DNA of 64,000 bases, from assembly GCA_046155885.1 (NCBI GenBank), contig JBJXFU010000013.1, forward strand, positions 1,070 to 65,069, written 5' to 3'. A program made the translations under genes and the position numbers. The notes beneath the pieces were generated by a model, which did not search any database, had not been told where the DNA came from, and saw nothing but the letters and a program-made list of their open reading frames with translations. Of this stretch, positions 1 to 64,000 are shown piece by piece. How positions within the stretch are numbered: position 1 is the first letter of the stretch; the number at the start of each line of letters is the position of its first letter. The DNA comes from Paracoccaceae bacterium. Lineage in GTDB: Bacteria > Pseudomonadota > Alphaproteobacteria > Rhodobacterales > Rhodobacteraceae.

Positions 1-528
1 CATGTCGCGGCCGAGCCGGTCGGTGCCGAACAGGAAGAAGTTGCCGTCCTTCGGCGGGCAGACGAAATGGATGTCGCCCTCCACCAGTCCCCAGAACTTG
101 TAGGGATTGCCGTGGCAGAAGAACCGCAGCTTCTGCGGCGCCGAGGTGTCGGTCACGTAGTTCCGCCGCAGCGTCTCCATGTCCAACTCCATCCGGCGTT
201 CGTAGACGAAGGGGCCGACGAAGCTGCCGTCGTGGAAGAGATGGATGCCCTGCGGGGGCGCGTGGATGAAGTCGGTGTTGCGGGTCTGCACCCCGTAAGG
301 CGCGAGGAATTCGACGATGGCGATCATCAGGTACATCACCGCCAGGAAGACCGCCGAGATCAGCGCCAGGCGGTGGCGGCGGAACTTCCACCACATCAGG
401 CGCAGTTGCGAGGCCTGATAGACGCGTTCCTGTTCGGTCGTCATGGCGGTGACCGAGGCGGGGTCGAAGGGCGCCTGGGACACGTAGTGCGCCAGGGGGC
501 CGCCGGGCGGGGGAAGCCAGCCGCTCAC
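1..528 (-). CDS. ABC transporter permease, OppC/DppC/YejE-like (N-terminal part; gene continues beyond window start)
   Basis: The minus frame is open to position 1, so it is absent from the ORF track. Translation reads ...MTTEQERVYQASQLRLMWWKFRRHRLALISAVFLAVMYLMIAIVEFLAPYG...GTDRLGRDM. GTG at 528 overlaps the upstream stop (GTGA), and third-position GC stays very high across 445-528. ATG 444 is the alternative start. Confidence 0.75.
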   Translation of the reverse strand, partial: MSGWLPPPGGPLAHYVSQAPFDPASVTAMTTEQERVYQASQLRLMWWKFRRHRLALISAVFLAVMYLMIAIVEFLAPYGVQTRNTDFIHAPPQGIHLFHDGSFVGPFVYERRMELDMETLRRNYVTDTSAPQKLRFFCHGNPYKFWGLVEGDIHFVCPPKDGNFFLFGTDRLGRDM

Positions 529-1523
529 TTCGTGCTACCCCCCTGCAGGCGGATGCGCGGATCGAGTGCGGCGAGCGCGAGGTCGGACACCAGCACGCCG
601 ATCACGGTAAGGAAGGCGAGGAACATCAGGAAGGATCCGGCCAGGTACATGTCCTGACTTTGCAGCGCCTTGATCAGCATCGGGCCGGTGGTTTCGAGCG
701 AGAGCACCACGGCGGTGATCTCGGCCCCGGAGATGATCGCGGGAAGGATCGAGCCGATATCCGAGATGAAGAAGTTCAGCGCCATGCGGAGCGGGTACTT
801 CATCAGCGTGCGGAAGGGGCTGAGTCCCTTGGCGCGGGCGGTCACGACGTATTGCTTCTGCAGCTCGTCGAGCAGGTTGGCGCGGAGCCGGCGGACCATC
901 GCGGCGGTGCCGGCGGTGCCGATGATGATGACCGGGATCACCAGGTGCTGGAGGATCGAGACGGATTTTTCCCAGGAGAGGGGTTCGTTGAGGTATTTCT
1001 CGTCCATCAGATGGCCGATGGAGACGCCGAACCAGATGTTGGCGAAGTACATCAGGATCAGCGCGAACATGAAGTTCGGGATGGCGAGGCCCATAAGGCC
1101 GAGGAAGGTCAGTCCGTAGTCGCCCCAGCTGTACTGGTGGGTGGCCGAGTAGATGCCGATGGGGAAGGCGATCGCCCAGGTGAAGAGGATGGTGACGAAG
1201 GAGACCAGCACCGTCAGCCAGAGCCGGTCGCCCACCACATCGCTGACCGGCAGGCGGTATTCGAAGGAATAGCCGAAATCGCCCTGCAGCATGCCGCCGA
1301 CCCAGCGCAGGTAGCGGATCGGCAGCGGCTGGTCGAAGCCGTAGCGTTCCTTCAGGTCCTGGATTTCGGCGCTGTCGGCGGCTTCGCCGAGCGCCTGGAG
1401 TTCAGCCACGTAGCTTTCGAAATAGTCCCCCGGCGGCAGTTCGATGATGAGGAAGACGAGCATCGAGATGAGGATCAGGGTCGGGACCATGACCGCGACG
1501 CGCCAGAGGATGTAGCGGAACAT
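525..1523 (-). CDS. ABC transporter permease, OppB/DppB/YejB-like
   Basis: 332 aa with multiple TM segments. It carries a BPD-transporter EAA-type region (VVTARAKGLSPFRTLMKYPLRMAL) and is tightly packed between the binding-protein and second permease genes. Confidence 0.9.
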   Translation of the reverse strand: MFRYILWRVAVMVPTLILISMLVFLIIELPPGDYFESYVAELQALGEAADSAEIQDLKERYGFDQPLPIRYLRWVGGMLQGDFGYSFEYRLPVSDVVGDRLWLTVLVSFVTILFTWAIAFPIGIYSATHQYSWGDYGLTFLGLMGLAIPNFMFALILMYFANIWFGVSIGHLMDEKYLNEPLSWEKSVSILQHLVIPVIIIGTAGTAAMVRRLRANLLDELQKQYVVTARAKGLSPFRTLMKYPLRMALNFFISDIGSILPAIISGAEITAVVLSLETTGPMLIKALQSQDMYLAGSFLMFLAFLTVIGVLVSDLALAALDPRIRLQGGSTK

Positions 1524-1524
1524 G

Positions 1525-3402
1525 TCAGGTCGCCTCGTCGAGCCAGAAGGTGTCGGGCAGGTAGACGCCGAGATAGCTGGTCGGGTCGAAGCCGTAGAGG
1601 CCGTCGGCGGGCAAGTTGCGGAGCCGCCGGGTGTGCACGATCGGCTGCAGTGTCGAATTGATGATGCCGATCGAGAATACCTGGTCGGCGTGCAGTTTCA
1701 GCATCTTGTGCCAGACTGCCTCGCGTTCGGCGGTGGTTTCGGTGCGCGTCCAGGCGAGGTAGAGGTCGAGCAGTTCCTGCCCTTCCGGCATGTCGGGCGG
1801 GGCGCCTTCCTCGCCGCGCGAATAGTAGTGGACGCCCCATTGCGGCCAGGCGAGCTGGTCGTCGAGCGTGGGGGCGAGCGCGGCGGGCGACATGTCGGCC
1901 GTCGGCACGCCGTTGTCGAGGCCCTGCCAGATCGACATCACCACGTCGCCGGACTTGGCGCGGCTGCGGAAGAGGTCGCGCTGCGAGACGCGGGTGAAGA
2001 GCGCCACGCCGGCTTCGCGCCAGTGGTCGCGGATCAGTTCCAGCACATCGGTCTCGAGCGTGCTTTCGCCGGCGGATTCGACGACGATCTGGAAGGGTTC
2101 GCCGTTCGGCAAAAGCCGGATGCCGTCGAAGCGGCGGTCGGCGAGCCCGGCCTCGTCAAGAAGGGCGTTCGCGGCGGCGAGATCGCGGATGGCCCAGGCC
2201 GAGGCGTATTCGGGCTGGTAGAGGGGGCTTTCGGGCAGGACGGTATCGGCGCTTTCGGTGGCCAGGCCAAAGAACGAGACCATGTTGACCTCGTGCCGGT
2301 CGAGCGCGAGGGAGAGCGCGCGGCGGACGCGCACGTCGCGCATCAGGCCCTGCCAGACCGGATCGGCGCAGTTCAGGTTGGGATAGAGCGCGATCCGGGC
2401 GCCCTGCGTGCGCTTCCACGTCACCAGCCTGACCGGGTGGCTTTTCTCGGCGGCCTTCAGGTAGGGGTAGTCGACGAAGTCGAGCCCGGTCATCTGCAGG
2501 TCGCTTTCGCCGGCGCCGGTCTTGGCCGAGATGATCCCCGAGGAACTGACGTTCAGGATCACCTTGTCGATGTAGGGAAGCTGGACGCCGTTTTCGTCGG
2601 CCCGGTGGAAATAGGGGTTGCGCACGAAGGTGAACTGCTCGGCCGGGGGCGCGATGGTGTTCACCCAAGGGTCGAGCATGGGCAGTTCGGGGTTTTCCGG
2701 GCGATAGCTGCGCGACATCTTGGCGTGCAGGTCCTTCCAGTCCTCGACCTCGTTGGCCTTGACGAGTTCGTCGAGTTTCGCCTCGTCCTGGTAGTCGTTG
2801 TGGAACTGCCTGAGGTAGTGCGACGGCATCGCGATGACGGTGGGCTGGGCGGCGGCGAGGCGGGGCAGGAAGTCGGGGTTGGGGTCTTCCCAGGTGTAGC
2901 GGACGGTCAGGTCGTCGATCACCTCGAAGACGGGTTCCTTGCCGCCCGCCATCAGTTCGGACGGCGGGCCGCCCTTGCGGAGTTTCTTGTTCTTCAGGAC
3001 GTCCTGCCAGCAGTAGCGGAAGTCCTCGGAGGTGAAGGGGTGGCCGTCCGACCAGCGGTGTCCGGCGCGGATGCGGAAGGTGAAGACGCGGTCTTCGATC
3101 TCTTCGAACCATTCCAGGATATCCGGGCGAACGGTCAGGAACTCGTCATAGCCGACGAGGCGGGCGTAGCCGTTGACCGTCATCAGGCGGATGTCGCGCT
3201 GGCCGCCGATGATGGTGGTGAGTGTGCCGCCGCGCTGCCCCGGCGTCCGGCCCATGCCGGCGAGGTTGACGATGCGCGGCACCTGCGGCAGGCCTTCGGA
3301 ACCGGCGGCGGGCGGCGCGAGCGTCAGTCCGGCGCGGAGCGCGCCGGGCGCGGCGCAGCCGGCCGCGGCGGAAAGGGCGAGGAAATCGCGGCGGCGGATC
3401 AA
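1525..3402 (-). CDS. ABC transporter substrate-binding protein, family 5 (peptide/nickel, YejA-like), Tat-type signal
   Basis: The ORF is open up to 3522. TTG at 3402 is preceded by GGAGG and gives an LIRRRDFLALSAAAG twin-arginine N-terminus. The ~620 aa body is typical of large SBP_bac_5 proteins. The start is uncertain (3402, 3498 or 3522). Confidence 0.85.
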   Translation of the reverse strand: MIRRRDFLALSAAAGCAAPGALRAGLTLAPPAAGSEGLPQVPRIVNLAGMGRTPGQRGGTLTTIIGGQRDIRLMTVNGYARLVGYDEFLTVRPDILEWFEEIEDRVFTFRIRAGHRWSDGHPFTSEDFRYCWQDVLKNKKLRKGGPPSELMAGGKEPVFEVIDDLTVRYTWEDPNPDFLPRLAAAQPTVIAMPSHYLRQFHNDYQDEAKLDELVKANEVEDWKDLHAKMSRSYRPENPELPMLDPWVNTIAPPAEQFTFVRNPYFHRADENGVQLPYIDKVILNVSSSGIISAKTGAGESDLQMTGLDFVDYPYLKAAEKSHPVRLVTWKRTQGARIALYPNLNCADPVWQGLMRDVRVRRALSLALDRHEVNMVSFFGLATESADTVLPESPLYQPEYASAWAIRDLAAANALLDEAGLADRRFDGIRLLPNGEPFQIVVESAGESTLETDVLELIRDHWREAGVALFTRVSQRDLFRSRAKSGDVVMSIWQGLDNGVPTADMSPAALAPTLDDQLAWPQWGVHYYSRGEEGAPPDMPEGQELLDLYLAWTRTETTAEREAVWHKMLKLHADQVFSIGIINSTLQPIVHTRRLRNLPADGLYGFDPTSYLGVYLPDTFWLDEAT

Positions 3403-3691
3403 GCCCGCCTCCGGGGCAGCCGGGATGCTCGGGCGCCGGGCCGCGCCGCGTCCGGCGCAGTATCGACAGCGGCGACCGGCGCTGCGGCCGCGGACCATTC
3501 TTCGGACATCGGTCTTTCCCACCCTCGCGGACTCGCGGGCCCGCTCATCGCCACCGCCCTTCGCCGGGCTTCGGGTCCGGGGCGAGGCGGTCGCGGGCCA
3601 AGCCTAGCCGAGGCGCCGGAGGCTGTCTATCGAGCAAGGAGAGGACAATCCGGGCGGCCTGTGCCGCGCCGGACGCCACGGCCGGCGAAGC

Positions 3692-5035
3692 TCAGCGGAT
3701 GATGGATTCGAGCAGCGCCGGCCGCTGCACCCGGCTGTCGCGGTAGAGCAGCATCACCTGTTCGGCGTCCGACCGTGCTTCGCCCAAGTCTTCGCCCGCC
3801 GGTTGCGAGGGGTCGGGGAGCAGCAGGTCGCTGGACGGCGCATAGACCGCGACCTTCTGGCGGACGCCCTTCAGGGCTTCGCGGCCGAGAAGCGTCCAGC
3901 CGCCGCTGGTGTAGGTGGTGAAGGCCTCGCTGGCGACGACCTGGGTGGGGAACTTCTTGGTCAGGCTTTCCAGCCGCTGCACCTCGTTCACCGCCGAGCC
4001 GAAGGCCGAGAAGGTCAGCCGCTGCTTCAGCCCGACATTGCCGAGCATGACGTTGCCGATGTGCAGCCCGAGGCCGAAGCGGACCGGTTCGAGCCCCGAG
4101 GCAACGCGATGCCGGTTGAGTTCGGTCACCCGGGCATTGGCGAGGCGCACCGCGCGGAGCGCCGCCTCGGCGGCGATGCGCGAGGGGTCGCGGTGGCGTT
4201 CGCAGGGGTAGACGGCGAGGAAGCCGTCGCCGACGAAGCTGAGGATTTCGCCGCCGTCGCCGTTGAAGGGCGAGGCGATCGCGTCGAAGAACTGGTTGAG
4301 CGTGTCGATATAGACCTGCCGACCGCCCCGGTCGGCGAGTGCGGTCGAATCGCGCAGGTCGCCCATGACGAGGACCGCCCGCATGGTTTCGCCGTCGCCG
4401 CGGCGGATCTGGCCGGAAAGCACCCGCCGGCCGGCGTTGCCGCCGAGGTAGGTCGTCATCATGTTGTCGGCGAGCTTCGAGAGGACCGCCATCTTGGCGG
4501 CCACGGCGAGGCTTTCCTGCACACGGAGCAGCGCCTTGATCATGCTTTCGCTGAAGCCGTTGGCGCTGTCGGTCGTCCAGGACCCCATCATGCCCTGGGC
4601 GGCTTCGTTGTCGAAGAGATGTGCGAAGGCGATGTAGTCGGTGGCGCCCATTTCCTGCAGGTCGGAGAAGACCGGGAATTCGGGCGTGTCGCCGGAGCGG
4701 ATGCGGCGGCGGAGGTGGTCGAGCCCGTGGCTGAGCAGGTGGTAGTAGGGGCTGGAGAGGAAGCGTTCCGAGGAGGAGACGTTGGCCGACGACCGCAGAC
4801 CCTCGACCTTGACGCCTTCGCCGCGCTTCCAGGTGAAGCCGACCGCGCCGTAGAGCGGGTGCAGGACCGAGAAGCTGAGATGCGCCCGCATCAGCGGGAT
4901 GCCCGCCGCGTGAAGGCGGTCGCAGACGCCGGTGGCGAGGCGTTCGAGGTCTTCGTTGCCGAGTGCCGCGCGCTTCAGCCAGGCGGTCACGCGTTCGACC
5001 AGGATTTCGGACAGTTCGGCTGTGTCAGCGGTCAC
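3692..5035 (-). CDS. Class III adenylate/guanylate cyclase with ~250 aa N-terminal sensor-like domain
   Basis: Cyclase motifs are visible in the C-terminal part: VLVMGDLRDSTALAD, SFVGDGFLAVY, GLHIGNVMLGNVG and FGSAVNEVQRLESL. GTG start at 5035 (VTADTAELSE). The track ORF extension up to 6340 is Arg/Pro-rich shadow sequence. Confidence 0.85.
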   Translation of the reverse strand: MTADTAELSEILVERVTAWLKRAALGNEDLERLATGVCDRLHAAGIPLMRAHLSFSVLHPLYGAVGFTWKRGEGVKVEGLRSSANVSSSERFLSSPYYHLLSHGLDHLRRRIRSGDTPEFPVFSDLQEMGATDYIAFAHLFDNEAAQGMMGSWTTDSANGFSESMIKALLRVQESLAVAAKMAVLSKLADNMMTTYLGGNAGRRVLSGQIRRGDGETMRAVLVMGDLRDSTALADRGGRQVYIDTLNQFFDAIASPFNGDGGEILSFVGDGFLAVYPCERHRDPSRIAAEAALRAVRLANARVTELNRHRVASGLEPVRFGLGLHIGNVMLGNVGLKQRLTFSAFGSAVNEVQRLESLTKKFPTQVVASEAFTTYTSGGWTLLGREALKGVRQKVAVYAPSSDLLLPDPSQPAGEDLGEARSDAEQVMLLYRDSRVQRPALLESIIR

Positions 5036-5075
5036 GTGGCGCCTCGTTCGGTTGATTCCCGGGGCTTCGCGCCCG

Positions 5076-5104
5076 TTGACCCGGGGTGCCGGGCGGCTGA
5101 GAAT
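5076..5104 (+). promoter_or_regulatory. Candidate sigma70-type promoter TTGACC-N17-GAGAAT upstream of the DUF3095 gene
   Basis: TTGACC at 5076-5081, a 17-nt spacer and GAGAAT at 5099-5104, all in the divergent intergenic region. This is a motif match only. Confidence 0.3.
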
Positions 5105-5239
5105 ATAGGGACGCGCGGCCGCCTGAGCCAGAGCGGGGCGACCCGCGCCGCCGCGCCGGGGCCGCGCGGCGGCGCACAACTTCTCACACAGGCGTGTGGG
5201 CGCGACGCGCCGGCTGTGCCGATGCGGCCGGGCTGTGCT

Positions 5240-6415
5240 ATGGCTCGGCGAATGGAACATGGCGACGCCCCGTCCTTTCTGGCCTCGATCCCGGTCTTCG
5301 AGCGGTTCGGCGATGTCGCCGACCCGGCGCGGTACCATCCGTTGCCCAATGGCTGGTCGCTGGCGATGGCCGACGTCGTCGGATCGACCGAGGCGATCCG
5401 GCGGGGGGCCTACAAGAGCGTCAACATGGCCGGCGCCGCGGTGATTTCGGCGGTGTCGAACGGTCTGGGAATCACCGGGCTGCCGTTCATCTTCGGCGGC
5501 GACGGTGCCTTTGTGGCGGTACCGCCGGGCGGCGAGGCGAAGGCGTCGGAAGCACTTGCGGCGATGCGGACCTGGAGCCTGGAGGAACTCGGGCTTGACA
5601 TGCGGGTGGCGCTGGTGCCGGTCGCCGAGATCAGGGCGGCGGGGCAGGACGTGCGGGTGGCGCGGTTCCGCGCGAGTTCCGAGGTGAGTTACGCGATGTT
5701 CTCGGGCGGCGGGGCGAGCTGGGCCGAGCGCGAGATGAAGCTTGGCCGCTTCGCGATAGCGGGCGCGCCGGATGGCACCCGTCCCGACCTGACGGGTCTG
5801 TCCTGCCGCTGGGCGCCGGTGGCCTCGCGGCACGGCGAGATCGTTTCGATCATCGTCATTCCGGTGCCCGGAAGCGACCCGAAGGTGTTCACGGCGCTTG
5901 TCGGCGATCTGGCGAAGCTGTCGGCCGAGGAAGAGCGCGAGGGCAACCCGATTCCCGCCGCCGGGCCGCCTTTGGCGATCAACGTCTGGGGTGTCGGCGC
6001 CGAGGCGCGGCTGACGACCGGGACGCTGGCGCGTCTGATGAAGCGGCTGGGCGTGTGGTTCGCGCTTTGCCTGGTGGTCGTCCTGCACAAGCTGAACGGC
6101 AGCCTCGGGGGGTTCCATGCGCGGCGCTACACGCAGGACATCGCGCTGAACGCCGATTTCCGGAAGTTCGACGACGGGTTGAAGATGACGATCGACGTGA
6201 CGACGGCGCGGCGGAAGCGGATCGAGGAGCGTCTGGCCGCCGCCGAGGCCGCAGGCATCTGCCGCCATGCGGTTCTGGTGCAGGACAGCGCGCTGATGAC
6301 CTGCATCGTGCCGACGCCGCTGGGGCGCGACCACATGCACTTCGTTGATGGCGGGTCGGGCGGCTATGCGGCGGCGGCGACGCGGCTGAAGGCGTCGCTG
6401 GCCGCCGCCCCCTGA
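5240..6415 (+). CDS. DUF3095-family protein (uncharacterised, nucleotide-cyclase-like N-terminal motifs)
   Basis: 391 aa: MARRMEHGDAPSFLASIPVFERFGDVADPARYHPLPNGWSLAMADVVGSTEAIRRGAYKSVNMAGAAVI...IFGGDGAFVAVPP. This matches my recollection of DUF3095 architecture and length. ATG 5252 is the alternative start. Confidence 0.8.
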   Translation: MARRMEHGDAPSFLASIPVFERFGDVADPARYHPLPNGWSLAMADVVGSTEAIRRGAYKSVNMAGAAVISAVSNGLGITGLPFIFGGDGAFVAVPPGGEAKASEALAAMRTWSLEELGLDMRVALVPVAEIRAAGQDVRVARFRASSEVSYAMFSGGGASWAEREMKLGRFAIAGAPDGTRPDLTGLSCRWAPVASRHGEIVSIIVIPVPGSDPKVFTALVGDLAKLSAEEEREGNPIPAAGPPLAINVWGVGAEARLTTGTLARLMKRLGVWFALCLVVVLHKLNGSLGGFHARRYTQDIALNADFRKFDDGLKMTIDVTTARRKRIEERLAAAEAAGICRHAVLVQDSALMTCIVPTPLGRDHMHFVDGGSGGYAAAATRLKASLAAAP

Positions 6416-6529
6416 GCCGGGCGGAGGCGGCCCGGCGAAGCCCGTGGACGAAGCGGAAGGCAGAGGCTAGGGTCGCCCGAAAGGGATGCGCGCGGCCGAC
6501 AGGCGCGGGGGCGGGGAGCAGCAGGAAAG

Positions 6530-8422
6530 ATGACCGGCGGCGGCGATCTTCTGCGGATCGAGGACCTGAGCGTGTCGTTTTCGCTGCTTGGCGGGCCGCT
6601 TGACGCGGTGCGGGGCGCCAGCCTGAGGGTGCTTCCCGGCAAGGTCACGGCGCTGGTGGGCGAGTCGGGGTCGGGCAAGTCGGTGATCAGCCAGGCGGTG
6701 CTGGGCATCCTGCCGAGGATCGCGACGGCGCGCGGGCGCATCCTGTTTTCGGACCCCGGAAGCGCCGGGCCGCCGACCGACATCCTGGCGCTGCCGACGG
6801 ACGGGCCGGAAATCCGGGCGCTGCGCGGGCGGCGGATCGGGAAGATTTTCCAGGAGCCGATGACCTCGCTGTCGCCGCTGCACACCATCGGCAACCAGAT
6901 CGGCGAGGTGCTGCGCATCCACGAGGGCGCGGGGCGCGAGGAGCAGCGGGCGAAGACCATCGAGATGCTGGGGCTGGTCGGGTTCCCGAACCCGGTGCGC
7001 GCCATCGACATGTATCCCTTCGAGCTTTCGGGCGGCATGCGGCAGCGCGCGATGATCGCCATGGCGCTGATCTGCCGGCCGGCGCTGCTGGTCGCGGACG
7101 AGCCCACGACGGCGCTGGACGTGACGATCCAGGCGCAGATCCTCGAACTGCTGCGCGAGCTGCAGAAGACGCTGAACATGGCGCTTCTGCTCATCACCCA
7201 CGATCTCGGCGTCGTCGCCAACACCGCCGACGAGGTGGTGGTGATCTACCACGGCCAGGTGATGGAGGCGGGGCCGGTCGACGGCATCTTCCGCCGGCCG
7301 GTGCATCCCTATCTGAAGGGCCTGATGGCGGCGGTGCCGCATTTCGACATGAAGCCCGGCGAGCGGCTGAAGTCGCTGCGCGACATTCCGGTGCAGTCGA
7401 CCGAGCTGGTCGGACGGACGGGCGGGGCGCATGTGCCCGGCAAGCTGCCCGAAATGCTGCTGACGGTGCGCGACCTGTCGAAATCGTTCTCGACGCGGAA
7501 ATCCGGCTTCTTCGGGGGGGGACAGGCAGCGAGCGTCAAGGCCGTCGACGGGGTGAGTTTCGATCTGAAGCGCGGCGAGTGCCTGGGGTTGGTGGGCGAA
7601 AGCGGCTGCGGCAAGACGACGGTCAGCAAGATCCTGATGCGCGCGGTGACGCCGGACAGCGGATCGGTGAGCTTCCATGACGAGATGGGTGCCCATGACG
7701 TCCTGGCGGCCGAGGGTTCCGCGCTGCAGTTGATGCGGACCCGCATCCAGATGGTGTTCCAGGACCCGGTGTCTTCGCTTTCGCCCCGGATGACGGTGCA
7801 GAACATCCTGAGCGAGCCCCTGGAAATCCACAGCCGCGGCACGGCGGCCAGCCGCTTCCAGACGGCGGCGGCGCTGATGGACGCGATCGGGCTGGACCGG
7901 CGCTATCTGAACCGTTACCCGCACAGCTTCTCGGGCGGGCAGCGGCAGCGGATCGGGATCGCGCGGGCGCTGGCGCTGGGGCCGGACCTCTTGATCTGCG
8001 ACGAGCCTGTCTCGGCGCTGGATGTGTCGGTGCAGGCGCAGATCCTGAACCTTCTGAAGGACCTGCAGGCCGATCTCGGGCTGACCTATCTGTTCATTTC
8101 GCACAACCTCGCGGTCGTCGACTACATGGCCGACCGGATCGCCGTGATGTACCAGGGACGGATCGTCGAGCTGGCGCCGCGCGAGGTGCTGATGCGGGCG
8201 CCGGTGCATCCCTATACGAAATCGCTGCTCGCGGCGGTTCCCTTCCCCGATCTCGACCGCCCGCTGGACTTCGGAATCATCCGCACCGAGGGGTTGAGCG
8301 GTACGGCGAACTGGCCCGCGGCCTTCGTGGCCGAACGGGACGGACTTGCGGCGATGGACCTTGGCGAAGGGCATCTCGTTCTGGCGCGGCCCGGTTCCGA
8401 TGCGCGCGAACTGCGCGCCTGA
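6530..8422 (+). CDS. ABC transporter ATP-binding protein, fused double ATPase (YejF-like)
   Basis: 630 aa with two full NBDs. First: GESGSGKSV, LSGGMRQR, LLVADEPTTALD. Second: GESGCGKTT, FSGGQRQR, LLICDEPVSALD. Confidence 0.93.
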   Translation: MTGGGDLLRIEDLSVSFSLLGGPLDAVRGASLRVLPGKVTALVGESGSGKSVISQAVLGILPRIATARGRILFSDPGSAGPPTDILALPTDGPEIRALRGRRIGKIFQEPMTSLSPLHTIGNQIGEVLRIHEGAGREEQRAKTIEMLGLVGFPNPVRAIDMYPFELSGGMRQRAMIAMALICRPALLVADEPTTALDVTIQAQILELLRELQKTLNMALLLITHDLGVVANTADEVVVIYHGQVMEAGPVDGIFRRPVHPYLKGLMAAVPHFDMKPGERLKSLRDIPVQSTELVGRTGGAHVPGKLPEMLLTVRDLSKSFSTRKSGFFGGGQAASVKAVDGVSFDLKRGECLGLVGESGCGKTTVSKILMRAVTPDSGSVSFHDEMGAHDVLAAEGSALQLMRTRIQMVFQDPVSSLSPRMTVQNILSEPLEIHSRGTAASRFQTAAALMDAIGLDRRYLNRYPHSFSGGQRQRIGIARALALGPDLLICDEPVSALDVSVQAQILNLLKDLQADLGLTYLFISHNLAVVDYMADRIAVMYQGRIVELAPREVLMRAPVHPYTKSLLAAVPFPDLDRPLDFGIIRTEGLSGTANWPAAFVAERDGLAAMDLGEGHLVLARPGSDARELRA

Positions 8423-8737
8423 GCCCGGGGGCGGCGGTGGCTGGCGGAACTCCGCCGGCCGGCCGCCAGAGCGGGCACGGCCGGCCGGAAACGCGCGGCG
8501 CGATTGTCCGCGGGTGGCATTGTCAGGCAGGGTTCCGGCCGGTAAGAAGTGTCGTCGGCGACGCGGAGGTGCGCCCCCTGATTGCAGAGTTTCCGGCCGC
8601 GTCCGCGCACGAAGTTCCGCGACATCCCCGGAAGCGGGGTACCGGAACGGATCACCGGGCATGCGGCTGCCGGTTTAGGACAATGATGAACCGCGTCGCC
8701 CCGCGAACGGGGCCTCGCCCGACCGACCGAGCCTGAG

Positions 8738-9946
8738 ATGACCCACAGTTCGGACAACGCCCGCGTTCTCATGTATAGCCACGACACGTTCGGGCTGGGC
8801 CACCTGCGCCGCTGCCGGACCATCGCGCATTCGCTGGTGCAGGAATTCCGGGGGCTTCAGGTCTATATCATTTCGGGTGCCACCATCGCAGGCGCCTTCG
8901 ACTACCGCTCGCGCGTCGATTTCGTGAAAATTCCGAGCGTCATCAAGCTGAGGAACGGCGAATACACGTCGATGAAGCGGCATATCGACCTGGGCGAGAC
9001 GCTGAAGATGCGCTCGTCGATCATCCGCAATGCCGCCGAGAGCTTCCAGCCCGACATTTTCATCGTCGACAAGGCCCCCCTCGGCCTGAAGGGCGAAGTC
9101 GAGGAGACGCTGCACTACCTGAAGGCGCGGGGCACGCGGCTGGTCCTGGGGATGCGCGACGTGATGGACGCGCCGCATCTGCTGGACGCCGAATGGAAGC
9201 GCAACGACGTGCTGAGGAAGGTCGGCCAGCTTTACGACGATATCTGGGTCTATGGCCCGCGCGACTTCTACGACCCGCTGATCGGGCTCGACGTGCCGCC
9301 GCTGGTCCGTGCGAAGATGAGCTTCGTGGGGTTCCTGCAACGCAATGTCTCGCCGTCCGAGATGCCGGCGGTACGGCCGGACAACGCCTATATCCTGGTC
9401 ACCACCGGGGGCGGCGGCGACGGGGCGGAGCTGGTGCACGACGTGATCGCCGCCTACGAGGCCGACCCCGGGCTGATCCATCCGGTGCTGATCGTGCTGG
9501 GGCCCTACATGTCGGCCAAGCAGCGGCGGAAGCTGATGCGCAAGGCCGAGCGAGTGCCGCAGGCCCGGGTGATCGACTTCGAGAGCCGGATGGAGGAGCT
9601 GGTCGCGGGCGCCGCCGGGGTGGTCGCGATGGGGGGGTACAACACCTTCTGCGAGATCCTGTCCTTCGACCGGCCGGCGCTGATCGTGCCGCGCACGACG
9701 CCGCGCGAGGAGCAGCTGATCCGGGCACGGCGGGCGTCCGAGCTGGGGCTGGTCGATATGCTGCTGCCCGAGGAAAGCGCCGAGCCGCTGCGGCTGGCCG
9801 CCGCGCTGAAGGCATTGCCGGGGCGGCCGCGCCCGACCGAGGCGGGATCGGGCCTGAGGCTCGACGGGCTGAACCACATCAACGAGATCGTCCACGGCTG
9901 GCTTGACGTGAGCGAGGCCGACCAGAGGTCGGCGGCGAATAGCTGA
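8738..9946 (+). CDS. GT-B glycosyltransferase with Glyco_tran_28_C-like (MurG-like) C-terminal domain
   Basis: 402 aa. N-terminal SHDTFGLGHLRRC motif and C-terminal GGYNTFCEILSFDRPALIVPR...REEQLIRA motif. Confidence 0.8.
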   Translation: MTHSSDNARVLMYSHDTFGLGHLRRCRTIAHSLVQEFRGLQVYIISGATIAGAFDYRSRVDFVKIPSVIKLRNGEYTSMKRHIDLGETLKMRSSIIRNAAESFQPDIFIVDKAPLGLKGEVEETLHYLKARGTRLVLGMRDVMDAPHLLDAEWKRNDVLRKVGQLYDDIWVYGPRDFYDPLIGLDVPPLVRAKMSFVGFLQRNVSPSEMPAVRPDNAYILVTTGGGGDGAELVHDVIAAYEADPGLIHPVLIVLGPYMSAKQRRKLMRKAERVPQARVIDFESRMEELVAGAAGVVAMGGYNTFCEILSFDRPALIVPRTTPREEQLIRARRASELGLVDMLLPEESAEPLRLAAALKALPGRPRPTEAGSGLRLDGLNHINEIVHGWLDVSEADQRSAANS

Positions 9947-9948
9947 CC

Positions 9949-11190
9949 GTGGCAGGTCCGGCCGGGCGGCTGGTGATCGTGCTGAAGGGTTATCCGCGCC
10001 TGTCGGAGACCTTCATCGCGCAGGAAATCCTGGGGCTGGAGCGGGCGGGGCTGGACATCGCGCTGGTGTCGCTGCGCCATCCGACCGACCGCAAGCGGCA
10101 TCCGGTGCATGACGAGATCAGGGCGCCGGTGACCTATCTTCCCGAGTACCTGTATCGGGAGCCGTGGCGGGCGCTGCGGGGGCTGGCGCATGCGGCGCGC
10201 CGGCCAGGCTTCGGGCGGGCGTTCCACCGGTTCCTGCGCGACTTGCGGCGCGACCCCTCGCCGAACCGGGTGCGGCGGTTCGGGCAGGCGGCGGTTCTGG
10301 TGCGCGAGATGCCGGCGGGGGCGGACTGGCTTTACGCGCATTTCATCCACACGCCCGCGTCGGTGGCCGCCTATGCGGCGCTGCTGACCGGGCTGCCGTG
10401 GAGCGTGTCGGCCCATGCCAAGGACATCTGGACGGCGCCCGACTGGGACCTGAGCGAGAAGCTGGGCGAGATGCGCTGGGCGGTCACCTGCACGGGGACG
10501 GGCCGGGACCGGCTGGCCGGGCTGTCGGGGGGCAAGGCGCCGGTGCATCTGGTCTATCACGGGCTGGACCTTGCCCGGTTCGGGCCGCCGGGGGGGGACC
10601 GGGCGCCGCGTGACGGGTCCGATCCGGGCGATCCGGTGCGGATCATGAGTGTGGGGCGGGCGGTGGAGAAGAAAGGCTTCGGCACCCTGATCGAGGCGCT
10701 GGGGCGCCTGCCGAAGGGTCTCGCCTGGAGCTTCACGCATGTCGGCGGCGGCGATGTCGCGACACTTCGCGCGCGCGCCGGGGCGCTGGGGATGGGGGAC
10801 AGGGTGGTCTGGCGCGGGGCGCTGGACCAGCCGGAGGTGCTGCGGATTTACCGCGCGGCGGATGTCTTCGCGTTGGCCTGCCGGGTGGCCGGGGACGGCG
10901 ACCGGGACGGGTTGCCGAACGTGCTGGTCGAGGCTTCGAGCCAGGGGTTGGCTTGCGTCAGCACCCGGGTTTCCGCCATTCCGGAACTGATCCGCGACGG
11001 CGAAAACGGGCTTCTGGTGCCGCCGGACGATCCCGGCGCGCTGGCCGGGGCGCTGGCGCGGCTGATCGGTGACCCGGCGCTTCGGTCAGCGCTGGGGCGG
11101 GCCGCCGAGGCGCGGGTGCGCAGCGAATTCGACCATGAGGCCGGGCTGCGCCGGCTGCTGGCGCTGTTCAGGGAAAGCCGGATGCCATGA
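9949..11190 (+). CDS. Glycosyltransferase family 4 (group 1, WcaL-like)
   Basis: 413 aa with a GTG start. LKGYPRLSETFIAQEI N-terminus. The C-terminal part has the E-x7-E region (GLPNVLVEASSQGLACVSTRVSAIPELI). Confidence 0.85.
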   Translation: MAGPAGRLVIVLKGYPRLSETFIAQEILGLERAGLDIALVSLRHPTDRKRHPVHDEIRAPVTYLPEYLYREPWRALRGLAHAARRPGFGRAFHRFLRDLRRDPSPNRVRRFGQAAVLVREMPAGADWLYAHFIHTPASVAAYAALLTGLPWSVSAHAKDIWTAPDWDLSEKLGEMRWAVTCTGTGRDRLAGLSGGKAPVHLVYHGLDLARFGPPGGDRAPRDGSDPGDPVRIMSVGRAVEKKGFGTLIEALGRLPKGLAWSFTHVGGGDVATLRARAGALGMGDRVVWRGALDQPEVLRIYRAADVFALACRVAGDGDRDGLPNVLVEASSQGLACVSTRVSAIPELIRDGENGLLVPPDDPGALAGALARLIGDPALRSALGRAAEARVRSEFDHEAGLRRLLALFRESRMP

Positions 11191-12317
11191 GACCCTCGCC
11201 GCGCGTGTTCTTCTATGTCCAGCACCTGCTCGGGATCGGGCACCTCGCCCGGGCGAGCCGGATCGCGGCGGCGCTGGCCGCGGACGGGTTCGAGGTCACG
11301 GTGGTCACCGGGGGCACTCCGGTTCCGGGGTTTCCCGGCCCGGGGGTGGCGCATGTGGCGCTGCCGGAAATCCGGTCGGACGCGGGGTTTACGGGGTTGG
11401 CCGACGGCGAGGGGCGGCCGCTGACAGATGCCTTCCGGGAGATGCGGCGCGACCTGCTTCTGGCGGCCTTCCGCGCGGCGGCGCCGGATATCGTGGTGAC
11501 CGAGGCCTTCCCCTTCGGCCGCCGTCAGGTGCGTTTCGAGCTTCTGCCGCTGATGGAGGCGATCCACGCCTTGCCCTCTCGCCCGCGCGTGGCGGCATCG
11601 GTGCGCGACATCCTGCAGGAGCGCGCCAAGCCCGGCCGCGACGAGGAAAGCGCGTCGCTGGCGCGGACGTACTACGACTGCATCCTGGTGCATGGCGATC
11701 CGTCCTTCGCGCGGCTGGAAGAGACCTTTCCGCTGGCCGCGGGGCTGGCGGACCTGGTGGCCTATACCGGCCTCGTGGCGGCGCCGCTTCCCCCGCCCGC
11801 CGAAGACCGCTTCGACGTCGTCGTCTCGGCGGGCGGGGGTGCGGTGGGGGGGGCGCTGTTAGCGGCGGCGGCCGAGGCGGCGGGGCGGCTTCCCGGGTCG
11901 GGAAGCTGGGCGCTGATCGGCGGCACCAACCTGCCGCAGGCGGAATACGACGCGCTGGCGGCGCGGCTGCCCGGGAACGCCGCGCTGTTCCGGTTCCGGC
12001 GGGACTTCGTGGGGCTGTTGCAGAATGCGCGGCTATCGGTGTCGCAGGCGGGCTACAACACCGTCTGCGACATCCTCGGCGCGGGATGCCGCAGCGTGCT
12101 GGTGCCCTTCGCCGCGGGCGGCGAGACGGAGCAGGGCGCGCGGGCCGAGCGGCTGGCGGCACTGGGGCTGGCGCGGGTGGTGGAGGAGGCGCGGCTGAGC
12201 GGCCCGGCGATGACCGGGGCGGTGGCGGCAAGCCTTGCCGGGCCGGCGCCGCCACCGTCGCCGCTCGACCTGGGCGGGGCGGCGGCGACGGCGCGGCTGC
12301 TGCGCGAGCTTCTGTGA
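11187..12317 (+). CDS. GT-B glycosyltransferase, paralogous architecture to 8738..9946
   Basis: 376 aa with VQHLLGIGHLARA and AGYNTVCDILGAGCRSVLVPF...ETEQGARA motifs. Its start overlaps the upstream stop by 4 nt. Confidence 0.8.
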   Translation: MRPSPRVFFYVQHLLGIGHLARASRIAAALAADGFEVTVVTGGTPVPGFPGPGVAHVALPEIRSDAGFTGLADGEGRPLTDAFREMRRDLLLAAFRAAAPDIVVTEAFPFGRRQVRFELLPLMEAIHALPSRPRVAASVRDILQERAKPGRDEESASLARTYYDCILVHGDPSFARLEETFPLAAGLADLVAYTGLVAAPLPPPAEDRFDVVVSAGGGAVGGALLAAAAEAAGRLPGSGSWALIGGTNLPQAEYDALAARLPGNAALFRFRRDFVGLLQNARLSVSQAGYNTVCDILGAGCRSVLVPFAAGGETEQGARAERLAALGLARVVEEARLSGPAMTGAVAASLAGPAPPPSPLDLGGAAATARLLRELL

Positions 12318-12449
12318 ACGGATCGGGGCGGACGCACGCAGGAATGGGTGGATTTCCGCCAGCCCTGCGGTAAGGTCGCCGGGGGTCCGGATCGGGGATG
12401 CGGGAAACATGATGACGGGTCCTGCCGGGGTGGGAAAGCTTCGTCCGAC

Positions 12450-15182
12450 ATGTCGGCGCGAGGTGCGCTGAGGGCGATGGAACCCCGGCTTTCGCGATAT
12501 ATCTGGCGGCACACGAGCGCCCAGCAGCTCTGGATCCTGCTGGTCGTGCTTTTGTCGATGGTCCCCTATTTCCTGTCCTTCGACCTGCCCAAGCAGATCG
12601 TCAACGGCCCGATCCAGGGCGACGGTTTCGACACGCCGGACGCCACGCAGCTGTTCATGACGATCGAGTTCGACCTGCCGCTTGTCGGCCATGTGATGCT
12701 GTTCCCGGGCCTGCCGCTGGAACGGATGCCGACGCTTTTCGCGCTGAGCGGAGTGTTCCTGGGCCTCGTCATCATCAACGGGCTCTTCAAGTACTACATC
12801 AACACCTACAAGGGCCGGCTGGGCGAACGGCTTCTGCGGCGCATCCGGTTCGAGCTTGTGGACCGCATCCTGCGGTTTCCGCCGGAGACCTTCAAACGGC
12901 TGAAGGGTGCCGAAATCTCGAGCATGGTGAAGGACGAGGTGGAGCCGCTGGGCGGCTTCACGGGGGATGCCTTCGTGGTGCCCGTGCAGCTTGGCGGGCA
13001 GGCACTGACGGCACTGGTCTTCATCTTTGTGCAGAGCTTCTGGCTGGGCGTCATCACGGCGGCGCTGGTCAGCGTGCAGGCGCTGATCATTCCGCGCCTC
13101 AGGCGGCGGCTTCTGGTGCTGGGCCGGCAGCGGCAGCTTACGGCGCGCGAGCTTGCCGGGCGGGTCAGCGAGATCGTCGAGGGGATCGGCACGATCCGCG
13201 CCTACGACACCTCGAACTTCGAGCGGGCGGACGTGGCGGGGCGGCTGGGGCTGATCTTCAAGATCCGTTACGACATCTACCAGTGGAAGTTCCTGGTGAA
13301 GTTCATCAACAACTTCCTCGCCTCGATCACGCCGTTCCTGTTCTACAGCGTCGGCGGTTATCTGGCGCTGCGCGGCAACCTGGACATCGGGCAGCTGGTT
13401 GCGGTGATCGGGGCCTACAAGGACCTGCCCGGCCCGCTGAACGACCTGATCAGCTGGGACCAGAACCGGCAGGACGTGCAGGTCAAGTACACGCAGGTGG
13501 TCAACCAGTTCGCCATCGACGGAATGATCGACCCGGCGGTTCAGGCGCCGGATCTGTCGGGTGAACGCCAGCCGCTCGACCACCCGCTGGCCACGGTGTC
13601 GCTGGGTGTGGACGACGACAGCGGCAGCACGATCCTCGACCGGGTGAGTGTGCAGATCTCGCCGGGCGAGCTGGTGGCGCTGACCAGTGACACGCCAAGC
13701 GCCGAGATTTTCGCCGAGACGGTGGCGCGCGGCGTCTGGCCGGCCCGGGGCAGGATCACGGTGGGCGAACAGGATGTGCTTTCGCTGCCGGATTCGCGGG
13801 TGGGGCGCGGCATCACCTATCTGGCGCCGGAGCCGTTCCTGTTCTTCGGGACGCTGCGCGACAACCTCGTCTACGGGCTGAAGCACGCGCCCCTGTCGGG
13901 GCCGGAACGCGACGGGGACGCGCTGAAGCGCCATCAGTGGGCGGTGCGCGAGGCGCGGCTGGCGGGAAACCCCGAGCTCGACCTTGCCAGCGACTGGATC
14001 GACTACCGGGCGGCCGGGGCGACCGGGCCTGCGGATTTGTTCCCGGCGCTGGTGCGTGCGCTTGATGCGGCGCTGCTGAGCGACGACGTGATCGACTTCG
14101 CGAAGCGGTCGACGATCGTGCCCGAAGACCAGGCCGAGCTGGCGGCCGACCTGGTCGGGCTTCGGCAGGCGGTGCGGGACGAGCTTGCCGCGCGAAAGCT
14201 CGGCCAGATGATCGCGGCCTTCGAACCGGAAGCCTACAACGGCGAGGCGACGGTGGGCGAGAACCTGCTGTTCGGCAACCCGACCGGCCCCGAGCTGCAG
14301 TTCGAATCGATTGCCGCGAACGCCCACTTCCGCGCCTCGCTCGGGCAGGACCTGGCTTCGGACCTGTTTTCGACGGGCTACCAGATCGCCGAGCAGGCGA
14401 TCGAACTGTTCGCCGGGCTGCCGCCGGACCATCCGTTCTTCGAACAGCTGACCTTCATGTCGTCAGAGGATATCCCGCGCTATCAGAAGCTGTTGCAGGG
14501 GCTGAAGGGACGCGGCTTCGCCGAGGCGACCGAGGCCGAGCGGATCGACATCATCCGCCTGAGCTTTGCCTATATCGAAACGCGCCACCGCTTCGGGCTG
14601 CTGACGCCCGAGCTTCAGTCGCGCATCGTCGCGGCGCGCAGGCGCTTCCATGCGGAGCTTCCCGGGGACCTGCGCGGCGCCATCGAGCCTTACGATCCGG
14701 AACGCTTCATCGCCTCGGCCAATATCCTGGACAACGTGCTGTTCGGCCGCATCAGTCACCGCTACGCCAACGAGGTGGGAACGGTGCACGAGGTGATCCG
14801 CGATCTTTTCCGCACGCGGGGGCTCTACGAACGGGTGTTCTCGGTCGGGCTCGGCTATCATGTCGGGTCTTCGGGCAAGCGGCTGACCTCGGTGCAGCGG
14901 CAGAAACTCGGACTGGCCCGCGCGCTTTTGCGGAAGTCGGAGTACTATGTGTTCAACCGGCCGCTTTCGGCGGCGGATCAGGGCAGCCAGGACCGCGCCA
15001 TGCGCAATGTCATCGACCATGTGCGGCGCGACGGGGCGGATCCGGCGGTGATCTGGGTTCTGTCGAATCCGTCGATGGGGGTGGTCTTCGACCGGGTGAT
15101 CACGTTCAAGGGAGGCACGGTCGCCGACGACCGCAGGCGCATGCATGCCGGTGGCGGCGTTCACGACACGGGTACCGCCTGA
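12450..15182 (+). CDS. ABC type-I-exporter-like protein (6-TM domain + NBD-like domain with all catalytic motifs degenerate and a ~270 aa insertion)
   Basis: Six hydrophobic segments lie in the first ~330 aa. The Walker A position reads ALTSDTPSAEIF, with no GxxGxGK[ST]. The Q-loop reads YLAPEP, the signature reads LTSVQRQK, and Walker B reads YYVFNRPLSAAD. Start is at 12450 (MSARG) or 12477 (MEPRLS). Confidence 0.8.
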   Translation: MSARGALRAMEPRLSRYIWRHTSAQQLWILLVVLLSMVPYFLSFDLPKQIVNGPIQGDGFDTPDATQLFMTIEFDLPLVGHVMLFPGLPLERMPTLFALSGVFLGLVIINGLFKYYINTYKGRLGERLLRRIRFELVDRILRFPPETFKRLKGAEISSMVKDEVEPLGGFTGDAFVVPVQLGGQALTALVFIFVQSFWLGVITAALVSVQALIIPRLRRRLLVLGRQRQLTARELAGRVSEIVEGIGTIRAYDTSNFERADVAGRLGLIFKIRYDIYQWKFLVKFINNFLASITPFLFYSVGGYLALRGNLDIGQLVAVIGAYKDLPGPLNDLISWDQNRQDVQVKYTQVVNQFAIDGMIDPAVQAPDLSGERQPLDHPLATVSLGVDDDSGSTILDRVSVQISPGELVALTSDTPSAEIFAETVARGVWPARGRITVGEQDVLSLPDSRVGRGITYLAPEPFLFFGTLRDNLVYGLKHAPLSGPERDGDALKRHQWAVREARLAGNPELDLASDWIDYRAAGATGPADLFPALVRALDAALLSDDVIDFAKRSTIVPEDQAELAADLVGLRQAVRDELAARKLGQMIAAFEPEAYNGEATVGENLLFGNPTGPELQFESIAANAHFRASLGQDLASDLFSTGYQIAEQAIELFAGLPPDHPFFEQLTFMSSEDIPRYQKLLQGLKGRGFAEATEAERIDIIRLSFAYIETRHRFGLLTPELQSRIVAARRRFHAELPGDLRGAIEPYDPERFIASANILDNVLFGRISHRYANEVGTVHEVIRDLFRTRGLYERVFSVGLGYHVGSSGKRLTSVQRQKLGLARALLRKSEYYVFNRPLSAADQGSQDRAMRNVIDHVRRDGADPAVIWVLSNPSMGVVFDRVITFKGGTVADDRRRMHAGGGVHDTGTA

Positions 15183-15218
15183 GAGGGCGCGAGGCGGGCG
15201 AACGGGAGGTTCGGGCGT

Positions 15219-15683
15219 ATGTTGCTGAAGGACGAAGTGCAGATGTTGCGGCAGATCCCGCTTTTCGCGCGGGTCGAGCCAGCGCGGCTGAAGCTTCTGG
15301 CCTTCGCGTCGGACCGGGTGAGTTATGGCCTGGGCGACGTGATCTTTCACCAGGGCGATACGGGCGATGCGGCCTATGTGATCCTTAACGGGCGCGCCGA
15401 CGTGGTGGCCGAAACGGCGGGCGGGCCCTTGAAGGTGGCCGAGGTGGCGCGGAACGCGATCGTCGGCGAGATCGCGATCCTGTGCGACGTGACCCGCACC
15501 GCGACGGTCAAGGCGGCCACGCCGCTCGAGGCGCTGCGCATCCGCAAGGACGTGTTCCTGAAGATGCTGACCGACTTTCCCGACATCACCATCGAGGTGA
15601 TGCGGGTGCTTGCGTTCCGGCTCAGCCAGACGACGACGGAACTGGCCGAGGCGCGGAGCCAGCTTCCCCCGCGCCCGCACTGA
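15219..15683 (+). CDS. Stand-alone cyclic nucleotide-binding domain protein (Crp/CAP-type cNMP domain, no DNA-binding domain)
   Basis: 154 aa: LRQIPLFARVEPARLKLLAF...GDVIFHQGDTGDAAYVILNGRADV...IVGEIAILCDVTRTATVKA. The phosphate-binding cassette GE...R[TS]A is present. Confidence 0.88.
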   Translation: MLLKDEVQMLRQIPLFARVEPARLKLLAFASDRVSYGLGDVIFHQGDTGDAAYVILNGRADVVAETAGGPLKVAEVARNAIVGEIAILCDVTRTATVKAATPLEALRIRKDVFLKMLTDFPDITIEVMRVLAFRLSQTTTELAEARSQLPPRPH

Positions 15684-17337
15684 CGGCCGCCGGCGCGAGC
15701 GGTGCGCCGGCCAGGTCGAGGCGGACAGGGCCGGCGGGTCCGGAGACGCGGGCGGCAAAGGCCCTGAGAAGCGATGCGAAGCGGGATCGCGGCGAGCCGT
15801 CGCGAAGGAGCGCGCCGGCCCGGGCGGCCAGGGCGAGGTAGAGCGCGACCCGTTCGGGTGGGATTTCGGGAAGGGCGAGCGCGCCTGCCATACGTGCCAG
15901 ATACCAGTCTTCCGCGAAGGTCGCGGCGGAAACGCGGGGGCCGCGATCCGGCCCGGCGGGACCGTCCGGCGGAAAGACGTCGGCAAGGTCGGCGTGGCGT
16001 GCGATCTCTGCCAGATCGGCGGGCCAGTCGCGGCGCAGGTGTCTGCGGGTGACGACCAGCCGGGCGTGGGCGCGCTGCAGCGCGCCATAGGTCCCGGCAG
16101 CGACGAGCGGGGCGATGCGCCCGTCCCGCGTGCGATCCAGCTCTGCCTTGTAGGCCGCACTTGCGGGCGGCGGCAGGGCCAGGTCGTCGAGAGCGACCGT
16201 TTCGATTTCACAGCCGTCTGCGGACAGCGTCACCTGCTTCCATCCGGCCGGCCAGGCCGCGAGCGAGGGGACGGCGATATCGGTGAGCCCGCCCTGCGCG
16301 CCGGAGCGCGTGACGGCGTCCATGTGCAGGTGGCCGGTGAACAGCAGGCTCAGGCCGGCGGAGGCGAGGGTCTGGCCGACCTCCGGCCCGGGGATGCGGC
16401 GGGAGAGCGCGGTCGGGCCGAGGGCCGCCTCTTCCCAGGGGCCGCCGCGCGGGTCGAGCGCGGGGTAGTGCGAGAAGGCGATCAGGCGATTGCCTTCCGC
16501 CTTGGCCCGGCGCGCGACGGATGCGATCCAGTCGATCAGGAAGGGCTTTTGGGCCAGGGCCACGTTCCATCCGGCGTCGGCCGCGTCGGCCACGTCTTCG
16601 CGGTGCAGGTGGCGGCGGGATCGGTCGTGGGGGACGAAGACGTTGGCGTCGAGCATCAGGAACCAGACGCCCGGCGCCGGTTCGCAGAGGTACGAGCAGT
16701 CGGTGGCGTGAAGGGTCGACAGTCCATCCACCGAGCGGACAGGGTAGCGGCGTTCGGCAAGCGCGGGGGCAGGTCCGAACGGGGTTTCCCAGAAGATGTC
16801 GCCGCCGGCCGGCGCGAGCCCGGCTTCTGGCAATGCCGCGAGGGCCGAGGCGGTGCCGCCGCAGAACATCCCCAGGTTGACGACCAGCGTTTCGGCCGAC
16901 GGATCGGTCATCGCGGTATCGCTGGTGACGGCGATATGGCCCGATGCGCCGAGGAACCTGCGGGTCCGGTGCCGCCCGGTTTCGCCGTAGAGGTCGTGGT
17001 TTCCCGGCAGGCCGCGAAAGCGCAGCCCGTGGGATCGGCGATAGCGGTCGAGCAGCCGGCGCAGCCCGGCGAAGGCGATCGCCTGGCCGTCGTCGGTCAC
17101 GTCGCCGAGCAGCACCACATCGCGGATGCCGCGCGCGGCGATGTCGTCCAGGACACGTTCAAGCGCCGCCCCGGTTTCGCTGAACAGGCGCGGCAGGCGC
17201 GAGACCTCGGCGAGGGGGCGCAGCGCCAGGCCGGAGGTCGCGCCGAACGGATGGCCGAAATCGGCGCGCGGATCGTGGAAATGCGCGTCCGCCACCACCG
17301 CGAAGCGGAAGGGAAGGCTGGCGGTGTCGCGCGACAA
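15622..17337 (-). CDS. Metallophosphoesterase (calcineurin-like) with ~250 aa C-terminal extension
   Basis: 571 aa. Motifs FAVVADAHFHD, VLLGDVTDDG, LPGNHDLYGE and FTGHLH are present. Confidence 0.85.
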   Translation of the reverse strand: MSRDTASLPFRFAVVADAHFHDPRADFGHPFGATSGLALRPLAEVSRLPRLFSETGAALERVLDDIAARGIRDVVLLGDVTDDGQAIAFAGLRRLLDRYRRSHGLRFRGLPGNHDLYGETGRHRTRRFLGASGHIAVTSDTAMTDPSAETLVVNLGMFCGGTASALAALPEAGLAPAGGDIFWETPFGPAPALAERRYPVRSVDGLSTLHATDCSYLCEPAPGVWFLMLDANVFVPHDRSRRHLHREDVADAADAGWNVALAQKPFLIDWIASVARRAKAEGNRLIAFSHYPALDPRGGPWEEAALGPTALSRRIPGPEVGQTLASAGLSLLFTGHLHMDAVTRSGAQGGLTDIAVPSLAAWPAGWKQVTLSADGCEIETVALDDLALPPPASAAYKAELDRTRDGRIAPLVAAGTYGALQRAHARLVVTRRHLRRDWPADLAEIARHADLADVFPPDGPAGPDRGPRVSAATFAEDWYLARMAGALALPEIPPERVALYLALAARAGALLRDGSPRSRFASLLRAFAARVSGPAGPVRLDLAGAPLAPAAVSAGAGEAGSAPRPVPSSSG

Positions 17338-17467
17338 TTCTTCCTCCGGTTTGCGTCAGGCAGTCGCCGGGGAAACGGTTCCGGCGCCTTTCCGTGCCTT
17401 CCCGGAAATGCGCTCGCCTCGGCAGCGGCGTTTGACTAGCATCTTCCCGGACCTGTGGGAGGGAAAG

Positions 17468-17494
17468 ATGAAGGCTGGACGTGCGCGCGGCTGA
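17468..17494 (+). other. 8-codon upstream mini-ORF (MKAGRARG) with strong SD, ending 3 nt before the MBL gene start
   Basis: GGGAGGG at 17457-17463, ATG at 17468, and TGA at 17492-17494 followed by CCC-GTG(17498). Confidence 0.25.
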
Positions 17495-17497
17495 CCC

Positions 17498-18367
17498 GTG
17501 GCCTTTGCGCCGCGCGGGTCGGGGCTTTCCGGCGTGACTGCCGACCCGGTCATCCGGCTACGCTTCTGGGGAACGCGGGGCAGTCTTCCGGTGTCGGGCG
17601 AGGCGTTCCGGCGCTTTGGCGGCGCGACGATGTCGATCGAGATGCGCTGCGGGCCGGTCTGCCTTCTGTTCGACGCGGGATCGGGCGTCGGGCCCGCCGG
17701 AAAGGCGCTGGCGGCGGAAGGCGTGACCCGGCTGCATCTGCTGTTCACGCATTGCCACTACGACCACATCCTGGGATTTCCGTTCTTCGCGCCGCTCTAC
17801 AACCCGGCGGCGGAGATCGACTTCTGGTCGGGTCATCTTTTCGGCACGACGACGACGCGCCAGATGATCGGCGACTTCATGGGGCCGCCGTTCTTTCCGG
17901 TGGGGCCGGACGTCTGCCCCGCCAGGCTGCGCTTCCACGACTTCGAGCCCGGGGCCGTGCTTGAACCCGCGCCGGGGCTCAGGCTTCTGACCCGGCGGCT
18001 CAACCATCCGGGCGGGGCGGTGGGGTACCGGGTGGAATGGGGGGGCAAGGTGGTTTGCATCGTCACCGACACCGAACACGAGCCGGGGACGCTCGACCCG
18101 ACGGTGATCGAACTGATCCGGGGCGCCGATCTCTTCATCTATGACGCGAGCTATCTGGATTCCGAAATGGCGCGCTACAAGGGCTTCGGGCATTCGACCT
18201 GGCAGCAGGCGGTTCGTCTTGCCGAGGCGGCGGGGGTGGCGCGGGCGGGGATGATCCACCACGCGCCCTGGCGGACCGATGCCGAGCTTGCGGCGATCGA
18301 GGCCGAGGCGCGGGCGATCCTGCCGGGCGCCTTCGTGACGGCGGACGGGATGACGGCGGAGGCTTGA
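17498..18367 (+). CDS. MBL-fold metallo-hydrolase (possible phosphodiesterase)
   Basis: 289 aa with LRFWGTRGSLP and the HxHxDH motif (THCHYDHILGF). GTG start at 17498; GTG 17534 is an alternative. Confidence 0.85.
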   Translation: MAFAPRGSGLSGVTADPVIRLRFWGTRGSLPVSGEAFRRFGGATMSIEMRCGPVCLLFDAGSGVGPAGKALAAEGVTRLHLLFTHCHYDHILGFPFFAPLYNPAAEIDFWSGHLFGTTTTRQMIGDFMGPPFFPVGPDVCPARLRFHDFEPGAVLEPAPGLRLLTRRLNHPGGAVGYRVEWGGKVVCIVTDTEHEPGTLDPTVIELIRGADLFIYDASYLDSEMARYKGFGHSTWQQAVRLAEAAGVARAGMIHHAPWRTDAELAAIEAEARAILPGAFVTADGMTAEA

Positions 18368-18378
18368 TCTGGCGCCAG

Positions 18379-19149
18379 TCAGGCGGGGGCGGCAAGACCG
18401 GGAAGCGCCGCAGCGGGAAGCCAGCTTGCGCCGGCGCGGCGGGTGGCGACGAAAAGGTCCTCCAGAAAGGCCCAGGCGGCTTCGTCATGCACGAGATGAT
18501 GGGTGAGCAGGCCCGCGACCCCGGCCGCGCCGCCGCGCAGGGCGCCAAGGCGGGCGACGAGTTCGGCCACAAGCCGCGCCGGTTCGCGGCCGCCCCGGGT
18601 GCCGCGCCAGTCGATCAGGTCGGCATGGGTGTTCACGAAGGGCAGCAGCTGGTCCGGAGGTTCCGGCCCGAAGGTGGACAGGGCGCGGAAGCCGAGCGCG
18701 GGAAGCGGCGGCAGGAGGCCCGGGTCGATGCGGTTCCAGGGGGGGACAAGAAGCGGGATGGCCTGGGCGGGGAAGAGGTGCGCGAGGCGGGCACGGCCCC
18801 GCGACAGCTCGCCCAGGATGGTCGCGGCGGGACGTTCGGGGCCGAGTTCGGCGGATTTCCGGCCCGGCGGGGCGTGATTGGCGTGGCGCCAGCCGTGGAC
18901 CGCCACCGAAACGCCCGGCGCGGCGGCGAGGCGGGCGGCGAGGGCTTTGCCCGTCGTGGCGGGGATGACCGCGAGGGTTACCGGAACGGCGGCCGCCGCG
19001 CTGAGCGCGAGCAGCCGGTCGAGCGCGGGGGTGGGCAGGGCCGCGTCGTCGTCGCGCAGCCACAGGGGTGCGGCGCGGCCGGTTTCCGACCAGGCCGCGA
19101 GTTCGGCCGTGAGCGGGGCGAAGGGGTCAGGTTGGGTCAGTCCGCCCAT
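18379..19149 (-). CDS. NodB/DUF2334-like polysaccharide deacetylase family protein
   Basis: 256 aa with LWLRDDDA, VAVHGWRHANH and LVPPWNRI motifs. It overlaps the upstream GT gene by 13 nt. Confidence 0.6.
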   Translation of the reverse strand: MGGLTQPDPFAPLTAELAAWSETGRAAPLWLRDDDAALPTPALDRLLALSAAAAVPVTLAVIPATTGKALAARLAAAPGVSVAVHGWRHANHAPPGRKSAELGPERPAATILGELSRGRARLAHLFPAQAIPLLVPPWNRIDPGLLPPLPALGFRALSTFGPEPPDQLLPFVNTHADLIDWRGTRGGREPARLVAELVARLGALRGGAAGVAGLLTHHLVHDEAAWAFLEDLFVATRRAGASWLPAAALPGLAAPA

Positions 19150-20240
19150 CCCAGTGCCCCGGAGAGGATCTGGCGCAGCCGGGCCGCCGCCGCCCCGATG
19201 CTGTGGCGCGCCAGCACACGCTCATGCGCGGCCCGGCCGAGGCTTTGGCGCAGGGCGGCATCGCGGATCAGCCGGGCGAGCGCCCGGGCGTAAAGTTCCG
19301 GTTCGCGTTCCGGCACCAGAAGCCCGGTTTCGCCGTCCCGCACCACTTCGGGCACGCCGGCGGTGGCCTGGGCGACGACGGGAAGCCCGGCGGCCTGCGC
19401 CTCGAGATAGGCGAGCCCGTAGGCTTCGCCGAAGCCGGGCCAGGCGTAGAGGTCGGCATCCGCCAGCGCCCGGGCGACGGCGGCGGGGTCGGCCAGCCCG
19501 GCCCATCCGACGCGCTCCGCGACCGGGGCGAAGGCGCGCCGGACGGTATCGGCGGCGGGCCCGTCGCCCAGAACCTCCAGCCGCCAGTCGAGGTCGGCGG
19601 GAAGCCGGGCAAGGGCGTCGGCGAGAAGGCTGTAGCTGTCGGCCTTTTCGCCGGCCCGCATCATCGCCACGCTGACCAGCCGGACCGGACCGGTCCGCCC
19701 CGCGCGGTCGGGTGCGGGGAAGCGGCCCGGCTCGACAAAGGGTTCGATCATCGCGGTGCGGGCGCCGGGCAGGGCGAAGTGGATGCCGTCGCGGTCGCGC
19801 CGGGTCAGGCAGAGGTTCACCGCCGCCCGTCCGAGGCCGGCCACGACCTGCCGCTGCGTTTCGGCCCAGATGCTTTCGTTCCGGCGGGCGGAGTAGGAGC
19901 TTTCGGCGGTGACATAGGGCAGGCCGAAGCGGGCGCAGAGCGGCGGGCCGATGAGGTCGGGGGACTTGTAGTAGGGGTGGTAGGCGAACCACAGGTCGGG
20001 CGAGCCCTGGTGCTTCCAGGCGTCGGTCAGCCGGGCGACCTCGGCCTCGGCGCGGGCGGCGATGTCGGCCGCGGCGGCGAAGTCCTGGGGTTCGGGAAGG
20101 CGGGCGCGGAGTTCGGAGGCGAGCGTAACGTCATGGCCGGCAAGGCCGAGCGCCGAGATGAACTGACGCGCCATCAGCCGGTCCCCCGAGGGGACCGGAT
20201 GGCCCGGAGGCTTCAGGGGCGCGTAGAAGGCGATCTTCAT
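19137..20240 (-). CDS. Glycosyltransferase family 4 (group 1)
   Basis: 367 aa with an MKIAFYAPLKPPGHPVPSGDR N-terminus and a C-terminal EAYGLAYLEAQAAGLPVVAQATAGVPEVV E-x7-E motif. Confidence 0.88.
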   Translation of the reverse strand: MKIAFYAPLKPPGHPVPSGDRLMARQFISALGLAGHDVTLASELRARLPEPQDFAAAADIAARAEAEVARLTDAWKHQGSPDLWFAYHPYYKSPDLIGPPLCARFGLPYVTAESSYSARRNESIWAETQRQVVAGLGRAAVNLCLTRRDRDGIHFALPGARTAMIEPFVEPGRFPAPDRAGRTGPVRLVSVAMMRAGEKADSYSLLADALARLPADLDWRLEVLGDGPAADTVRRAFAPVAERVGWAGLADPAAVARALADADLYAWPGFGEAYGLAYLEAQAAGLPVVAQATAGVPEVVRDGETGLLVPEREPELYARALARLIRDAALRQSLGRAAHERVLARHSIGAAAARLRQILSGALGWAD

Positions 20241-20418
20241 TCCGGGCGGTTCCGGCGGTTGTTTGCCGCCCGATCCGCCGTCATTCGCGCGGTTGCGTCA
20301 AGTCCGGGGTTTCCCGGCGGCGGGTTTGTTCCAGCAGGGGGACCAGTTCCCGCCGCTTCCGCCGAATGCCCGGCGGATGCGGTCAATCCGGCCGGCCGCC
20401 GCAGGTCCGCGCCGGCGC

Positions 20419-23400
20419 TCAGCCCTCCCCGGCCAGGAGCGCCGCGTTGCCGCCCGAGGCGGTGGTATCGACGCTCAGGTGCCGTTCGATCCTGAGCCGC
20501 GGTCCCATGTCAGCCTCGGTCAGGAGCGGCAGGATCGGGCCTTGCCGGCGCGCCAGGGCGTGCCGGGCCGAGGCGAGGCTGTCGCGATCCGCCCAGAGGG
20601 CGACGGCGTCGATGCCGCGCAGGGTTTCCAGCGCCGCGTCGGGCAGCGCCCCGTCCACCGTGCCCTCGCCTTTCGCCCCGGGGGCCACGCGGACCGCCGC
20701 GCAGCCGTTGTCGCGCGCGATCCCGGCCTGGCGGTTCGCCGCCTCGGCGGAGGGACCGAGGCAGAGGACAAGGCCGCGCCCGTGTTCGGTCAGGCGGTTC
20801 GATTCGCCGGTGGGTCCGGGCAGTTGGCGGCTGACGAGCGCCGCGCCGGACGGCCGCAGGGCGCGGTCGATCATGCGCTGCACCCCGGCCGGGTCCGCCG
20901 GCGGCGCCGCGCCGGGCGCCGGCCCCTCGATCCGCGCCGCCGCCGCGAAGCGCGCCACGAAGCCCGGTCCGCCGGCCTTGGGCCCGGTGCCGGAGAGCCC
21001 TTCGCCGCCGAAGGGCTGGCTGCCGACAACGGCGCCGATCTGGTTGCGGTTGATGTAGAGGTTGCCGGCCTTCAGCCGGCCGACGACATGGTCGACGCGG
21101 TCGTCGATGCGGCTGTGCATGGCGAAGGTCAGGCCGTAGCCGGTGGCGTTGATCGCGTCGATCACCTTGTCGAGATCGCCCGCCCGGTAGGTGGCGACGT
21201 GCAGGACGGGGCCGAAGACCTCGCGTTCGAGTTGGGCAATGCCCTTCACGCGGATGACCGCGGGCCCGACGAACCAGCCCCGGGCCGGTGCGGCGAGTTC
21301 CGTCAGGACGCGCCCTTCGGCCCTTGCGGCGGCGATGTGGTCCGCGATCCCCTGCCGTGCCGTCTCGCCGATCAGCGGGCCGATGTCGGTTGCCGGGTCC
21401 CAGGGATCACCCAGCGCCAGTTCCTGCATCGCGCCGGAGAGCATCCTGAGCATGCCATCGGCCACGTCCTCTTGCAGGTAGAGCATCCTCAGCGCCGAGC
21501 AGCGCTGGCCGGCCGACTGGAAGGCCGAGGCGACGATGTCGCGCACCGCCTGTTCGGGAAGGGCGGTCGAATCGACGATCATCGCGTTCAGCCCGCCGGT
21601 TTCGGCGATCAGCGGCGCCCAGGGTGCGGCCGAGGCGGCCATCGCGCGGTTGATCCGCTGTGCCGTGGCGGTCGACCCGGTGAAGACGAGGCCGTCGATT
21701 CCTGGGTGCTCCGCCAGCGCCGCGCCGACGGTGCCGCCGCGGCCGGGGACGAGCTGCAGGGCGGCAGGGGGCACGCCCGCTTCGTGCAGGAGGCGCACCG
21801 CCAGCGCCGCCGTCAGGGTTGTCGCCTCGGCCGGTTTGGCAAGGACGGCGTTGCCGGCGGCAAGCGGGGCGGCGACCGATCCGGTGAAGATCGCCAGCGG
21901 GAAGTTCCAGGGCGATATGGCGGCGATCCGGCCCCTTGCCGGGGCGTCGAGATCGAGCGCCCGGGCGGCGTAGTAGCGCAGGAAGTCCACCGCCTCGCGC
22001 AGTTCGGAAACGGCATCGCGGGGGGTCTTGCCGGCTTCGCGGGCGAGAAGCGCGAAGAACTCGCCGGCATTGGCCTCGCAGAGGTCCGAAGCGCGGGTCA
22101 GGGTCGCTGCCCGTTCGGAGGGGGCGGCAGTCCAGGGCCGGGCGGCGGCGACGGCGGCGGCGACGGTTTCGGCCGTCGCCTCGGAGTAGCTTCCCACGAC
22201 ATCGTCAGGATCCGAGGGCGAGCGGACCTCGACTTGCGGGCCTTGCGGGGGTGCCGACCCGGCGACCGCGGGCCCCGCTGTCCAGCGGGCCCGCCGGAAC
22301 GGCGAGCGCGCCGCGTCGAAGGCCGCGAGCCCCGTGGGGTTGGCGATGTCCCAACCGGCCGCGTTCGTCCGCTCGGGCGCGAAAAGCGCCGCGGGCGCCT
22401 TCACCGCGCGGTTCGGGCCGGCCGCAGCGAGCGCCACGAAGGGATCGGCCGCGACCCGGTCGGCGGGCACCGAGGGATCGACGATCTGGTTCACGAAGGA
22501 GCTGTTGGCGCCGTTTTCGAGGAGCCTGCGTACCAGATAGGCCAGAAGGTCGCGGTGCGCCCCGACCGGGGCGTAGATGCGGCAGCGGGTCTTGTTCTGC
22601 GTCAGCACGATGTGATGCAGCCGCTCGCCCATCCCGTGAAGCCGCTGGAACTCGTAGGCCGAGCGGTCGGCCTCGAGGGCGAGGATCGTTGCGACGGTAT
22701 GGGCGTTGTGGGTGGCGAACTGGGGGTAGATGCGGTCGGTCATGCCCAGAAGCCTGCGGGCGTTGCAGATGTAGGCGACGTCGGTGGCGGGTTTGCGGGT
22801 GAAGACCGGGAAATCCGGCAGCCCCTCGACTTGCGCGCGCTTCACCTCGCTGTCCCAGTAGGCGCCCTTGACGAGGCGGACCATGATGCGGCGGCCGAGC
22901 CTGCCGGCAAGCGCGTAGAGCCAGTCGATGACCGGCCCGGCGCGTTTGCCGTAGGCCTGCACGACGACACCGAACCCGTCCCAGCCGGCGAGGGCGGGAT
23001 CCGACAGGACCGCTTCGATGACGTCGAGCGAGAGGTCGAGCCGGTCGGCCTCTTCGGCGTCGATGTTGAAGCCCATGCCGGCGCGGGCGGCCATCCGGGC
23101 GAGTTCGCCGACGCGCGGGACCAGTTCGGCCATGACGCGGGCGCGCTTGGCGGTTTCATAGCGGGGGTGGAGCGCGGAGAGCTTTACCGAGATGCCGGGA
23201 TTGGCGCGGATGTCCGATCCCCGGGCTTCGGCGGCGATGCGGTCGATCGCGTTGGCGTAGGCCTGGTGGTAGGTCTGGGCGTCCCCGGCGGTCATCGCGG
23301 CCTCGCCCAGCATGTCGTAGGAAAAGGTGTAGCCCTCGGCCGCGCGGTCGGCGCCGCGGCGCACCGCCTCGCCGATGGTCTGGCCGAGGACAAACTGCCG

Positions 23401-23892
23401 GCCCATTTCCTTCATGGCGCGGGCCACCGCGGCGCGGATCACCGGCTCGCCCAGGCGGCGCACGAGACCGTGCAGGACCGAGGCCATGCCTTCGCCGTCC
23501 TGCAGGACCTTGCCGGTCAGCATCAGCGCCCAGGTCGAGGCGTTGACGAGGGGTGAGGACGAACGGCCGAGGTGTTCGCCCCAGGACGACGGCGCGATCT
23601 TGTCCTCGATGAGCGCATCCATGGTTTCGGTGTCAGGCACGCGCAAGAGCGCCTCGGCGAGGCACATGAGCGCCACGCCTTCGCGCGACGACAGGCCGTA
23701 TTCGCCGAGGAAGACCTCCATCATCCCGGGCCGCGCGTCGGAACGGATGGCGTGCACGAGGCCGGCGGCGCGGGCCACGGCCGAAAGACGAGTGGCTTCG
23801 TCGGGGGCATGGCGGGAAAGCCCGGCGATGACCGCCTCTTCCGGCGCCCGGTGCGCCGCGGCGATCGCGTCCCGCAGGGTTTTGTCGGTCAT
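20419..23892 (-). CDS. putA: Bifunctional proline dehydrogenase / L-glutamate gamma-semialdehyde dehydrogenase PutA (no N-terminal RHH DNA-binding domain)
   Basis: 1157 aa from ATG 23892 (MTDKTLRDAI). PRODH and ALDH domains are recognisable (ISPWNFPLAI, ETGGLNAMIVD, GQRCSA). The track ORF extension to 24315 is not coding-like. Confidence 0.95.
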   Translation of the reverse strand: MTDKTLRDAIAAAHRAPEEAVIAGLSRHAPDEATRLSAVARAAGLVHAIRSDARPGMMEVFLGEYGLSSREGVALMCLAEALLRVPDTETMDALIEDKIAPSSWGEHLGRSSSPLVNASTWALMLTGKVLQDGEGMASVLHGLVRRLGEPVIRAAVARAMKEMGRQFVLGQTIGEAVRRGADRAAEGYTFSYDMLGEAAMTAGDAQTYHQAYANAIDRIAAEARGSDIRANPGISVKLSALHPRYETAKRARVMAELVPRVGELARMAARAGMGFNIDAEEADRLDLSLDVIEAVLSDPALAGWDGFGVVVQAYGKRAGPVIDWLYALAGRLGRRIMVRLVKGAYWDSEVKRAQVEGLPDFPVFTRKPATDVAYICNARRLLGMTDRIYPQFATHNAHTVATILALEADRSAYEFQRLHGMGERLHHIVLTQNKTRCRIYAPVGAHRDLLAYLVRRLLENGANSSFVNQIVDPSVPADRVAADPFVALAAAGPNRAVKAPAALFAPERTNAAGWDIANPTGLAAFDAARSPFRRARWTAGPAVAGSAPPQGPQVEVRSPSDPDDVVGSYSEATAETVAAAVAAARPWTAAPSERAATLTRASDLCEANAGEFFALLAREAGKTPRDAVSELREAVDFLRYYAARALDLDAPARGRIAAISPWNFPLAIFTGSVAAPLAAGNAVLAKPAEATTLTAALAVRLLHEAGVPPAALQLVPGRGGTVGAALAEHPGIDGLVFTGSTATAQRINRAMAASAAPWAPLIAETGGLNAMIVDSTALPEQAVRDIVASAFQSAGQRCSALRMLYLQEDVADGMLRMLSGAMQELALGDPWDPATDIGPLIGETARQGIADHIAAARAEGRVLTELAAPARGWFVGPAVIRVKGIAQLEREVFGPVLHVATYRAGDLDKVIDAINATGYGLTFAMHSRIDDRVDHVVGRLKAGNLYINRNQIGAVVGSQPFGGEGLSGTGPKAGGPGFVARFAAAARIEGPAPGAAPPADPAGVQRMIDRALRPSGAALVSRQLPGPTGESNRLTEHGRGLVLCLGPSAEAANRQAGIARDNGCAAVRVAPGAKGEGTVDGALPDAALETLRGIDAVALWADRDSLASARHALARRQGPILPLLTEADMGPRLRIERHLSVDTTASGGNAALLAGEG

Positions 23893-23903
23893 GGTTTCCT
23901 CCG

Positions 23904-23937
23904 CTTCCGGCGCCAGTCTATACAGTCTAGCCGGAAG
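23904..23937. promoter_or_regulatory. Perfect 8-bp inverted repeat CTTCCGGC-N18-GCCGGAAG enclosing AGTCTA-TAC-AGTCTA in the putA/putR divergent region (candidate PutR operator)
   Basis: Read directly from the sequence. It is the only AT-richer patch in the 105-bp divergent intergenic region. Confidence 0.35.
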
Positions 23938-23997
23938 TCGGTGTTCCCGAAGACAGGATTCCTGCGGGCGTTCCGCCCGGAGAACGCGACTTGGAAA

Positions 23998-24478
23998 ATG
24001 ACGACGAGTGCCATGACGGCCGGTCCGCTTGACGAAATCGACCTCGCCATGCTGCGCGAACTGAGCGCGGAGGGGCGGATCACGGAGACGGACCTGGCCG
24101 GGCGGGTGGGGCTTTCGAAGAGCCCGGCGCAGGTGCGGCTGTAGCGGCTGGTGGCCGGGCGCTGTATCCTGGAGTTCCGCGCAGTGCCCGACCCGGCGAG
24201 CTGAGCCTTGACCATGCGGCTTCGTCGAGGTGCGGCTGCGCGACACCACCGAGCGGGCGATCAGGGCGTTCAACGCGGCCGCCCGCGCGGTTCCCGAGAT
24301 CGAGGAATGCCACATGATCGCGGGGGCGTTCGACTATCTGCTGAAAGTCCGGACGCGGGAGGTGCGGCGCTAACGCGAGGTGCCGGGCGGGACGATCTGC
24401 GCGCTGCCGCATGTCGCGACCACCTCGACACATGTGGCGATGGAGGCGGTGAGGGACATCGCGGTGCCGGAGTTCTGA
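23998..24478 (+). pseudogene. putR: Lrp/AsnC-family proline-responsive regulator PutR, inactivated (2 nonsense codons + 2 single-nt deletions)
   Basis: Frame 0 reads MTTSAMTAGPLDEIDLAMLRELSAEGRITETDLAGRVGLSKSPAQVRL*(TAG 24142)RLVAGRCILEFRAVPDPA. A -1 shift near 24197-24201 gives (K)LSLDHAA. A second -1 shift near 24217-24223 gives FVEVRLRDTTERAIRAFNAAARAVPEIEECHMIAGAFDYLLKVRTREVRR*(TAA 24371)REVPGGTICALPHVATTSTHVAMEAVRDIAVPEF*. Confidence 0.85.
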
Positions 24479-25031
24479 GGAGCGGGGGGGACGCCCGGGA
24501 TGACGGCGGAGGGGGCGCGCGGGGTGCTGCGGGCCTGTTCCTGTGCCCGGCATTGCGGCAGTTCCGGCGCGTTTGGCTGACGCACGGCCGCGCGCCATTC
24601 GTCTGACCTGCCGGGGGGGACCCGCGCGGCGAATCAGGGGGCGCGGCCCGCGAAGGGCATGTCCGGTCGCGGCTGTCGCCGTTGCCCCCGCTGCCGGCAT
24701 GACGCGGCATGAGCCGGGGCGGGTTGCTTCGGGCGGGGAGAGCTGCGCGGGGTGCGGGGTGCGGGGGGGGGGCCCGATCTGCGGTCAGGGGTCGCCGGAA
24801 AGGCGCGGCCCGCATGCGGTTGCCTTCGGGAAGGCACGGACCTTCGAGGGAGTCCCCACTCGTGGCCCCGGTCTTTGCAGATGTCGCCGTCGCGGGTGCG
24901 GGAATCGGAGTGCGGGGCTGGAAACACCTCCGGTCGCCGTACACGGCCGTCGGTGCGCACCGGGCGGGGCGCGGGTCACGGCGATGCCGTGCGAGGACAG
25001 GGGGGCCGGTGCGCCTTGGAAGCCGTGCGCC

Positions 25032-25310
25032 CTATTCGGCGGCGATGCCGAGGCCGATCCGTTCGCGCAAGGTGCGCGCCTTCATGCGGACCGAGACGAC
25101 ATAGGCGCTGCCGCCGACGCGCGCCATCAGTTCGGCGAGCGTCGGCGGGCGTTCGAACCATTCCTCCCACGTGCCTTCGCCGTCGCGCGTCACCAGGACG
25201 CGGCAGCGGCGGAGCGAGGCGAGCGCCCGCGTCCGGCGGCGCCGTGCCGTCATCACAAGCCGCTGCCCGACTTCCGTCGAAATCCGGTCGACCAGTTCAT
25301 CTGCAATCAT
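25032..25310 (-). CDS. Hypothetical 92 aa protein, paralog A (family not recognised)
   Basis: MIADELVDRISTEVGQRLVMTARRRRTRALASLRRCRVLVTRDGEGTWEEWFERPPTLAELMARVGGSAYVVSVRMKARTLRERIGLGIAAE. It aligns end to end with 25876..26157, which supports both as real genes. Confidence 0.65.
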   Translation of the reverse strand: MIADELVDRISTEVGQRLVMTARRRRTRALASLRRCRVLVTRDGEGTWEEWFERPPTLAELMARVGGSAYVVSVRMKARTLRERIGLGIAAE

Positions 25311-25419
25311 CCGCGCCCCCCCGGGCCTTGCGATGCGGAACGGCTTAACGGGAAGTGTCCAGCTTTGTCCCGAGTGGCCAATTCCGCATCGACTGGCCGA
25401 TTGTTCGCCGATCCCGGTT

Positions 25420-25435
25420 AACGAAAGGTTTCGTT
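25420..25435. promoter_or_regulatory. Perfect palindrome AACGAAA-GG-TTTCGTT in divergent intergenic region
   Basis: Read directly. It lies in a locally low-GC stretch between paralog A (-) and the secreted-protein gene (+). Confidence 0.3.
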
Positions 25436-25508
25436 CACCACGAAGGCGGTTCCGGGATGTGCCTAAACTTTTCTTCTCCCCCGGGCCGGCACCGGGCGCG
25501 GGAGGTTA

Positions 25509-25543
25509 TCCACAAGACGTCATGAATGTGTTATGAATCTGTT
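25509..25543 (+). promoter_or_regulatory. Candidate promoter TCCACA-N17-TATGAA overlapping a tandem 11-mer ATGAATGTGTT/ATGAATCTGTT
   Basis: The tandem repeat is at 25522-25543 and is flanked by ACGTC direct repeats. It lies 27-48 nt upstream of ATG 25570. SD GGAGGG is at 25552-25557. Confidence 0.3.
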
Positions 25544-25569
25544 ACGTCCTCCGGAGGGCCAAGTTTCCG

Positions 25570-25869
25570 ATGATCGGGCCGCGAATCCCCTGTGCGCTGC
25601 TGCTTCTGGGCGCCTCAGGCGCCTCTTCGGCGCCAGCCGACCCGCTGACCGGGATATGGTGCGCGGAACGGGCCGTGGTGACGCGTGCCATCGAGGTCCG
25701 GCAGGGAGCGGTGCTGCGCGGCGAGGGTGTCCGCGATCCCGAAAGCGTCCTGGAACTCTGGTCCGATGCGGCCGGGGGATGGACGCTGGTGGTGAGTTAT
25801 GCCGACGGGCGGTCCTGTGTGGTGGCGCTCGGCGAGGCCTGGTCGGATCTCGCTGCGGCGCCGTCCTGA
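25570..25869 (+). CDS. Small secreted protein (99 aa, Sec signal peptide, 2 Cys in mature part), family not recognised
   Basis: MIGPRIPCALLLLGASGASSAPADP... signal-like N-terminus. The mature part reads ...IWCAERAVVTRAIEVRQGAVL...WTLVVSYADGRSCVVALGEAW. SD is upstream. Confidence 0.6.
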   Translation: MIGPRIPCALLLLGASGASSAPADPLTGIWCAERAVVTRAIEVRQGAVLRGEGVRDPESVLELWSDAAGGWTLVVSYADGRSCVVALGEAWSDLAAAPS

Positions 25870-25875
25870 CCGACG

Positions 25876-26157
25876 CTACTCGGCCGCGATCCGCATCATC
25901 ACGCGCTCGCGCAGGGTCCGCCGCCGCATCGCGACAGAGACCACGAAGGCGTTCGGCCCGGCACGTTCGAGGAGCTTCGCCAGTGTCGGCGGCCGGTCGA
26001 AATGTTCTTCCCAGGTGTCGCTGCCGTCGCGCGTTAGGGTCACCACGACGCGCGAGATTGCCGCCAGCGCGCGTCTGCGGCCGGCGCGGGCGCGTTCGCT
26101 CAGCATGCGGCCGGTTTCGGACGACAGCCTGTCGATGAGTTCTTCGGAAACGCCCAT
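25876..26157 (-). CDS. Hypothetical 93 aa protein, paralog B of 25032..25310
   Basis: MGVSEELIDRLSSETGRMLSERARAGRRRALAAISRVVVTLTRDGSDTWEEHFDRPPTLAKLLERAGPNAFVVSVAMRRRTLRERVMMRIAAE. ATG 26157 is preceded by GGGGGA. The track ORF extends to 26244. Confidence 0.65.
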   Translation of the reverse strand: MGVSEELIDRLSSETGRMLSERARAGRRRALAAISRVVVTLTRDGSDTWEEHFDRPPTLAKLLERAGPNAFVVSVAMRRRTLRERVMMRIAAE

Positions 26158-26471
26158 CTGGTCCCCCAACCAAGGATGTTCATGCCCGCACGGGACGAAC
26201 CGCCCGGCACACCCCACATCGACCGGAAAGCGGGGCGCCGTCAACGCCGGCGGGGCGGGCTATGCGGGCCTTCGCCGGTCGGGCCTACCGGACGCCGGAA
26301 ATCCGCCGACGGGCCCTTGACGGGGTATGCCCTGCGCGGCGATTCGCCGACCGCGTGGCGCACCAGCCGGCGTGCCGCCGCCTGCGTGCGGGGTCGCGGC
26401 AGGGATGCGTTAACCCCGATCCGGTAGGCAGGGTTCCCGAACGCCCCGCGATCCGGGGCCGGGGGCCCTGC

Positions 26472-27425
26472 ATGACCGCCTTGCCGCTGCTCGACGCCGA
26501 AGAACTTCGCACCCTGTCGGGCCTGGCCCGGCGCGCGCTCTGGGCGCCGCCTTCGGTGCGTGCCGCGCTGCAGGCGCAGAACGTGAACATCACCCCGGCG
26601 AACTTCTATTCGGCGATCCCCTCGATCGCCGAAATCGACCGGTCATGGGAGCACCGCCGCCCGGGCGAGGAGGTTTTCAACGGCGGGCTGTTCGATCCGC
26701 CGGCGCTTGCGGCCTGGCTTGACCGGCTGGCCCCCTTCGCAGACGAGTTTGACCCGCCTCTTGACCCGCCGGACCCGAAGGACGGCGGCGCGCCGGCCTT
26801 CCACTGGCGGAACCCGGCCTTTTCCTACAGCGATGCCCTGGCCTATTACTGCACGATCCGGGCGCTGCAGCCCGAGGGTATCGTCGAAGTCGGCGCGGGC
26901 TTTTCCACCCTGATCGCCGATCTGGCGCTGAGGCGGAACGGGCACGGCCGGCTGACGGTGATCGAGCCCTGGCCGAAGCCCTTCCTGCGCAAGCTCGAGA
27001 CGATCGGCAGTCTGATCGAGGAACCGGTGCAGGACGTTCCGCTGGCCCGTCTGGTCGGTCTGGTCGAAGAGGCCGGGCTGTGGTTCATCGATTCGACCCA
27101 TACGGTGAAGAGCGGCAGCGACTGCCTGTGGCTCTACCTCAAGGCGATGCCGGCCCTGTCACGCGAGGTGGTGGTGCATTCGCACGACATCTTCCTGCCC
27201 TTCGGGTTCCCCAAGGGGCCGATGCAGGAAAAGCAGATCTACTGGACCGAACAATATCTGCTCTACGCCTATCTGCTCGACAACCCGCGGGCCGAGGTGC
27301 TGTTTTCAAGCGCCTACGGCACGGCGCGCATGGCGGACCGGCTGGGCGCGTTCATGGGCGGGAAGTACCCGATGGGCGGGGGGTCGATCTGGTACCGCAT
27401 CCGTCCGAAGCGGGAGGCCGCCTGA
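26472..27425 (+). CDS. Class I SAM-dependent methyltransferase-like protein
   Basis: 317 aa from ATG 26472 (MTALPLLDAEEL). SAM motif I-like IVEVGAGFSTLIADLA, then WFIDSTHTVKSGSD. The track ORF upstream extension (from 26262) is Arg-rich. Confidence 0.7.
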   Translation: MTALPLLDAEELRTLSGLARRALWAPPSVRAALQAQNVNITPANFYSAIPSIAEIDRSWEHRRPGEEVFNGGLFDPPALAAWLDRLAPFADEFDPPLDPPDPKDGGAPAFHWRNPAFSYSDALAYYCTIRALQPEGIVEVGAGFSTLIADLALRRNGHGRLTVIEPWPKPFLRKLETIGSLIEEPVQDVPLARLVGLVEEAGLWFIDSTHTVKSGSDCLWLYLKAMPALSREVVVHSHDIFLPFGFPKGPMQEKQIYWTEQYLLYAYLLDNPRAEVLFSSAYGTARMADRLGAFMGGKYPMGGGSIWYRIRPKREAA

Positions 27426-27877
27426 GGCCGGCTGTCAGGGGATCCGGCCAGGAAGGCGCGAGATGCGGGGTTCTGCGCGATCCGCGAGGGTCGCGGGCGG
27501 AGGCGGCGGGGACGACGCCCGGGCGGTGCGAGAAGAGGCTGCGGACGGACGGAGCGGGCGGACGTCGGGTACCCCGGTGGGGCCGACTGGCGGAGTGGAC
27601 GCACAGAGAAGACGGGCGGAGCGGGCGGGCGGCCTCTTCGGAGGCCGGGAACGGGCCGTCTGGCTGGCTTTCCCCATGCTGTGCGCGGGAAGGCCGAGGC
27701 GCGGGTAGGTGAGGGAAGAGACCCGGAGCCTCGGTTGGCCTGTCGCGTATGAACCGAACCGGCCCCGCAGGCACCGGGAACCGATCGGGGACGATCCGGA
27801 GCAGCGCACGGACGAAACGGGCCACAGCCCCGCCAACTTCCGTCGCGGCGCGACCGTCCCCCGCCGGGCGGCCGGGG

Positions 27878-28084
27878 TCAGAGCAGCTTGAGGTCCGAGG
27901 CCGACGAACGGCCGTCGCGGCCGGACTGCAACTCGTAGCTGACCTTCTGGTTGTCGTTGAGCGACTTCAGCCCGGCGCGCTCGACCGCCGAAACATGGAC
28001 AAAGATGTCCTTGCCGCCGTCATCGGGCGCGATGAAGCCGTAGCCCTTCGTCGAGTTGAACCACTTGACCGTTCCGGTGGCCAT
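27878..28084 (-). CDS. cspA: Cold-shock protein, CspA family
   Basis: 68 aa MATGTVKWFNSTKGYGFIAPDDGGKDIFVHVSAVERAG... with RNP1/RNP2 motifs. Confidence 0.95.
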   Translation of the reverse strand: MATGTVKWFNSTKGYGFIAPDDGGKDIFVHVSAVERAGLKSLNDNQKVSYELQSGRDGRSSASDLKLL

Positions 28085-28328
28085 TCCCGTCTTCTCCTCG
28101 GTCTTGACTCCCCCCGCGCCATTGCGGGGGCCGTGCAGCCAGGTCTTTCGGTCAGTCCGGCTGCCCCATTTCATCGAGGGAGCGGTGGGAAAGTCTGCGT
28201 TCACGCGCTTGGGATGATCCTATATCCGCCAAAAAAATCAAGATTAACCATTTGCACGGCTGTCTTGGGCGGTACGGGGCTGGCAAAGGCCGCTGCGCGA
28301 ACCGGGCGGGCGCGCGGCCGGCGCGGGT

Positions 28329-28895
28329 CTAGCCCGGCGCCTCGCGCCCGAGGACGGCGCGGCGCAGCATGCGGTCGACAGAGAGCGCGCCGCCGCCGAG
28401 CGCGGCGAGGACGAGGAACAGAAGCACCCAGAGCGCCCGCTGGTCGAGGATCAGCGCCCCCGAGGCCGCGTCGAGCCAGCGCCCGAGATCGTCGCCGCTG
28501 ACGCCGTGCCCGTAGATGTCGGTGAGGCTCTGCACGAGGACGAAGCCGATCATCCCCAATGCGGCAAGGCGGGTGAAGGCGCCGGCCACGATGAGGAGCG
28601 GCAGGGCGAACTCGGCCCACATCCCGGCGGTGACGACCGCCCATTGCATGAGCCCTAGCTTCGAGACGTCATAGCCCGCGGCCTCGGTCAGGCGGGGGAA
28701 GACCTGGACATAGGCGCCGTCCGAGGGGAACAGGAACCCCAATGCGCCGGTCCCGAGTTTCGTCGCGCCGGAGGACCAGAAGTAGACGAGAAGCACCGCG
28801 GCGAAGCAGAGCCGTGCTGCCAGCGGCAGGAGCGAGGGGGCGAGCGCCGCACTACGGTCGCCGAGGTCGGCGAGACCGCGCAAGAGGGTGAACAT
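28329..28895 (-). CDS. bufD: DoxX-family membrane protein (BufD-like)
   Basis: 188 aa with 4 TM segments. It is the last gene of the DUF2282/DUF692/DUF2063 operon, and its ATG overlaps the upstream stop (ATGA). Confidence 0.8.
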   Translation of the reverse strand: MFTLLRGLADLGDRSAALAPSLLPLAARLCFAAVLLVYFWSSGATKLGTGALGFLFPSDGAYVQVFPRLTEAAGYDVSKLGLMQWAVVTAGMWAEFALPLLIVAGAFTRLAALGMIGFVLVQSLTDIYGHGVSGDDLGRWLDAASGALILDQRALWVLLFLVLAALGGGALSVDRMLRRAVLGREAPG

Positions 28896-29632
28896 CAGGG
28901 TTCTCCGTGAAGGATGCCGGTGACGGCGCTATGGCCGAGAAGCAGCGAGAGGGTTCCGGCGAACGCCTCCGGCCCCGGCATGGCGGCGACCGCGAGCGGC
29001 TCGCCCGCGAGCAGTGCCGCGAGGACGGTGCCGCCGCCCAAGGGCAGAAGGCAGGGTTCGGGGTCGAAGCCGCGCCTGAGGACGGCGATGTCCTCGGCGA
29101 TCTTCCGCGCCGGGGCGGGGGCGTCCCGGGTGTTCGCGGCCCAGATCGAGAAGACCGGCCAGGGCGAGCGGACGAGCCTTGCGGAAGGAGAGAGCGCGAG
29201 ACGGGTGGATTCAGGGGGAAGGTCGGGCAGGCGGGCCAGCGCGCCGGCGGAAAGGGGCGGGGCGTCGGCGGCGTGGTAGGAGTCGAGGATCGCCAGTTCC
29301 AGCCGCGCCACGTCGGGCAGGTAGCCCAGATGCGCGGCAGGTCCGAAGGCGGCGAGGAAATCGGGCATCGCCGCGCCGTACCCGGCCATCACCGGCGAGG
29401 AAGGCGGATGCTGGCGCAAGAAGATTCCGGCCATCGCCTTGAAGAAGTCCTCGCCCACAAGTTTCCTCAGGACCGGGAACTGGGTTTCGAGCGCCTCGGT
29501 CAGGCCGACAGCCACGTTGTTGCGGTAGACCGCGAAGCGCCGCCCGGCGGGCTCGCCCCCCGGGCCGCGAAGGTTCGCGGGCGGCGGCGCGTCGGGGTCG
29601 AGCAGCGCGGATCGGAACGCCGGTTCGATCAT
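28895..29632 (-). CDS. bufC: DUF2063-family protein (MNIO partner, BufC/HvfC-like)
   Basis: 245 aa from ATG 29632 ([13 protein letters not shown]). Contains [32 protein letters not shown], typical of DUF2063. ATGA overlap with the DUF692 gene. Confidence 0.85.
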
Positions 29633-30489
29633 CGCGACGCGCCTGCGAGGATGGACTGCGCCAGGCCGGCTTCCTGCGCAAGGACGGGCCAGTCCGGCAC
29701 GGCGTTGTCCCATTCGATCAGCGTCGGGCGCGCCCCGGCCTTGGCGATGACATGCGCGTAGAGCGACCAGACCGGGTCCGCGACCTCGCGGCTGTGGCTG
29801 TCGATCAAGAGCGGTGCGCCGAGGTCGTCGGTATCGGCGTCGTGGCCGCCAAGGTGGATTTCGCCCACCTCCGCAAGGGGGAAGGCGGCGATGTAGTCGC
29901 GGGGATCGAAGCGCAGGTTGGTGGCCGAGACGAAGACGTTGTTGACGTCAAGAAGAAGCCCGCAGCCGGTCCGGCGGGCGATTTCGGCGAGGAAATCGGT
30001 TTCGCTCATCCCGGCATCGGCGAAGATCAGATAGCTCGACGGGTTCTCCAGGAGCATCCGGCGGCCGAGCCGGTCCTGCACCTCATCGATATGCGCGGCG
30101 ACGCGGGCGAGGGTCGACTCGGTGTAGGGCAGCGGCAGGAGGTCGTTGAAGTAGGCGCCGTCATGGGTGGACCAGGCGAGGTGCTCGGAGAAGCTCGCGG
30201 GGGCGATCAGGTCGACCAGGCGCCGCAGTCGGGCGAGGTGGTCGCGATCCAGGGGGCCTTCGCCGCCGATGGACAGGCCGACGCCGTGAACGGATATCGG
30301 AAACCGCTCGGCCAGGTGGCGCAGCTGGGCGATCGGGCGGCCGCCGTCGCCCATGTAGTTCTCGGCGTGGATTTCCAGCCACCTGACCGCCCCGGGATCG
30401 GCCATGATGTCGGAAAAGTGCCGTGGCTTGTAGCCGACGCCCGGCGCGTCCGGCAGCCCGCGGCCTTCTGATCGGTCGAACATCGCCAT
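29629..30489 (-). CDS. bufB: DUF692-family multinuclear non-heme iron oxidase (MNIO; BufB/HvfB/MbnB-like)
   Basis: 286 aa from ATG 30489 (MAMFDRSEG). Motifs [47 protein letters not shown] and EIHLGGH are present. Confidence 0.9.
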
Positions 30490-30506
30490 CCCCCAAGGGT
30501 CGTCCG

Positions 30507-30530
30507 CCCCCGGGCGGCGTGGCCCGGGGG
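30507..30530 (-). promoter_or_regulatory. Perfect 9-bp GC stem-loop (CCCCCGGGC-N6-GCCCGGGGG) between precursor gene and MNIO gene
   Basis: Read directly. It sits in the 56-nt bufA-bufB spacer and has no U-tract after it. Confidence 0.45.
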
Positions 30531-30545
30531 TCGGCGCGGTCAGCC

Positions 30546-30836
30546 TCAGCCCTGCGGCAGGTCGCGGTCGAGGGCCTCGAGCGCGCCCATGCGGCCGTCG
30601 GGCAGTTCCATCGTGGTGCAGGTGCCGGCCGGGACGAGCTTCCAGGAATTGCCCTGGTAGTCGACCTTCGAGGTGCCCGCGCAGGTGGTGCCGGCGCCGG
30701 CGGCGCAGTCGTTCTTGCCGGCGAGCGACACGCCGAAGCATTTCTCCATATCGGCTGCGCTGGCCGCCGAGACGGTCAGGCCGGAAAGCGCGGTGGCGAG
30801 CGCCGTCGCAAGCAGGGCGCGGTTCGAAACGTTCAT
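30546..30836 (-). CDS. bufA: DUF2282-family secreted Cys-containing RiPP precursor (BufA/HvfA-like)
   Basis: 96 aa: [27 protein letters not shown]|[82 protein letters not shown] lies immediately upstream of ATG 30836. Confidence 0.88.
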
Positions 30837-30884
30837 CTTCTTCCTCCAGTGATATGGCGCCGTCGTGGCGTCCGTGGTTGTCCA

Positions 30885-30910
30885 TTCGGGACGGTGCCGC
30901 CGGTCGTTAC
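30885..30910 (-). promoter_or_regulatory. ECF (SigF-type) promoter GTAACG-N16-CGAA driving bufABCD
   Basis: On the minus strand, GTAACG is at 30910-30905, followed by an exact 16-nt spacer and CGAA at 30888-30885. It lies about 45 nt upstream of the bufA ATG. The same motif occurs on the opposite strand upstream of sigF. Confidence 0.55.
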
Positions 30911-30957
30911 CGGCGTCACGAAAGGGTGAATGGCTGGTGCATTTCCGCGCCCCTGTT

Positions 30958-30983
30958 GTAACGTTTCGCCCGTAACAGGCGAA
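30958..30983 (+). promoter_or_regulatory. ECF (SigF-type) promoter GTAACG-N16-CGAA driving sigF-nrsF (autoregulation)
   Basis: GTAACG at 30958-30963, a 16-nt spacer and CGAA at 30980-30983. It lies 17 nt upstream of the TTG 31000 start. Confidence 0.55.
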
Positions 30984-30999
30984 GTGAAGATTACCGGGA

Positions 31000-31551
31000 T
31001 TGTCCGACCGCGAACATCTCTGGGCCGAACTCATGCGCCGGGCGAACCGGGGCGATGCCGCAGCCTATGCGCGGTTTCTGTCCGAGTCGGCGCCTGTCAT
31101 TCGCGGTGTCGTTGCGGCTCGCGGCAGATCGCTTGGCGCGGAAGTCGAGGATGTGGTGCAGGAAGTGCTGCTTGCCGTTCATGCCAAACGCCATACCTGG
31201 CGCGAAGCGGATGCCCTGCTGCCGTGGCTTTATGCCATAGCCCGCTACAAGACCGCCGACGCGGCGCGCCGGCGGCGCGGGGGCGAGACGGTTCAGGTCG
31301 AGGAACTGGCTGACACCCTGCCGGCGGAGCCGGGGGGGGACCTGACGGCCGGGCGCGATATCGGACGGCTGCTCGGCCGGATCGACGGGCGCTCGGCGTC
31401 GATTGTCCGCGCGATCGGGGTCGAGGAGGAAAGCGCCGAGGCGGTGGCGATGCGGATGGGGATGACAGGGGGCGCGGTCCGGGTGGCGTATCACCGGGCG
31501 ATGACGCGGCTCCGCCGGCTGGCGGGTGCCGGGGAAGAGGAACGGGAATGA
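31000..31551 (+). CDS. sigF: ECF RNA polymerase sigma factor (SigF-like)
   Basis: 183 aa. Region 2 reads [17 protein letters not shown]...[12 protein letters not shown] and region 4 reads [32 protein letters not shown]. Start is TTG 31000, with ATG 31033 as an alternative. Confidence 0.85.
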
Positions 31552-32192
31552 AGACCGACGATCTGATCGCCGTGCTGGCCGCAGAAACCGGGACGGCAGG
31601 CACCTGGGCGGGCCTGCGGGGGACCGCGCTTTTGGCGGCGGGCGGCGGGCTGGGCGCGGCGCTTCTGATTTTCGCGCTGTTCTACGGGGTCAGGCCGGAC
31701 CTTTCTGTGGCGCTGCGCGACCCGATGGTGGCCTGCAAGACGCTGCTGCCGGCCCTGGCCGCGCTGGCCGCCCTGCCGCTGGCGCTTGGGGCGGCCCGGC
31801 CGGGCGCCGCCGCGCCGTCCCTTGCGAAGGCGGCCCTGGCTTTGCCCGTCATCGGCGCCGCGCTGGTTATCGCGGCCTGGGTGCAGACGGCCCCGGCGGA
31901 CCGGATGGTCCGGTTCATCGGCCATTCGATTCCGGTTTGTGTCCCCTCGATCATCCTGCTGTCGGCACCGGTCCTCGCAGGGCTTCTTGCGGTGCTGCGC
32001 TCTGGCGCTCCGGACCGGCCCGCCCGCTGCGGGGCCTTTGCCGGGCTTGCGGCGGGAAGTCTGGCGGCGGTGATCTACGGGTTCTACTGCAACGAGGATT
32101 CGCCGCTTTTCTACGTCTTCTGGTACGGCACCGGCATCCTTGCGGCGACCCTGATCGGGGCCTCCGCCGGATCGCGGCTTCTGCGCTGGTAG
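31548..32192 (+). CDS. nrsF: NrsF-family (DUF1109) membrane anti-sigma factor
   Basis: 214 aa with an [14 protein letters not shown]-terminus and 6 predicted TM segments. Its ATG overlaps the sigF stop (ATGA). Confidence 0.85.
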   Translation: MKTDDLIAVLAAETGTAGTWAGLRGTALLAAGGGLGAALLIFALFYGVRPDLSVALRDPMVACKTLLPALAALAALPLALGAARPGAAAPSLAKAALALPVIGAALVIAAWVQTAPADRMVRFIGHSIPVCVPSIILLSAPVLAGLLAVLRSGAPDRPARCGAFAGLAAGSLAAVIYGFYCNEDSPLFYVFWYGTGILAATLIGASAGSRLLRW

Positions 32193-32202
32193 GCGCCGGG
32201 GC

Positions 32203-34155
32203 TCAGGCCGTCCGCAGGTCGGGGGGAGTGGCTTCGGCTGCGAGCGCGGTCAGCGCGGCTTCGAGCGGCATCGGTGCGGTCTGTGACTCGCCGAGGCGGC
32301 GGACCGAGACCGTGCGCGCGGCGACTTCCTGCATGCCGATCGCCAGAAGCACCGGCACCTTGCCGATCGAGTGTTCGCGGACCTTGTAGTTGATCTTCTC
32401 ATTGCGCGTGTCGGCCTCGGCCCTCAGCCCGATGGCCTTCAGACGGTCGACGATCTCGGTCACGAAAGGGTCGGCGTCCGAGACGATGGAGGCGACGACC
32501 ACCTGCCGGGGGGCGAGCCAGAAGGGAAGGCGGCCCGCGTAGTTCTCGATCAGGATGCCGATGAAGCGCTCGAAGCTGCCGAGGATGGCGCGGTGCAGCA
32601 TCACCGGCGTGTGCTTCATCCCGTCTTCGGCCACATACTCGGCGCCAAGGCGCAGCGGCGTGTTGAAGTCGGCCTGGAAGGTGCCGCACTGCCATTCCCG
32701 GCCGATGGCGTCGGTCAGCTTGAAGTCGAGCTTGGGCCCGTAGAAGGCACCGTCGCCGGGGTTGATCGTGTAGGGGTAGCCGGCCTTTTCGATCGCCTGC
32801 GCGAGCGCGGTCTCGGCCTTGTCCCAGACCTCGTCCGAGCCGACGCGCACCTCGGGGCGGGTCGATAGTTTAATGTCGAACTTCGGGAAGCCGAGGTCCC
32901 GGTAGATCGACGACAGAAGCCCGAGGAAGCCGGCGCATTCCGCTTCGAGCTGGTCCACGGTGCAGAAGATGTGGGCGTCGTCCTGGGTGAAACCGCGCAC
33001 CCGCATCAGGCCGTGCATGGAGCCTGACGATTCGTAGCGGTGGCAGGAGCCGAATTCGGCCAGCCGCAGCGGCAGGTCGCGGTAGGACTTCAGGCCCTGG
33101 TTGTAGACCTGCACATGGCAGGGGCAGTTCATCGGCTTCAGCGCGTTGATGCGCTTTTCCTTGGCGCCCTCTTCGTCCACCTCGACCAGGAACATGTTCT
33201 CGCGGTAGGCCTCCCAGTGGCCCGACTTTTCCCAAAGGATGCGGTCCACGACCTGGGGCGTGCGGATTTCCTTGTAGCCGGCGGTGCGGAGACGGCGGCG
33301 CATGTAGTCTTCCAGCACACGCCAGATCGACCAGCCGTTCGGGTGCCAGAAGATCATGCCAGGGGCTTCTTCCTGGAGGTGGAAAAGCTCCATCTCGCGG
33401 CCGAGCTTGCGGTGGTCGCGCTTGGCGGCCTCTTCCAGCATGGTCAGGTGCGCCTTCAGGTCGTCGCGGTTCCTGAACGCCACGCCGTAGATGCGCTGGA
33501 GCTGCTTGTTGCGGTGGTCGCCCCGCCAGTAGGCCCCGGCGACCGAGGTGAGCTTGAAGGCGTCTGCGGGAAGCTGGCCGGTGTGCTGGAAATGCGGGCC
33601 CCGGCAGAGGTCCTGCCAGTGGCCGTGCCAGTACATCCGAAGCGGTTCGCCTTCGGGGATCGCTTCGACCAGTTCGACCTTGAAGGGCTCTTTCTTGCGC
33701 AGGTAGTAGTCGATGGCCCGCGCGCGGTCCCAGACTTCGGTCTTCACCGGATCGCGCGCGGCGATGATCGCCTTCATTTCCTTTTCGATGGCGGCCAGGT
33801 CGTCGGGCGTGAAGGGTTCGACGCGGTCGAAATCGTAGAACCAGCCGTTTTCAATGACCGGGCCGATGGTGACCTTCACCTCGGGCCAGAGCGTCTGCAC
33901 GGCGCGGGCCATGACATGGGCGAAGTCGTGGCGGATGAGTTCCAGCGCCTGGGCGTCGTCCTTCATGGTGTGGATGGCGATGGTGGCGTCGGCAGTGATC
34001 GGCCATTGCAGGTCGAAGTGGCGGCCGTCGACCTTGGCCGAGATCGCGGCCTTGCCGAGCGAGGGTGCGATTGCGGTCGCGACTTCGGCGGGGGTGACGC
34101 CGCGCGGGTAATCGCGCGTGTTGCCGTCGGGAAATGTCAGGGAAATCTGGCTCAT
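32203..34155 (-). CDS. thrS: Threonine--tRNA ligase
   Basis: 650 aa with a TGS domain N-terminus ([19 protein letters not shown]), class II motifs and an anticodon-binding C-terminus. Confidence 0.97.
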
Positions 34156-34325
34156 GGCCGTCTCCTCGTCGGTCTGGCGCCTACGGAACGCCCGGTTGCG
34201 GGTTGGTGGGGCGCTTTTTGCGGGGTTCGGAGCGGGCTGTCAACGGGAAGGGGGCTCTGCCCCCGTCCTTCGGACTCCCCCGGGATATTTTTGCCAAGAT
34301 GAAGCCCGAAGGGTAAAAGGCGGGC

Positions 34326-35072
34326 ATGGTCGAGTATCTGGACAGCGGCGAGGGGCGGCGGCTGGCGTATGTGCGGAGCGCGGGCGCGGGGCCGGGGGTG
34401 ATGTTCCTCGGCGGGTTCGTGTCGGACATGACCGGGACGAAGGCGGTGGCGCTGGAGGCCTGGGCGAAGGCGCAGGGGCGCGCCTTCGTGCGGTTCGACT
34501 ATTCCGGGCATGGCGCGTCGTCGGGGCGGTTCGAGGAGGGGTGCATCGGCGACTGGCTGGAGGATGCGCGCGCGGTGCTGGAGGCATCGGGCGGCCCGCA
34601 GGTGCTGGTCGGGTCGTCGATGGGGGGCTGGATCGCGCTGCTGCTGGCGCGCGAGATGCCGGAGAAGGTGGCGGGGCTGGTGACCATCGCGGCGGCGCCG
34701 GACTTCACCGATGAACTCTTGGCAACGCTCAGCGGTACCGAACGCGCCGCGCTCGACCGTGACGGGGTGGTGGGGCGCCCGTCGGATTATTCGCCCGAGG
34801 GCTACGTCTTCACGCGGCGGCTCTTTGAGGACGGCGCACGGCACCGGGTTTTCGGGCGGGCGCTGTCGCTGCCGATACCGGTGAGGATGTTTCAGGGGAC
34901 AGGGGATGCCGAGGTCGCGCCCGAAACGGCAACGCGGCTGCTCGGCCATGCGGACGGCGCGGATATCCGGCTGACCCTGGTCAAGGGCGCCGACCACCGG
35001 TTTTCGACCCCCGACTGTCTGCGGCTGGTGGGCGAGGCGGTCGACGAGGTGACGGCGCGCGCCCCTAGATGA
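34326..35072 (+). CDS. Alpha/beta hydrolase
   Basis: 248 aa with the nucleophile elbow VGSSMGG and a C-terminal GADHRF His motif. Confidence 0.85.
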   Translation: MVEYLDSGEGRRLAYVRSAGAGPGVMFLGGFVSDMTGTKAVALEAWAKAQGRAFVRFDYSGHGASSGRFEEGCIGDWLEDARAVLEASGGPQVLVGSSMGGWIALLLAREMPEKVAGLVTIAAAPDFTDELLATLSGTERAALDRDGVVGRPSDYSPEGYVFTRRLFEDGARHRVFGRALSLPIPVRMFQGTGDAEVAPETATRLLGHADGADIRLTLVKGADHRFSTPDCLRLVGEAVDEVTARAPR

Positions 35073-36345
35073 CGCGCATCGCCGGGGCTTTCGCAACCGG
35101 CTTGCCCTTCACCCGACCCGACTGCCGGTCGATGAAGCCCAGCACCAGCGGGCGGATCTGGTTGCGCCAGGACTTGCCCGCGAAGATGCCGTAATGCCCC
35201 GCCTCGGGTTCCAGGTGGCTGGCCTTCTTTGTCACGGGCAGGCCGGTCAGCAGGTCGAGCGCGGCAAGGCATTGGCCGGGGGCGGAGATGTCGTCCTTCT
35301 CGCCTTCGACGGTCATCACCGCGACGCGGGTGATTTTGCCGATATCGACCCTGTGCCCTGCCACCACGAATTCGTTCCGCGCGATCTCACGCCGCTTGAA
35401 GATGCGTTCGACGGTCGACAGGTAAAACTCCGCCGTCATATCCATGACCGCGAGGTATTCGTCGTAGAAGCGGTTGTGGTCGTCGCGTTCCGACGCCTCG
35501 CCCTTGGCGGCGCGCACGATCTGGTCGGCGAAGGCTTTGGAATGGCGCTCGAGGTTCATCGAGATGAACGAGGACAACTGCGCGAGGCCCGGATAGACCA
35601 GCCGACCCGCGCCGGCGTATTTGAACCCGACCCGCTGGATCGCGAGGTGTTCGAGCTGGCCCATCGTGACGCGGCGTCCGAAGTCGGTCACGTCGGTCGC
35701 GGCGGCGTCGGGGTCGATCGGGCCGCCGATCAGGGTCAGGGTCCTGGGCTGCGCATCGGGGTCGATCTCGGCCAGGAAGGCCGTCGCGGCAAGCGTCAGC
35801 GGCGCCGGCTGGCAGACCGCGATCACGTTGAGGTCCGGGCCAAGGTGCCGCATGAACTCGACGAGATATAGCGTATAGTCCTCGATATCGAACTTGCCGT
35901 CGCTCACGGGAATGTCGCGGGCGTTCTTCCAGTCCGTCACGTAGACTTCGCAATCGGGCAGGAGGCTTGCGACGGTTGAGCGGAGAAGGGTGGCGTAGTG
36001 GCCGGACATCGGCGCGACAAGAAGCACGCGGCGTTCCTTCGGCACCCGGCCGAGGACGGTGAAGTGTACCAGATCGGCGAAGGGCTTGGCGATCAGCGTA
36101 TCCTCGCGGACGACATGATCGCGGCCGTCGGGGCCGACAATCGCCCGGATGCCCCAGTCGGGCTTGCTGACCATCCGCGCGAAGCTGCGTTCGGTGATGC
36201 GGCCCCAGGCCGACATCACCTTGAACATCGGATGAGGCACGAGACCCCAGACCGGATAGGACGCCATCGCCCGCGCCGATGCCCCCGCCCATTCGCTGGT
36301 ATTGCGGACGGTTTCCATCCAGTCGTAGGCCATCATGCGCTTCAT
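35065..36345 (-). CDS. phaZ: Intracellular polyhydroxyalkanoate depolymerase
   Basis: 426 aa from ATG 36345 (MKRMMAYDWMETVRN...). It is the PhaZ family typical of alphaproteobacteria and is divergent from phaC. The track ORF extends spuriously to 38847. Confidence 0.9.
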   Translation of the reverse strand: MKRMMAYDWMETVRNTSEWAGASARAMASYPVWGLVPHPMFKVMSAWGRITERSFARMVSKPDWGIRAIVGPDGRDHVVREDTLIAKPFADLVHFTVLGRVPKERRVLLVAPMSGHYATLLRSTVASLLPDCEVYVTDWKNARDIPVSDGKFDIEDYTLYLVEFMRHLGPDLNVIAVCQPAPLTLAATAFLAEIDPDAQPRTLTLIGGPIDPDAAATDVTDFGRRVTMGQLEHLAIQRVGFKYAGAGRLVYPGLAQLSSFISMNLERHSKAFADQIVRAAKGEASERDDHNRFYDEYLAVMDMTAEFYLSTVERIFKRREIARNEFVVAGHRVDIGKITRVAVMTVEGEKDDISAPGQCLAALDLLTGLPVTKKASHLEPEAGHYGIFAGKSWRNQIRPLVLGFIDRQSGRVKGKPVAKAPAMRVI

Positions 36346-36408
36346 GTCCGCTCCTTGCCTTCGCATGCCGCCGGAGCCTGGCCTCAGACCCGCATCCGGA
36401 CGGTTATG

Positions 36409-36419
36409 CTGCAGTGCAA
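36409..36419. promoter_or_regulatory. PhaR-box-like element CTGC-AGT-GCAA (10/11 match to CTGC-N3-GCAG) in phaZ/phaC intergenic region
   Basis: Read directly. The motif is recalled from Rhodobacter sphaeroides PhaR work. Confidence 0.3.
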
Positions 36420-36441
36420 AATCTAGGCAGGAAACATTCGT

Positions 36442-38235
36442 ATGACAACAAACGTTAACGACGCACCCACCGAAGCGGACAGACTGACCGCAAATCTCCA
36501 CAAGATCGAGACATTGTCGCAACGACTGATGCAGGCGCTGGCCCGGAAACGGGCACCGAACCCCGCGCTCGAGGCGCCGGGGCAGGAACTCTATGCCAAG
36601 GCGATGGCGGCCTATGTGGCCGAGGCGATGGCCAATCCGGCGAAGATCCTTGAACAGCAGATCGCCTGGTGGGGCAAGTCGCTCAAGCACTATGTCGAGG
36701 CGCAGCAGGCGCTTGCCTCGGGCAAGCTCGAGGTGCCGCCCGATCCCACCGGCAAGGACCGGCGCTTTGCCAACCCGCTCTGGGAAAGCCACCCCTTCTT
36801 CAACTTCGTGAAACAGCAGTACCTGATGAACGCCGCGGCGATGGAGGCCGCGGTGAAGGGAATGGGGCAGCTCGACCCGGCCGACCGCAGGCGGGTGGAG
36901 TTCTTCACCCGCCAGGCGCTGGACATGATGGCGCCGACCAACTTCCTTGCCACCAACCCGGACGCGCTGGAAAAGGCGGTCGCGACCGAGGGCGAAAGCC
37001 TGGTGCAGGGGCTGGAGAACCTTGTCCGCGACGTCGAGGCGAACGACGGCGATCTGCTGGTCACCCTCGCCGACCGCGAGGCCTTTCAGGTCGGCCGGAA
37101 CCTTGCCACGGCCGAGGGATTTGTCGTCTTCCGCAACCGGATGATGGAGCTGATCCAGTACGCGCCGACAACCGAAAAAGTCCGCGACATCCCGGTGGTG
37201 ATCTTCCCGCCCTGGATCAACAAGTTTTATGTGCTGGACCTGAAGCCGCAGAACAGCCTGATCCGCTGGATCGTCGATCAGGGCTTCACGCTGTTCGTGG
37301 TCAGCTGGAAGAACCCGGACGCGGGCTACCGCGAGGTGGGCCTGGATGATTACATCGAAGAGGGGTTCCTGCGCGCCATGGCCGAGGCGCGGGCGATCTG
37401 CGGGACGGCGAAGGTCAACCCGGTGGGCTACTGCATCGCCGGCACGACGCTGGCGCTGACGCTGGCTTCGATGAAAAAGCGCAAGGACCGTACGGTGGGA
37501 GCCGCTACCTTCCTGACCACGCTGACCGATTTCTCGGACCGGGGCGAGGTGGGGGTGTTCCTCGACAACGATTTCGTGGACGGGATCGAGGCGCAGGTGA
37601 CGCGCGACGGCTTTCTCGACAAGTACTTCATGAGCCGGACCTTTTCCTTCCTGCGGTCCAACGACCTGATCTATCAGCCGGCGATCCGGAGCTACATGCT
37701 GGGCGAGCCGCCGCCGGCCTTCGACCTGCTTTTCTGGAACGGCGACGGCACGAACCTTCCGGCGAAAATGGCGGTGGAATATCTTCGCGGGCTGTGCCAG
37801 CAGGACCGCTTCGCGACCTCGGGCTTCCCGGTCGCGGGGGCCGCGGTGAAGCTGTCGGATGTATCCGTCCCGGTCTGCGCGGTTGCCTGCGAGACCGACC
37901 ATATCGCGGCCTGGCGAAGTTCGTTCAACGGCGTCCGGCAGATGGGATCGGCCGACAGGACATTCATCCTGGCCGAATCCGGCCATATCGCCGGGATCGT
38001 CAACCCGCCGGCGCGCGGCAAGTACGGGTTCTTCACCGATGGCGGGGCGCTTGATTCGCCCGAGGACTGGAAGGCCCGCGCCACCCATACGCCGGGCAGC
38101 TGGTGGCCGCGCTGGGGCGAGTGGCTGGCATCGCGGTCGGGCAGGCTGGTGCCGGCACGGGTACCGGGCAGCGGCGGCCAACCGCTGCTTGCCCCCGCCC
38201 CGGGGATCTATGTGACTGAAGTTCCGGCCACTTAG
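36442..38235 (+). CDS. phaC: Class I poly(R)-hydroxyalkanoic acid synthase
   Basis: 597 aa with the lipase-box-like GYCIAGT and a conserved PhaC N-terminal domain. Confidence 0.95.
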   Translation: MTTNVNDAPTEADRLTANLHKIETLSQRLMQALARKRAPNPALEAPGQELYAKAMAAYVAEAMANPAKILEQQIAWWGKSLKHYVEAQQALASGKLEVPPDPTGKDRRFANPLWESHPFFNFVKQQYLMNAAAMEAAVKGMGQLDPADRRRVEFFTRQALDMMAPTNFLATNPDALEKAVATEGESLVQGLENLVRDVEANDGDLLVTLADREAFQVGRNLATAEGFVVFRNRMMELIQYAPTTEKVRDIPVVIFPPWINKFYVLDLKPQNSLIRWIVDQGFTLFVVSWKNPDAGYREVGLDDYIEEGFLRAMAEARAICGTAKVNPVGYCIAGTTLALTLASMKKRKDRTVGAATFLTTLTDFSDRGEVGVFLDNDFVDGIEAQVTRDGFLDKYFMSRTFSFLRSNDLIYQPAIRSYMLGEPPPAFDLLFWNGDGTNLPAKMAVEYLRGLCQQDRFATSGFPVAGAAVKLSDVSVPVCAVACETDHIAAWRSSFNGVRQMGSADRTFILAESGHIAGIVNPPARGKYGFFTDGGALDSPEDWKARATHTPGSWWPRWGEWLASRSGRLVPARVPGSGGQPLLAPAPGIYVTEVPAT

Positions 38236-38249
38236 TCGGCCACTTAGTC
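38226..38249 (+). repeat. Perfect tandem duplication of 12 bp (GGCCACTTAGTC x2) spanning the phaC stop codon
   Basis: Bases 38226-38237 are identical to 38238-38249. The phaC TAG is at 38233-38235 and is duplicated at 38245-38247. Confidence 0.9.
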
Positions 38250-38276
38250 GGGCGTCGACGCAACGGCGATTTTCTG

Positions 38277-38287
38277 CTGCAGCGCAG
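38277..38287. promoter_or_regulatory. PhaR box CTGC-AGC-GCAG upstream of phaP
   Basis: Exact match to CTGC-N3-GCAG. Confidence 0.5.
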
Positions 38288-38296
38288 CGGATACTC

Positions 38297-38325
38297 TTGA
38301 ATTGCTGCGGTGCAGCATGTATATC
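38297..38325 (+). promoter_or_regulatory. phaP promoter candidate TTGAAT-N17-TATATC with a second PhaR box (CTGC-GGT-GCAG, 38305-38315) inside the spacer
   Basis: Read directly. The spacing is exactly 17 nt, and it lies 61 nt upstream of ATG 38386. Confidence 0.5.
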
Positions 38326-38385
38326 GCGGACATCGGGCCGGGCAGGACGCCCAAGGCCGAACGAAACAGCCAGGAGCATGACGAG

Positions 38386-38829
38386 ATGAACACGAGCAAG
38401 GACTTCACCAAGACGATGCAGGACATGATGGCCGCCTTCCCGGTCGACAGCCGCGCCGTCCAGGACGCGTTCAAGACCCAGGCCGCCTTCGGCGAGAAGA
38501 TCGCCAAGGTCGCGCTTGAAGCCGCCGAGAAGTCGAACGAGATTTCCTCGAAATGGACCAAGGACGCGATCGCCAAGGTCGCCGTCCTGTCGAAAGTGAA
38601 GCAGGAACCGGCCGACTACACCAAGGCCTTCTCGGACTTCGCCTCGGCCGCTGCCGAAATGGCCGCCGAAAACCTCGCCGCCTTCGCCGAAGTGGCCAAG
38701 AAGGTCCAGATGGAAACCGTCGAACTGATGCTCGCGGCCGGCAAGGACATCTCGGAAGACGCGACCGCCGCCGTGAAGAAGGCGACCGCCGACGTCACGA
38801 CCGCCGCGAAGAAAGCCGCCGCGGCCTGA
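38386..38829 (+). CDS. phaP: Phasin (PHA granule-associated protein)
   Basis: 147 aa, Ala/Lys-rich and helical: MNTSKDFTKTMQDMMAAFPVDSRAVQDAFKTQAAFGEKIAKVALEAAEKS... It sits between phaC and phaR. Confidence 0.9.
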   Translation: MNTSKDFTKTMQDMMAAFPVDSRAVQDAFKTQAAFGEKIAKVALEAAEKSNEISSKWTKDAIAKVAVLSKVKQEPADYTKAFSDFASAAAEMAAENLAAFAEVAKKVQMETVELMLAAGKDISEDATAAVKKATADVTTAAKKAAAA

Positions 38830-38891
38830 TCGCCGGCCTTCGGGCACGAACTACGGTCAAGTCGTTACCTCCCTGTCGGCATGACCGCTCT

Positions 38892-38922
38892 GGCGGGCCC
38901 CTTGTGGCCCGCCTTTTCTTTT
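38892..38922 (+). terminator. Rho-independent terminator of phaP
   Basis: GGCGGGCC-CCTTGT-GGCCCGCC followed by TTTTCTTTT. Confidence 0.8.
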
Positions 38923-39024
38923 CGTGACCGGGGACGTGTCGTGAAACTGTTGTGTTCTTCCCGCGCCGCAGCATAAACTCGCTGCAGGGTGGCATGATCG
39001 CCGCAACCCCCGGGAGAGAGGACG

Positions 39025-39597
39025 ATGGCCGAGGTTCCGAAGCCGCTTCTCATCAAACGCTACGCAAGCCGCCGTCTCTACAACACCGAAACGAGCGACT
39101 ATGTGACGCTCGAAGACATCGCGGCCTTCATCCGGCAGGGGCGCGAGGTGCAGATCGTCGACCTCAAGACCGGCGACGACCTGACGCGGCAGTACCTTCT
39201 GCAGATCATCGCGGAACATGAAAGCCGGGGCGAGAGCGTGCTGCCGGTCGATGTGCTGACCGATCTTGTGCGCAGCTACACCACGCAGGCGCAGTCGGTG
39301 GTGCCGCAGTTCCTGGCCGCGAGCTTCGAGATGCTGCGCGACGGGCAGTCGAAGCTGTTCGGGAACCTTTCGCAGATTCCGAACCCGCTGGCGTCAATGC
39401 CGGGTTTCGAGGCGATGCGGCGGCAGCAGGAGGCATTCCTGCGCTCGATCATGGGCGGCTGGCCGGGGACCTCGGCGCCCGAGCGGGACGACGGTGCCGA
39501 AGCGTCCGGCGCGAAGGGCAAAGACAGCAAGGCCGACGAAATCGCGGCGATGAAGACGCAGCTTGCCGATATTCAGGCGAAGCTGAACAAGCTGTGA
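39025..39597 (+). CDS. phaR: Polyhydroxyalkanoate synthesis repressor PhaR
   Basis: 190 aa with LIKRYASRRLYNTETSDYVTLEDIAAFIRQG (PHB_acc_N motif). Confidence 0.95.
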   Translation: MAEVPKPLLIKRYASRRLYNTETSDYVTLEDIAAFIRQGREVQIVDLKTGDDLTRQYLLQIIAEHESRGESVLPVDVLTDLVRSYTTQAQSVVPQFLAASFEMLRDGQSKLFGNLSQIPNPLASMPGFEAMRRQQEAFLRSIMGGWPGTSAPERDDGAEASGAKGKDSKADEIAAMKTQLADIQAKLNKL

Positions 39598-39676
39598 CGC
39601 CCCGGCCCGCAGGCCGGAGCGCGTTCACCGCGGTCTTGCGGTTTCGGGTCGTTCCCGGAAACCCTGGGCCTGAGCG

Positions 39677-41047
39677 TCAGGCGACTTCCCTGAACACCTT
39701 TGTCAGCGCGGCGTCGAGCTTGGTGAAAAGCTCGTCCATCTGTGCGTCGGTCAGGATGAACGGCGGCGCGAGCACGATGGCCTGGCCGAGCGGGCGGCAG
39801 ATCAGCCCCTGATCGGTGCAGGCGTTGGCGATGCGTTCACTGACCGACAGGGTGCCGGGGAAGGGCGTCTTGGTCGCCTTGTCCTGCACCGCCTCGAGCG
39901 CCCACATCAGCCCGACGCCCCGGTATTCGCCGATGTTCCTGTGCTTGGCCATCAGCGCCTTCAGCCCGGCCTCCATCTTCGGAGCCAGCACGTTCACGCG
40001 GTCGGCCAGGCCCTCGTTCATCACGATGTCGATGGCCTTCAGCGCGATCGCGCAGCCGACCGGGTGGCCCGAGCCGGTGAAACCGTGCGGAAACTCCTCG
40101 ACCGCTTCGCTGGCCGCCTGCACGCGGTCGGCAAGGTCGGGCCCGAGGATGATCGCCCCCATCGGGAACAGCCCCGCCGACATCGCCTTGGAGGCGATGA
40201 TGGCGTCGGGGACGAAGCCGAAGGTTTCGCAGCCCCAGGTCTTGCCGGTGCGCCCGAAGCCGCAGATCACTTCGTCGGAGATGAGCGGGATGCCGTAGCG
40301 CTTCAGCACCGTCTGGATCGCCTGGAAGTAGCCCTTCGACGGCACGATCACCCCGCCCGCGCCCATCACCGGCTCGGCGAAGAAGCCCGCGATGGTGTCG
40401 GGGCCTTCCTTGATGATCGTGGCCTCAAGCTCGGCCGCGAGGCGCTGGGTGAACTGCTCTTCCGTCTCGCCCGGCTTGCCGAAACGCCAGAAATGCGGGC
40501 AGCCGAGATGAATGAAACCGGGCAAAGGCAGGCCGAAGACCGAGTTGTAGGGCTTGCCGGTCATGCTGGCCGAAACGGCCGTGACGCCGTGATAGGCGTT
40601 GATGCGGGTCAGGATCTTGCGGCGCTGCGGCTTGCCTTCGTGGTTGGCGAGGAACCACAGCATCTTCACCATCGTGTCGTTCGCTTCCGACCCGGAGTTG
40701 GTGTAGAACACCTTGCCGCGCGGGAAGGGCGAGACCTCGACCATCTTCTCGGACAAGAGCACCGTCTGGTCCGACTGCCGCCCGAAGAACGCGTGGTAGC
40801 CGTAGAACTTGTCGATCTGCGCCTTTGCGGCGTCGATCAGACCCTGGTGGCCGAACCCGGCGACAAGGTTCCAGAGCCCCGAGTTGCCGTCGAGATAGCG
40901 GTTCCCGTGCACGTCGATGATATAGGGGCCCTCGCCCCGCTCGATCACCACGGCGCCGCGGTCGTGGATGGTCGGCAGATCGGTGAAGCCGTAGAGCGTG
41001 AACTCGTCGGCGCGGGATTCCCAGGAATTCGGCGCGTGGTCGCGCAT
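39677..41047 (-). CDS. Class III (omega) aminotransferase, putrescine/beta-alanine--pyruvate transaminase-like
   Basis: 456 aa with GLWNLVAGFGH, YTNSGSEANDT, LISDEVICGFGRTG and the AKAM..G region. Confidence 0.9.
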   Translation of the reverse strand: MRDHAPNSWESRADEFTLYGFTDLPTIHDRGAVVIERGEGPYIIDVHGNRYLDGNSGLWNLVAGFGHQGLIDAAKAQIDKFYGYHAFFGRQSDQTVLLSEKMVEVSPFPRGKVFYTNSGSEANDTMVKMLWFLANHEGKPQRRKILTRINAYHGVTAVSASMTGKPYNSVFGLPLPGFIHLGCPHFWRFGKPGETEEQFTQRLAAELEATIIKEGPDTIAGFFAEPVMGAGGVIVPSKGYFQAIQTVLKRYGIPLISDEVICGFGRTGKTWGCETFGFVPDAIIASKAMSAGLFPMGAIILGPDLADRVQAASEAVEEFPHGFTGSGHPVGCAIALKAIDIVMNEGLADRVNVLAPKMEAGLKALMAKHRNIGEYRGVGLMWALEAVQDKATKTPFPGTLSVSERIANACTDQGLICRPLGQAIVLAPPFILTDAQMDELFTKLDAALTKVFREVA

Positions 41048-41219
41048 GGTCGTCGTCCTTGCTCGTGTGGGGTCGCGCGAACCTAGCGAAGGCGCCGGGG
41101 GGGCACAACACCCCGCGCTGCGCTTTGCCCGGGGGCGCCGCGCAGAGTGGACGAAACCGGCGGGCGCGGCCGGTCGAAGTGACGCGCGGCGCCGCCCTCG
41201 AAGCCCGGCCCAGACCCCG

Positions 41220-42425
41220 TCAGGACGCCCCGAACACCTCGTCCGCCGCCGCGAGGATCGCGTCGGCGATGAAGTCGAGGTCGGCCTTGGTCAGCCGCGC
41301 CGGCATCCGCATGTCGCAGGCGCGCATCAGCATGGCGCGGGTTTTCGGCAGGTCGGGAATGTCGCCCAGGAACTGCCAGTTCCAGAAGGCGCGCGCGTTG
41401 TCCTCCGAAAGGCCGAAGACGTTGACGCCGACGCCGCGTTCCTTGCAGGCCAACTGGAAGGTCAGCGCCGCTTCGTCCGACATCTCGCCCACGAGGTTGA
41501 ACTGGAGCGAGTCGGGCGCGCGAAGCTCTTGCGGCAGGGCGGGGGGCACGTTCAGATGGCGCGAGGTGTTCAGCCGGTCCGACACATAGTCGAGGTTCGC
41601 ACGCCCGGCACTGACCCGGCGGTCGATTTCGGGGATCTGGGGACGAATGACGGCGGCCGAGAGGTTCTGCATCCGGACGTTGTAAAGGGGCAGGCGGTTT
41701 TGCCAGTTCGCGAAGCCGGCGGTCAGGCCGGGGTGCTTTTTCCAGTTGTGCTCATAGGCGCCTGACATGATCACCGCGCGCGCCGCGATTTCCGGGTCGT
41801 CGGTGACCAGCATGCCGCCTTCGCCCGCGTTCACCAGCTTGTAGGACTGGAAACTGAAGCAGCCCGCCTTGCCGATGGTGCCGATCTTGCGGCCCGACCA
41901 GAGCGTGCCCAGCGAATGCGCCGCATCCTCGATCACCGGCACGCCGATGGCGTCGCAGGCCTGCATGATCAGGTCCATGTTCGAGGTGTGGCCGCGCATG
42001 TGGCTGATCATCACGGCGCCCGCGCCGGGCAGCTTGGCGCAGAAGTCGTCCATGTCGATGCGGAAGTCGCGGCCGACTTCGACAAGAACAGGCGTCAGGT
42101 CGGCGTGCAGGACGGCGGAGGGGACGGCGGCGAAGGTGAAGGCCGGGATCAGGACGCGGGCGTCGCGGGGCAGGACCAGCGCCTTCAGCGCCAGGAACAT
42201 CGCCGCCGAGCAGGAGGAAACGGCAAGCGCGTACTTCGACCCCATGAAGGCCGCGAATTCGGCCTCGAGCAGGGCCACCGGGGCACCCTCGGGCGCGGTG
42301 TAGCGGAAGAGGTCGCCGCTTTCCAGAAGCCGGTCGATGGCGGCGCGCGCAGCCTCAGGGATCGGCTCCGCGTCATAGACGTTCGGAGCCTTCGCGATGA
42401 ATCTCGCCGGTCCGTCATGTGCCAT
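41220..42425 (-). CDS. DegT/DnrJ/EryC1/StrS-family PLP-dependent aminotransferase
   Basis: 401 aa. VIEDAAHSLG and FSFQSYKLVNAGEGGML (PLP lysine context) are present. Confidence 0.85.
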   Translation of the reverse strand: MAHDGPARFIAKAPNVYDAEPIPEAARAAIDRLLESGDLFRYTAPEGAPVALLEAEFAAFMGSKYALAVSSCSAAMFLALKALVLPRDARVLIPAFTFAAVPSAVLHADLTPVLVEVGRDFRIDMDDFCAKLPGAGAVMISHMRGHTSNMDLIMQACDAIGVPVIEDAAHSLGTLWSGRKIGTIGKAGCFSFQSYKLVNAGEGGMLVTDDPEIAARAVIMSGAYEHNWKKHPGLTAGFANWQNRLPLYNVRMQNLSAAVIRPQIPEIDRRVSAGRANLDYVSDRLNTSRHLNVPPALPQELRAPDSLQFNLVGEMSDEAALTFQLACKERGVGVNVFGLSEDNARAFWNWQFLGDIPDLPKTRAMLMRACDMRMPARLTKADLDFIADAILAAADEVFGAS

Positions 42426-42543
42426 GGATCACCTGTCCTGCCCGTTCGTTGCGGAGCGTTCTAGTTGCGGTTTGTAACAGGTCTTACTCGCATTGTTTCC
42501 GGTTGGCAAAGGGCCTGGATCAGTCCGAACGGCCCCCGTCGGC

Positions 42544-43848
42544 CTAGAGGCCCAGCCGGTCGCGCAGCCCATACCATGTCATCGCAAGGACGAGAAGCGG
42601 CGAGCGGAGCGCCGTGCCGCCCGGGAAGCGGGGCATTGGAAGCCCGGCCATCAGGTCGAAGCGCGTGGCCTGACCGGCCACCGCCTCGGCCAGAACCCGG
42701 CCCGCCATGCCCGCCATAGCCACGCCATAGCCCGAATACCCCGAGACCGACAGGACGTTGGACCGCGGGCGGGCGAAGCAGGGCAGGCGGTTCATGGTGA
42801 TCGCCAGCGTTCCGCCCCAGGCATGGTCGATGCGCACGTCGGCCAGGTGCGGATAGACGCGCAGCATGGGCTTGCGCACGGTGGCCACGATGTCGGCGGG
42901 AAAGCGGTAGCCGTAGGTTTCCGCCCCCCCGAACAAGAGCCGGCCATCTTCGGACAGGCGCCAGTAGTTGTTCACGAACTTGGTGTCGGTGGCCGCGACG
43001 GGTTCGGAAAAAAGGTTCCTTGCGCGATCGCCCAGCGGTTCGGTGGCCAGAAGGTAGCTGTTGATCGGCATGACCCGGGCCGCGACATGCGGATCGAGGG
43101 CGCCAAGATAACCGTTGCAGGCAAGGATGACATGATCCGCGGTGACCTGGCCCGCGGCCGTCACCACCCGTGCCTTCGCCCCGTGCGCGATCCGGTCCAC
43201 GACCGAGCTTTCATGCAGGCGGGCGCCCGCGGCCGCGGCGGCCTGTGCCAGGCCGATGGCGTAGTTGAGCGGGTGTAGATGGCCCGCGCCCCGGTCGATA
43301 TCGCCGCCGACATAGGCTTCCGTGCCGATCAGGCTGCGCAGGCCCGCCCGGTCCAGGGGTTCGATCCGGTCATAGCCATAGTGCCGCGCCAGATGTTCGG
43401 CATTGGCATGGCAAACCCTCAATTCGGTCCCCGTGCGGCAGGCATGGGCGATACCGGGGTGAAACCGGACGGGCATCCCATGCCGTGCGATCAGGTCCTG
43501 CACCAGTGCCTTTGCCTCTTCGCCAAGATTCCAGAGCGCGTGCGCGATGGTCTGGCCGAAGGCCGATTCCAAGTCTTCCTGATGCTGCCGCTGACCGGTG
43601 CCGACCTGCCCGCCGTTCCGCCCCGATGCGCCGAAACCGACACGGTGGGCTTCCAGCAGCACCACGTCGAAGCCGCGTTCCGCAAGGTGCAGCGCTGCGG
43701 AAAGACCAGTGTAGCCGCCGCCTACCACGCAGACATCGGCCGTCACGCTTTCTTCCAGCGGCGGGAAGGGCGCGAGGGGCGTCGCCGTCGCCGCGTACCA
43801 GCTCGCGGGATATTCCCCCGCCCGGTCGTTGGCGAAGAGCAGGTTCAT
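42544..43848 (-). CDS. FAD-dependent oxidoreductase, gamma-glutamylputrescine oxidase (PuuB)-like
   Basis: 434 aa from ATG 43848 (MNLLFANDRAG) with the dinucleotide fold VCVVGGGYTGLSAAL. It abuts the upstream GS-like gene, whose stop codon (43845-43847) lies immediately next to ATG 43848. Confidence 0.85.
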   Translation of the reverse strand: MNLLFANDRAGEYPASWYAATATPLAPFPPLEESVTADVCVVGGGYTGLSAALHLAERGFDVVLLEAHRVGFGASGRNGGQVGTGQRQHQEDLESAFGQTIAHALWNLGEEAKALVQDLIARHGMPVRFHPGIAHACRTGTELRVCHANAEHLARHYGYDRIEPLDRAGLRSLIGTEAYVGGDIDRGAGHLHPLNYAIGLAQAAAAAGARLHESSVVDRIAHGAKARVVTAAGQVTADHVILACNGYLGALDPHVAARVMPINSYLLATEPLGDRARNLFSEPVAATDTKFVNNYWRLSEDGRLLFGGAETYGYRFPADIVATVRKPMLRVYPHLADVRIDHAWGGTLAITMNRLPCFARPRSNVLSVSGYSGYGVAMAGMAGRVLAEAVAGQATRFDLMAGLPMPRFPGGTALRSPLLVLAMTWYGLRDRLGL

Positions 43849-45200
43849 ACGTTCAGAAGCAGGTGTTCCCGCTCCCACGGGCTGATGACCTGGAGGAACT
43901 CCTTGAACTCGTTGCGCTTCACTGACTCGTAGACGGAACAGAACTCGGGCCCCAGCACCTCTTGCATCGCCGCGCTCTCGGCCAGGAGGTCGAGCGCGTC
44001 ACCGAGGTTCAGCGGCAGTTCGTCATCGCCCATATAGGCGTCGCCCACACATTCCGCGCGCGGCAGCTTCTGTTCCTTCAGCCCGAGATAGCCGCAGGCG
44101 AGCGAGGCGGCGATGCCGAGATAGGGGTTGCAGTCCATCCCCGCCAGCCGGTTTTCCAGCCGCCGCCCGGCCGGTTCGCTGTTGGGCACGCGCAGGCCCG
44201 TGGTGCGGTTGTCGCGCCCCCATTCCAGGTTGATCGGCGCCGAGAAGTCGGGGACATAGCGGCGGTAGCTGTTGACGTAAGGCGCCAGCAGCGCGATCGC
44301 CGCCGGCAGATGCGTCTGCATCCCGGCGGTGAAGTGCATGAAGGCTTCCGTCTCGCCGCCCTTGCTGTCGGAAAAGATGTTCTTCCCGGTCTTCGTCGAA
44401 ACCACCGAATGGTGGATGTGCATGGCGCTGCCGGGTTCGCCTTCGATGGGCTTGGCCATGAAAGTGGCGAAGCAGTCGTGGCGCAGCGCCGCCTCGCGGA
44501 TCAGGCGCTTGAAATAGAAGATCTCGTCGGAAAGCTTCACCGGGTCGCCGTGGGCGAGGTTGATCTCGATCTGGCCCGCGCCGCCTTCCTGGAGGATGCC
44601 GTCGATCTCGAACCCCTGCGCCTCGGCGAAGTCGTAGATGTCGTCGATGACCTTGCCGTATTCGTCCACCGCCGAAAGCGAATAGGCCTGCTTGGCCGCC
44701 GCCCGCCGCCCCGACCGGCCCATCGGAGGCTCGACCGGCATGTTGGGGTCGATGTTCCGCGCGACCAGGAAGAACTCCATCTCGGGCGCCACGACCGGGG
44801 CCCAGCCTTCGGCGTTGTAAAGCTCGATCACCCGCTTCAGCACGTTGCGGGGCGCCACCGGCATGGGCGAGCCATCGCGGTCGAAGACATCGTGGATGAC
44901 CTGCAGCGTCACGTCCGCCGTCCAGGGCGCGGCGACGGCGGTGGCGAAGTCCGGCACCAGCGTCATGTCGGGCTCGGTATAGGCGCCCGAGGGGTTTTCG
45001 GCCCATTCGCCGGTGATCGTCTGCAGGAAGATCGAGTTCGGCAGATAGAAGCTGGTCTGCCGCCCGAACTTCGAGGCCGGCATCGCCTTGCCGCGCGCCA
45101 CGCCTGCGATATCGGCGACGATACATTCAATTTCGTCCAGCCGACGCCCGGCGATATAGTCGCGCGCGGATTCGGGCAGCTTGTCTGTCCAGTCGGACAT
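43845..45200 (-). CDS. Glutamine synthetase family protein, gamma-glutamyl-amine (PuuA-like) synthetase
   Basis: 451 aa GS catalytic domain (PEMEFFL, GAGQIEINL, GSAMHIHHS, NSYRR). Confidence 0.9.
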   Translation of the reverse strand: MSDWTDKLPESARDYIAGRRLDEIECIVADIAGVARGKAMPASKFGRQTSFYLPNSIFLQTITGEWAENPSGAYTEPDMTLVPDFATAVAAPWTADVTLQVIHDVFDRDGSPMPVAPRNVLKRVIELYNAEGWAPVVAPEMEFFLVARNIDPNMPVEPPMGRSGRRAAAKQAYSLSAVDEYGKVIDDIYDFAEAQGFEIDGILQEGGAGQIEINLAHGDPVKLSDEIFYFKRLIREAALRHDCFATFMAKPIEGEPGSAMHIHHSVVSTKTGKNIFSDSKGGETEAFMHFTAGMQTHLPAAIALLAPYVNSYRRYVPDFSAPINLEWGRDNRTTGLRVPNSEPAGRRLENRLAGMDCNPYLGIAASLACGYLGLKEQKLPRAECVGDAYMGDDELPLNLGDALDLLAESAAMQEVLGPEFCSVYESVKRNEFKEFLQVISPWEREHLLLNV

Positions 45201-45230
45201 CTGGTCACACTTTTTCGGTTGGGGCCGCGG

Positions 45231-45938
45231 TCACGCGCGCGGCTGCTTGAAGAATTCGGCGATGCGGTCGGCCATCTGCCCCGACGAGTTGGGTCGCCCG
45301 AGCCGCCGGTCCGCCGCCGCCAACAACTCGTCGGGCACCCGGCCCTTGCCGCGCGTCTCCATCAGCCCCTTGACGAAGGCGTCCTGGAACTCGGGGTGCG
45401 GCTGCACGCTGAAGGCGCGGTCGCCGTAGAGGAAGGCGGCGTTTTCGCAGAAATCCGAGGACCCGATGAGTGTCGCGTCGGAGGGTTTTTCCACCACCTG
45501 ATCCTGATGCCAGGCGTTCAGCGTGAAGGGTTCCCCCTCGATCCGGTAGTCGGTCGGGCCCACCGTCCAGCCGCCCCCGAACTTCTCGACGCGGCCGCCC
45601 ATCGCCTGTGCGATGATCTGGTGGCCGAAGCAGATGCCCACCATCGGCACCCCTTCGGCATAGGCCTTGCGGATGAAATCCTCGAGCGGCCGGATGAAGG
45701 GGTGGTCTTCATAGGCGCCGTGGCGTGAGCCGGTGATCAGCCAGCCGTCGCAGTCATGCACGTCCTTTGGGAACTCCATCCCCTCGACGTGAAAGCGGCG
45801 GAACGTCAGTCCGCGGCCCGCCAGCAGGCGTTCGAAAAAGTCCGGATAGTCGCCCATCTCGCCCTTGAGCGCGTCGGGGGACTGGCCGGTCTGAAGGATG
45901 CCGATCTGCATGAATGGCCTGGGTATCGTGTCGTTCAC
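45231..45938 (-). CDS. Class I glutamine amidotransferase-like protein (possible gamma-glutamyl-amide hydrolase)
   Basis: 235 aa with the GICFGHQ nucleophile elbow and VQPHPEF. ATG 45911 (MQIGILQTG) is the alternative start. Confidence 0.85.
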   Translation of the reverse strand: MNDTIPRPFMQIGILQTGQSPDALKGEMGDYPDFFERLLAGRGLTFRRFHVEGMEFPKDVHDCDGWLITGSRHGAYEDHPFIRPLEDFIRKAYAEGVPMVGICFGHQIIAQAMGGRVEKFGGGWTVGPTDYRIEGEPFTLNAWHQDQVVEKPSDATLIGSSDFCENAAFLYGDRAFSVQPHPEFQDAFVKGLMETRGKGRVPDELLAAADRRLGRPNSSGQMADRIAEFFKQPRA

Positions 45939-46058
45939 AAAGGTAAGCGCGGGCCAGGGGGGGCCGCAAGGGGGGGCGGGGCGGGGGCTCTTCGGCCCTC
46001 GCGGCCCTCGTCGCTCTCCGGGAAGCGGAGAGGTCCGGCAGGGCCGATGAGCGGTGCC

Positions 46059-47393
46059 TCACACCGTGTCGAGGTAAATCTCCGTCTGCTCCATCGGTGA
46101 AAGCTCGGCCATGTAGTGCATCTCCTGCCGCTTCGTCTGGACGTAGTTGCGGATCAGTTCCTTGGAGAAGATCTTCGGCATGATCTTGCTTTTCTCGAAA
46201 GTGTCGATGGCGCCCCCCCACGTATCGGGGATGGTCGGCAGGTCGAGCGCGTAGGCGTTGCCGGTGATCGGCGGCGGCGGGTCGATCGCGGCCTCGATGC
46301 CGTTCAGCGCGGCGCCGAGGATGGCGGCCAGCATCAGGTAAGGGTTCACGTCGCCCCCTGCCACCCGATGCTCGATCCGCCGCGACGAGGGGTTGCCCGA
46401 AGGCACCCGGATCGCTGCGGTGCGGTTTTCGTAGGCCCAGCAGACCTGGTTCGGCGCATGCGCTTCCGGGATCAGGCGTTCGTAGCTGTTCAGGTGCGGC
46501 GCGAAGATCAGCGCGCTGTCGTTCATCGCGTGCAGGCAGCCCGCGATGGCATGCTTCAGGATGTCGGACCCTTCGGGCCCGCCGTTGGAAAAGACATTGC
46601 GGCCGGCTTCGTCAAGCACGCTGAAATGCGTGTGCAGGCCGTTGCCCGAGTATTCCGGGTAAGGCTTGGCCATGAAGCTCGCGGCAAAGCCGTGACGGCG
46701 CGCCAGGCCCTTGACCAGAAGCTTGAAAAGCCAGGCGTCGTCGGCGGCGCGCAGCGCGTCGTCCTGGTGCATCAGGTTGATCTCGAACTGACCGAGGCCG
46801 GCTTCCGAACTGGCCGTGTCGCCCGGAATGTCCATCGCCTCGCAGGCGTCGTAGAGGTCGGTGAAGAAGGTGTCGAAGGCGTCGAGCGCGCGGATCGACA
46901 GGATTTCGGCCGCCTTGCGCCGCTTGCCCGACCGGGGCGACGGCGGCACCTGCAGCGTCTTGCCGCTGTCGTCGATCAGGAAGAATTCCAGCTCCATCGC
47001 CACCACAGGTGTCAGCCCGCGCTTGTGGTAGCGGCTGACGACGTGTGCCAGCGCGTGGCGGGGGTCGCCTTCGTAGGGGCGGCCGTCTTCGTGGAACATC
47101 CAGATCGGCAGAAGCGCCGTCGGCGCCTCAAGCCAGGGCATCGGCAGAAAGCCGCGTTCGGTGGGCTTCAGCACCCCGTCGGCGTCGCCGCTGTCGAACA
47201 GAAGCGGGCTGTCCTCGATATCCTCGCCCCAGATGTCGAGATTGAGCACCGAGAAGGGAAACCGCGTCCCGTCGGTCGCCACCTTGTCGGCAAAGCGCGA
47301 GGGGATGCGCTTGCCGCGCGGCTGGCCGTTCAGATCGGCCGCGGCAACGCGGATCGTCCGCACCTGCGGATGCTTGCGGAGCCAGTCTTTCAT
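46059..47393 (-). CDS. Second glutamine synthetase family protein (gamma-glutamyl-amine synthetase paralog)
   Basis: 444 aa from ATG 47393 (MKDWLRKHPQV) with MELEFFL, GLGQFEINL, GNGLHTHFS and NSYER. The track ORF extends spuriously to 48278. Confidence 0.9.
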   Translation of the reverse strand: MKDWLRKHPQVRTIRVAAADLNGQPRGKRIPSRFADKVATDGTRFPFSVLNLDIWGEDIEDSPLLFDSGDADGVLKPTERGFLPMPWLEAPTALLPIWMFHEDGRPYEGDPRHALAHVVSRYHKRGLTPVVAMELEFFLIDDSGKTLQVPPSPRSGKRRKAAEILSIRALDAFDTFFTDLYDACEAMDIPGDTASSEAGLGQFEINLMHQDDALRAADDAWLFKLLVKGLARRHGFAASFMAKPYPEYSGNGLHTHFSVLDEAGRNVFSNGGPEGSDILKHAIAGCLHAMNDSALIFAPHLNSYERLIPEAHAPNQVCWAYENRTAAIRVPSGNPSSRRIEHRVAGGDVNPYLMLAAILGAALNGIEAAIDPPPPITGNAYALDLPTIPDTWGGAIDTFEKSKIMPKIFSKELIRNYVQTKRQEMHYMAELSPMEQTEIYLDTV

Positions 47394-47398
47394 GGAAG

Positions 47399-48205
47399 TC
47401 ACCTGACGAGTTGCGGGCGATATCGCAGCTTCGGCCGCTGCGGCCCTGGAAGATGCCGGTTGAGGCGCCGGTTCGCCAAGCCGAAGACCGCGATCACCGC
47501 GAGCGTCAGCAGGATGAAGTAGAAAGCGATGATCGGGTAGGCCACGAAGGGGTTGAAGGTCTTGTCGGCGAAATAGGCCGCGTAATACAGCGCGTCGCCC
47601 TTCTGCTGAAGGACCGGGAAGCCCGAGAAGAAGACCAAAGTGGTGGCGTGGATCAGGAAGATCGCCTCGTTGGTATAGGCCGGCCAGGCAAGCCGCAGCA
47701 TGGTCGGCCAGATCACCCGGCGGAACTTCTTCCACCCCGACATGCCATAGGCGTCGGCCGCCTCGATATCGCCCTTGGGAACGGATCGAAGGGCGCCATA
47801 GAGAATTTCGGCGGAATAGGCCGAGGTATTCAGGACCAGCGTGATCAGCGCGCCAACCCCCGCCGTGGTGAGCGGCGAAAAGATCGGGTTGGCCTGCTTC
47901 ATCGCGAGGAAGATGAGATAGGCCAGGAAGAACTGGATGAACAGCGGCGAGCCGCGGAACACGAAGATGTAGGTCTCGGCCGCGCGGCGGAGCCAGTCGT
48001 TGTGGCTTGCCTTGGCCAGAGCGATTCCGTTCGCAAAGAAGAATCCGATGAACAGGGCCAGAAGCCCGAAGTAGAGGTTCCAGATCAGCCCCGAGCCGAC
48101 CAGCACGAACTGCTGGCAAAGCGTGAAGTCGGTCTTGGGCAGGAACTTCTCGCCGATCCCGATCGAGCGCAGCGCGTAGTCGGCGAAGGTCTGGGCGCAG
48201 GTCAT
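47399..48205 (-). CDS. ABC permease, polar amino acid/opine family (HisM/OccM-like)
   Basis: 268 aa from ATG 48205 (MTCAQTFADY). ATGA overlap with the upstream permease. EAA region AADAYGMSGWKKFRRVIWP. Confidence 0.88.
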   Translation of the reverse strand: MTCAQTFADYALRSIGIGEKFLPKTDFTLCQQFVLVGSGLIWNLYFGLLALFIGFFFANGIALAKASHNDWLRRAAETYIFVFRGSPLFIQFFLAYLIFLAMKQANPIFSPLTTAGVGALITLVLNTSAYSAEILYGALRSVPKGDIEAADAYGMSGWKKFRRVIWPTMLRLAWPAYTNEAIFLIHATTLVFFSGFPVLQQKGDALYYAAYFADKTFNPFVAYPIIAFYFILLTLAVIAVFGLANRRLNRHLPGPQRPKLRYRPQLVR

Positions 48206-49086
48206 CGCCCGGCCCTCCGCTGCCGCTCGCCCGCGAGCGTCGCCTGACCGTGGCTGAGGCGCTCGTAAAGGCGGCCAAGCACGCTTTCGCTCGCCTTCGT
48301 CATCAGAAGGTAGAAGCAGAGCAGCACAAGGAAATAGGCCATGCGCCAGTCGCCGTGCGGGAACTCGGTTTCGAGCGGGCGCTTGGAGCCGCCGAGTTCC
48401 TTCGCCCAGTAGACGATGTCCTCGACCCCGAGAAGGAAGAGCAGCGGCGTGGCCTTGATCAGGATCATCCAGAGATTGGACAGGCCCGGCAGCGCATAGG
48501 TCCACATCTGCGGCACCAGCACGCGGCGGAATACCTGGCTGCGGGACATGCCGTAGGCTTCGGCGGTTTCAAGCTGGGCGCGCGGCACCGCCTGCATGGC
48601 GCCGTAAAGCACGTTCGCCGCAAAAGCGCCGAACACGATGGCGAAAGCGACGACTGCCAGCGAGAAACCGTAGACTTCGTGAATCCATTGCGGGCTGGTC
48701 GAGAGGGGCAGCTTCGCCTGCGGGCAGACGATGAAATCGGCACCCTGGCGGATCGCCTCGGTCCAGTCGGGGCACTTGATCTTGTGGCGCGTCCATTCCA
48801 GCGCCTGATCCATCGCGATGGGCACGAAGAGGAAGAAGATGATATCCGGCACGCCGCGCACGGCCGAGGTATAGGCCTTGCCGAGAAGCGAAAGCGGAAC
48901 GAACGGGGACCGCGCGGCCACGGCGCCTGCAAAACCGAAAAGCAGCGCGATCGGCGCGGTCACGGCCAAGAGAAGCAGAACGGTGCCGAACGAGATATAG
49001 AAATAGACCTGCTTGCCCGAGGTCAGGTAGCAGGCGTACCACATGAAGCCGTCAAGGCCCGAAGGGTCGGCGCAGGCCGCGAACAT
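48202..49086 (-). CDS. ABC permease, polar amino acid/opine family (HisQ/OccQ-like)
   Basis: 294 aa with EAA region TAEAYGMSRSQVFRRVLVP. Confidence 0.88.
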   Translation of the reverse strand: MFAACADPSGLDGFMWYACYLTSGKQVYFYISFGTVLLLLAVTAPIALLFGFAGAVAARSPFVPLSLLGKAYTSAVRGVPDIIFFLFVPIAMDQALEWTRHKIKCPDWTEAIRQGADFIVCPQAKLPLSTSPQWIHEVYGFSLAVVAFAIVFGAFAANVLYGAMQAVPRAQLETAEAYGMSRSQVFRRVLVPQMWTYALPGLSNLWMILIKATPLLFLLGVEDIVYWAKELGGSKRPLETEFPHGDWRMAYFLVLLCFYLLMTKASESVLGRLYERLSHGQATLAGERQRRAGR

Positions 49087-49136
49087 GACAAGCTCCCGGG
49101 GGCCGGATGCCCCGCCCCCGGGATCCTACCCTGGAC

Positions 49137-49856
49137 TCAGTAGGCCACCGGCTGTTCGGTGAACCACTTGGCCAGAAGCGTGTTGAGCGAGCCGTCGGCC
49201 TTCATCGCGGTGATGCCGTCGTCGAACTTCTGCTTCAGGTCCTTGTCGCTTTCGCGGAAGCCCATGCCGACGCCGCCGCCCAGCGGCACCGGGTCGCCCA
49301 CGAACACGAGTTCCCCGCCGGAATCCGCGACGATGGGCGCGAGGTAGTCACGGTCCGCGAGAACGGCGTCGGCCTCGCCGTTCTTCACGGCAGCAATGGT
49401 TTCCTCGGGCGTGGCGTATTCAGCGAGCGTGGCGCCGGTGGTCGGCACATGCGCGGCCTGGATGGTCGAGACCTGGGCCGAGATGGTGCCCTTCAGGTTG
49501 GCGTCCGCCGAAGTTCCGACATAGGCCGAGGCGGTCGGCGGGTAGTAGTCCTGCGTGAAGTCGATGACTTCGTCGCGTTCCGCGGTGATCGACATGCCCG
49601 CGATGATCGCGTCATAGTTGCCCGATGTCAGGTTCGGGATGATCGAATCCCACTCGTTCGTCACCCATTCGCAGGTCAGGCCCGCGCGCTTGCAAAGCTC
49701 GTCGCCCAACTCGCGCTCGAAGCCGGCGACTTCGCCGGCATCGTTGATAAAGTTGTAGGGCGGATAGGCGCCCTCGGTCCCGAGACGGACGGTCTGCGCC
49801 GAAGCCAGGCCGGTGGAGGCGGCAAGGACTGCGGCGGCTAGGAACAGTTTCTTCAT
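49137..49856 (-). CDS. Periplasmic substrate-binding protein, family 3 (Lys/Arg/Orn/opine-binding-like)
   Basis: 239 aa with signal peptide MKKLFLAAAVLAASTGLASA, then LGTEGAYPPYNF. Confidence 0.9.
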   Translation of the reverse strand: MKKLFLAAAVLAASTGLASAQTVRLGTEGAYPPYNFINDAGEVAGFERELGDELCKRAGLTCEWVTNEWDSIIPNLTSGNYDAIIAGMSITAERDEVIDFTQDYYPPTASAYVGTSADANLKGTISAQVSTIQAAHVPTTGATLAEYATPEETIAAVKNGEADAVLADRDYLAPIVADSGGELVFVGDPVPLGGGVGMGFRESDKDLKQKFDDGITAMKADGSLNTLLAKWFTEQPVAY

Positions 49857-49899
49857 TGGTTACTCCCGGTTGTCGTTTCTTGGTCGAGCGGTCTGGCTG

Positions 49900-50712
49900 T
49901 CAGGCCGGGGCAGTCGCGCTCAGGAACTGCCGCAGCCGATCGGTCTTCGGCGCGCCGAAGAGCGTCTCGGGCGGTCCCTGCTCCTCGATCTTGCCGAGGT
50001 GCAGGAACACGACGTGATCGGAGACATCGGCGGCAAGCCGCATGTCATGGGTCACGAGAAGCATGGTGCGGCCCTCGTCGGCGAGCGCCTTGATGACCTT
50101 GACCACCTCCTGTTCGAGTTCAGGGTCGAGCGCCGAAGTGGGCTCGTCGAAAAGAAGCGCCTTCGGCTCCATGCAGAGCGCCCGCGCGATGGCGGCGCGC
50201 TGCTGCTGGCCGCCGGAAAGCTGGGCGGGGTAGACATCGCATTTCTCGCCGATGCCGACCTTGGCGAGGTACTTGCGGGCCGAAGCCTCGACTTCGGCGC
50301 GCGGCCGGTTCAGCACGGTCAGCGGCGCCTCCATGACGTTCTGCAGGATCGTCATGTGGGACCAGAGATTGAACTGCTGGAACACCATCGAAAGATTGGT
50401 GCGGATGCGGATGACCTGATGGCGGTCGGCGGGGTGGCGGCCGAGGCCCTGGCCCTTCCAGGCCACGCTTTCGCCGCAGAACAGGACGTCGCCCCGCTGG
50501 CTGTCCTCGAGCAGGTTGGCACAGCGCAGAAGCGTCGATTTGCCCGAGCCGGAAGAGCCGATCAGCGAAACGACCTGCCCGCGCAGGGCCGCGATCGACA
50601 CACCCTTGATGACTTCAAGCGACCCGTAAGCCTTGTGCAGATCCCGGATTTCTATGACGGGCGCAGTGTCGTCCAATTTTGCAGCCTGAGGTTCCCCGGC
50701 ACCGAGTAACAC
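49900..50712 (-). CDS. ABC transporter ATP-binding protein (HisP/OccP-like)
   Basis: 270 aa with GSSGSGKST, LSGGQQQR and LLFDEPTSALD. GTG start at 50712. Confidence 0.92.
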   Translation of the reverse strand: MLLGAGEPQAAKLDDTAPVIEIRDLHKAYGSLEVIKGVSIAALRGQVVSLIGSSGSGKSTLLRCANLLEDSQRGDVLFCGESVAWKGQGLGRHPADRHQVIRIRTNLSMVFQQFNLWSHMTILQNVMEAPLTVLNRPRAEVEASARKYLAKVGIGEKCDVYPAQLSGGQQQRAAIARALCMEPKALLFDEPTSALDPELEQEVVKVIKALADEGRTMLLVTHDMRLAADVSDHVVFLHLGKIEEQGPPETLFGAPKTDRLRQFLSATAPA

Positions 50713-50781
50713 GCATTATCCCGGTCATTGCAACGCTCTTTCTGCGCGGACCGGCGCGCGGGCGCGTCACAATGCCGTCTG

Positions 50782-51558
50782 TCAGGGCGCATTCTGCGCG
50801 GGCGGAGGGGGAGTGGGCACCGCCAGATAGGCTTCGGCCGGGATGCGGACGAGGCCCTGCAATCCCAGCGCCGCGCGGTCTGCGGCGGGCAGTCCGGCGA
50901 TGGCTTCCCCGGCCGCCGCGGCGATCGCCGCAGCGTCGCCGGCGCGTGCCGTGACGTAGGGCAGGCCGGGTGTCAGAGCGGTTCGCCCGGCAATGCGGAG
51001 CCTGCCGGCCACTTCCGGCGCGTGCGCGGCGATGAAGCGCCAGGTCACGGCGTCGATGGCGGCGATGTCGGCCGTGCCGTCGGCGACGGCCTGCGCGCTC
51101 AGCCGGTGCGCGCCGGTCCTGCGCGTCGAAACGAACGCGGGAAGGCCCTCGGCCGCCATGTGGTTCTGCGGGGCGGCCCAGCCGGACTGGCTGCCGGCCT
51201 CGTTATAGGCGAGCGTCCGGCCGGCGAAGTCGGCGACCGTTCCCGCCTCGCCCCGGCGTACCACGAAGACCGAGTTGTAGTGTCCGGGCGGGCAGTCCGG
51301 CAGGCCGAAATCCGGCGTACCGGCAAGCGCGACACGGGGATGGAGCCGGGTGCGGAAGGGCATGCCGCAGGTCTGGGCGAGCATGAGGTCCGGGCTTTCC
51401 CACAGCTGCCAGAGATCGGCGCCCCGCGTCAGCCGGTCGGGCGCGGCGATCCCCCGGCGCCGCAGCGCGTCGCGGATCCCCGACCAGAGCCGGTCGGTCG
51501 AGGCTGACACCTGCGGCCAGTCATACATCGGCAAAGCCGCGATCGCGTTCCCGATCAT
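50782..51558 (-). CDS. PhnD/SsuA-like periplasmic-binding-fold protein lacking a signal peptide
   Basis: 258 aa. MIGNAIAALPMYDWPQV...LAQTCGMPF...YNSVFVV resembles the phosphonate-binding fold. The N-terminus has no hydrophobic signal. Confidence 0.6.
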   Translation of the reverse strand: MIGNAIAALPMYDWPQVSASTDRLWSGIRDALRRRGIAAPDRLTRGADLWQLWESPDLMLAQTCGMPFRTRLHPRVALAGTPDFGLPDCPPGHYNSVFVVRRGEAGTVADFAGRTLAYNEAGSQSGWAAPQNHMAAEGLPAFVSTRRTGAHRLSAQAVADGTADIAAIDAVTWRFIAAHAPEVAGRLRIAGRTALTPGLPYVTARAGDAAAIAAAAGEAIAGLPAADRAALGLQGLVRIPAEAYLAVPTPPPPAQNAP

Positions 51559-52013
51559 GGTGCCCCCCGGCCCCGCTCGCCTTTCGCCGTGACCCGTTGG
51601 CGGGCCAGAGCGCTTTCCCTGTCGGAGATTCCCAGAAGCCCCGCCACCAGCCGGATCGTCGCGTCCTCGTCAGCGTCGCGCGACCCGTCCGACAGGGCCA
51701 CCGACCAGAGCGCCTCCAGCACCGAAAGCCGCCCGTCATGCGGGGCGGCTTCCTTCAGCGCGCGGGTGAAGCGGACGGTGTCCGGGGCGGAGCGCTCGAT
51801 CGCCTCGGCCTCCTGGCGCAGCGCGACGGCTTCGAAGGGGGAAAGCCCGTAGTGCGCGGTCAGCACCGCGTCGATACGCGCGCTTTCGTCGGGGGAATAG
51901 TGCCCGTCGGCGCGCGCCAGCCGCACCAGAAGTGCCGCGAGCGCGACCGGGGCGCCAGGACCCTGCGGCGGTGCGCCGGGGGCGAGCAATCCCGAAAGCA
52001 GGCGTTGGAACAT
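51555..52013 (-). CDS. TerB-family (tellurite resistance TerB-like) protein
   Basis: 152 aa with LARADGHYSPDESARI...VALSDGSRDADEDATIRLVAGLLGIS. ATGA overlap with the downstream gene. Confidence 0.8.
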   Translation of the reverse strand: MFQRLLSGLLAPGAPPQGPGAPVALAALLVRLARADGHYSPDESARIDAVLTAHYGLSPFEAVALRQEAEAIERSAPDTVRFTRALKEAAPHDGRLSVLEALWSVALSDGSRDADEDATIRLVAGLLGISDRESALARQRVTAKGERGRGAP

Positions 52014-52193
52014 GACGCCGCCCTATAGCCGGGGCCGGCACATTCGGAAAGGCCCCGGCCTGCCTGACGGACCGCCTACGCCCGCAAAACAACCTCGGGA
52101 AACGAAAATACCTCGGTAGCCGATTGATCCCGGCGGCTTCGGGGCCTAGCTAGACGCAAGCGGCGACGCGCGGGCGAAGGTCGGGAAGGCAAG

Positions 52194-52856
52194 ATGGAAA
52201 TTCTAACGGCGGCCGGGATGACCGCGCTTTTTCAGGTCATCCTGATCGACCTGGTCCTCGCAGGCGATAACGCGATCGTCATCGGCCTCGCGGCGGCCGG
52301 CCTGCCGCGCGATCAGCGCAACAAGGCGATCCTGGTCGGCATCATCGCCGCGACCGTCCTGCGGATCGGCTTCGCGCTGATCACCACGCAACTCATGGCG
52401 ATGACCGGCCTGCTTCTCGCCGGGGGCATTCTGCTGCTTTGGGTCTGCTGGAAGATGTGGCGCGAGCTGCGAACCGGCGCTGGCGAGGAAGCGGCCGCCG
52501 AAGAGGCGCTGGCGGGCGAGGACCTGAACGCCGACGGCACCATCGCCGGCGGGGCGCCGCGCAAGACCTTCGCGCAGGCGGCCTGGCAGATCGTCATCGC
52601 CGACGTCTCGATGAGCCTCGACAATGTGCTGGCCGTGGCCGGGGCGGCGCATGACCACCCGACGATCCTGGTCTTCGGACTGGTGCTGTCGATCGCGCTG
52701 ATGGGCCTTGCCGCTAGCTTCATCGCGCGGCTCCTCGGCCGGCACCGCTGGATTGCCTATGTCGGCCTCGCCATCATCCTTTATGTGGCGCTGAAGATGT
52801 GCTGGGAAGGCTGGCACGATATCGGCCCCCTAGTCGAGGCGCGGCTGTTCGGATAG
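52194..52856 (+). CDS. TerC/YjbE-family integral membrane protein
   Basis: 220 aa with the duplicated LAGDNAIVI / MSLDNVLAVA motif. Confidence 0.9.
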   Translation: MEILTAAGMTALFQVILIDLVLAGDNAIVIGLAAAGLPRDQRNKAILVGIIAATVLRIGFALITTQLMAMTGLLLAGGILLLWVCWKMWRELRTGAGEEAAAEEALAGEDLNADGTIAGGAPRKTFAQAAWQIVIADVSMSLDNVLAVAGAAHDHPTILVFGLVLSIALMGLAASFIARLLGRHRWIAYVGLAIILYVALKMCWEGWHDIGPLVEARLFG

Positions 52857-52874
52857 GGCGGGATGAATACGGTC

Positions 52875-52893
52875 GGAACGGGCGCCCCGTTCC
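52875..52893 (+). other. GC hairpin GGAACGGG-CGC-CCCGTTCC 19 nt after terC stop (no U-tract)
   Basis: Read directly. Confidence 0.3.
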
Positions 52894-53008
52894 TGCCGTT
52901 GGAGACCCCCCGAATCCTCCCCCAACCCCTTGCGGACGCTGCATTAACCGTGGGCTTCCGCACCGTTCGCAGGGGGCCAGAAACCCCCCAGCAATATGCC
53001 AGCAACCT

Positions 53009-53030
53009 GCCATACGTTCGTATGGCTTTT
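53009..53030 (+). terminator. Terminator-like palindrome GCCATAC-GTTC-GTATGGC followed by TTTT
   Basis: Read directly. Only the plus strand has the T-run. It lies 153 nt downstream of terC. Confidence 0.45.
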
Positions 53031-53598
53031 GGTGAAATAACCGTTAGGGCGTCTCGCTTTCTTAATGCTCCGCATTCCTCACCGTCCCCCTTGCCCGGAA
53101 CAGCCGCGAGAGCCACCCGGGCGGCGCCCGACCGCCCCCCCATTGCGTTCGGGGCGGGCGCCACCGCAACGGCGGTCTGCGGGAATGACGGCAGGGTTTG
53201 CCGCACCATAAAGTGCGGGACCAAAGCCGTTGGTGCGCCCCCCCGCGGTCGGGCGCCGCCCTCTGTCGCGCGGGGGGAGGGAAGGAGGTGGCGATTCAGG
53301 TCGGATGCAATGCGCTGTAACCTCGAATCATCTGGGGCATAGGCCCGAAACCCTGCGGCAGGTGAGTTCGCGGGCCGTGCCGGGATGGGGCTGCGATGAG
53401 CTGGTCGGCAAGGGGGGAAGAGCGGTGGGCTGAAGCACCCCCTGCTGGGCGCTGCCGATCGCATGCGAAGCTCCGGGGTGCGGCGACGGAGCCCCGCCGA
53501 TCCGTCTTGCGCCGGCGCCTGTCCCCGATCCGAGGGGCCTTCCGGTCCCCGGGCGGGTCGCGGCCGATGACCGGCGCGGCCGCGACGGGCCTTTCCGG

Positions 53599-53805
53599 CT
53601 ACCGCCGCGCCGGGACTGCCGCACAGGCGAGGCGGGGCGACGCCGTTTCGTCCTGCAGGCAAAACGCCGCAGCAAAGAACGCGGCGGTACCGGCCAGCGA
53701 CCAGAGCATCAGGGCGGCAAGGAGCGGGAGTTCGAGAAGCATCCAGGACGAGACGGCCAGATCGAGGCCGAGAAACCATCCGAGCGCGAGCAGTTTGAAA
53801 CCCAT
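53599..53805 (-). CDS. Possible small two-TM membrane protein (68 aa)
   Basis: MGFKLLALGWFLGLDLAVSSWMLLELPLLAALMLWSLAGTAAFFAAAFCLQ... A perfect TTGACA lies ~60 nt upstream on the minus strand. There is no clear SD and no family is recognised. Confidence 0.3.
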   Translation of the reverse strand: MGFKLLALGWFLGLDLAVSSWMLLELPLLAALMLWSLAGTAAFFAAAFCLQDETASPRLACAAVPARR

Positions 53806-54090
53806 GACACACCGACTACAGAACACGCCACCACCCGACACCCGGATAGTCGCGCCACAATGGTGTCAAAAACGTGGAGGCAAGGCGGCGGGCAGCGGGC
53901 GGGATCGGCGCGCACGGGAACAATCGGCCGCGACGGCGGCGATTGTCCGTGCTCTTGCCTGCTGTCGGCCGCTCCGCGTCCGGCCTGCGGCAGCCCCCAG
54001 GTAAAACGGGGCCAGGGCCCCGCCGAGAGAACACGGAACTCCGGCGAGTGCGGCGGGGCTTGCAGGACACCCCGGCAGGGGGCCGGGCCG

Positions 54091-55134
54091 TCAGGGCGGC
54101 CTGCGGTCGGACAACCGCCGGAAGGTCTCGTCCGCCAGGGTCTGGCGCTGCATCGGGCGGAGGGGCGGGATTTCCGCAGCGATCCCCGTGAACCCGAAGA
54201 CCGCGGCGGCGAGCTTTCCCACGGTTCCGGCGGGGTCCTCGCAGAGGTGCTCGTAGCTGACCGTGCTGAACCTGCCGGGCCCGATGCGCGCGCGCTGATC
54301 CGCTGTCAGCGAGTCGTAGAAGCGCACCTGCCGCCAGACATCGTCGACCGGGTCCGCCGGTTCCGCTGAGCCCGTTCCGGCGATGCCGTAGCCGACAGCC
54401 TCGTCTCCGTGGATGTCGCGCCGCGCCTTCAGGAGCGACTGCGCGAGATAGAGCGGATCGCGTGTCAGGCAGACGAAATGCGCGGTCGGAAGCGCCTCGG
54501 CGACCAGATGGGCATAGGCCAGAAGGTTGTTGTTCTTGCAGACGACGGGGCGCCCGGACCGCGCCTCGAACACCGCGAAGAAACGCCGCATCGCGCGTGC
54601 GGCTTCCGGCGGGATCGCCGAGGGAACGGCGCTGCGGTCGGGGCCGACCCAGGCATCCCAGAATTCGAGCCCGTCGCTCGACCCCGACAGCGCGCGGGTC
54701 CGGCCGTAATAGCTTTCCAGGCGCACCTTCCGGTTCGCGATGGATGCGGTCAGCGGGAAGGCGCCGGCGGCGGCGCTGCGCGGCATCAGGCTGGCCAGGT
54801 TGGTGAGGTAGGCGACGGGCAGCGACCGGACGATGAGCTGGTAGAGAAGCGTGGTTCCGCTTCGCGGCGGGCCGGTGACGAAGAGCAGCGGCCCGGTCGG
54901 CGCGTCGGCCCCGGCGGCGGGAGAGAGGGCCGCAAGCGCGGCGTCCAGCGGCGCCAGCCCGAGGCGCAGCGCGGCCTGCAGGACGGCTGCGAATGCGTCC
55001 CTGTCGCCAGATCGCAGGATGCGCATGGCAAGCCCGAAGGGATCGTTGAAGTGGCTCGGCACGGCGCTGTGCAACGCCGACCGAAGGCGGCCCCGCCCGT
55101 CCTTTCCGCCCTCCGATGACGCCGAGCCTGCCAT
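54091..55134 (-). CDS. Sulfotransferase family protein
   Basis: PAPS 5'-phosphosulfate-binding loop VTGPPRSGTTLLYQL. 347 aa from ATG 55134, or 311 aa from ATG 55026. Confidence 0.75.
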   Translation of the reverse strand: MAGSASSEGGKDGRGRLRSALHSAVPSHFNDPFGLAMRILRSGDRDAFAAVLQAALRLGLAPLDAALAALSPAAGADAPTGPLLFVTGPPRSGTTLLYQLIVRSLPVAYLTNLASLMPRSAAAGAFPLTASIANRKVRLESYYGRTRALSGSSDGLEFWDAWVGPDRSAVPSAIPPEAARAMRRFFAVFEARSGRPVVCKNNNLLAYAHLVAEALPTAHFVCLTRDPLYLAQSLLKARRDIHGDEAVGYGIAGTGSAEPADPVDDVWRQVRFYDSLTADQRARIGPGRFSTVSYEHLCEDPAGTVGKLAAAVFGFTGIAAEIPPLRPMQRQTLADETFRRLSDRRPP

Positions 55135-55655
55135 TTCCGCGCGCCCCTGCCCATTTCGATGCGGGTCCAGTCGATTCCCGGCACAGCATGGATCACCGCA
55201 CAGCACTGCGGCGAGAGCGAATCGCCCGGCTTGCGGAAAAACGTGAACAGTCCTTGCCGCGACGTGCGATTGAACATCCGTTCGGGCATTCAAGGCCGCC
55301 CGGGACAACGCATTTCCCGTTGGCGGTGGGCGGGCGCGGGGGATCGCTTGACTCGAAACGGGCGAGGGTCAAGCTGGGCCCGGGTGTTTGGGAAACCGGG
55401 GCGTCGGAGTTTGTCCGCCGGGTATGGCAGGGGTGACGGCCGCTTTCCTGGCCGGACAGCGCTGGGCGGGGGCTTTTCGCGGCGTCGGATCCCAGGTGAA
55501 CGGTGCGTGTCCGGCGGCGATTCCGCTGCCGGAAATCTTGGGGCGAGCCCTTTGCGGGGCCCGGGGATTGTGTTGGTGTTCGGGTCTGTTTCCGAAATGT
55601 CGAAGCCGCGGACCAGCCGGCGGCGGACGACGCGCCCCTGTGACCGGGCGGCGGG

Positions 55656-56912
55656 ATGATGGACCGCCTGGGGATCGCGACGGGCGGTGCGGGCGAGCTG
55701 ACCAGAGCGCAGGAGCGGGTGGCGCGGGGCGGCCCGGACGGCCGCTGGCTGACGATCATGTGCGTCTTCGGAACCCGGCCCGAGGTGATCAAGTTCCTGC
55801 CGGTGCTGCGCGAGCTGAAGCGGCGGCGCGGCGTGACGCCGGTCACGGTCCTGACTTCGCAGCATACCGACCTGGTGCGGCCGCTGATCGACCTGTGGAA
55901 GATCCGCATCGACCACGATCTTCAGGCGATGGTCGCGGGCCAGCCACTCAATCTTCTGGTGTCGCGGCTTTTGTCGGGGCTCGATGCGGTCATCGCGGCC
56001 GGGAAGCCCGACATGGTGCTGGTGCAGGGCGACACGGCCTCGGCGATGGCCGGGGCGATGGCGGCGTTCCACCGGCGCGTTCCGGTCGGGCATATCGAGG
56101 CGGGCCTGCGGTCCGGCCTGCGCGACAGCCCGTTCCCGGAAGAGATGAACCGCCGGATGGTCACGTCGCTTGCCACGCTGCACTTCGCGCCGACCGAACG
56201 GAACGCGGCGACGCTGATCGCCGAAGGCGTGCCGCCGGAAGCCGTGGTCCGGACCGGGAACCCGGTGGTCGACGCGGTGCGGCTGATCCGCGCCCGCAGC
56301 CGTCCTTCACCGGCCATCCTTGCGCTGCTCGACCGGCTGGCGGGCCAGCGGATACTGCTGCTGACGACGCACCGCCGGGAAAGCTTCGGCGATGTCATGC
56401 GGGACCGCCTGCGGGTGCTGCGCGAGTTCGTGGCCGGCCGGCCGGATGTCGAGCTTCTGTTCCCGGTCCATCCCAACCCGGCGGTCACCGACCTGGCGCG
56501 GGCGGAACTGGGCGGCAAGGCGCGCGTGCATCTTCTGCCGCCGCTCGACTACCCCGACTTCCTGCATTGCCTGGGCGCGAGCTGGCTGGTCGTGTCGGAT
56601 TCCGGCGGGGTGCAGGAAGAGGCGCCGAGCCTCGGCAAGCCGCTTCTGGTGATCCGCGACAATACCGAGCGGCCCGAGGCGGTCGAGGCGGGGGTGGCGC
56701 GGCTGGTGGGCGAATCCGCCGAACGGCTGCGCGAGGAGCTGCTGCGCGCCGAGGCCGAGGGGTCATGGGCGTCGCGGGTGCGGCCGGTCGCCAACCCCTT
56801 CGGGAACGGCGACAGTGCGGCGCGGATCGTCGATGCGATACTGGCGTCGCAGCCCGGCCGGCCGGTTGCTGCGCAGGCCATTGAACCTGCCGTACCGGCG
56901 AGGGCGCAATGA
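55656..56912 (+). CDS. UDP-N-acetylglucosamine 2-epimerase (non-hydrolysing), WecB/WbpI-like
   Basis: VFGTRPEVIKFLPV, VQGDTASAMAGAMAAF, GHIEAGLRS and SDSGGVQEEAPSLGKP motifs are present. The start is uncertain (55656, or 55758 MCVFGTRPE). Confidence 0.88.
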   Translation: MMDRLGIATGGAGELTRAQERVARGGPDGRWLTIMCVFGTRPEVIKFLPVLRELKRRRGVTPVTVLTSQHTDLVRPLIDLWKIRIDHDLQAMVAGQPLNLLVSRLLSGLDAVIAAGKPDMVLVQGDTASAMAGAMAAFHRRVPVGHIEAGLRSGLRDSPFPEEMNRRMVTSLATLHFAPTERNAATLIAEGVPPEAVVRTGNPVVDAVRLIRARSRPSPAILALLDRLAGQRILLLTTHRRESFGDVMRDRLRVLREFVAGRPDVELLFPVHPNPAVTDLARAELGGKARVHLLPPLDYPDFLHCLGASWLVVSDSGGVQEEAPSLGKPLLVIRDNTERPEAVEAGVARLVGESAERLREELLRAEAEGSWASRVRPVANPFGNGDSAARIVDAILASQPGRPVAAQAIEPAVPARAQ

Positions 56913-58540
56913 ACCCGGTCCCGCATGTGCTTACGGTCTGGCTGGAGGAACATTTCCAGCTGCGCCCCCCGGGACGGCGGGTTCCGGAACGCCATTGGGA
57001 CAGGTTCCCGTCGCGGCTGAGCCGGAACGCCGACGCGGCGCTGGCGCTCTTCGACCGGGCCAAGGCGCGGGCGACCTTCTTCGCCGGGGGCTGGGTCGCG
57101 TCGCGCCATCCCGAGGTGCTGCGCCGGATAGCCGAGGCCGGCCAGGAAGTGGCCTGCCTGCCGGACCCGCCGTCGTCGCGGCTGGCGGGCGAGGCGGTCG
57201 AGGGAGCGGCGGCGGCCAGGGCGCAGGTCGAGGCGGCGGCGGGGCGCGCGGTCGCCGGCTGCCGGATTTCCGCGCCCGGCGACTGGGACGGCTGCCGGCT
57301 GGCGCTTCGCGATGCGGGCTTCCTTTACGAATGCAGCCTGTCGCGCGGCTCCTTCGGCGAATCCCCGCCGGCGGTGCCCGGCGGTCTGATGCGGCTGCCG
57401 GTTCCCGCGCGCGGCTTCGCCGGGACGGCATGGGCGGTGTCGGGCGGCGCGGCGCTGCGGATGCTTCCCGAGGGGGTGGCCGTGCGCTGGCTGGCCGACC
57501 GGCTGGGCCGGGAAGGCGGCACGGTCTTCGACTTCCGGCTCTGGGAGCTCGATCCCGACACGCCGCGCCTGTCGGTCCTGTCGCCGGCGCAGGCACTGGC
57601 CTGCTACCGGAACCTCGACCGATTCGGGGACCGGCTGGCGAGCCTGCTCGATGCCGGCCGCTTCGTCCCCGCCCGCGCGCATTTCGGATTGGCCGACGAG
57701 GCCGCCTCTGCCACCGGCGTGGCGGTTCCGCAGGTCGCGCCGCGGCGTCCCGCGCCCGAGCGCCCGGATCTGTCCGCCCGACCGCGCGATCCGCTGACCA
57801 TCGTCATCCCCTGCTTCAACGAAGAGGCGGGGCTCGCCTACCTCGCGAACGCGCTCGACGGGCTGGATCGCGGGCTGGGGCGGAGGTACCGGCTTTCCTA
57901 CGTACTGGTTGACGATGGCAGCACGGACGGAACCTGGGCCGGGATGGACCGGCTTTTCGGGGCGGATCCGCGTTTCCGGCTGATCCGCCATGTCCGCAAC
58001 CGCGGCATCGGGGCCGCCGTGCTGACCGGGATCGCCGCGGCACCGGACGAGGTGGTCGCGGTGATGGACAGCGACTGCAGCTACGACCCGGCGCGGCTGG
58101 AAGACATGGTTCCCTTGCTCGGCGCCGATGTCGCGCTGGTCACCGCCTCGCCCTATCACGCCGATGGCGGGGTGGAGGGGGTGCCGGAATGGCGGCTGGT
58201 GCTGTCGCGGGGCGCCTCGCGGCTTTACCGGGTGGTGCTGCGCAACAAGCTCGCCACCTACACGAGCTGCTTCCGCGTCTGCCGGAAAAGCGCGCTGGCG
58301 GGCCTGAAGCTGAGGCACGAGGGCTATATCGGGGTGGTCGAGATGCTGGCCCGGCTCGACCTGGCCGGCTGGCGGATCGTCGAGCATCCGGTGCTGCTGG
58401 AAACCCGGTTCTTCGGCAGATCGAAGCTGAAGATACTGCGGGCGATCGCGGGGCACCTGCGGTTTCTGGGAGAGATTTCGCTGGCGCAGATCAACGGGCG
58501 CCGGCGGTTGGTGCGAGTGAGTCGATTGAAAAGTGAGTGA
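56909..58540 (+). CDS. Fusion protein: DUF3473/NodB-like deacetylase domain with substituted catalytic residues + family 2 glycosyltransferase
   Basis: 543 aa. The N-terminal domain LTVWLEEHFQL...ATFFAGGWVASRHPEVLRRIAEAGQEVACLPD aligns by eye with the TVDVEDYFQV...ATFF..GW.A...P.L.R.I...GHE.ASHG pattern. The C-terminal domain is GT2 (IVIPCFNEE, VDDGSTDGT, VMDSDCSYDP). Confidence 0.8.
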   Translation: MNPVPHVLTVWLEEHFQLRPPGRRVPERHWDRFPSRLSRNADAALALFDRAKARATFFAGGWVASRHPEVLRRIAEAGQEVACLPDPPSSRLAGEAVEGAAAARAQVEAAAGRAVAGCRISAPGDWDGCRLALRDAGFLYECSLSRGSFGESPPAVPGGLMRLPVPARGFAGTAWAVSGGAALRMLPEGVAVRWLADRLGREGGTVFDFRLWELDPDTPRLSVLSPAQALACYRNLDRFGDRLASLLDAGRFVPARAHFGLADEAASATGVAVPQVAPRRPAPERPDLSARPRDPLTIVIPCFNEEAGLAYLANALDGLDRGLGRRYRLSYVLVDDGSTDGTWAGMDRLFGADPRFRLIRHVRNRGIGAAVLTGIAAAPDEVVAVMDSDCSYDPARLEDMVPLLGADVALVTASPYHADGGVEGVPEWRLVLSRGASRLYRVVLRNKLATYTSCFRVCRKSALAGLKLRHEGYIGVVEMLARLDLAGWRIVEHPVLLETRFFGRSKLKILRAIAGHLRFLGEISLAQINGRRRLVRVSRLKSE

Positions 58541-58543
58541 GAA

Positions 58544-59782
58544 ATGACAACGAAATTGAATGCCGCAGGAACCGGACCGGCGATCCCGTCGGATCAGGAC
58601 GCGAGCGGACGGCAGCTTGGTGAGGAAGAGATCGAGCTGGTCGCGAAGGCCATCCGCAGCGGTACGCTGACCAGCACGAAGGGCACCTTCGTGAAGACCT
58701 TCCAGCAGGACTTCGCCAAACGGCTCGGTGCCGAGTGGGGCTATGCCTGCGCTTCGGGCACGCATGCGATCCATGCCGCCGTCGCCGCCGTCGATCCCGC
58801 GCCGGGCGACGAGATCGTCACCTCGCCGGTCACCGACATGGGGGCGATCACGCCCATCATCTACCAGACCGCGATCCCGGTCTTTGCCGACGTGGACCCG
58901 GTGACAGGCAACATCACCGCCGAGAGCATCGCGCGGGTACTCGGCCCCAGGACGAAGGCGATCATCGTCACGCATCTTTTCGGCAATCCGGCCGAGATGG
59001 GGCCGATCCTCGAGCTGGCGGCCGCGCGCGGCATCCCGGTGATCGAGGATTGCGCGCAGGCCTACGGGGCAAGCTACAACGGCAGGCCGGTGGGCACGCT
59101 GGGCGCGATCGGCTGCTTCAGCCTGCAGCAGGGCAAGCACATCACCACGGGCGAGGGCGGGGTGGTGGTGTCGGACGACCCGCATCTGGCGCGGCGGCTG
59201 CGGCTGTTCATCGACAAGGCCTGGGGCTACGGCGACCCCAAGCCCGACCACTACTTCGCGGCGCTGAACGGGCGGATGTCGGAATTGCAGGGCGCGGTCG
59301 CGGTGGCGCAGCTCGGCAAGCTCGACCATTCCATCGCGCAGCGGCGGAAGATGGGCAAGCGGATGACGCGCGCGATCGAGGGCATCGCGGGGATCACGGT
59401 CCCGTCCGCGCCGCCGGACGGCCTGCACGGCTTCTGGAAATACGCGCTGTGCGTCGGTGCGGACTTCGGCGGACCCGATGCGCTAGCGGCCGCGCTGCGG
59501 GCCGGAGACATCGCCTCGGCCCCCCGCTACATCCAGAAACCCGCCTTCGACTGCGCGGTGATCCGCGATCAGGAAACCTTCGGCGGCAGCCGGTTTCCCT
59601 TCACCCTCGCGCGGCCCGAGGTCGTGGACTATTCGCCCGCGAAGTATCCGGGCGTCCATGACTTCCTTGCCCATGTTCTGGTGCTGCCCTGGAACGAGCG
59701 CATGACCGAGGTGCATGTCGACCACATCGCCGGCCGGCTGAAGGCCTTTGCGAAAGCGCGGGCGCAGGGGGTGGCGGCATGA
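58544..59782 (+). CDS. DegT/DnrJ/EryC1/StrS-family sugar aminotransferase (WlbC/WbpE-like)
   Basis: 412 aa with VIEDCAQAYGA and FSLQQGKHITTGEGGVV. Confidence 0.9.
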   Translation: MTTKLNAAGTGPAIPSDQDASGRQLGEEEIELVAKAIRSGTLTSTKGTFVKTFQQDFAKRLGAEWGYACASGTHAIHAAVAAVDPAPGDEIVTSPVTDMGAITPIIYQTAIPVFADVDPVTGNITAESIARVLGPRTKAIIVTHLFGNPAEMGPILELAAARGIPVIEDCAQAYGASYNGRPVGTLGAIGCFSLQQGKHITTGEGGVVVSDDPHLARRLRLFIDKAWGYGDPKPDHYFAALNGRMSELQGAVAVAQLGKLDHSIAQRRKMGKRMTRAIEGIAGITVPSAPPDGLHGFWKYALCVGADFGGPDALAAALRAGDIASAPRYIQKPAFDCAVIRDQETFGGSRFPFTLARPEVVDYSPAKYPGVHDFLAHVLVLPWNERMTEVHVDHIAGRLKAFAKARAQGVAA

Positions 59783-60798
59783 GCGGGCCCCTGAGACTCG
59801 GGCTTGTGGGGGCGGGCGCCATCGCGCGCGCCTATGCGCAGGCCATCGCGGAAACCGACGCGGCGCGTCTGGTCGCGGTCGCCGACATGAACGGGATCGC
59901 GGCCGCCGCGATGGCCGGGGCGAACGGCGCGGAGGCCTTCGCCTCGCACGAGGCGCTCGCCGCGTCGGGACTCTGCGACGCCGTCCTGGTCACCACGCCG
60001 CCCGTCACCCATGCGGGGATCGTCGTCGATCTGGTGGAACGCGGACTGCCGGTGCTGTGCGAGAAGCCCTTCAGCGTCGATCTCGCCTCGGCCCGGCGGA
60101 TGGCCCGCGCGGCCGAGGCGAACGGCGTCCTTCTCTCGATGGCGTCGAAGTTCCGCTTTTCGGACGACGTGATCGCGGCGCGCGCAATGCTGGCGGCCGG
60201 CGAAATCGGCACACCGATGCTGATCGAAAACGTCTTCACCGGCGTGGCGGACATGACGAAACGCTGGAACTCCGATCCGCTGGTCGCGGGCGGCGGGGTG
60301 CTGATCGACAACGGCACCCACAGCGTCGATATCGTGCGCTACCTCCTCGGCCCCATCACCGAGGTGCTGGCCGTGGCGGGCCCCCGGATGCAGGCCATCG
60401 CGGTCGAGGACAGCGTGACGCTCTTCGCGCACACGGCCGGCGGCGCGCAGGCGCAGATCGAAACCTCGTGGAGCTACCACAAGGACCGCGCGTCCTTCAT
60501 CGGCATCCACGGAACGGCCGGAACCATCGAGGTCGGCTGGAAGGGCTCGCGTATCCGTCGCGGCGGCACCCTCTGGGAACCCTTCGGCACCGGCTACGAC
60601 AAGGTCGCGTCCTTCCGCCGCCAGATCGAACACTTCGCCGCCACCCTGCGCGGCGAGGACAAGGCGCTGCCGAACCTCGACGACGCGCTTGCGTCAGTCG
60701 CCGTGATCCAAGCCGCCTACAGGTCGATGACCAATGGCGGCTGGGCGGGGGTCGATCCCCTGGAAGCGCGGCCGCCGCAGCTCGAGGCGGTGGGATGA
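59779..60798 (+). CDS. Gfo/Idh/MocA-family oxidoreductase (WlbA/WbpB-like sugar 3-dehydrogenase)
   Basis: 339 aa with LGLVGAGAIARAY Rossmann motif and VLCEKPF. 4-nt overlap with the upstream gene. Confidence 0.88.
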   Translation: MSGPLRLGLVGAGAIARAYAQAIAETDAARLVAVADMNGIAAAAMAGANGAEAFASHEALAASGLCDAVLVTTPPVTHAGIVVDLVERGLPVLCEKPFSVDLASARRMARAAEANGVLLSMASKFRFSDDVIAARAMLAAGEIGTPMLIENVFTGVADMTKRWNSDPLVAGGGVLIDNGTHSVDIVRYLLGPITEVLAVAGPRMQAIAVEDSVTLFAHTAGGAQAQIETSWSYHKDRASFIGIHGTAGTIEVGWKGSRIRRGGTLWEPFGTGYDKVASFRRQIEHFAATLRGEDKALPNLDDALASVAVIQAAYRSMTNGGWAGVDPLEARPPQLEAVG

Positions 60799-61433
60799 GT
60801 GCCAGGGCAACCGTCCGCATCCACCCGACCGCGCTGGTGGAAAAGGGCGCCGAGATCGGCGAGGGCACCTCGGTCTGGGACAATGTCCATATCCGGGGTC
60901 CTTCGCGGATCGGGCGCGACTGCATAATAGGCGAGAAGACATATATCGCCTACGGCGTCTCGATCGCCGAAAGGGTGAAGATCAACGCCTTCGTCTATAT
61001 CCCGACGGGGGTAACTATCGAGGCCGGCGTCATGATTTCCGCCGGGACGATCTTCACCAACGACCGCTTCCCGCGCGCGGCGACGAACGACCTGTCGGCG
61101 CTGAGGGAAAGCGGACCGGACGCGCATACCGAGGAAACGGTGGTGCGCGCGGGCGCCACCATCGGCGCGGGCGCCCGGATCGGGCCGGGGATCGAGATCG
61201 GGGCCTTCGCGATGGTGGGCATGGGCGCGGTGGTGACGCGGCCGGTTCCGCCGCACACGCTGGTCACCGGCAACCCGGCGCGGGCCGCCGGGCTGGTCTG
61301 CCGCTGCGGCGAGCCGGTGTTCCGGGGGGCGCCTGCGGACGCGCCGGAGGGCGATGTCACATGTCCCGCCTGCGCGGCGGCTTACGAAATCCAGAAAGGG
61401 CGGCTTCTCGACGCCCGGGGGGGTCCGGCGTGA
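60795..61433 (+). CDS. Left-handed beta-helix (hexapeptide) acyl/acetyltransferase (WlbB/WbpD-like) with C-terminal CxxC...CxxC tail
   Basis: 212 aa with repeated [LIV]G-x4 hexapeptides (IGEGTSVWDNVHIRGPSRIGRDCIIGEKTYI...). The tail reads CRCGEPV...CPACAAAY. ATGA overlap with the upstream gene. Confidence 0.85.
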   Translation: MSARATVRIHPTALVEKGAEIGEGTSVWDNVHIRGPSRIGRDCIIGEKTYIAYGVSIAERVKINAFVYIPTGVTIEAGVMISAGTIFTNDRFPRAATNDLSALRESGPDAHTEETVVRAGATIGAGARIGPGIEIGAFAMVGMGAVVTRPVPPHTLVTGNPARAAGLVCRCGEPVFRGAPADAPEGDVTCPACAAAYEIQKGRLLDARGGPA

Positions 61434-62773
61434 CCGTGACCGGGCCCGAGACATGGTGCGTGGCCGGAGGGGGCATGCTGGGGCAGGCGCTGGCGCTGCG
61501 CCTGCAGGCGGAAGGCAAGCGGGTGACGCTGATCGAGGCCGCGCCCGACCTCGGCGGGCTTGCCTCGGCCTGGGAGGTGGGCGGGGTCAGGTGGGACAGG
61601 TTCTACCACGTCATCCTGCCCTTCGACCGCAACACCCTTTCGCTTCTGGATGACATCGGTCTCGGCACCGATGTGGTCTGGGCGAAGTCCCGGACTGGCT
61701 TCTATGCCCGGGGCCGCATGTCGCCCCTGAACGGCGCGCTCGACTACCTGCGGCTGCCGGTGCTCGGGCCGGTCGCCAAGGCGCGGCTCGCCTGGACGCT
61801 GATGCGGGCGGCGCGGATCGCCGATGGCGGGCCGCTCAGCCGCCGCCCGGTGGGCGAATGGCTGACCGAACGGTCGGGGCGCGCCGCCTATGAGCGGCTC
61901 TGGAAGCCGCTTCTGCGCGCCAAGCTCGGCGACAACGCCGAACGCGCCTCGGCCGCCTTCATCTGGGCGACGATCCGCAGGCTCTACCTGGCCCGCGGTT
62001 CGGGCGCGAAGACCGAGACGCTGGGCTTTGTCGAAGGCGGCTACGCGCGGGTGCTGGAGGCGCTGGCCGGGCGGCTGCGGCTGAAGGGGGTCGAGATCGT
62101 CTGCGACTGCCCGATCCGGCGCGTCGTGCCGGTCGGCGGCGGCTTCCGGGTCGAGACGGCGAAGGGGCCGATGGCCTTCGACCGGGTGGTTTCCACCCTG
62201 CCTTCGGGGCCGACTGCGGCGCTTTGCGAAACCCTGTCGGCGGATATCCGGTCGCGCCTGGCGGGCGTGCTTTACCAGGGGATCATCTGCGCCTCGGTGG
62301 TTCTGAACCGGCCGCTCGGCGGCAACTACCTGACCTATCTGACCGACCCCGACCTGCCCTTCACCGCCGTTGTCGAGATGTCAGCGCTGACAGAAACCGC
62401 GCGCACCGGCGGCCATACCCTGGCCTACCTGCCCCGCTACGTCACCCAGGACGACGCCTTCTGGGCGCTTTCGGACGACGAGATCCGGGCGCGGTTTGTC
62501 GCCGGCCTTCGGCGCATCTTCCCGGACCTGGCGGAAGCGGACATCCGGGCGGTGCGCATCGCCCGGGTGCGGCACGTGATGGCGGTGCCGACGGTCGGCT
62601 ACGCCGAGGTGGTGCCGCCGGTGCGCACCAACGTCGCGGGTTTCCACATCGTCAATTCGTCGCAGATCACCGACGGTACGCTGAACGTGGACGCGACGCT
62701 CGGTGTCATCGACCGGGCGCTGCCCGAGCTGCTGGGCACCCCCCCGGCCGCCATTGTGAGGTCCGCCGCATGA
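61430..62773 (+). CDS. NAD(P)/FAD-dependent oxidoreductase (amine oxidase/phytoene desaturase-like fold)
   Basis: 447 aa with a GTG start overlapping the upstream TGA. Dinucleotide motif CVAGGGMLGQALALRL...IEAAPDLGGL. Confidence 0.8.
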   Translation: MTVTGPETWCVAGGGMLGQALALRLQAEGKRVTLIEAAPDLGGLASAWEVGGVRWDRFYHVILPFDRNTLSLLDDIGLGTDVVWAKSRTGFYARGRMSPLNGALDYLRLPVLGPVAKARLAWTLMRAARIADGGPLSRRPVGEWLTERSGRAAYERLWKPLLRAKLGDNAERASAAFIWATIRRLYLARGSGAKTETLGFVEGGYARVLEALAGRLRLKGVEIVCDCPIRRVVPVGGGFRVETAKGPMAFDRVVSTLPSGPTAALCETLSADIRSRLAGVLYQGIICASVVLNRPLGGNYLTYLTDPDLPFTAVVEMSALTETARTGGHTLAYLPRYVTQDDAFWALSDDEIRARFVAGLRRIFPDLAEADIRAVRIARVRHVMAVPTVGYAEVVPPVRTNVAGFHIVNSSQITDGTLNVDATLGVIDRALPELLGTPPAAIVRSAA

Positions 62774-63774
62774 CCGCCCGCTACGCCAGCCTGTCGCTCG
62801 ACCTCGACAACCTGTGGTCCTACATGAAGACCCACGGCGACCCGGGGTGGGAGGCGTATCCCAGCTACCTCGATCTGGTGGTGCCGCGCTTCCTGGCGCT
62901 TCTGGACGAATTCGGGCTGAAGATCACCGTCTTCGTCGTCGGACAGGACGCGGCGCTGTCGGCCAACCATGCGGCACTGCGCGCCATCGCCGGGGCGGGG
63001 CACGAGATCGGCAACCATTCGTTCCGGCACGAACCCTGGCTTCACCTTTATTCCGAAGCCGAGATCGCGGCCGAGATCGAACGCGCAGAAACCGCGATCG
63101 CCGGGGCGACCGGACAGACGCCGCGCGGGTTCCGGGGGCCGGGCTACAGCCTGTCGGAGAACGTGCTGAAGGTGCTGCACGGCCGGGGCTACGCCTATGA
63201 CTGCTCGACCTTCCCGACTTCGGTCGGGCCGCTGGCGCGGGCCTACTACTTCCTGCGCGCGCGGCTTGACGCGGGGCAGAAGGAGAAGCGCAAGGCGCTT
63301 TTCGGCGGGCTTCGCGACGGATTCCGGCCGCTGCGCCCCTATGCCTGGGCGCTTCCCGGCGGGTCGCTGCCCGAGATTCCGGTGACGACCATGCCGCTGA
63401 CCCGGCTGCCGATCCATTTCAGCTACCTGCACTGGATGGCCGGGATCGCCGAGCCGCTGGCGGGGCTCTGGTTCCGCGCGGCGCTGCGCCTGTGCGACGC
63501 GACCGGGGTTGCGCCGTCGCTGCTGCTGCATCCGCTCGACTTTCTTGGACGGGACGATGTGGCGGGCCTGTCGTTCTTCCCGGGGATGAACCAGACGGCG
63601 GCTGAAAAGATGGGCCGGATGCGCCACCTTCTGGGCATCCTTGCCGGGCCCTACACGGTCCTGACGATGCAGGCGCATGCCGACCGGGTGGCAACGCCGT
63701 CGCTGCGCCGCCGGATGCCGGACTTCGACGCGCTTTCCCCCGCCCCCGCCGTCGCCATCCGGCCCGGCCTGTGA
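62770..63774 (+). CDS. Polysaccharide deacetylase (NodB homology domain, catalytic residues retained)
   Basis: 334 aa with SLSLDLDN, VFVVGQDA, GHEIGNHSFRHE and GFRGPGY. ATGA overlap with the upstream gene. Confidence 0.85.
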   Translation: MTARYASLSLDLDNLWSYMKTHGDPGWEAYPSYLDLVVPRFLALLDEFGLKITVFVVGQDAALSANHAALRAIAGAGHEIGNHSFRHEPWLHLYSEAEIAAEIERAETAIAGATGQTPRGFRGPGYSLSENVLKVLHGRGYAYDCSTFPTSVGPLARAYYFLRARLDAGQKEKRKALFGGLRDGFRPLRPYAWALPGGSLPEIPVTTMPLTRLPIHFSYLHWMAGIAEPLAGLWFRAALRLCDATGVAPSLLLHPLDFLGRDDVAGLSFFPGMNQTAAEKMGRMRHLLGILAGPYTVLTMQAHADRVATPSLRRRMPDFDALSPAPAVAIRPGL

Positions 63775-64000
63775 TGCAGCTCCCCGGCGATGTCATACGG
63801 CCCCAGCTGAAGGACGCGATCACGGATCGGGGACTTCGGGTGGGGGCCTTTCTGGGGCTCACGGCTTTCTACCTGCTGACCGCGCCGGCCAACCACGCGA
63901 TCAGCATCGACCCCTATTTCTACGCGCCGATGATCACCAAAGAGCCGCTGGACGCCGTGCCGCATCCGCGGCTGATGCTGTGGATTTTCGCGATGCAGGC
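63774..64000 (+). CDS. Membrane protein, 5' part only (runs off window end)
   Basis: ATG 63774 overlaps the upstream TGA by 1 nt. Translation is MQLPGDVIRPQLKDAITDRGLRVGAFLGLTAFYLLTAPANHAISIDPYFYAPMITKEPLDAVPHPRLMLWIFAMQ. High GC3. It is absent from the track because it has no stop in the window. Confidence 0.5.
   Translation, partial: MQLPGDVIRPQLKDAITDRGLRVGAFLGLTAFYLLTAPANHAISIDPYFYAPMITKEPLDAVPHPRLMLWIFAMQ

Follow-up and report, generated by a model that had tools for sequence, protein, structure and literature searches.

A conserved alphaproteobacterial gene cluster combining cyclic-nucleotide components, a degenerate ABC protein and glycosyltransferases

Why should genes for glycan synthesis lie beside genes for cyclic-nucleotide components? 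The question is raised by a stretch of 64,000 nucleotides from a Paracoccaceae bacterium (contig JBJXFU010000013.1), here called the window. A preliminary description listed nine genes between 8738 and 20240, and ORF checks and Pfam searches bear out their coordinates, domains, gaps and overlaps. The coding pattern of the nine ORFs fits a genome of 65–74% GC, with GC3 values of 0.83–0.90. The locus extends beyond these nine genes: as two divergent operons it spans 1–20240, and it also includes a class III cyclase, a DUF3095 gene and an Opp/Gsi-type ABC importer in four parts. We found no published description of this gene cluster in the literature.

The minus-strand operon is led by the class III nucleotidyl cyclase (3692–5035, PF00211) and the plus-strand operon by the DUF3095 gene (5252–6415), the importer subunits being divided between the two. 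The cyclase genes had been placed 2.3–5 kb upstream of the nine genes. Both are present, but they lie within the locus and not merely near it, because the importer ATPase gene stands between them and the first glycosyltransferase gene, and the binding protein and permease genes lie downstream of the class III cyclase. The plus-strand genes from 8738–9946 to 15219–15683 are separated by 2, −4, 132 and 36 nt. The convergent metallophosphoesterase gene overlaps the 3′ end of the last of these by 62 nt.

A conserved core: cyclase, ABC-like protein and cyclic nucleotide-binding domain

The central gene (12450–15182, plus strand) encodes a 910-residue membrane protein of ABC-exporter fold. It matches Pfam ABC_membrane only (E = 2e-23), with no match to ABC_tran. 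The AlphaFold2 model (pLDDT 82) is matched by Foldseek to TmrAB, TM287/288, MsbA and PCAT1 at 11–14% identity, and the transmembrane domain is of the complete six-helix exporter type and strongly conserved. In place of the ATP-site motifs the window protein has TSDTPSAEI (Walker A), LTSVQ (signature) and YYVFNR (Walker B). The preliminary term pseudo-ABC is borne out and applies to the whole family. Among 132 representatives, defined as clusters at 50% identity, the canonical Walker A K[ST] and Walker B DE are both missing in 117 and both present in three. In the family alignment the Q-loop glutamine is rare, and the common residues at the H-loop position do not include histidine. The nucleotide-binding domain (NBD) also carries a helical insertion of about 300 residues, which triplicates the Q-loop/helical-subdomain segment. 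No motif of the family is more strongly conserved than LPKQIVNGPIQG, which is found where TM1 meets the periplasm, beside a small predicted beta-hairpin loop. Since the ATP-site motifs are lost family-wide, active transport is unlikely; a transporter lacking an energy source could at best facilitate or gate.

The next gene (15219–15683, plus strand) encodes a stand-alone cyclic nucleotide-binding (CNB) protein of 154 residues (Pfam cNMP_binding, E = 3e-18) with no DNA-binding domain. Its nearest solved relatives are the CNB domains of PKG and PKA-R, and its phosphate-binding cassette, GEIAILC...RTATV, is invariant or nearly so in 85 orthologues. In all 84 loci compared, the CNB gene immediately follows the ABC-like gene. 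The predicted partnership of the two proteins gains support from gene fusion: in 43 of the 132 representatives (all those of at least 980 residues) the ABC-like protein continues at its C-terminus into a CNB domain. The fused domains are homologous over their full length (E = 1e-37 to 1e-45), with Pfam confirmation in three loci, and both stand-alone and fused copies keep the G-E...R-[ST]-A cassette. The CNB domain probably regulates the ABC-like protein.

The ABC-like protein is encoded in at least 583 species genomes, and the cluster is kept across many alphaproteobacteria, model rhizobia included. The same gene set is found on Sinorhizobium meliloti pSymB and in Rhizobium etli, Rhizobium leguminosarum, Phyllobacterium, Cypionkella and Azospirillum. 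The order is held across Rhizobiales, Rhodobacterales and Rhodospirillales, between which close members of the ABC-like family are about 60% identical, and this synteny supports the proposed tie between the glycosyltransferase genes and the cyclic-nucleotide components. Among 75 full loci, the three plus-strand glycosyltransferase genes occur in 70, 71 and 65, in their order in the window, and the importer genes in 56–60. The metallophosphoesterase (24/75), MBL-fold hydrolase (46/75), deacetylase (42/75) and second GT4 (43/75) genes are found in fewer, and the Rhizobium and Sinorhizobium loci have none of the four within 10 kb. In the loci compared, the deacetylase gene is always paired with the second GT4 gene and the MBL gene often follows the CNB gene immediately. 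In Cypionkella the contiguous order is DUF3095, ABC-like, CNB, MBL, cyclase, cyclase, metallophosphoesterase.

In the window, as in S. meliloti, R. etli, R. leguminosarum and Phyllobacterium, an orthologous cyclase adjoins the cluster; the window enzyme is 59% identical to the one on pSymB. One plasmid holds, of the whole cluster, only the cyclase and the fused ABC-like-CNB protein; in locus L090 the two genes, the cyclase (36% identical to that of the window) immediately upstream of the fused gene, form an isolated pair with no glycosyltransferase or importer genes adjoining. The tightest core is thus the cyclase, the ABC-like protein and the CNB domain, and it can occur without adjacent glycosyltransferases. 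A Ruegeria locus has the importer and no glycosyltransferases within 12 kb. Given these two arrangements, in L090 and in Ruegeria, the task of the ABC-like protein may not be specific to glycans.

Enzymes that may make and clear the nucleotide

The class III cyclase scores 32.9 bits against Pfam Guanylate_cyc (cut-off 21.9). Its start is inferred to be the GTG at 5035, and its N-terminal domain of about 210 residues is conserved and of unknown function. The DUF3095 product (Pfam E = 4e-121) is a 100% match to an annotated protein of 387 residues (P0167). Structure prediction supports the earlier statement that it is cyclase-like. The AlphaFold2 model (pLDDT 87.6) has as top Foldseek matches the C1-C2 soluble domains of AC9 and AC8 (probabilities 1.00 and 0.99), Cas10/Csm1 and Rv1900c, suggesting a predicted two-palm cyclase-like fold. 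Its N-terminal half can be aligned to the metal motifs of the cyclase (hhalign E = 0.0025), the sequence similarity to cyclases being weak (hhalign probability 3–12%). The nucleotide made would presumably be a cyclic mononucleotide, as the CNB/CAP-type receptor implies.

Two hydrolases had been put forward as cyclic-nucleotide phosphodiesterases. The large metallophosphoesterase (15622–17337, minus strand; Pfam Metallophos, E = 6e-7) conserves all five metallophosphoesterase motifs, and its family profile is nearest to Lmo2642 in the PDB (E = 1.3e-15), then to Rv0805 (0.004) and Icc (0.006). This gives the proposal some support, and the protein is a candidate class III-type cyclic-nucleotide phosphodiesterase. 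The MBL-fold protein (17498–18367, plus strand; Pfam Lactamase_B_2, E = 2e-17) is a phosphodiesterase-type hydrolase of the RNase Z/ElaC-like branch in which HxHxDH and other metal ligands are invariant. The closest PDB matches of its profile are ELAC1 (9e-13) and RNase Z (2.5e-12), not the known cyclic-nucleotide phosphodiesterases, and its match to the NCBIfam family of cNMP-degrading phosphodiesterases (1e-14) is far under the cut-off.

Glycosyltransferases and an oligosaccharide-type importer

Two of the plus-strand glycosyltransferases (8738–9946 and 11187–12317) are GT-B enzymes with a GT28-type C-terminal domain (Glyco_tran_28_C, 36.5 and 37.3 bits, cut-off 22; E = 6e-9 and 4e-9). Their designation as MurG-like stands at the superfamily level and no closer, with NCBIfam murG scores of 17–31 bits against a cut-off of 250. 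The first, in which no transmembrane segment is predicted, is annotated redA in R. etli CIAT 652 and has orthologues of 66–73% identity. Between them lies a GT4 enzyme (9949–11190, plus strand; Pfam Glyco_trans_1_4, E = 3e-29), annotated redB in R. etli and similar to NCBIfam EpsE (4e-39, below cut-off). The second GT4 (19137–20240, minus strand; Glyco_trans_1_4, E = 2e-25) shares 43% identity with its orthologue in the locus of Azospirillum. It overlaps translationally the gene of a CE4-like polysaccharide deacetylase family protein (18379–19149, minus strand), whose Pfam match is weak (Polysacc_deac_1, E = 9e-4, under the cut-off) and whose family conserves the CE4-like DD and HxxH in the motifs WLRDDDA, HGWxH and PPWNR. 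The preliminary suggestion was a polysaccharide or glycoconjugate pathway. Pfam searches of the window locus found no polysaccharide polymerase, Wzx/Wzy flippase, initiating phosphoglycosyltransferase, GT2 synthase or outer-membrane export gene, so it cannot be taken for granted that a polysaccharide is made.

The importer, overlooked in the preliminary description, is a core, co-conserved part of the locus. Permease 2 (OppC-like; 1–534, minus strand; OppC_N, E = 2e-14) runs off the window edge and occupies the position of the second permease of related loci. Permease 1 (OppB/GsiC-like; 525–1523, minus strand) matches BPD_transp_1 (E = 5e-27), BPD_transp_1_N and NCBIfam Opp4B (2.5e-69, below cut-off), with orthologues of 73–87% identity in 56 of 75 loci. 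The ATPase (GsiA/YejF-like; 6530–8422, plus strand) has two fused ABC domains (ABC_tran twice, E = 2e-56) and oligo_HPY, and matches NCBIfam GsiA (2e-167, below cut-off). The large family-5 periplasmic binding protein (about 70 kDa; 1525–3522, minus strand; SBP_bac_5, E = 2e-50) has as best solved relative SPH1118 (E = 6e-63, residues 76–645), a pectin/oligogalacturonide-binding protein (PMC9314435), followed by alpha-galactoside and chitin-oligosaccharide binders. Within 10 kb, a sugar 6-dehydrogenase gene occurs in 14 of 84 loci and a PF14099 lyase gene in nine; both recur in extended loci, and neither is present in the window. The glycan handled would probably contain uronic acid.

A proposed circuit, its alternatives and known systems

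From the observed gene content, conservation, fusions, loss of ATPase motifs, intact cNMP-binding cassette and fold assignments, we consider it most likely that a cyclic nucleotide acts on the dead ABC protein and so controls the handling of a probably acidic glycan. A circuit of this kind, gating a glycoconjugate at the membrane, has in our view about an even chance of being correct. The class III cyclase, probably together with the DUF3095 enzyme, would make a cyclic nucleotide that binds the CNB domain, whether this is a separate protein, as in the window, or the C-terminal part of a fused ABC-like protein. The CNB domain would act on the dead, insertion-bearing NBD of the type IV exporter-fold protein, whose conformation would be set by ligand binding instead of ATP hydrolysis, and the metallophosphoesterase and MBL hydrolase may clear the signal. 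The output would be membrane control of a glycoconjugate, the product of the deacetylase and of three or four of the GT-B enzymes, most likely as gated translocation or release of the glycan; the ABC-like protein would then be what moves it. The importer, with its pectin-oligosaccharide-type binding protein, would recover oligosaccharide fragments of that glycan.

The ABC-like-CNB pair may instead be a signalling device and no conduit, a possibility to which we give distinctly less weight. It would then be a ‘transceptor’ or a regulatory subunit like SUR, combining the intracellular cyclic nucleotide with a cue from the membrane or periplasm (the binding protein in its liganded state is one possibility), and its target would be the importer, the glycosyltransferases or even the cyclase. 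The loss of the ATP sites fits this reading, as do the periplasmic position of the top conserved motif, the minimal cyclase and ABC-like-CNB module with no cargo-making genes nearby, and the co-evolution of the importer even where glycosyltransferases are not adjacent, as in Ruegeria. SPH1118 also serves in both uptake and chemotaxis signalling. However, a full conserved six-helix exporter domain exceeds what a sensor anchor needs, more than 85% of the close loci have glycosyltransferases adjoining, and an output domain (kinase, HTH or GGDEF) is absent.

It is rather unlikely that the locus mainly senses and imports an external acidic oligosaccharide, such as plant pectic or algal uronide fragments. 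The glycosyltransferases and deacetylase would then remodel the cell's own envelope or recycle sugars, with the cyclic nucleotide as an intracellular signal of substrate availability. The similarity of the binding protein to SPH1118 is full-length, and distantly extends to the alpha-galactoside and chitin-oligosaccharide binders; several loci hold PF14099 lyase genes, and the host taxa are plant- and alga-associated. Against this, the lyase is missing from most loci and from the window, no uronate catabolic genes (isomerase, KDG kinase, aldolase) were seen in the inspected loci, and nucleotide-sugar 6-dehydrogenases together with glycosyltransferases indicate synthesis.

A Pycsar/CBASS-like anti-phage system, with an infection-triggered cyclase and a CNB-bearing membrane effector that kills the cell, is very improbable. 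The membrane protein with a fused CNB domain recalls Pycsar effector logic, PADLOC gives domain-level matches (cyclase to PycC, E = 9e-15; CNB to Pycsar effector CNB domains, E = 5e-13), and the second GT4 matches Pfam GT4-conflict at 34 bits. But no PADLOC model matches the ABC-like protein, DUF3095 or the glycosyltransferases, and metabolic and transport genes always accompany the locus. Defence islands are patchy, whereas this locus is syntenic and near-universal in whole genera, on chromids and chromosomes, at that cross-order identity of about 60%. Chance juxtaposition of an ordinary glycosyltransferase operon and unrelated signalling genes in a MAG, for which the general abundance of alphaproteobacterial cyclases is the only argument, is refuted by the invariable ABC-like-CNB adjacency, the conservation in three orders, the gene fusions and the importer split across two cyclase-led operons.

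Several known systems come close in part. SPH1118 of Sphingomonas sp. A1 is a family-5, Opp-annotated protein of about 69 kDa that binds acidic oligo- and polysaccharide (PMC9314435, PMC7055323); its roles are in chemotaxis and in assimilating an external polymer, with no glycosyltransferase, cyclase or CNB context reported for it. The cAMP-Clr regulon (CyaD1/D2/K, Clr) occurs in an organism that also has this cluster, S. meliloti, where cAMP controls exopolysaccharide-related genes (PMC5498481). Clr binds DNA as a transcription factor and its targets are other loci (exo; nodP2-smb21248), whereas the window CNB protein lacks an HTH, and the genes listed in the excerpts of that source include none from this cluster.

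The type IV (B-family) exporters, MsbA, NdvA/ChvA, TmrAB, TM287/288 and PCAT1, share the six-helix transmembrane domain and NBD fold; they include the best sequence and structure matches of the ABC-like protein, and several move lipids, lipid-linked glycans or glucans. The family differs from them in its 11–14% identity in structural alignment, lost ATP motifs, insertion of about 300 residues and obligatory CNB partner or fusion. CNB proteins and domains are also associated with bacteriocin-type exporters (TIGR03896 cyc_nuc_ocin for the CNB module; NHLP-type exporters TIGR03796 and TIGR03797), so that there, too, such a module and an ABC protein of exporter type are linked in the genome. The CNB protein of the window matches TIGR03896 (E = 9e-12) and the ABC-like protein TIGR03796 and TIGR03797 (2e-22 and 2e-15), at scores far under what the families require (45 bits for a cut-off of 161, and 79 for one of 853). 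In those systems the NBDs are catalytic, peptidase domains are present and the cargo is peptide, whereas the window locus has a dead NBD, glycosyltransferase genes and an oligosaccharide-type importer.

CFTR and SUR (ABCC7/8/9) are an ABC-fold gated channel and regulatory subunits with degenerate ATP sites, and CFTR is controlled by cAMP. They are eukaryotic full transporters that still bind ATP, have no directly attached CNB domain, and cAMP acts through PKA phosphorylation. In the BcsA-PilZ cellulose synthase, Alg44, PelD and PgaCD, c-di-GMP gates polysaccharide secretion post-translationally at an inner-membrane glycan-handling protein. The window locus would differ from these in messenger class and receptor fold, in having no processive GT2 synthase and in its ABC-fold target, but it would share their concept, a cyclic nucleotide acting post-translationally on an inner-membrane glycan handler.

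Organisation and conservation of the locus

The locus consists of two divergent operons leaving a region of about 216 nt. The minus-strand operon starts with a class III cyclase (3692-5035); downstream of it follow the family-5 binding protein of an importer (1525-3522) and the importer's two permeases (525-1523 and <1-534). The plus-strand operon begins with DUF3095 (5252-6415; Pfam E 4e-121), which matches an annotated protein of 387 aa. A 630-aa double ABC ATPase of the GsiA/YejF/Opp type (6530-8422) lies between DUF3095 and three glycosyltransferases (GTs), referred to here as GT28a (8738-9946; Pfam Glyco_tran_28_C), GT4a (9949-11190; Pfam GT4) and GT28b (11187-12317; Pfam Glyco_tran_28_C). 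The operon ends with an ABC-like protein (12450-15182), which matches Pfam ABC_membrane alone, without ABC_tran, and a cyclic-nucleotide-binding protein (CNB, 15219-15683; Pfam cNMP_binding). From the first GT to CNB the genes are spaced by 2, -4, 132 and 36 nt. The importer subunits are divided between the two operons and a cyclase-type gene heads each of them.

Beyond CNB lie a metallophosphoesterase (MPE, 15622-17337, minus strand; Pfam Metallophos), an MBL-fold hydrolase (MBL, 17498-18367, plus strand; Pfam Lactamase_B_2), a deacetylase with a weak match to Pfam Polysacc_deac_1 (18379-19149, minus strand) and a second GT4, GT4b (19137-20240, minus strand; Pfam GT4). PutA (20419-24315) forms the right-hand boundary. 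The nine genes from GT28a to GT4b had been named in the preliminary description, and an ORF check of the window places every one of them at the same coordinates. The GC content of the window is 65-74% and a GC3 of 0.83-0.93 sets real genes apart; ORFs inside the gaps of 132, 160 and 315 nt lack this coding pattern, and extra small genes were rejected. The 3' ends of the convergent CNB and MPE genes overlap by 62 nt (15622-15683); in Pararhizobium gei the two genes are separated by 45 nt and do not overlap.

A promoter and terminator scan gave one signal above the shuffled expectation, a sigma-70-like promoter site at 5076-5104. Between the cyclase and DUF3095, the divergent promoter region of 216 nt also contains a perfect short palindrome, TCACAC-AGGC-GTGTG (5184-5198), in which the order of the half-sites is opposite to that of the CRP box. 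No riboswitch or other RNA family was found by Rfam across the entire window.

Conservation was scored in 84 loci by tblastn with the window proteins; 80 of these were kept from a scan of one genome per species and four came from exact protein look-up. At least 583 genomes in the scan encode a relative of the ABC-like protein. The CNB gene is immediately downstream of the ABC-like gene in all 84 loci. Among the 75 loci with full 10-kb flanks, GT28a is present in 70, GT4a in 71 and GT28b in 65, and the importer ATPase, binding protein and permease in 59, 60 and 56. MBL (46), the deacetylase (42) and the second GT4 (43) are found in over half, MPE in 24, and PutA in none. The low counts for DUF3095 (19/75) and the cyclase (14/75) are partly an artefact of the flanks. 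Where 14-20 kb were fetched, an orthologous cyclase is found just upstream of the importer in every locus, namely in S. meliloti pSymB (59% identical to the window cyclase), R. etli CIAT 652 pA, R. leguminosarum pSK02 and Phyllobacterium zundukense; in the last three DUF3095 occurs some kb beyond the cyclase.

A distant locus in Azospirillum sp. B510 (about 31% identity) retains the ABC-like protein and the importer (46-55%), together with GT28a (49% identity), GT4a (56%), GT4b (43%) and GT28b (40%). Judged by these protein comparisons, the gene set is conserved over Rhizobiales, Rhodobacterales and Rhodospirillales. Synteny, whose loss the preliminary description had held to count against its reading, is kept over these three orders, down to Azospirillum. 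The gene for the ABC-like protein is present on 262 plasmids or chromids in PLSDB. On plasmids of R. leguminosarum (L091, 6210-6735) and Phyllobacterium (L092, 9337-9991 and 30967-31490), the locus is interrupted between genes by type II toxin-antitoxin pairs (YoeB/YefM, VapC/AbrB-like).

The ABC-like protein and its cyclic-nucleotide-binding partner

The ABC-like protein has the fold of a type IV ABC exporter, a six-helix transmembrane domain (PF00664) followed by a nucleotide-binding domain (NBD). Pfam ABC_membrane matches it at E 2e-23. Its AlphaFold2 model has a pLDDT of 82, which rises above 90 across most of the C-terminal half, and Foldseek matches the model to TmrAB, TM287/288 and MsbA (each with a probability of 1.00) and to PCAT1, all at 11-14% identity. 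Sequence searches concur with this placement. Across orders, close members of the family are about 60% identical, and the membrane domain and the NBD region each contain long invariant motifs.

The motifs of the ATP site have decayed. In the window protein the Walker A position, where GxxGxGK[ST] is expected, reads TSDTPSAEI, Walker B reads YYVFNR and the signature reads LTSVQ; the Q-loop glutamine and the H-loop histidine are both absent. When 1.84 billion cluster representatives were searched with a profile, 1,568 matched at E <= 1e-30, and of the best 150, each above 517 bits, 132 were aligned as a sample for motifs and fusions. The Walker A K[ST] is kept in 13 of the 132 and the Walker B D-E (hhhhD and the catalytic E) in five; three have both and 117 have neither. 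Glutamine is rare at the aligned Q-loop position, the residues common at the H-loop position do not include histidine, and the LSGGQ signature has shrunk to L-[STP]-x-x-Q. From these residues the ABC-like protein is predicted not to be an ATPase. Public labels for it include 'multidrug ABC transporter ATP-binding protein' and 'LagD', which its domain content does not fit.

A largely helical insertion of about 300 residues separates the Walker A region from the signature. The region concerned (window 13812-14940, residues ~455-830) is predicted with a pLDDT above 90. Within the insertion the Q-loop segment recurs twice more, so that the Q-loop/helical-subdomain segment is internally triplicated; its pattern is (E/D)P..(F/Y)....h..N(L/V)L(F/Y)G, and hhalign relates the copies at E 2e-6 and 1.5e-4. 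The three copies read FFGTLRDNLVYG, EATVGENLLFG and ANILDNVLFG, and the invariant motifs of the insertion are YGLKHAP, DWIDY, LPPDHPFF and EPRHRFGLL. A comparable NBD insertion is absent from the solved ABC structures that were found.

CNB contains the phosphate-binding cassette of the CAP/PKA-R type, G-E-x-A...R-[ST]-A (GEIAILCDVTRTATV). The cassette in the window is GEIAILC...RTATV, and its G, E, R and A are invariant or nearly so in 85 stand-alone orthologues. The closest solved relatives of CNB are the CNB domains of PKG and PKA-R. No HTH or other DNA-binding domain is matched in its 154 residues, and alignments with CRP proteins reach only CRP residues ~5-145. A CRP/FNR transcription factor was rejected as the identity of CNB, the C-terminal winged HTH being absent, and the public names 'Crp/Fnr regulator' and 'cAMP-dependent protein kinase' (UniProt Q92VD3) are misnomers that disagree with the domain content. 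A further public label of CNB is 'putative transcriptional regulator'; such labels were noted for the CNB genes of S. meliloti pSymB (L085, 16836-17300) and of a further locus, L087 (18815-19282).

Some members of the family carry the CNB domain within the ABC-like protein. All 43 proteins of at least 980 aa among the 132 aligned have a C-terminal domain that matches the entire stand-alone CNB (E 1e-37 to 1e-45), and none of the 89 shorter proteins has one. Pfam cNMP_binding is found at the C-terminus of the proteins from Azospirillum (1047 aa), Ruegeria TM1040 (989 aa) and Hyphomicrobiales UR115 (1048 aa). The fused domains keep the cassette G in 41/43, the E in 31/43 and the R in 40/43. On these fusions the ABC-like protein and the CNB domain appear to go together. 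In UR115 a cyclase orthologue and a fused ABC-like-CNB gene form an isolated two-gene module amid unrelated genes, so the tightest core of the locus is the cyclase, the ABC-like protein and CNB.

Class III cyclases, DUF3095 and candidate phosphodiesterases

The class III cyclase matches PF00211 with 32.9 bits against a cut-off of 21.9 and has both metal-binding aspartates; the motifs MGDLRDST and VGDGF are visible in the alignment. Its N-terminal ~210 residues form a conserved domain with the motif LSFSxLHPLY (59% identity in S. meliloti, 36% in UR115), which is without a match in Pfam and NCBIfam. This domain is presumably the sensory input of the circuit. A further class III cyclase, fused to a 2Fe-2S ferredoxin, is present in Cypionkella (L004, 15902-17605) and in Rhizobium sp. 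ACO-34A (L093, 24242-25942), which suggests a redox input into the same circuit.

No solved relative of DUF3095 was found in the PDB by sequence. Its predicted structure (pLDDT 87.6) is most similar to the single-chain C1-C2 of mammalian AC9 and AC8 (Foldseek probability 1.00 and 0.99, TM 0.40-0.43), and also resembles the double-palm Cas10/Csm1 and bacterial class III cyclase domains (Rv1900c). In its N-terminal half, ADVVGST and GGDGA fall in register with both metal-binding motifs of the cyclase next to it; the invariant D41 and G83-D84-G85 align with these motifs at an hhalign E of 0.0025-0.013 and low probability. Sequence comparison detects no internal duplication. On its model, DUF3095 is probably a nucleotide cyclase, and if so its two palms in a single chain would be a new bacterial cyclase architecture.

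All five motifs of MPE (D-x-H, GD, GNH[DE], H and GHxH) are conserved in 26 orthologues, and these are common to all metallophosphoesterases. The sole solved relatives found by profile search were Lmo2642 (E 1.3e-15), Rv0805 and Icc. The first two of these are cyclic-nucleotide phosphodiesterases, and MPE is a candidate enzyme of the same class III type (CpdA/Rv0805/Lmo2642). A PlcP-type role in lipid remodelling was set aside, the solved relatives found being phosphodiesterases of this kind alone.

The preliminary description had also related MBL to a family of cyclic-nucleotide phosphodiesterases, and at the level of families this does not hold. MBL scores 54.5 bits against NF041851, whose cut-off is 400, and the class II phosphodiesterase family (PF02112) is unmatched. 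Since its HxHxDH site and metal ligands are intact and its nearest solved relatives are RNase Z and ELAC1, MBL is likely to be a phosphodiesterase-type hydrolase. Genomic context supports a role in signalling: the MBL gene directly follows CNB in many loci, and the gene order in Cypionkella is DUF3095, ABC-like, CNB, MBL, cyclase, ferredoxin-fused (Fer2) cyclase and metallophosphoesterase.

Glycan genes, proposed mechanism and related systems

The GTs of the locus are soluble GT-B enzymes without transmembrane segments. The label 'MurG-like', given to two of them in the preliminary description, is too narrow: they score 17.4 and 31 bits against the NCBIfam murG model, whose cut-off is 250, and share with it the GT28 C-terminal domain alone. 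The sole match of the first GT in the PDB by sequence is CalG2, at E 0.03. None of 15 locus genes has, by domain, an initiating phosphoglycosyltransferase, a polymerase or flippase, a GT2 synthase, or PCP, OPX or outer-membrane export components, so this is not a canonical polysaccharide locus of the Wzx/Wzy-, ABC- or synthase-dependent type. A second, separate glycan-related region of the window (54091-60798) encodes a sulfotransferase (54091-55368, minus strand), a UDP-GlcNAc 2-epimerase (55644-56912, plus strand) and a DUF3473 deacetylase-like domain fused to a GT2 (56885-58540, plus strand).

The genes that vary between loci point towards uronic acids. Nucleotide-sugar 6-dehydrogenases lie within 10 kb in 14 of the 84 loci, and occur in S. 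meliloti, R. etli, R. leguminosarum, Phyllobacterium, Cypionkella and ACO-34A; the last also has an NAD-dependent epimerase annotated as UDP-glucuronate epimerase. A PF14099 polysaccharide lyase is present in nine of the 84 loci. In S. meliloti (L085, 2117-3097), Phyllobacterium (L092, 8384-9328) and ACO-34A (L093, 26108-27052) it lies inside the locus and adjoins the sugar 6-dehydrogenase. The S. meliloti lyase gave no useful match in the PDB by sequence, and both the sugar 6-dehydrogenase and the PF14099 lyase are absent from the window. The 'oligopeptide' binding protein of the importer is of the large, ~70-kDa type. Its best full-length solved relative is SPH1118 (E 6e-63), followed by binders of alpha-galactosides and of chitin oligosaccharides. 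SPH1118 of Sphingomonas sp. A1, oligopeptide-binding by annotation, binds pectin and unsaturated trigalacturonate, and peptides hardly, and serves uptake and chemotaxis alike (PMC9314435, PMC7055323). S. meliloti makes and cleaves glucuronan, and the genes for biosynthesis of beta-1,4-glucuronan are stated to be unknown (PMC10180729). As a lead, the locus may be a candidate for this synthesis.

From comparative genomics and structure prediction we propose the following mechanism. The cyclase or cyclases would produce a cyclic nucleotide, which would bind the CNB domain docked on or tethered to the dead NBD. The nucleotide-bound CNB would set the conformation of the exporter-fold protein, which would act as a gate for translocating or releasing a glycoconjugate that the GTs make and that is probably acidic. 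The phosphodiesterases would reset the signal and the importer would recover glycan fragments. We hold this account to be evenly balanced between right and wrong. Its main rival, which we regard as somewhat unlikely, is that the ABC-like-CNB protein is a signalling or regulatory subunit and not a conduit. In its favour, the ABC-like protein has no source of energy, the motif most strongly conserved in it is periplasmic, it and the importer co-evolve, and the minimal module has no cargo genes. That the locus is centred on sensing and uptake of external uronides is quite improbable. A Pycsar anti-phage role is effectively excluded by a core-like phyletic pattern and by PADLOC, which gives generic domain-level matches only and none for the ABC-like protein, DUF3095 or the GTs, as is chance juxtaposition by the adjacency in 84/84 loci and the ABC-like-CNB fusions.

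A bolder form of the gating mechanism links three readings: that the family swapped ATP for a cyclic nucleotide as gating ligand via the attached CNB, that DUF3095 is an unrecognised single-chain two-palm nucleotide cyclase feeding the ABC-like protein, and that the locus holds the missing genes of an acidic rhizobial exopolysaccharide or oligosaccharide cycle, for example of beta-1,4-glucuronan in S. meliloti, with lyase trimming and re-uptake. That all three hold jointly is, in our view, unlikely.

Our literature searches found no description of the locus, of DUF3095 or of CNB-fused non-catalytic ABC proteins, and the sole trace of naming is redA/redB in the R. etli CIAT 652 annotation. The passages of the Clr regulon paper that were consulted name no gene from this cluster. 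There is a realistic chance of a new mechanism here. If it holds, an ABC-fold membrane protein would be switched by a cyclic nucleotide and not by ATP, a new regulation of transport or signalling across the inner membrane. Through the locus, one of the dozens of orphan cyclases of rhizobia and the uncharacterised DUF3095 family could each gain a function. It is found in the best-studied rhizobia (S. meliloti pSymB and plasmids of R. leguminosarum and R. etli). Genetically tractable strains allow a direct test, and an S. meliloti strain devoid of cyclases is already available (PMC13001267). The locus also exposes systematic mis-annotation under the names 'Crp/Fnr regulator', 'cAMP-dependent protein kinase', 'multidrug ABC transporter' and 'oligopeptide transporter'. 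The proposed gating would be a cyclic-mononucleotide counterpart of the c-di-GMP control of glycan secretion. The c-di-GMP systems are a precedent for control of glycan handling at the membrane by a cyclic nucleotide, and NCBIfam catalogues CNB proteins that lie next to bacteriocin ABC exporters.

Follow-up and report, generated by a model that had tools for sequence, protein, structure and literature searches.

The window analysed here, a 64,000-nt stretch of DNA from a Paracoccaceae bacterium, contains a gene for an ABC-exporter-like protein, preceded by three glycosyltransferase (GT) genes and followed by a gene for a stand-alone cyclic-nucleotide-binding (CNB) protein (Table 1). The three GT genes are spaced by 2 nt and -4 nt (two overlap), and together with the ABC-like and CNB genes they therefore probably form one operon. 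Neighbourhoods were counted within 10 kb in the 72 loci, out of 80, that had full flanks. The three upstream GTs were found near the ABC-like gene in 61-63 of these 72 loci (about 85%), and also beside it in Ensifer, Hoeflea, S. meliloti and Rhodospirillales-type clusters. A fourth GT gene lies further downstream. The product of this conserved GT cluster is probably an uncharacterised glycan that is secreted or displayed at the cell surface. By the same counts, parts of an Opp/Gsi-type ABC importer travel with the cluster. The SBP of this importer is unusually long.

Several neighbouring genes could be involved in cyclic nucleotide turnover. The class III cyclase of the window was 59% identical to an S. 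meliloti pSymB cyclase that occupies the same cluster position, and a cyclase was present in only 17/72 loci. A DUF3095 protein, possibly cyclase-like, aligned only weakly to the cyclase core; it was found in 20/72 loci, and in several Rhodobacterales its gene immediately precedes the ABC-like one. Given these counts, the source of cNMP is often encoded elsewhere. There are two candidate phosphodiesterases, a metallophosphoesterase and an MBL-fold hydrolase, the latter matching NF041851 (cyclic-nucleotide-degrading phosphodiesterase) weakly (54.5 bits, cut-off 400).

Table 1. Features of the ABC-like gene and its surroundings. Positions are those of the window; fractions are loci with the gene within 10 kb among the 72 with full flanks.
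Feature	Position (nt)	Residues (aa)	Strand	Basis or remark
Opp/Gsi-type importer permease	525-1697		-	profile match
SBP_bac_5 of Opp/Gsi-type importer	1525-3603		-	50/72 loci
Class III adenylate/guanylate cyclase	3692-5040 (start approximate)		-	Pfam Guanylate_cyc, E 6e-8
DUF3095 protein	5246-6415		+	Pfam, E 4e-122
Fused two-NBD ATPase, Opp/Gsi-type importer	6530-8422		+	56/72 loci
GT28-C/MurG-like glycosyltransferase	8738-9946		+	profile matches
GT4 glycosyltransferase	9949-11190		+	profile matches
GT28-C-like glycosyltransferase	11187-12317		+	profile matches
Pseudo-ABC exporter ORF	12450-15182	910 aa from ATG 12450	+	Pfam, NCBIfam, AF2, Foldseek
TMD, six long helices	12477-13544	10-365	+	Pfam ABC_membrane, AF2 secondary structure
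NBD, N-terminal half	13545-13892	366-481	+	aligned to ABCB1 NBDs; dN/dS 0.14
Walker A remnant	13665-13718	406-423	+	ABCB1 alignment
Q-loop remnant	13812-13844	455-465	+	ABCB1 alignment
Insertion, ~275 aa	13893-14711	482-754	+	hhalign, AF2; dN/dS 0.12
NBD, C-terminal half	14712-15134	755-895	+	profile alignments; dN/dS 0.13
Signature remnant LTSVQ	14874-14918	809-823	+	ABCB1 alignment
Walker B remnant VFNRP and D-loop SAAD	14943-14981	832-844	+	ABCB1 alignment
H-loop remnant WVLSN	15048-15074	867-875	+	ABCB1 alignment
Stand-alone CNB protein	15219-15683	154 aa	+	Pfam cNMP_binding (PF00027), E 3e-18; 36 nt downstream of ABC-like ORF
Metallophosphoesterase, candidate phosphodiesterase	15622-17337		-	Pfam; 17/72 loci
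MBL-fold hydrolase, candidate phosphodiesterase	17498-18367		+	Pfam; 43/72 loci
Weak polysaccharide-deacetylase-like ORF	18379-19149		-	profile match
Further GT4 glycosyltransferase	19137-20240		-	42/72 loci

The ABC-like reading frame was unbroken (GC3 0.87) and its product matched an NCBI-annotated Paracoccaceae MAG protein (P0001) at 100%. Most orthologues have MEPRL as their N-terminus, and the ATG at 12477 (M10) is therefore the likelier true start. A first-pass annotation made from the sequence had described an ABC-exporter-like protein with a six-helix TMD followed by an NBD, a description borne out by Pfam, NCBIfam, AF2 and Foldseek. In the profile alignment that it had proposed as a check, the TMD was a clear match to ABC_membrane (PF00664, aa 98-320, E 2e-23, 83.8 bits, cut-off 28) and ABC_tran stayed under threshold (13.9 bits, cut-off 25). 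The NCBIfam exporter models (MsbA, CydD, HlyB-type) aligned in two separated stretches, aa ~95-480 and ~754-895, and thus left about 275 aa between them. The NBD scaffold, consisting of the RecA-like core and the helical subdomain, was covered by NCBIfam and PDB profiles at aa ~370-480 and ~754-904. In the AF2 model (pLDDT 89.6, pTM 0.85) a small beta-hairpin loop, aa ~61-90, joins TM1 and TM2. The top Foldseek matches were the type IV ABC exporters ABCB1, TmrAB, TM287/288, MsbA and PCAT1. The protein thus has the type IV ABC-exporter fold (MsbA/ABCB-like). The TMD is its best-conserved part, with 75% mean identity to 80 orthologues and a dN/dS of 0.12. MsbA, Sav1866, PCAT1 and the halves of ABCB1, which gave the best PDB sequence and fold matches, share with it the six-helix ABC_membrane TMD followed by an NBD, the NBD core and the D-loop. 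Unlike them, it lacks the catalytic motif residues, has 275 additional residues in the helical subdomain and scores under the ABC_tran threshold.

The register of the motifs was set by a residue-by-residue alignment of the family profile with ABCB1, and two further comparisons concurred. As the first-pass annotation had claimed, every catalytic motif is degenerate, with catalytic residues replaced in all five. The Walker A pattern G-x4-G-K-S corresponds to S413..A418-E419, in which Ala418 takes the place of Lys and Glu419 that of Ser/Thr, and the P-loop is one residue shorter through a deletion. The Q-loop Gln is likewise lost; the annotation, one residue out of register, had placed Ala at this position, which is Pro460. 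In the signature, LSGGQ has become L-T813-S-V-Q816, with Leu and Gln alone retained. Asp-Glu of Walker B is replaced by N836-R837 and the H-loop His by S872. The D-loop is retained as SAAD (SALD elsewhere). A pattern scan of the whole protein for G....GK[ST], LSGG[QE] and hhhhDE found none. The annotation had also argued against a compositional artefact. The neighbouring fused ATPase has normal Opp-type motifs (GESGSGKS/GESGCGKT, LSGGM/FSGGQ, LLVADE/LLICDE, THD/SHN); composition therefore does not explain the degeneracy.

Lys of Walker A, Asp-Glu of Walker B, Gln of the Q-loop and His of the H-loop are all gone, and no partner half-transporter lies nearby. Together these losses and the missing partner make ATP hydrolysis by the ABC-like protein very unlikely, in agreement with the non-hydrolytic ABC protein proposed by the annotation, although a remodelled site might still bind nucleotide. 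An active site could still be supplied if the protein formed an obligate heterodimer with a canonical half-transporter encoded elsewhere, like TM287/288, TmrAB and BmrCD. Known heterodimeric exporter pairs are normally encoded adjacently, however, and no second exporter-type TMD gene was found within 10 kb in any of the 80 loci, although a partner could be distant. Moreover, the Walker A/B/H-loop side and the signature side are both degenerate, which leaves each composite site defective. We consider this arrangement very improbable, even though type IV heterodimers in which one site is degenerate are numerous and have been studied extensively, CFTR and MRP1 among them as well as the three pairs above (PMC7756269). 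Those heterodimers resemble the window protein in that selection has maintained non-catalytic residues in place of the catalytic Glu and in the H-loop and signature; in the heterodimers the degenerate site serves structure or regulation. They differ from it in always possessing one consensus site and in having a degenerate site that binds ATP through an intact Walker A, whereas in the window protein, a presumed homodimer, both sites are degenerate and the Walker A Lys is gone.

Relatives were present in at least 588 species genomes, and the family is conserved across hundreds of alphaproteobacterial species, with orthologues in S. meliloti (pSymB, P0391), R. leguminosarum, R. etli, Mesorhizobium and Agrobacterium. 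The substitutions of the window protein are shared by 120 close homologues at 59-78% identity, and the replacements themselves are conserved. The Walker A Lys position is Gly or Ala in 116/120 (G76/A40), the Ser/Thr position is Glu or Asp (E83/D37), and Walker B reads Asn in all 120 followed by Arg or Lys at the catalytic Glu in 118 (R107/K11). Ser is the commonest residue at the H-loop His (S96/A14) and the Q-loop Gln (S80/P11/A11) positions. The signature is LT-x-x-Q, and LSGGQ occurred in none of 66 aligned representatives. Across 100 orthologue pairs with dS of 0.1-0.6, dN/dS was 0.12-0.14 in each of the four regions examined (TMD, the two NBD halves and the insert). The breadth of the family, the substitutions common to the 120 homologues and these dN/dS values argue that the loss of motifs is an old, selected state and not decay. 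The loss of catalytic motifs might by itself suggest a decaying pseudogene or a functionless lineage-specific relic. This is refuted by dN/dS, by the conserved replacements and by strict synteny, as well as by a reading frame that is intact in at least 80 genomes; the first-pass annotation had likewise held that the gene is no pseudogene. We found no literature on this protein family.

Across the wider family the degeneracy is graded. A branch at 44-51% identity retains Walker A Lys/Arg in 91/120 sequences and the catalytic Glu in 89/120, with the pattern G-x4-G-[KR]-[ED] and N-E, in which Ser/Thr to Glu/Asp is paired with Walker B Asp to Asn. A few relatives retain GSGKS/T together with DE. 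The ancestral site of the family therefore worked, or could at least bind ATP. The paired change in that branch looks like a site remodelled and not destroyed, and with the few relatives just mentioned it could indicate an ATP-dependent exporter with a non-canonical nucleotide site, in which a different Mg-ATP site would be built from the carboxylate moved to the Ser/Thr position of Walker A and from the Arg that replaces the catalytic Glu. We regard this as quite improbable for the window clade, given its near-complete replacement of Lys and the catalytic Glu, its signature, the one-residue P-loop deletion in the window protein and the fact that neither His nor Gln is among the commonest H-loop and Q-loop residues. 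We know of no ABC ATPase that works without all of the Walker A and B, Q-loop, signature and H-loop residues.

The first-pass annotation had noted an NBD insertion of ~270 aa; about 275 aa were measured between the Q-loop and the signature. It had called this an inserted helical domain. Comparison of family sub-alignments with hhalign showed that it is no unrelated domain but consists of two further, degenerate copies of the helical subdomain of the NBD itself, from the Q-loop strand to the signature helix, giving three tandem copies in total. The repeat units are at aa ~455-587, ~588-744 and ~745-830. In each, a strand and a 'T-x-x-[DE]-N-L-L-[FY]-G' helix come first and a signature-like helix comes last. 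Units 1 and 2 each matched unit 3 at 96.4% (E 1e-9), units 1 and 2 matched each other at 90-92%, and the strand/helix pattern recurs across the units in the AF2 secondary structure. Modelled on its own, as had been suggested, the insert reached a pLDDT of 89 and consisted of about 12 short helices and 3 short strands; a PDB fold search with this model gave no match (best E 0.14). In SMC/Rad50/RecN and UvrA, large insertions are also sited after the Q-loop and before the signature, the same topological position as in the window protein. These are soluble active ATPases whose insertions are coiled coils or DNA/UvrB-binding domains, whereas the window insert is a duplicated helical subdomain of many short helices in a membrane protein. 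An SMC/Rad50-like ABC ATPase was rejected, as the insert model lacks a long antiparallel coiled coil.

The phosphate-binding cassette of the CNB protein, GEIAIL...RTATV, is intact, and the motif G-E ... R-[ST]-A is present as 'GEIAILCDVTRTATV'. The CNB gene lies directly downstream of the ABC-like gene on the same strand in 80/80 genome loci, and it likewise adjoins at 45% identity in Rhodospirillales-type contigs. In other branches the ABC-like protein and the CNB domain form one chain, with the CNB domain at the C-terminal end in all nine long relatives tested (1030-1085 aa); clusters of fused forms include members from Bosea, Thalassospira and Hyphomicrobiales. Synteny and fusion together make a strong genomic tie between the two proteins and strengthen the link suspected by the annotation; they also point to a putative contact between the CNB protein and the pseudo-NBD. 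The CNB proteins of bacteriocin exporters (TIGR03896 with TIGR03796/TIGR03797) resemble this arrangement in that a cNMP-binding protein is tied genetically to a type IV exporter. The TIGR03796/TIGR03797 exporters, as far as is known, retain canonical ATPase motifs, carry peptidase domains and have peptides as their cargo. With these two models the ABC-like protein reached 79 bits (cut-off 853) and 57 bits (cut-off 709), and the CNB protein matched TIGR03896 'cyc_nuc_ocin' weakly (E 9e-12, 45 bits, cut-off 161). Membership in the NHLP-type bacteriocin exporters was rejected, since both proteins score far under the NCBIfam cut-offs.

Replaced ATP-handling residues and the invariable CNB neighbour or fusion suggest a transporter-like machine that is switched by cAMP/cGMP and not powered by ATP. 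We give a probability of about one half to the reading that the protein is a homodimeric pseudo-ABC exporter with two catalytically dead nucleotide sites, which works together with the neighbouring GTs and whose NBD-like domains are under the control of a cNMP receptor. ABC exporters are defined by ATP-driven NBD dimerisation. In the proposed machine a ligand switch would replace this ATP switch, that is, ATP-driven NBD closure and reset by hydrolysis. A cyclase of the cluster would make cAMP or cGMP, which would bind the CNB protein. Placed on the C-terminal side of the pseudo-NBD, by analogy with the regulatory domains of MalK, MetN and ModC, the CNB protein would govern the association of the two pseudo-NBDs and so open or close the TMD pathway. 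Having no energy input, movement would be downhill. The candidate cargo is a glycoside, oligosaccharide or lipid-linked glycan made by the adjacent GTs, which the protein may flip or release through a gate; the substrate and the gating mechanism are both conjectural. The enlarged helical region probably offers the CNB protein or the GTs a new surface to bind. It is possible but doubtful that the protein is, beyond this, the first ABC-exporter-fold translocator to work fully without ATP, switched by cNMP through the CNB protein and the triplicated helical subdomain and providing a downhill glycoconjugate path in rhizobia and marine Rhodobacterales.

Known systems resemble parts of this scheme. 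In MalK, MetN C2 and ModC a C-terminal effector-binding domain on the NBD controls NBD association, and the fused CNB domain of the long relatives sits at the same C-terminal position. Those domains regulate an active importer ATPase, whereas here a CNB-type domain accompanies a dead one. CFTR (ABCC7) and SUR (ABCC8/9) are similar in using the exporter fold for something other than primary active transport and in having a large regulatory insertion, and CFTR is under cAMP-pathway control through PKA and the R domain. Unlike the proposed machine, they bind ATP and one site hydrolyses it, and they are regulated by phosphorylation or Mg-nucleotides and not by a cNMP-binding domain. Their sequence relationship to the window protein is limited to the shared ABC fold. 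BcsA-PilZ, Alg44 and PelD, which respond to c-di-GMP, are alike in logic only, combining a second-messenger receptor with a membrane component of a glycan cluster; the messenger (cNMP here), the receptor fold and the membrane machine all differ.

The protein might instead translocate nothing and serve as a membrane scaffold or signal transducer, the exporter fold being a membrane-anchored platform whose enlarged pseudo-NBD takes cNMP as a cue to recruit or regulate GTs, or passes a signal from the periplasm into the cell. Such a role would fit the loss of all energy-coupling residues, the gain of a big conserved cytoplasmic surface, the small conserved periplasmic hairpin between TM1 and TM2 and the Opp-type importer with its long SBP. 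However, the conservation of the TMD, which includes the pathway-lining regions, exceeds the needs of an anchor, and the retained D-loop and NBD core suggest that NBD-NBD dynamics still matter. We therefore consider the scaffold unlikely, and favour the cNMP-controlled pseudo-exporter.

To our knowledge, every 'degenerate' site described so far has a working counterpart and retains ATP binding. What would be new here is a widespread exporter-fold family under strong selection, in which the catalytic residues are lost at both sites, part of the NBD is tripled and a cNMP receptor is tied to the protein. If the proposed reading is true, the conformational machinery of ABC proteins can be put to another use, as a device gated by a ligand. 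Candidates for bacterial cAMP/cGMP effectors that act other than through transcription are rare, and this family is one. Rhizobia have many orphan adenylate/guanylate cyclases, about two dozen of which have been reported in S. meliloti, and the family gives these a specific target. Since its orthologues sit in genetically tractable and well-studied hosts, the idea is directly testable.

The ABC-like gene comprised an intact ORF of 910 aa with coding-type composition (GC1/2/3 of 0.68/0.43/0.87), and its product was a 100% match to an NCBI-annotated protein from a Paracoccaceae MAG (P0001). The ATG at 12477 is more likely to be the start, since 'MEPRL' is the start in most orthologues. Pfam placed ABC_membrane at aa 98-320 (E 2e-23) and scored ABC_tran at just 13.9 bits, where the cut-off is 25. 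All the NCBIfam exporter models (MsbA, CydD/C, HlyB/PrtD-type and PCAT-type) split in two, at aa ~95-480 and aa ~754-895, and thus about 275 aa lay outside every ABC model. This is close to the NBD insertion of about 270 aa reported in the first-pass annotation. Modelled with AlphaFold2 at high confidence (pLDDT 89.6, pTM 0.85, with 93-97 in the blocks of the insert), the full-length protein matched type IV ABC exporters upon fold comparison. The protein belongs to this fold, and by every sequence criterion it is not a working ABC ATPase. A small periplasmic four-stranded beta-hairpin element was predicted in the TM1-TM2 loop (12630-12720, aa ~61-90), preceded by an invariant 'NGPIQGxGF'. Such an extracytoplasmic element is unusual for this exporter type.

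The motif register was set by aligning the family profile to ABCB1. In Walker A (G-x4-G-K-S), one residue was deleted and the Lys and Ser were replaced by A418 and E419. The signature LSGGQ read L-T-S-V-Q, the Walker B D-E was N836-R837 and the H-loop His was S872, while the D-loop SALD was retained as SAAD. A pattern scan of the whole protein recovered no canonical ATPase motif. Both approaches therefore agree with the earlier claim that every ATPase motif is degenerate, the canonical residues being absent once the register is fixed. A single correction was needed in the Q-loop, where the Gln had been read as replaced by Ala; that reading was one residue off and the position is occupied by P460. 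Exporters with 'one degenerate site' retain one consensus site, as well as an ATP-binding Walker A at the degenerate site (PMC7756269). Unlike these, the ABC-like protein is dead at both sites and has lost the Walker A Lys.

More than 4000 relatives were found in a word-indexed search. The best 120 of these (59-100% identity, ~905 aa) came from Rhizobium, Sinorhizobium/Ensifer, Phyllobacterium, Hoeflea, Pararhizobium, Cypionkella and Paracoccaceae. When one genome per species was scanned, a relative turned up in at least 588 species, including, among the matches listed, R. leguminosarum, R. etli, S. fredii, S. medicae, Mesorhizobium spp., Agrobacterium spp., Brucella daejeonensis and Loktanella. 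The gene was also present in 262 plasmid records (tblastn), including S. meliloti pSymB (61% identity).

The residues that replace the dead motifs were themselves conserved in the 120 close homologues, and the substitutions are shared by orthologues. The Walker A Lys position was Gly in 76 and Ala in 40, the Ser/Thr position Glu in 83 and Asp in 37, the Walker B Asp position Asn in all 120, the catalytic Glu position Arg in 107 and Lys in 11, and the H-loop His position Ser in 96 and Ala in 14. The signature Gln was kept in all 120 and the D-loop Asp in 119. Median Nei-Gojobori dN/dS, taken from 100 orthologue pairs with dS of 0.1-0.6, was 0.12 in the TMD, 0.14 in the N-terminal half of the NBD, 0.12 in the insert and 0.13 in the C-terminal half of the NBD; pairs with saturated dS gave inflated values of 0.18-0.33. 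Since the values are similar across regions, the pseudo-NBD and the insert are under purifying selection equal in strength to that on the membrane domain. As the first-pass annotation had held, the gene is not a pseudogene: the ORF is intact, and conservation and dN/dS rule out decay. A compositional artefact, which it had also dismissed, is ruled out by the ordinary motifs of the Opp-type fused ATPase next door.

The nature of the insert was indicated by a motif, T-x-x-[DE]-N-L-L-[FY]-G, whose usual place is after the Q-loop and which occurred three times (aa ~467, ~601 and ~760). We compared the three corresponding units as family sub-alignments, profile against profile. Unit 3 (aa 750-835), which is the canonical helical subdomain with the signature helix, matched both unit 1 (aa 455-595) and unit 2 (aa 590-752) with 96.4% probability (E 1e-9 in each case), and units 1 and 2 matched each other with 90-92% probability. 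In these alignments the signature helix 'SVQRQKLGLARALL' was paired with 'AELAADLVGLRQAV' and 'PELQSRIVAARRRF'. Likewise, the full-length model showed one order repeated three times, of strand, short helix, strand, helices, long helix and strand. Modelled alone, the insert was again confident (pLDDT 89), yet Foldseek found no fold match for it in the PDB (best E 0.14, TM ~0.1). Because of the profile-profile matches, the repeated motif and the repeated order in the model, the insert is identified as the result of triplicating the NBD helical subdomain in tandem, with divergence past fold-level recognition, and an imported domain is excluded. The inserted helical domain described earlier is thus not an unrelated one: it consists of two extra degenerate copies of the helical subdomain. 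Any likeness to SMC, Rad50 and UvrA is limited to the insertion site.

Degeneracy was graded in the wider family. With only the insert (aa 480-760) as query, a search of 1.84 billion cluster representatives returned 728 matches at E <= 1e-3, 437 of them at E <= 1e-10, and most of the top matches listed (830-1085 aa) had the insert at the same place. A few of the 66 full-length representatives retained near-canonical motifs (GSGKST and ILILDEA in P0210, GSGKS in P0129 and P0261). Many combined G-S-G-K-[DE] with a Walker B N-E, and LSGGQ was found in none of the 66. A branch at 44-51% identity, from Rhodospirillaceae, Dongiaceae and Kiloniellaceae MAGs, had Walker A G-x4-G-[KR]-[ED] and Walker B N-E. 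Among 120 of its members, the Walker A Lys position was Lys in 60 and Arg in 31, the Ser/Thr position Glu in 77 and Asp in 35, the Walker B Asp position Asn in 108, the catalytic Glu was kept in 89, and the H-loop position was His in 36 and Gln in 40. In this branch the Mg-coordinating carboxylate appears to have left Walker B, where the Asp would be, and moved to the Ser/Thr position of Walker A. That the ABC-like protein likewise has a remodelled site and still uses ATP is improbable. The motif states of the branch and of the representatives indicate that the insert and the remodelled site arose first, and that the Lys, catalytic Glu, His and Gln were lost later, in the window's own clade.

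The gene for the cyclic-nucleotide-binding (CNB) protein begins 36 nt 3′ of the ABC-like gene. Its 154-aa product is essentially a single CNB domain (PF00027, E 3e-18), in which the phosphate-binding cassette 'GEIAIL..RTATV' is intact. A CNB homologue lay directly 3′ of the ABC-like gene, on the same strand, in 80 of 80 genome loci. The adjacency also held in Ensifer, Hoeflea, S. meliloti (UniProt Q92VD3) and two contigs at 45% identity. All nine tested family members of 1030-1085 aa carried a fused C-terminal cNMP_binding domain; the named members of these clusters were from Bosea, Thalassospira, Hyphomicrobiales and other Alphaproteobacteria. The CNB domain is therefore an obligate genomic partner, and the fusion and the invariant adjacency, taken together, argue strongly at the genomic level for joint action of the two proteins. 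In bacteriocin export systems, CNB proteins of TIGR03896 likewise pair with an ABC exporter; scores here were far under the cut-offs of those families.

Possible enzymes of cNMP turnover were encoded nearby. The cyclase shared 59% identity with the one at the equivalent site of the S. meliloti pSymB cluster, and its gene is divergent, upstream of DUF3095. Cyclase and DUF3095 occurred together in 17 of 80 loci, and in several Rhodobacterales DUF3095 was directly upstream of the ABC-like gene. BLASTP gave no match between DUF3095 and the cluster cyclase. In a weak hhalign alignment to the class III cyclase (E 0.038), 'ADVVGST' and 'FGGDGA' of DUF3095 fell opposite its two metal-binding Asp motifs. 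Searching PDB sequences with DUF3095, as a single sequence or as a profile, gave no match. Some UniRef entries name such proteins 'adenylate cyclase'. A cyclase role for DUF3095 is a lead only. The MBL-fold protein scored 54.5 bits against NF041851 ('cyclic nucleotide-degrading phosphodiesterase', cut-off 400), and RNase Z models scored alike. Judged from sequence, it and the metallophosphoesterase are possible cNMP phosphodiesterases of the same module.

The ABC-like gene is a member of a cluster with glycosyltransferases (GT) and, in the window, with the cyclase. Three GT genes (GT28-C/MurG-like, GT4 and GT28-C-like) lie immediately upstream, separated by 2 and -4 nt, with 132 nt between the last and the ABC-like gene. 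Within 10 kb, across 72 loci with full flanks, these three were present in 61-63, the fused Opp/Gsi-type ATPase in 56, SBP_bac_5 in 50, the MBL-fold gene in 43, a further GT4 in 42, DUF3095 in 20, and the class III cyclase and the metallophosphoesterase in 17 each. Some versions add polysaccharide lyase, nucleotide-sugar dehydrogenase/epimerase or methyltransferase genes. In clusters of Ensifer, of S. meliloti and of Rhodospirillales type, the ATPase shares an operon with SBP_bac_5 and two permeases, genes that the window also contains. The window's SBP_bac_5 is unusually long (homologues in related clusters have 633-664 aa). The substrate of this importer may be a degradation product of the cluster glycan, since the Hoeflea and S. 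meliloti versions hold a polysaccharide lyase. We set aside the fused two-NBD ATPase as powering the dead exporter in trans, as it is of GsiA/OppDF type and belongs with these importer genes. A second exporter-type TMD gene was present within 10 kb in none of 80 loci, and a homodimer is thus the default assumption; it is very unlikely that the protein is half of a heterodimer with an unlinked partner. The window is chromosomal-type alphaproteobacterial DNA (~69% GC).

Coordinates of features in the window
Feature	Position	Strand	Remarks
SBP_bac_5	1525-3603	-	ORF 692 aa; co-travelling Opp-type importer
Class III adenylate/guanylate cyclase	3692-~5040	-	Pfam Guanylate_cyc E 6e-8
Spurious ORF	3803-6415	+	870 aa, covers cyclase region; real part is the last ~389 aa only (DUF3095)
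DUF3095	5246-6415	+	
Fused two-NBD ATPase	6530-8422		Ordinary Opp-type motifs
ABC-like gene	12450-15182	+	Pseudo-ABC exporter
CNB gene	15219-15683	+	
Metallophosphoesterase	15622-17337	-	571 aa; flanks CNB gene
MBL-fold hydrolase	17498-18367	+	Weak NF041851 match (NCBIfam)
PutA	20419-24315	-	Housekeeping
MbnB/TglH/ChrH-family RiPP-modification enzyme	28329-30906	-	Pfam E 3e-103; adjoins DoxX membrane protein; possibly a small cluster of RiPP or DUF692 type, unrelated to the ABC-like finding
Threonyl-tRNA synthetase	32203-34239	-	Housekeeping
PHA synthase PhaC	36427-38235	+	Housekeeping
Glutamine synthetase	43845-45230	-	Housekeeping

In the source databases the family goes only by 'ABC transporter (transmembrane domain-containing / ATP-binding) protein' or 'multidrug transporter'. 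A full-text literature search, with most subscription journals outside its coverage, found no paper on DUF3095, on the family or on its orthologue from S. meliloti pSymB; a paper on the Clr regulon deals with other clusters (PMC5498481). The family is real, conserved and unusual. On a conserved exporter scaffold of TMD and NBD, it differs from known ABC exporters in three linked oddities: the catalytic residues are gone at both sites, the helical subdomain is triplicated and a CNB partner is obligate. The first-pass annotation had suggested a non-hydrolytic scaffold or channel, perhaps under cNMP control. That interpretation is partly supported, and its cNMP link has become stronger through adjacency and fusion. 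As in CFTR and SUR, an exporter fold would serve something other than pumping, with a tie to a cAMP pathway. A scaffold or transducer that transports nothing is an unlikely alternative, though the least unlikely of those considered. We favour a transport or gating function, in which a cNMP switch would take the place of the ATP switch. By analogy with MalK, MetN and ModC, whose regulatory domains are similarly sited, the CNB domain would govern how the dead NBDs associate, and the coupling helices would relay this to set the state of the TMD pathway. We speculate that the former nucleotide pocket could be filled by a salt bridge between the conserved Glu/Asp, where the Ser/Thr of Walker A would be, and the conserved Arg, where the catalytic Glu would be. 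Since it would be without an energy source, the pathway would allow downhill movement only. We infer that its cargo may be a product of the neighbouring enzymes, such as a glycoside, an oligosaccharide or a lipid-linked glycan, which the protein would release in a gated manner or flip.

Follow-up and report, generated by a model that had tools for sequence, protein, structure and literature searches.

An apparent Buf1-type bufferin cluster beside a SigF/NrsF pair in Paracoccaceae

Bufferins are small exported peptides that are modified by an iron enzyme and then bind excess copper. The literature counts thousands of their clusters and ranks them as the largest MNIO RiPP family. In Caulobacter vibrioides, the buf1 operon bufA1B1C1D1 (CCNA_03363-03366, equivalent to CC3254-3257) adjoins sigF-nrsF (CC3253-CC3252). 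Only CysII and CysIII of its precursor, BufA1, become 5-thiooxazoles; CysI and CysIV form a disulfide, and copper is bound. DoxX is dispensable in Caulobacter both for modification and for copper protection. The operon is induced by copper, cadmium and chromate via SigF (PMC3511200), whose consensus, GTAACC-N16-CGAA, was determined in Caulobacter by Kohler et al. 2012 (PMC3511200). The Caulobacter sigF promoter has a SigF motif too (PMC3511200). An orthologous operon in Bordetella pertussis is under BvgAS control (PMC11626156), and ECF16 systems of other bacteria respond to ROS or HOCl.

We analyzed a 64-kb stretch of DNA from an uncultured MAG, called the window here. We observed directly its gene content, its family memberships, its promoter motifs and the residues involved in catalysis and regulation. 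All six genes of a preliminary description of this locus were found. Four are on the minus strand: bufA (30546..30836, 96 aa, ATG start), encoding a BufA1-type precursor, bufB (29629..30489, 286 aa), encoding a multinuclear non-heme iron oxidative (MNIO) enzyme, bufC (28895..29632, 245 aa), encoding the DUF2063 partner protein of that enzyme, and doxX or bufD (28329..28895, 188 aa), encoding a membrane protein. Divergently, on the plus strand, lie sigF (31000..31551, 183 aa, TTG start), encoding an ECF16-like ECF sigma factor, and nrsF (31548..32192, 214 aa), encoding a membrane anti-sigma factor (DUF1109/NrsF). A Shine-Dalgarno sequence, GGAGGA, lies 5 nt upstream of the bufA ATG. The last three buf genes had been described as chained by ATGA overlaps, which is correct for bufB/bufC, but the bufC/doxX junction is TGATG with a 1-nt overlap. 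The sigF/nrsF junction is also an ATGA overlap.

The four buf genes and their order are the same as in C. vibrioides buf1, and the same four-gene series, DUF2282-DUF692-DUF2063-DoxX, is found in the metal-responsive gig (gold-induced genes) operons of Cupriavidus metallidurans and Legionella pneumophila. The bufABCD order is kept in about 60 related loci. Profile searches, in which Pfam matches were judged against curated gathering scores and NCBIfam matches against equivalog cut-offs, bore out the families named earlier (DUF2282, DUF692, DUF2063, DoxX and DUF1109), all above their Pfam cut-offs. On this sequence evidence, the gene set is supported as a Buf1-type bufferin cluster with the genes bufABCD, in the sense of Leprevost et al. 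2024 (PMC11626156).

BufA matches DUF2282 (PF10048) with 90.2 bits, against a gathering score of 22.4, and NCBI holds an identical protein from a Paracoccaceae MAG. As in Caulobacter, a Sec signal is predicted, as the preliminary description had it: Arg6 is followed by a hydrophobic stretch at residues 8-22 and an A25-S-A27 site before ADMEK. Across relatives, A27 never varies and conservation of A25 is 90% or more. With residues 1-27 as the predicted signal peptide, the core would have 69 aa, compared with 68 aa in C. vibrioides. The four cysteines, in the contexts described previously (including GTCTT), are residues 33, 44, 52 and 73, or core positions 6, 17, 25 and 46. Their 11/8/21 spacing equals that of Cys12/23/31/52 in C. 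vibrioides BufA1, although the window's protein is shorter N-terminally of CysI.

BufA also differs from BufA1 in having 23 residues after CysIV rather than 16, the difference being an extra xRDLPxx end (codons for this segment and the stop, 30546..30614, minus strand). The preliminary description had singled out a puzzling 21-aa acidic tail here, but the string it quoted has 20 residues. With five acidic and two basic residues, the tail is only mildly acidic. Nor is it puzzling, as the P-x-G-x-x-G-S-L motif it contains is conserved family-wide and the terminal xRDLPxx is a common subfamily extension. Among 131 representatives of 50%-identity clusters, conservation is 0.74 at P79, 0.81 at G81, 0.81 at G84, 0.80 at L86, 0.51 at R91 and 0.41 at P94, and the segment is conserved in 25 close relatives. 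Judged by these alignments, the tail belongs to the conserved features of the family and is no oddity. AlphaFold2 gives pLDDT values of 87-89 for residues 61-90, predicting that the segment is ordered.

The enzyme and its partner have the lengths that had been claimed for them, and these two and DoxX match the Pfam families named earlier. BufB matches MbnB_TglH_ChrH (PF05114) with 346.8 bits against a cut-off of 25, and, among PDB entries, it is closest in sequence to 3BWW (E 5.6e-42). It passes the NCBIfam equivalog NF050167 MNIO_BufB, "MNIO family bufferin maturase", with 379.2 bits against 310. Residues H68, H103, E148, D181, N184, H212, D230, H232 and E259 align with the nine Fe ligands of MbnB, so that all nine are kept. 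BufC matches DUF2063 with 92.4 bits (cut-off 27.2). DoxX has four hydrophobic segments by the Kyte-Doolittle scale and a marginal Pfam match (27.0 bits against 23.6), and most related loci also have doxX following bufC.

The locus had been labeled bufferin/Hvf-type. The bufferin part of this label stands, as NF050167 was passed, but the HvfB, HvfC and HvfX equivalogs were all missed, by BufB (234.7 against 360), BufC (43.3 against 142) and DoxX (17.5 against 80). HvfABC/oxazolin of Haemophilus and the EGKCG-repeat "captophorins" resemble this locus in combining an MNIO enzyme with a DUF2063-type partner and in turning a Sec-exported cysteine precursor into copper ligands, which in HvfABC/oxazolin-type products have likewise recently been assigned as 5-thiooxazoles. 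However, the oxazolin precursor carries EGKCG repeats, whereas BufA has none and is a single four-Cys DUF2282 domain. Given the missed Hvf equivalogs and the lack of repeats, the locus is by its sequences Buf1-type rather than Hvf/oxazolin-type. Methanobactin MbnABC shares the enzyme superfamily, the iron-ligand set and the conversion of cysteine to a copper-binding heterocycle, but BufB misses the MbnB equivalog (59.4 against 325 bits). Moreover, the Mbn precursor is short, secreted and equipped with a leader peptide, its product is an oxazolone-thioamide, and it serves extracellular copper acquisition rather than periplasmic buffering. The preliminary description had stated that cysteines become oxazolone-thioamide/thiooxazole ligands; following the Caulobacter model, a thiooxazole would apply to CysII and CysIII, but CysI and CysIV would form a disulfide.

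Conceivably, BufA escapes modification and is a small disulfide protein of the periplasm or membrane, and the adjoining enzymes have another substrate. Pfam still calls DUF2282 a "predicted integral membrane protein", and a sizeable fraction of genomic Buf1 precursor genes have no adjoining MNIO gene. However, the only hydrophobic segment of BufA (Kyte-Doolittle) is its signal peptide, which is predicted to be cleaved, and bufB and bufC directly follow bufA in about 70 of 80 related loci. BufB, for its part, passes the maturase equivalog with its Fe ligands intact, and BufBC has been demonstrated, both in vivo and in vitro, to modify a homologous precursor. We regard this explanation as very improbable.

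The divergent ECF sigma factor and six-TM DUF1109 protein of the preliminary description were also recovered. SigF matches Sigma70_r2 (32.2 bits against 24), while its Sigma70_r4 score is slightly under the cut-off (22.2 against 24.1). Against NCBIfam PRK12512 it scores 173.9 bits (E 2.6e-51), under the cut-off of 198. NrsF (PF06532) reaches 159.7 bits against 26.8 in Pfam, but only 106.8 against 300 for the NCBI equivalog. Because both proteins are under the NCBI equivalog cut-offs, which sets them apart from Caulobacter, signal specificity may differ. NrsF has six hydrophobic segments (Kyte-Doolittle) and cysteines at 63, 131, 161 and 181, of which C131 and C181 are those that were mutated in the Caulobacter protein (PMC3511200).

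As in C. vibrioides, a SigF motif occurs upstream of both units. The motif GTAACG-N16-CGAA, which has GTAACG in place of Caulobacter GTAACC, is at 30885..30910 on the minus strand for bufABCD, starting 74 nt upstream of the ATG, and at 30958..30983 on the plus strand for sigF-nrsF, consistent with autoregulation. These two promoters in the bufA-sigF spacer account for both exact copies in the 64-kb window, where 0.31 are expected, and no further exact matches occur there. Unlike in C. vibrioides, a buf2 operon was not seen, in a survey that covered the six locus genes and exact SigF motifs across the window. The claim that SigF-NrsF controls the equivalent operon in Caulobacter thus has a counterpart here, in that the Caulobacter consensus (PMC3511200) is matched at both divergent promoters.

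With the same gene products, SigF-NrsF might sense oxidants (HOCl, other reactive chlorine species or ROS) instead of metals, so that the thiol-bearing bufferin and DoxX would defend the periplasm against oxidant or thiol stress. BcrS-AbcS of Brucella, SigF-NrsF of Azospira and EcfF-OsrA of Bradyrhizobium likewise pair an ECF sigma factor with a co-transcribed six-TM DUF1109 anti-sigma factor having two conserved cysteines, and they answer HOCl (Azospira, Brucella) or ROS (Bradyrhizobium). The two cysteines needed for NrsF signaling are both kept here, NrsF is far under the Caulobacter-type equivalog cut-off, and DoxX homologues have been linked to oxidative and sulphur stress. However, those oxidant-responsive ECF16 regulons do not drive a bufferin operon but center on MsrPQ and Met-rich peptides, which are absent from the six locus genes. 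The sole SigF-NrsF-controlled buf system is induced by metals, not by H2O2, t-butyl hydroperoxide, paraquat or diamide (PMC3511200), and losing bufferin gives a copper phenotype. We judge oxidant sensing to be unlikely.

A second conserved element upstream suggests additional or alternative regulation. The palindrome TTCACCCTTTCGTGA (TCAC-N6-GTGA; 30916..30930, minus strand) lies 5 nt upstream of the SigF -35 element, and no other TCAC-N6-GTGA occurs in the window. Of 30 syntenic loci, 26 have CAC-N6-GTG, often in two copies, at a distance of 84-138 nt from bufA on its upstream side; the background rate is 0.05 per 180 nt. The palindrome is probably an operator for a regulator. SigF could be a secondary or recent input, with main control by that regulator, as in many syntenic relatives lacking sigF. 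Only 7 of the 30 syntenic loci have a SigF-like motif, sigF-nrsF is next to buf in just 2 of about 40 syntenic Paracoccaceae loci, and the placement of sigF-nrsF between thrS and bufA is restricted to the window and one other syntenic locus, L023. By contrast, the window's palindrome is single, with an imperfect CACC half-site, while its SigF -35 and -10 elements are perfect and occur at the same offset (-74) as in L023. The region yielded no sigma-70-type promoter. We consider a secondary role for SigF quite unlikely.

Between bufA and bufB, folding predicts a hairpin (30507..30530, minus strand) with a 9-bp G+C stem, a 6-nt loop and no T-run. Alone, this hairpin is not significant (z -0.67), but hairpins of at least 9 bp are found in the bufA-bufB spacer of 48 of 71 related loci, compared with 11 of 677 control windows. 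Stem sequences vary among loci.

The best explanation, which we hold to be very likely, is that bufA-bufB-bufC-doxX is transcribed from a SigF-dependent promoter next to an autoregulated sigF-nrsF operon and works as follows. Stress on the envelope, with an excess of copper or of other thiophilic or redox-active metals as its most likely source, would cause the six-pass NrsF to free SigF, with NrsF Cys131 and Cys181 probably taking part in the release. SigF-RNA polymerase would then initiate at both divergent promoters, and the hairpin after bufA would probably increase the amount of precursor mRNA relative to enzyme mRNA. In the cytoplasm, the iron enzyme BufB with BufC would oxidize Cys44 and Cys52 of BufA (core Cys17 and Cys25) to 5-thiooxazoles. 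The Sec system would export the precursor, signal peptidase would cleave after Ala27, and the outer Cys33 and Cys73 would form a disulfide in the periplasm. There, the 69-residue BufA would fold around Cu(I)/Cu(II) and buffer copper, with DoxX as a putative accessory membrane protein. We infer the chemistry, export route, copper binding and inducing signal from the Caulobacter model.

Apart from the refinements given above, the earlier interpretation held up in each element that could be checked. The locus is an intact and unremarkable bufferin-family member with a SigF/NrsF pair alongside. Its class, which the preliminary description had considered recently characterized and essentially unstudied in Rhodobacteraceae, was indeed described recently, but it is no longer obscure, given its rank as the largest MNIO RiPP family and the fact that close relatives of BufA are already labeled "BufA1 family periplasmic bufferin-type metallophore" in NCBI and UniRef.

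The six open reading frames noted earlier within positions 28329..32192 of the window were recovered by our ORF calls with the same sizes, and small slips aside the original observation holds. Four genes lie on the minus strand, namely bufA (30546..30836; 96 aa, with an ATG start and a GGAGGA Shine-Dalgarno sequence), bufB (29629..30489; 286 aa), bufC (28895..29632; 245 aa) and doxX (28329..28895; 188 aa). The divergent plus-strand genes are sigF (31000..31551; 183 aa, with a TTG start) and nrsF (31548..32192; 214 aa). The locus is flanked by cspA (27878..28084) and thrS (32203..34155), both on the minus strand. The preliminary description had the last three buf genes chained by ATGA overlaps. 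This is true of bufB and bufC, but the junction of bufC and doxX is TGATG, with a one-base overlap. The junction of sigF and nrsF is an ATGA overlap. Beyond cspA, an ORF at 26262..27425 on the plus strand has a Methyltransf_24 domain (42.7 bits); a tblastn search for homologues of this ORF found none in any related locus.

The BufA precursor matches the DUF2282 family (PF10048) at residues 30-78 with 90.2 bits, where the gathering score is 22.4. [quoted passage not shown] 2024, PMC11626156). The putative Sec signal of the BufA in the window comprises Arg6, a hydrophobic stretch at residues 8-22 and A25-S-A27, followed by ADMEK. The A25-x-A27 pattern is conserved among relatives, and A27 is invariant in them. 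The predicted core has 69 residues, with a calculated average mass of 7053.9 Da and cysteines at positions 6, 17, 25 and 46. Their spacing (11/8/21) is identical to that of Cys12, Cys23, Cys31 and Cys52 in bufferin 1 of Caulobacter vibrioides, a 68-residue peptide, and the four cysteines are 92-98% conserved among 131 diverse representatives of the family.

In the Caulobacter peptide, the second and third cysteines (CysII and CysIII) are oxidized to 5-thiooxazoles, with a loss of 4 Da each, and CysI and CysIV form a disulfide. These thiooxazoles, the disulfide and the binding of Cu(I) and Cu(II) are known for this peptide only. It had been proposed that all four cysteines of BufA are modified to become ligands. 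Because only CysII and CysIII are oxidized in the Caulobacter peptide, this picture has to be narrowed.

A protein identical to BufA is already present in NCBI, from a Paracoccaceae metagenome-assembled genome (MAG). We retrieved at least 7,992 BufA homologues, some of them named “BufA1 family periplasmic bufferin-type metallophore”, and an exhaustive search of representatives at 50% identity gave 1,225 clusters. Sequence searches of the PDB found no match to BufA or to BufC; a LIM-domain hit in these searches had an E-value of 0.9 and is noise.

BufB scores 346.8 bits against the Pfam model MbnB_TglH_ChrH (PF05114), and it passes the NCBIfam equivalog for the bufferin maturase of the MNIO family (NF050167) with 379.2 bits, above the cut-off of 310. 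It aligns with the solved MNIO structures 3BWW, TglH and MbnB. All nine iron-ligand positions of MbnB (H54, H90, E133, D163, N166, H192, D208, H210 and E239) have counterparts in BufB, which are H68, H103, E148, D181, N184, H212, D230, H232 and E259. Six of these were taken from a HMMER alignment to 7TCR. This alignment does not extend to H68 and E259, which we assigned by motif, guided by the alignments to 7FC0 and 3BWW. The bufC gene directly follows bufB, and its product matches DUF2063 (PF09836) at residues 5-93 with 92.4 bits. The last gene of the operon encodes a protein with four hydrophobic segments whose match to DoxX (PF07681) is marginal, at 27.0 bits versus a cut-off of 23.6; orthologues of doxX occupy the same position in most related loci.

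We also considered other classes of MNIO cluster. Models of the Hvf (oxazolin) type fell short of their cut-offs for HvfB (234.7 versus 360 bits), HvfC (43.3 versus 142) and HvfX (17.5 versus 80), and BufA lacks the EGKCG repeats of such precursors, with EKCFG occurring just once. A Buf2 (BUF_6/12Cys) cluster does not fit either, with 20.3 versus 60 bits for the BufA2 equivalog and four cysteines, rather than six or twelve. The MbnB equivalog expected of a methanobactin cluster reached 59.4 of the 325 bits required, and the NCBIfam models rejected BufB as ApyH or ChrH. Given that BufB passes the bufferin-maturase equivalog and that the Hvf, MbnB and BufA2 models were missed, the cluster is, by its match to family models, of the Buf1 type, and is neither Hvf/oxazolin- nor methanobactin-type.

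The sigF product is clearly an ECF sigma factor. It has 32.2 bits versus a cut-off of 24 for Sigma70_r2 and 22.2 versus 24.1, just under the cut-off, for Sigma70_r4. Its best NCBIfam match is PRK12512 (E-value 2.6e-51; 173.9 bits versus a cut-off of 198). Assignment to the ECF16 subgroup is based on the anti-sigma partner and the promoter. NrsF matches DUF1109 (PF06532) with 159.7 bits and has six Kyte-Doolittle hydrophobic segments; it did not reach the cut-off of its NCBIfam equivalog (106.8 versus 300 bits). It retains two cysteines, C131 and C181, at the positions that were mutated in Caulobacter NrsF.

The SigF site was defined as GTAACC-N16-CGAA by Kohler et al. 2012 (PMC3511200). A search of the whole 64 kb window for GTAACN-N15-17-CGAA gave exactly two matches against an expectation of 0.31. 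The two, each reading GTAACG-N16-CGAA, are in the 163-bp spacer between bufA and sigF, one directed towards each operon. In gene neighborhood and promoter motifs, the locus thus agrees with the Caulobacter model. A generic scan of the region for sigma-70 promoters found none, and the three terminator-like matches that it gave are at chance level. The apparent TTG start of sigF (31000) is only about 16 nt past the CGAA -10 element, which would make the leader very short. There is no clear Shine-Dalgarno sequence, and an in-frame ATG follows 11 codons after the TTG.

Other ECF16 pairs sense HOCl, in Azospira and Brucella, or reactive oxygen species, in Bradyrhizobium. For the SigF-NrsF pair in the window, we infer the inducing signal from the Caulobacter model. 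Overall, the original interpretation, that this organism makes a periplasmic copper-chelating peptide under metal stress, is supported by homology and by the catalytic and regulatory residues, as well as by the promoter motifs.

The putative control elements of this operon differ among close relatives. Among the eighty related genome loci that we fetched for comparison, about 40 from Paracoccaceae share the synteny of a hydrolase gene, thrS, bufABCD and cspA. In nearly all of these, bufA directly follows thrS (e.g. loci L003, L005, L006, L008 and L009, the last from Albidovulum litorale). Only the window and one other locus of the roughly 40 (L023, from the cultivable Pseudoruegeria sp. HB172150) have sigF-nrsF between thrS and bufA, and a search of the thrS-bufA gaps of the other loci for a hidden divergent sigF-nrsF found only unrelated ORFs. 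The module was therefore gained or lost at a fixed chromosomal site. The remaining loci with a neighboring sigF-nrsF are of a paralogous type that lacks doxX and has lower BufB identity. This buf1-like type occurs in alphaproteobacterial genomes (loci L001, L012, L019, L022, L032, L040 and L054) with BufB identities of about 60%, and its sigF-nrsF genes are usually no more than a few kb away, in a divergent or a downstream position.

A strict SigF motif is found upstream of bufA in 7 of the 80 loci (background 0.0015 per 300 nt), and a relaxed version in 7 of 30 syntenic loci. Five loci that lack sigF-nrsF at the thrS-bufA site carry GTAA[CT]-N16-18-CG[AT]A upstream of bufA (L027, from a Gemmobacter MAG, and L016, L018, L037 and L043). 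The presence of SigF-like motifs without a local sigF-nrsF implies control by a SigF that is encoded elsewhere in those five genomes.

Much more common is a CAC-N6-GTG palindrome, located 84-138 nt upstream of bufA in 26 of the 30 syntenic loci (e.g. L003, L008 and L056), with a background of 0.05 per 180 nt. It has the form CAC(G)-N4-(C)GTG, and there are often two copies, spaced by 15 bp and followed 11 bp later by another GTGA; the sigF-less locus L009 is one example with tandem sites. One such copy (TTCACCCTTTCGTGA, 30916..30930) is retained in the window, where TCAC-N6-GTGA does not occur elsewhere; it precedes the SigF -35 element by 5 nt. The palindrome looks like a putative operator of a regulator. 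It fits none of the CRP/FNR, LexA, MerR/CueR, CsoR, Fur/Irr/RirA or OmpR-type boxes, at least in the forms that we take these to have. Loci without sigF have GTGAC in place of the GTAAC of the window, followed by a GCTA-type -10-like element, which tentatively suggests a promoter for the housekeeping sigma factor combined with an operator. A claim to novelty, weaker than the one on the C-terminal segment given below, is that the syntenic bufABCD operons of Paracoccaceae may have switched between a SigF promoter and a palindrome-binding regulator. Two regulatory designs in closely related syntenic operons would provide a natural system for studying how a metal-stress operon is rewired.

The segment after CysIV had been singled out as an oddity of this BufA, a view that is not upheld, as the segment is conserved across relatives and predicted to be ordered. 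L78, P79, R82, G84, E87, R91, D92 and P94 are invariant in 25 close relatives, and the block P79-x-G81-x-x-G84-S-L86 is 74-81% conserved among the 131 diverse representatives. Roughly half of the family shares the seven-residue end xRDLPxx, which the shorter members lack. This fits with the fact that Caulobacter BufA1 has 16 residues after CysIV, whereas the BufA in the window has 23. An AlphaFold2 model of BufA built from a diverse alignment (A3) has a mean pLDDT of 72.5, with values of 87-89 at residues 61-90; the model from a shallow alignment, restricted to close relatives (A2), has a mean of 47 and is unusable. The A3 values predict that the C-terminal segment forms an ordered portion of the small protein. 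A Foldseek search of the PDB with the A3-based model found no similar structure.

According to the literature, modification of bufferin precursors does not require the signal peptide, the core takes part in recognition, and the RREs associated with DUF2063 have no evident leader motif. It is therefore a reasonable idea that BufC may recognize the tail. The P-x-G-x-x-G-S-L segment (residues 79-86) is the only strongly conserved non-cysteine block outside the Pfam core, and together with the xRDLPxx end it may conceivably be the sequence that the putative C-terminal RRE-like domain of BufC recognizes, although we consider this unlikely. If true, the C-terminal segment would be a follower-type element that is retained in the mature product. 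The conserved motif could be of use to specialists as a possible site at which BufC recognizes its substrate.

A hairpin with a 9-bp G+C stem and no T-run occurs between bufA and bufB (30507..30530, minus strand). The bufA-bufB spacer of the window, folded alone, is not better than shuffled sequence. Across related loci, an RNAfold-based count in the spacers of loci L002-L080 found a hairpin with at least 9 uninterrupted bp in 48 of 71, versus 11 of 677 control windows. The hairpin is kept as a structure and not as a sequence, with stems that differ between loci and T-runs after some copies. By analogy with other RiPP operons, the hairpin between bufA and bufB is probably either a partial terminator, which would attenuate read-through, or a stabilizer of the bufA 3′ end, and either role would yield more mRNA for the precursor than for the enzyme. 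The conservation of the hairpin suggests that the stoichiometry of precursor and enzyme is set at the mRNA level.

The locus is a standard member of what has been described as the largest family of MNIO RiPPs, and public annotation pipelines already recognize the bufferin system. The family has thousands of clusters, few of which have been studied experimentally. In agreement with the preliminary description, we found no study of this system in Rhodobacteraceae or Paracoccaceae in the literature searched. To the known clusters the window adds an intact Buf1 operon, linked to SigF, from an uncultured member of the Paracoccaceae. By itself, this locus does no more than confirm that thiooxazole peptides are widely used in Paracoccaceae to buffer periplasmic copper. 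The C-terminal motif of BufA, the bufA-bufB hairpin and the regulatory dimorphism constitute modest leads for specialists.
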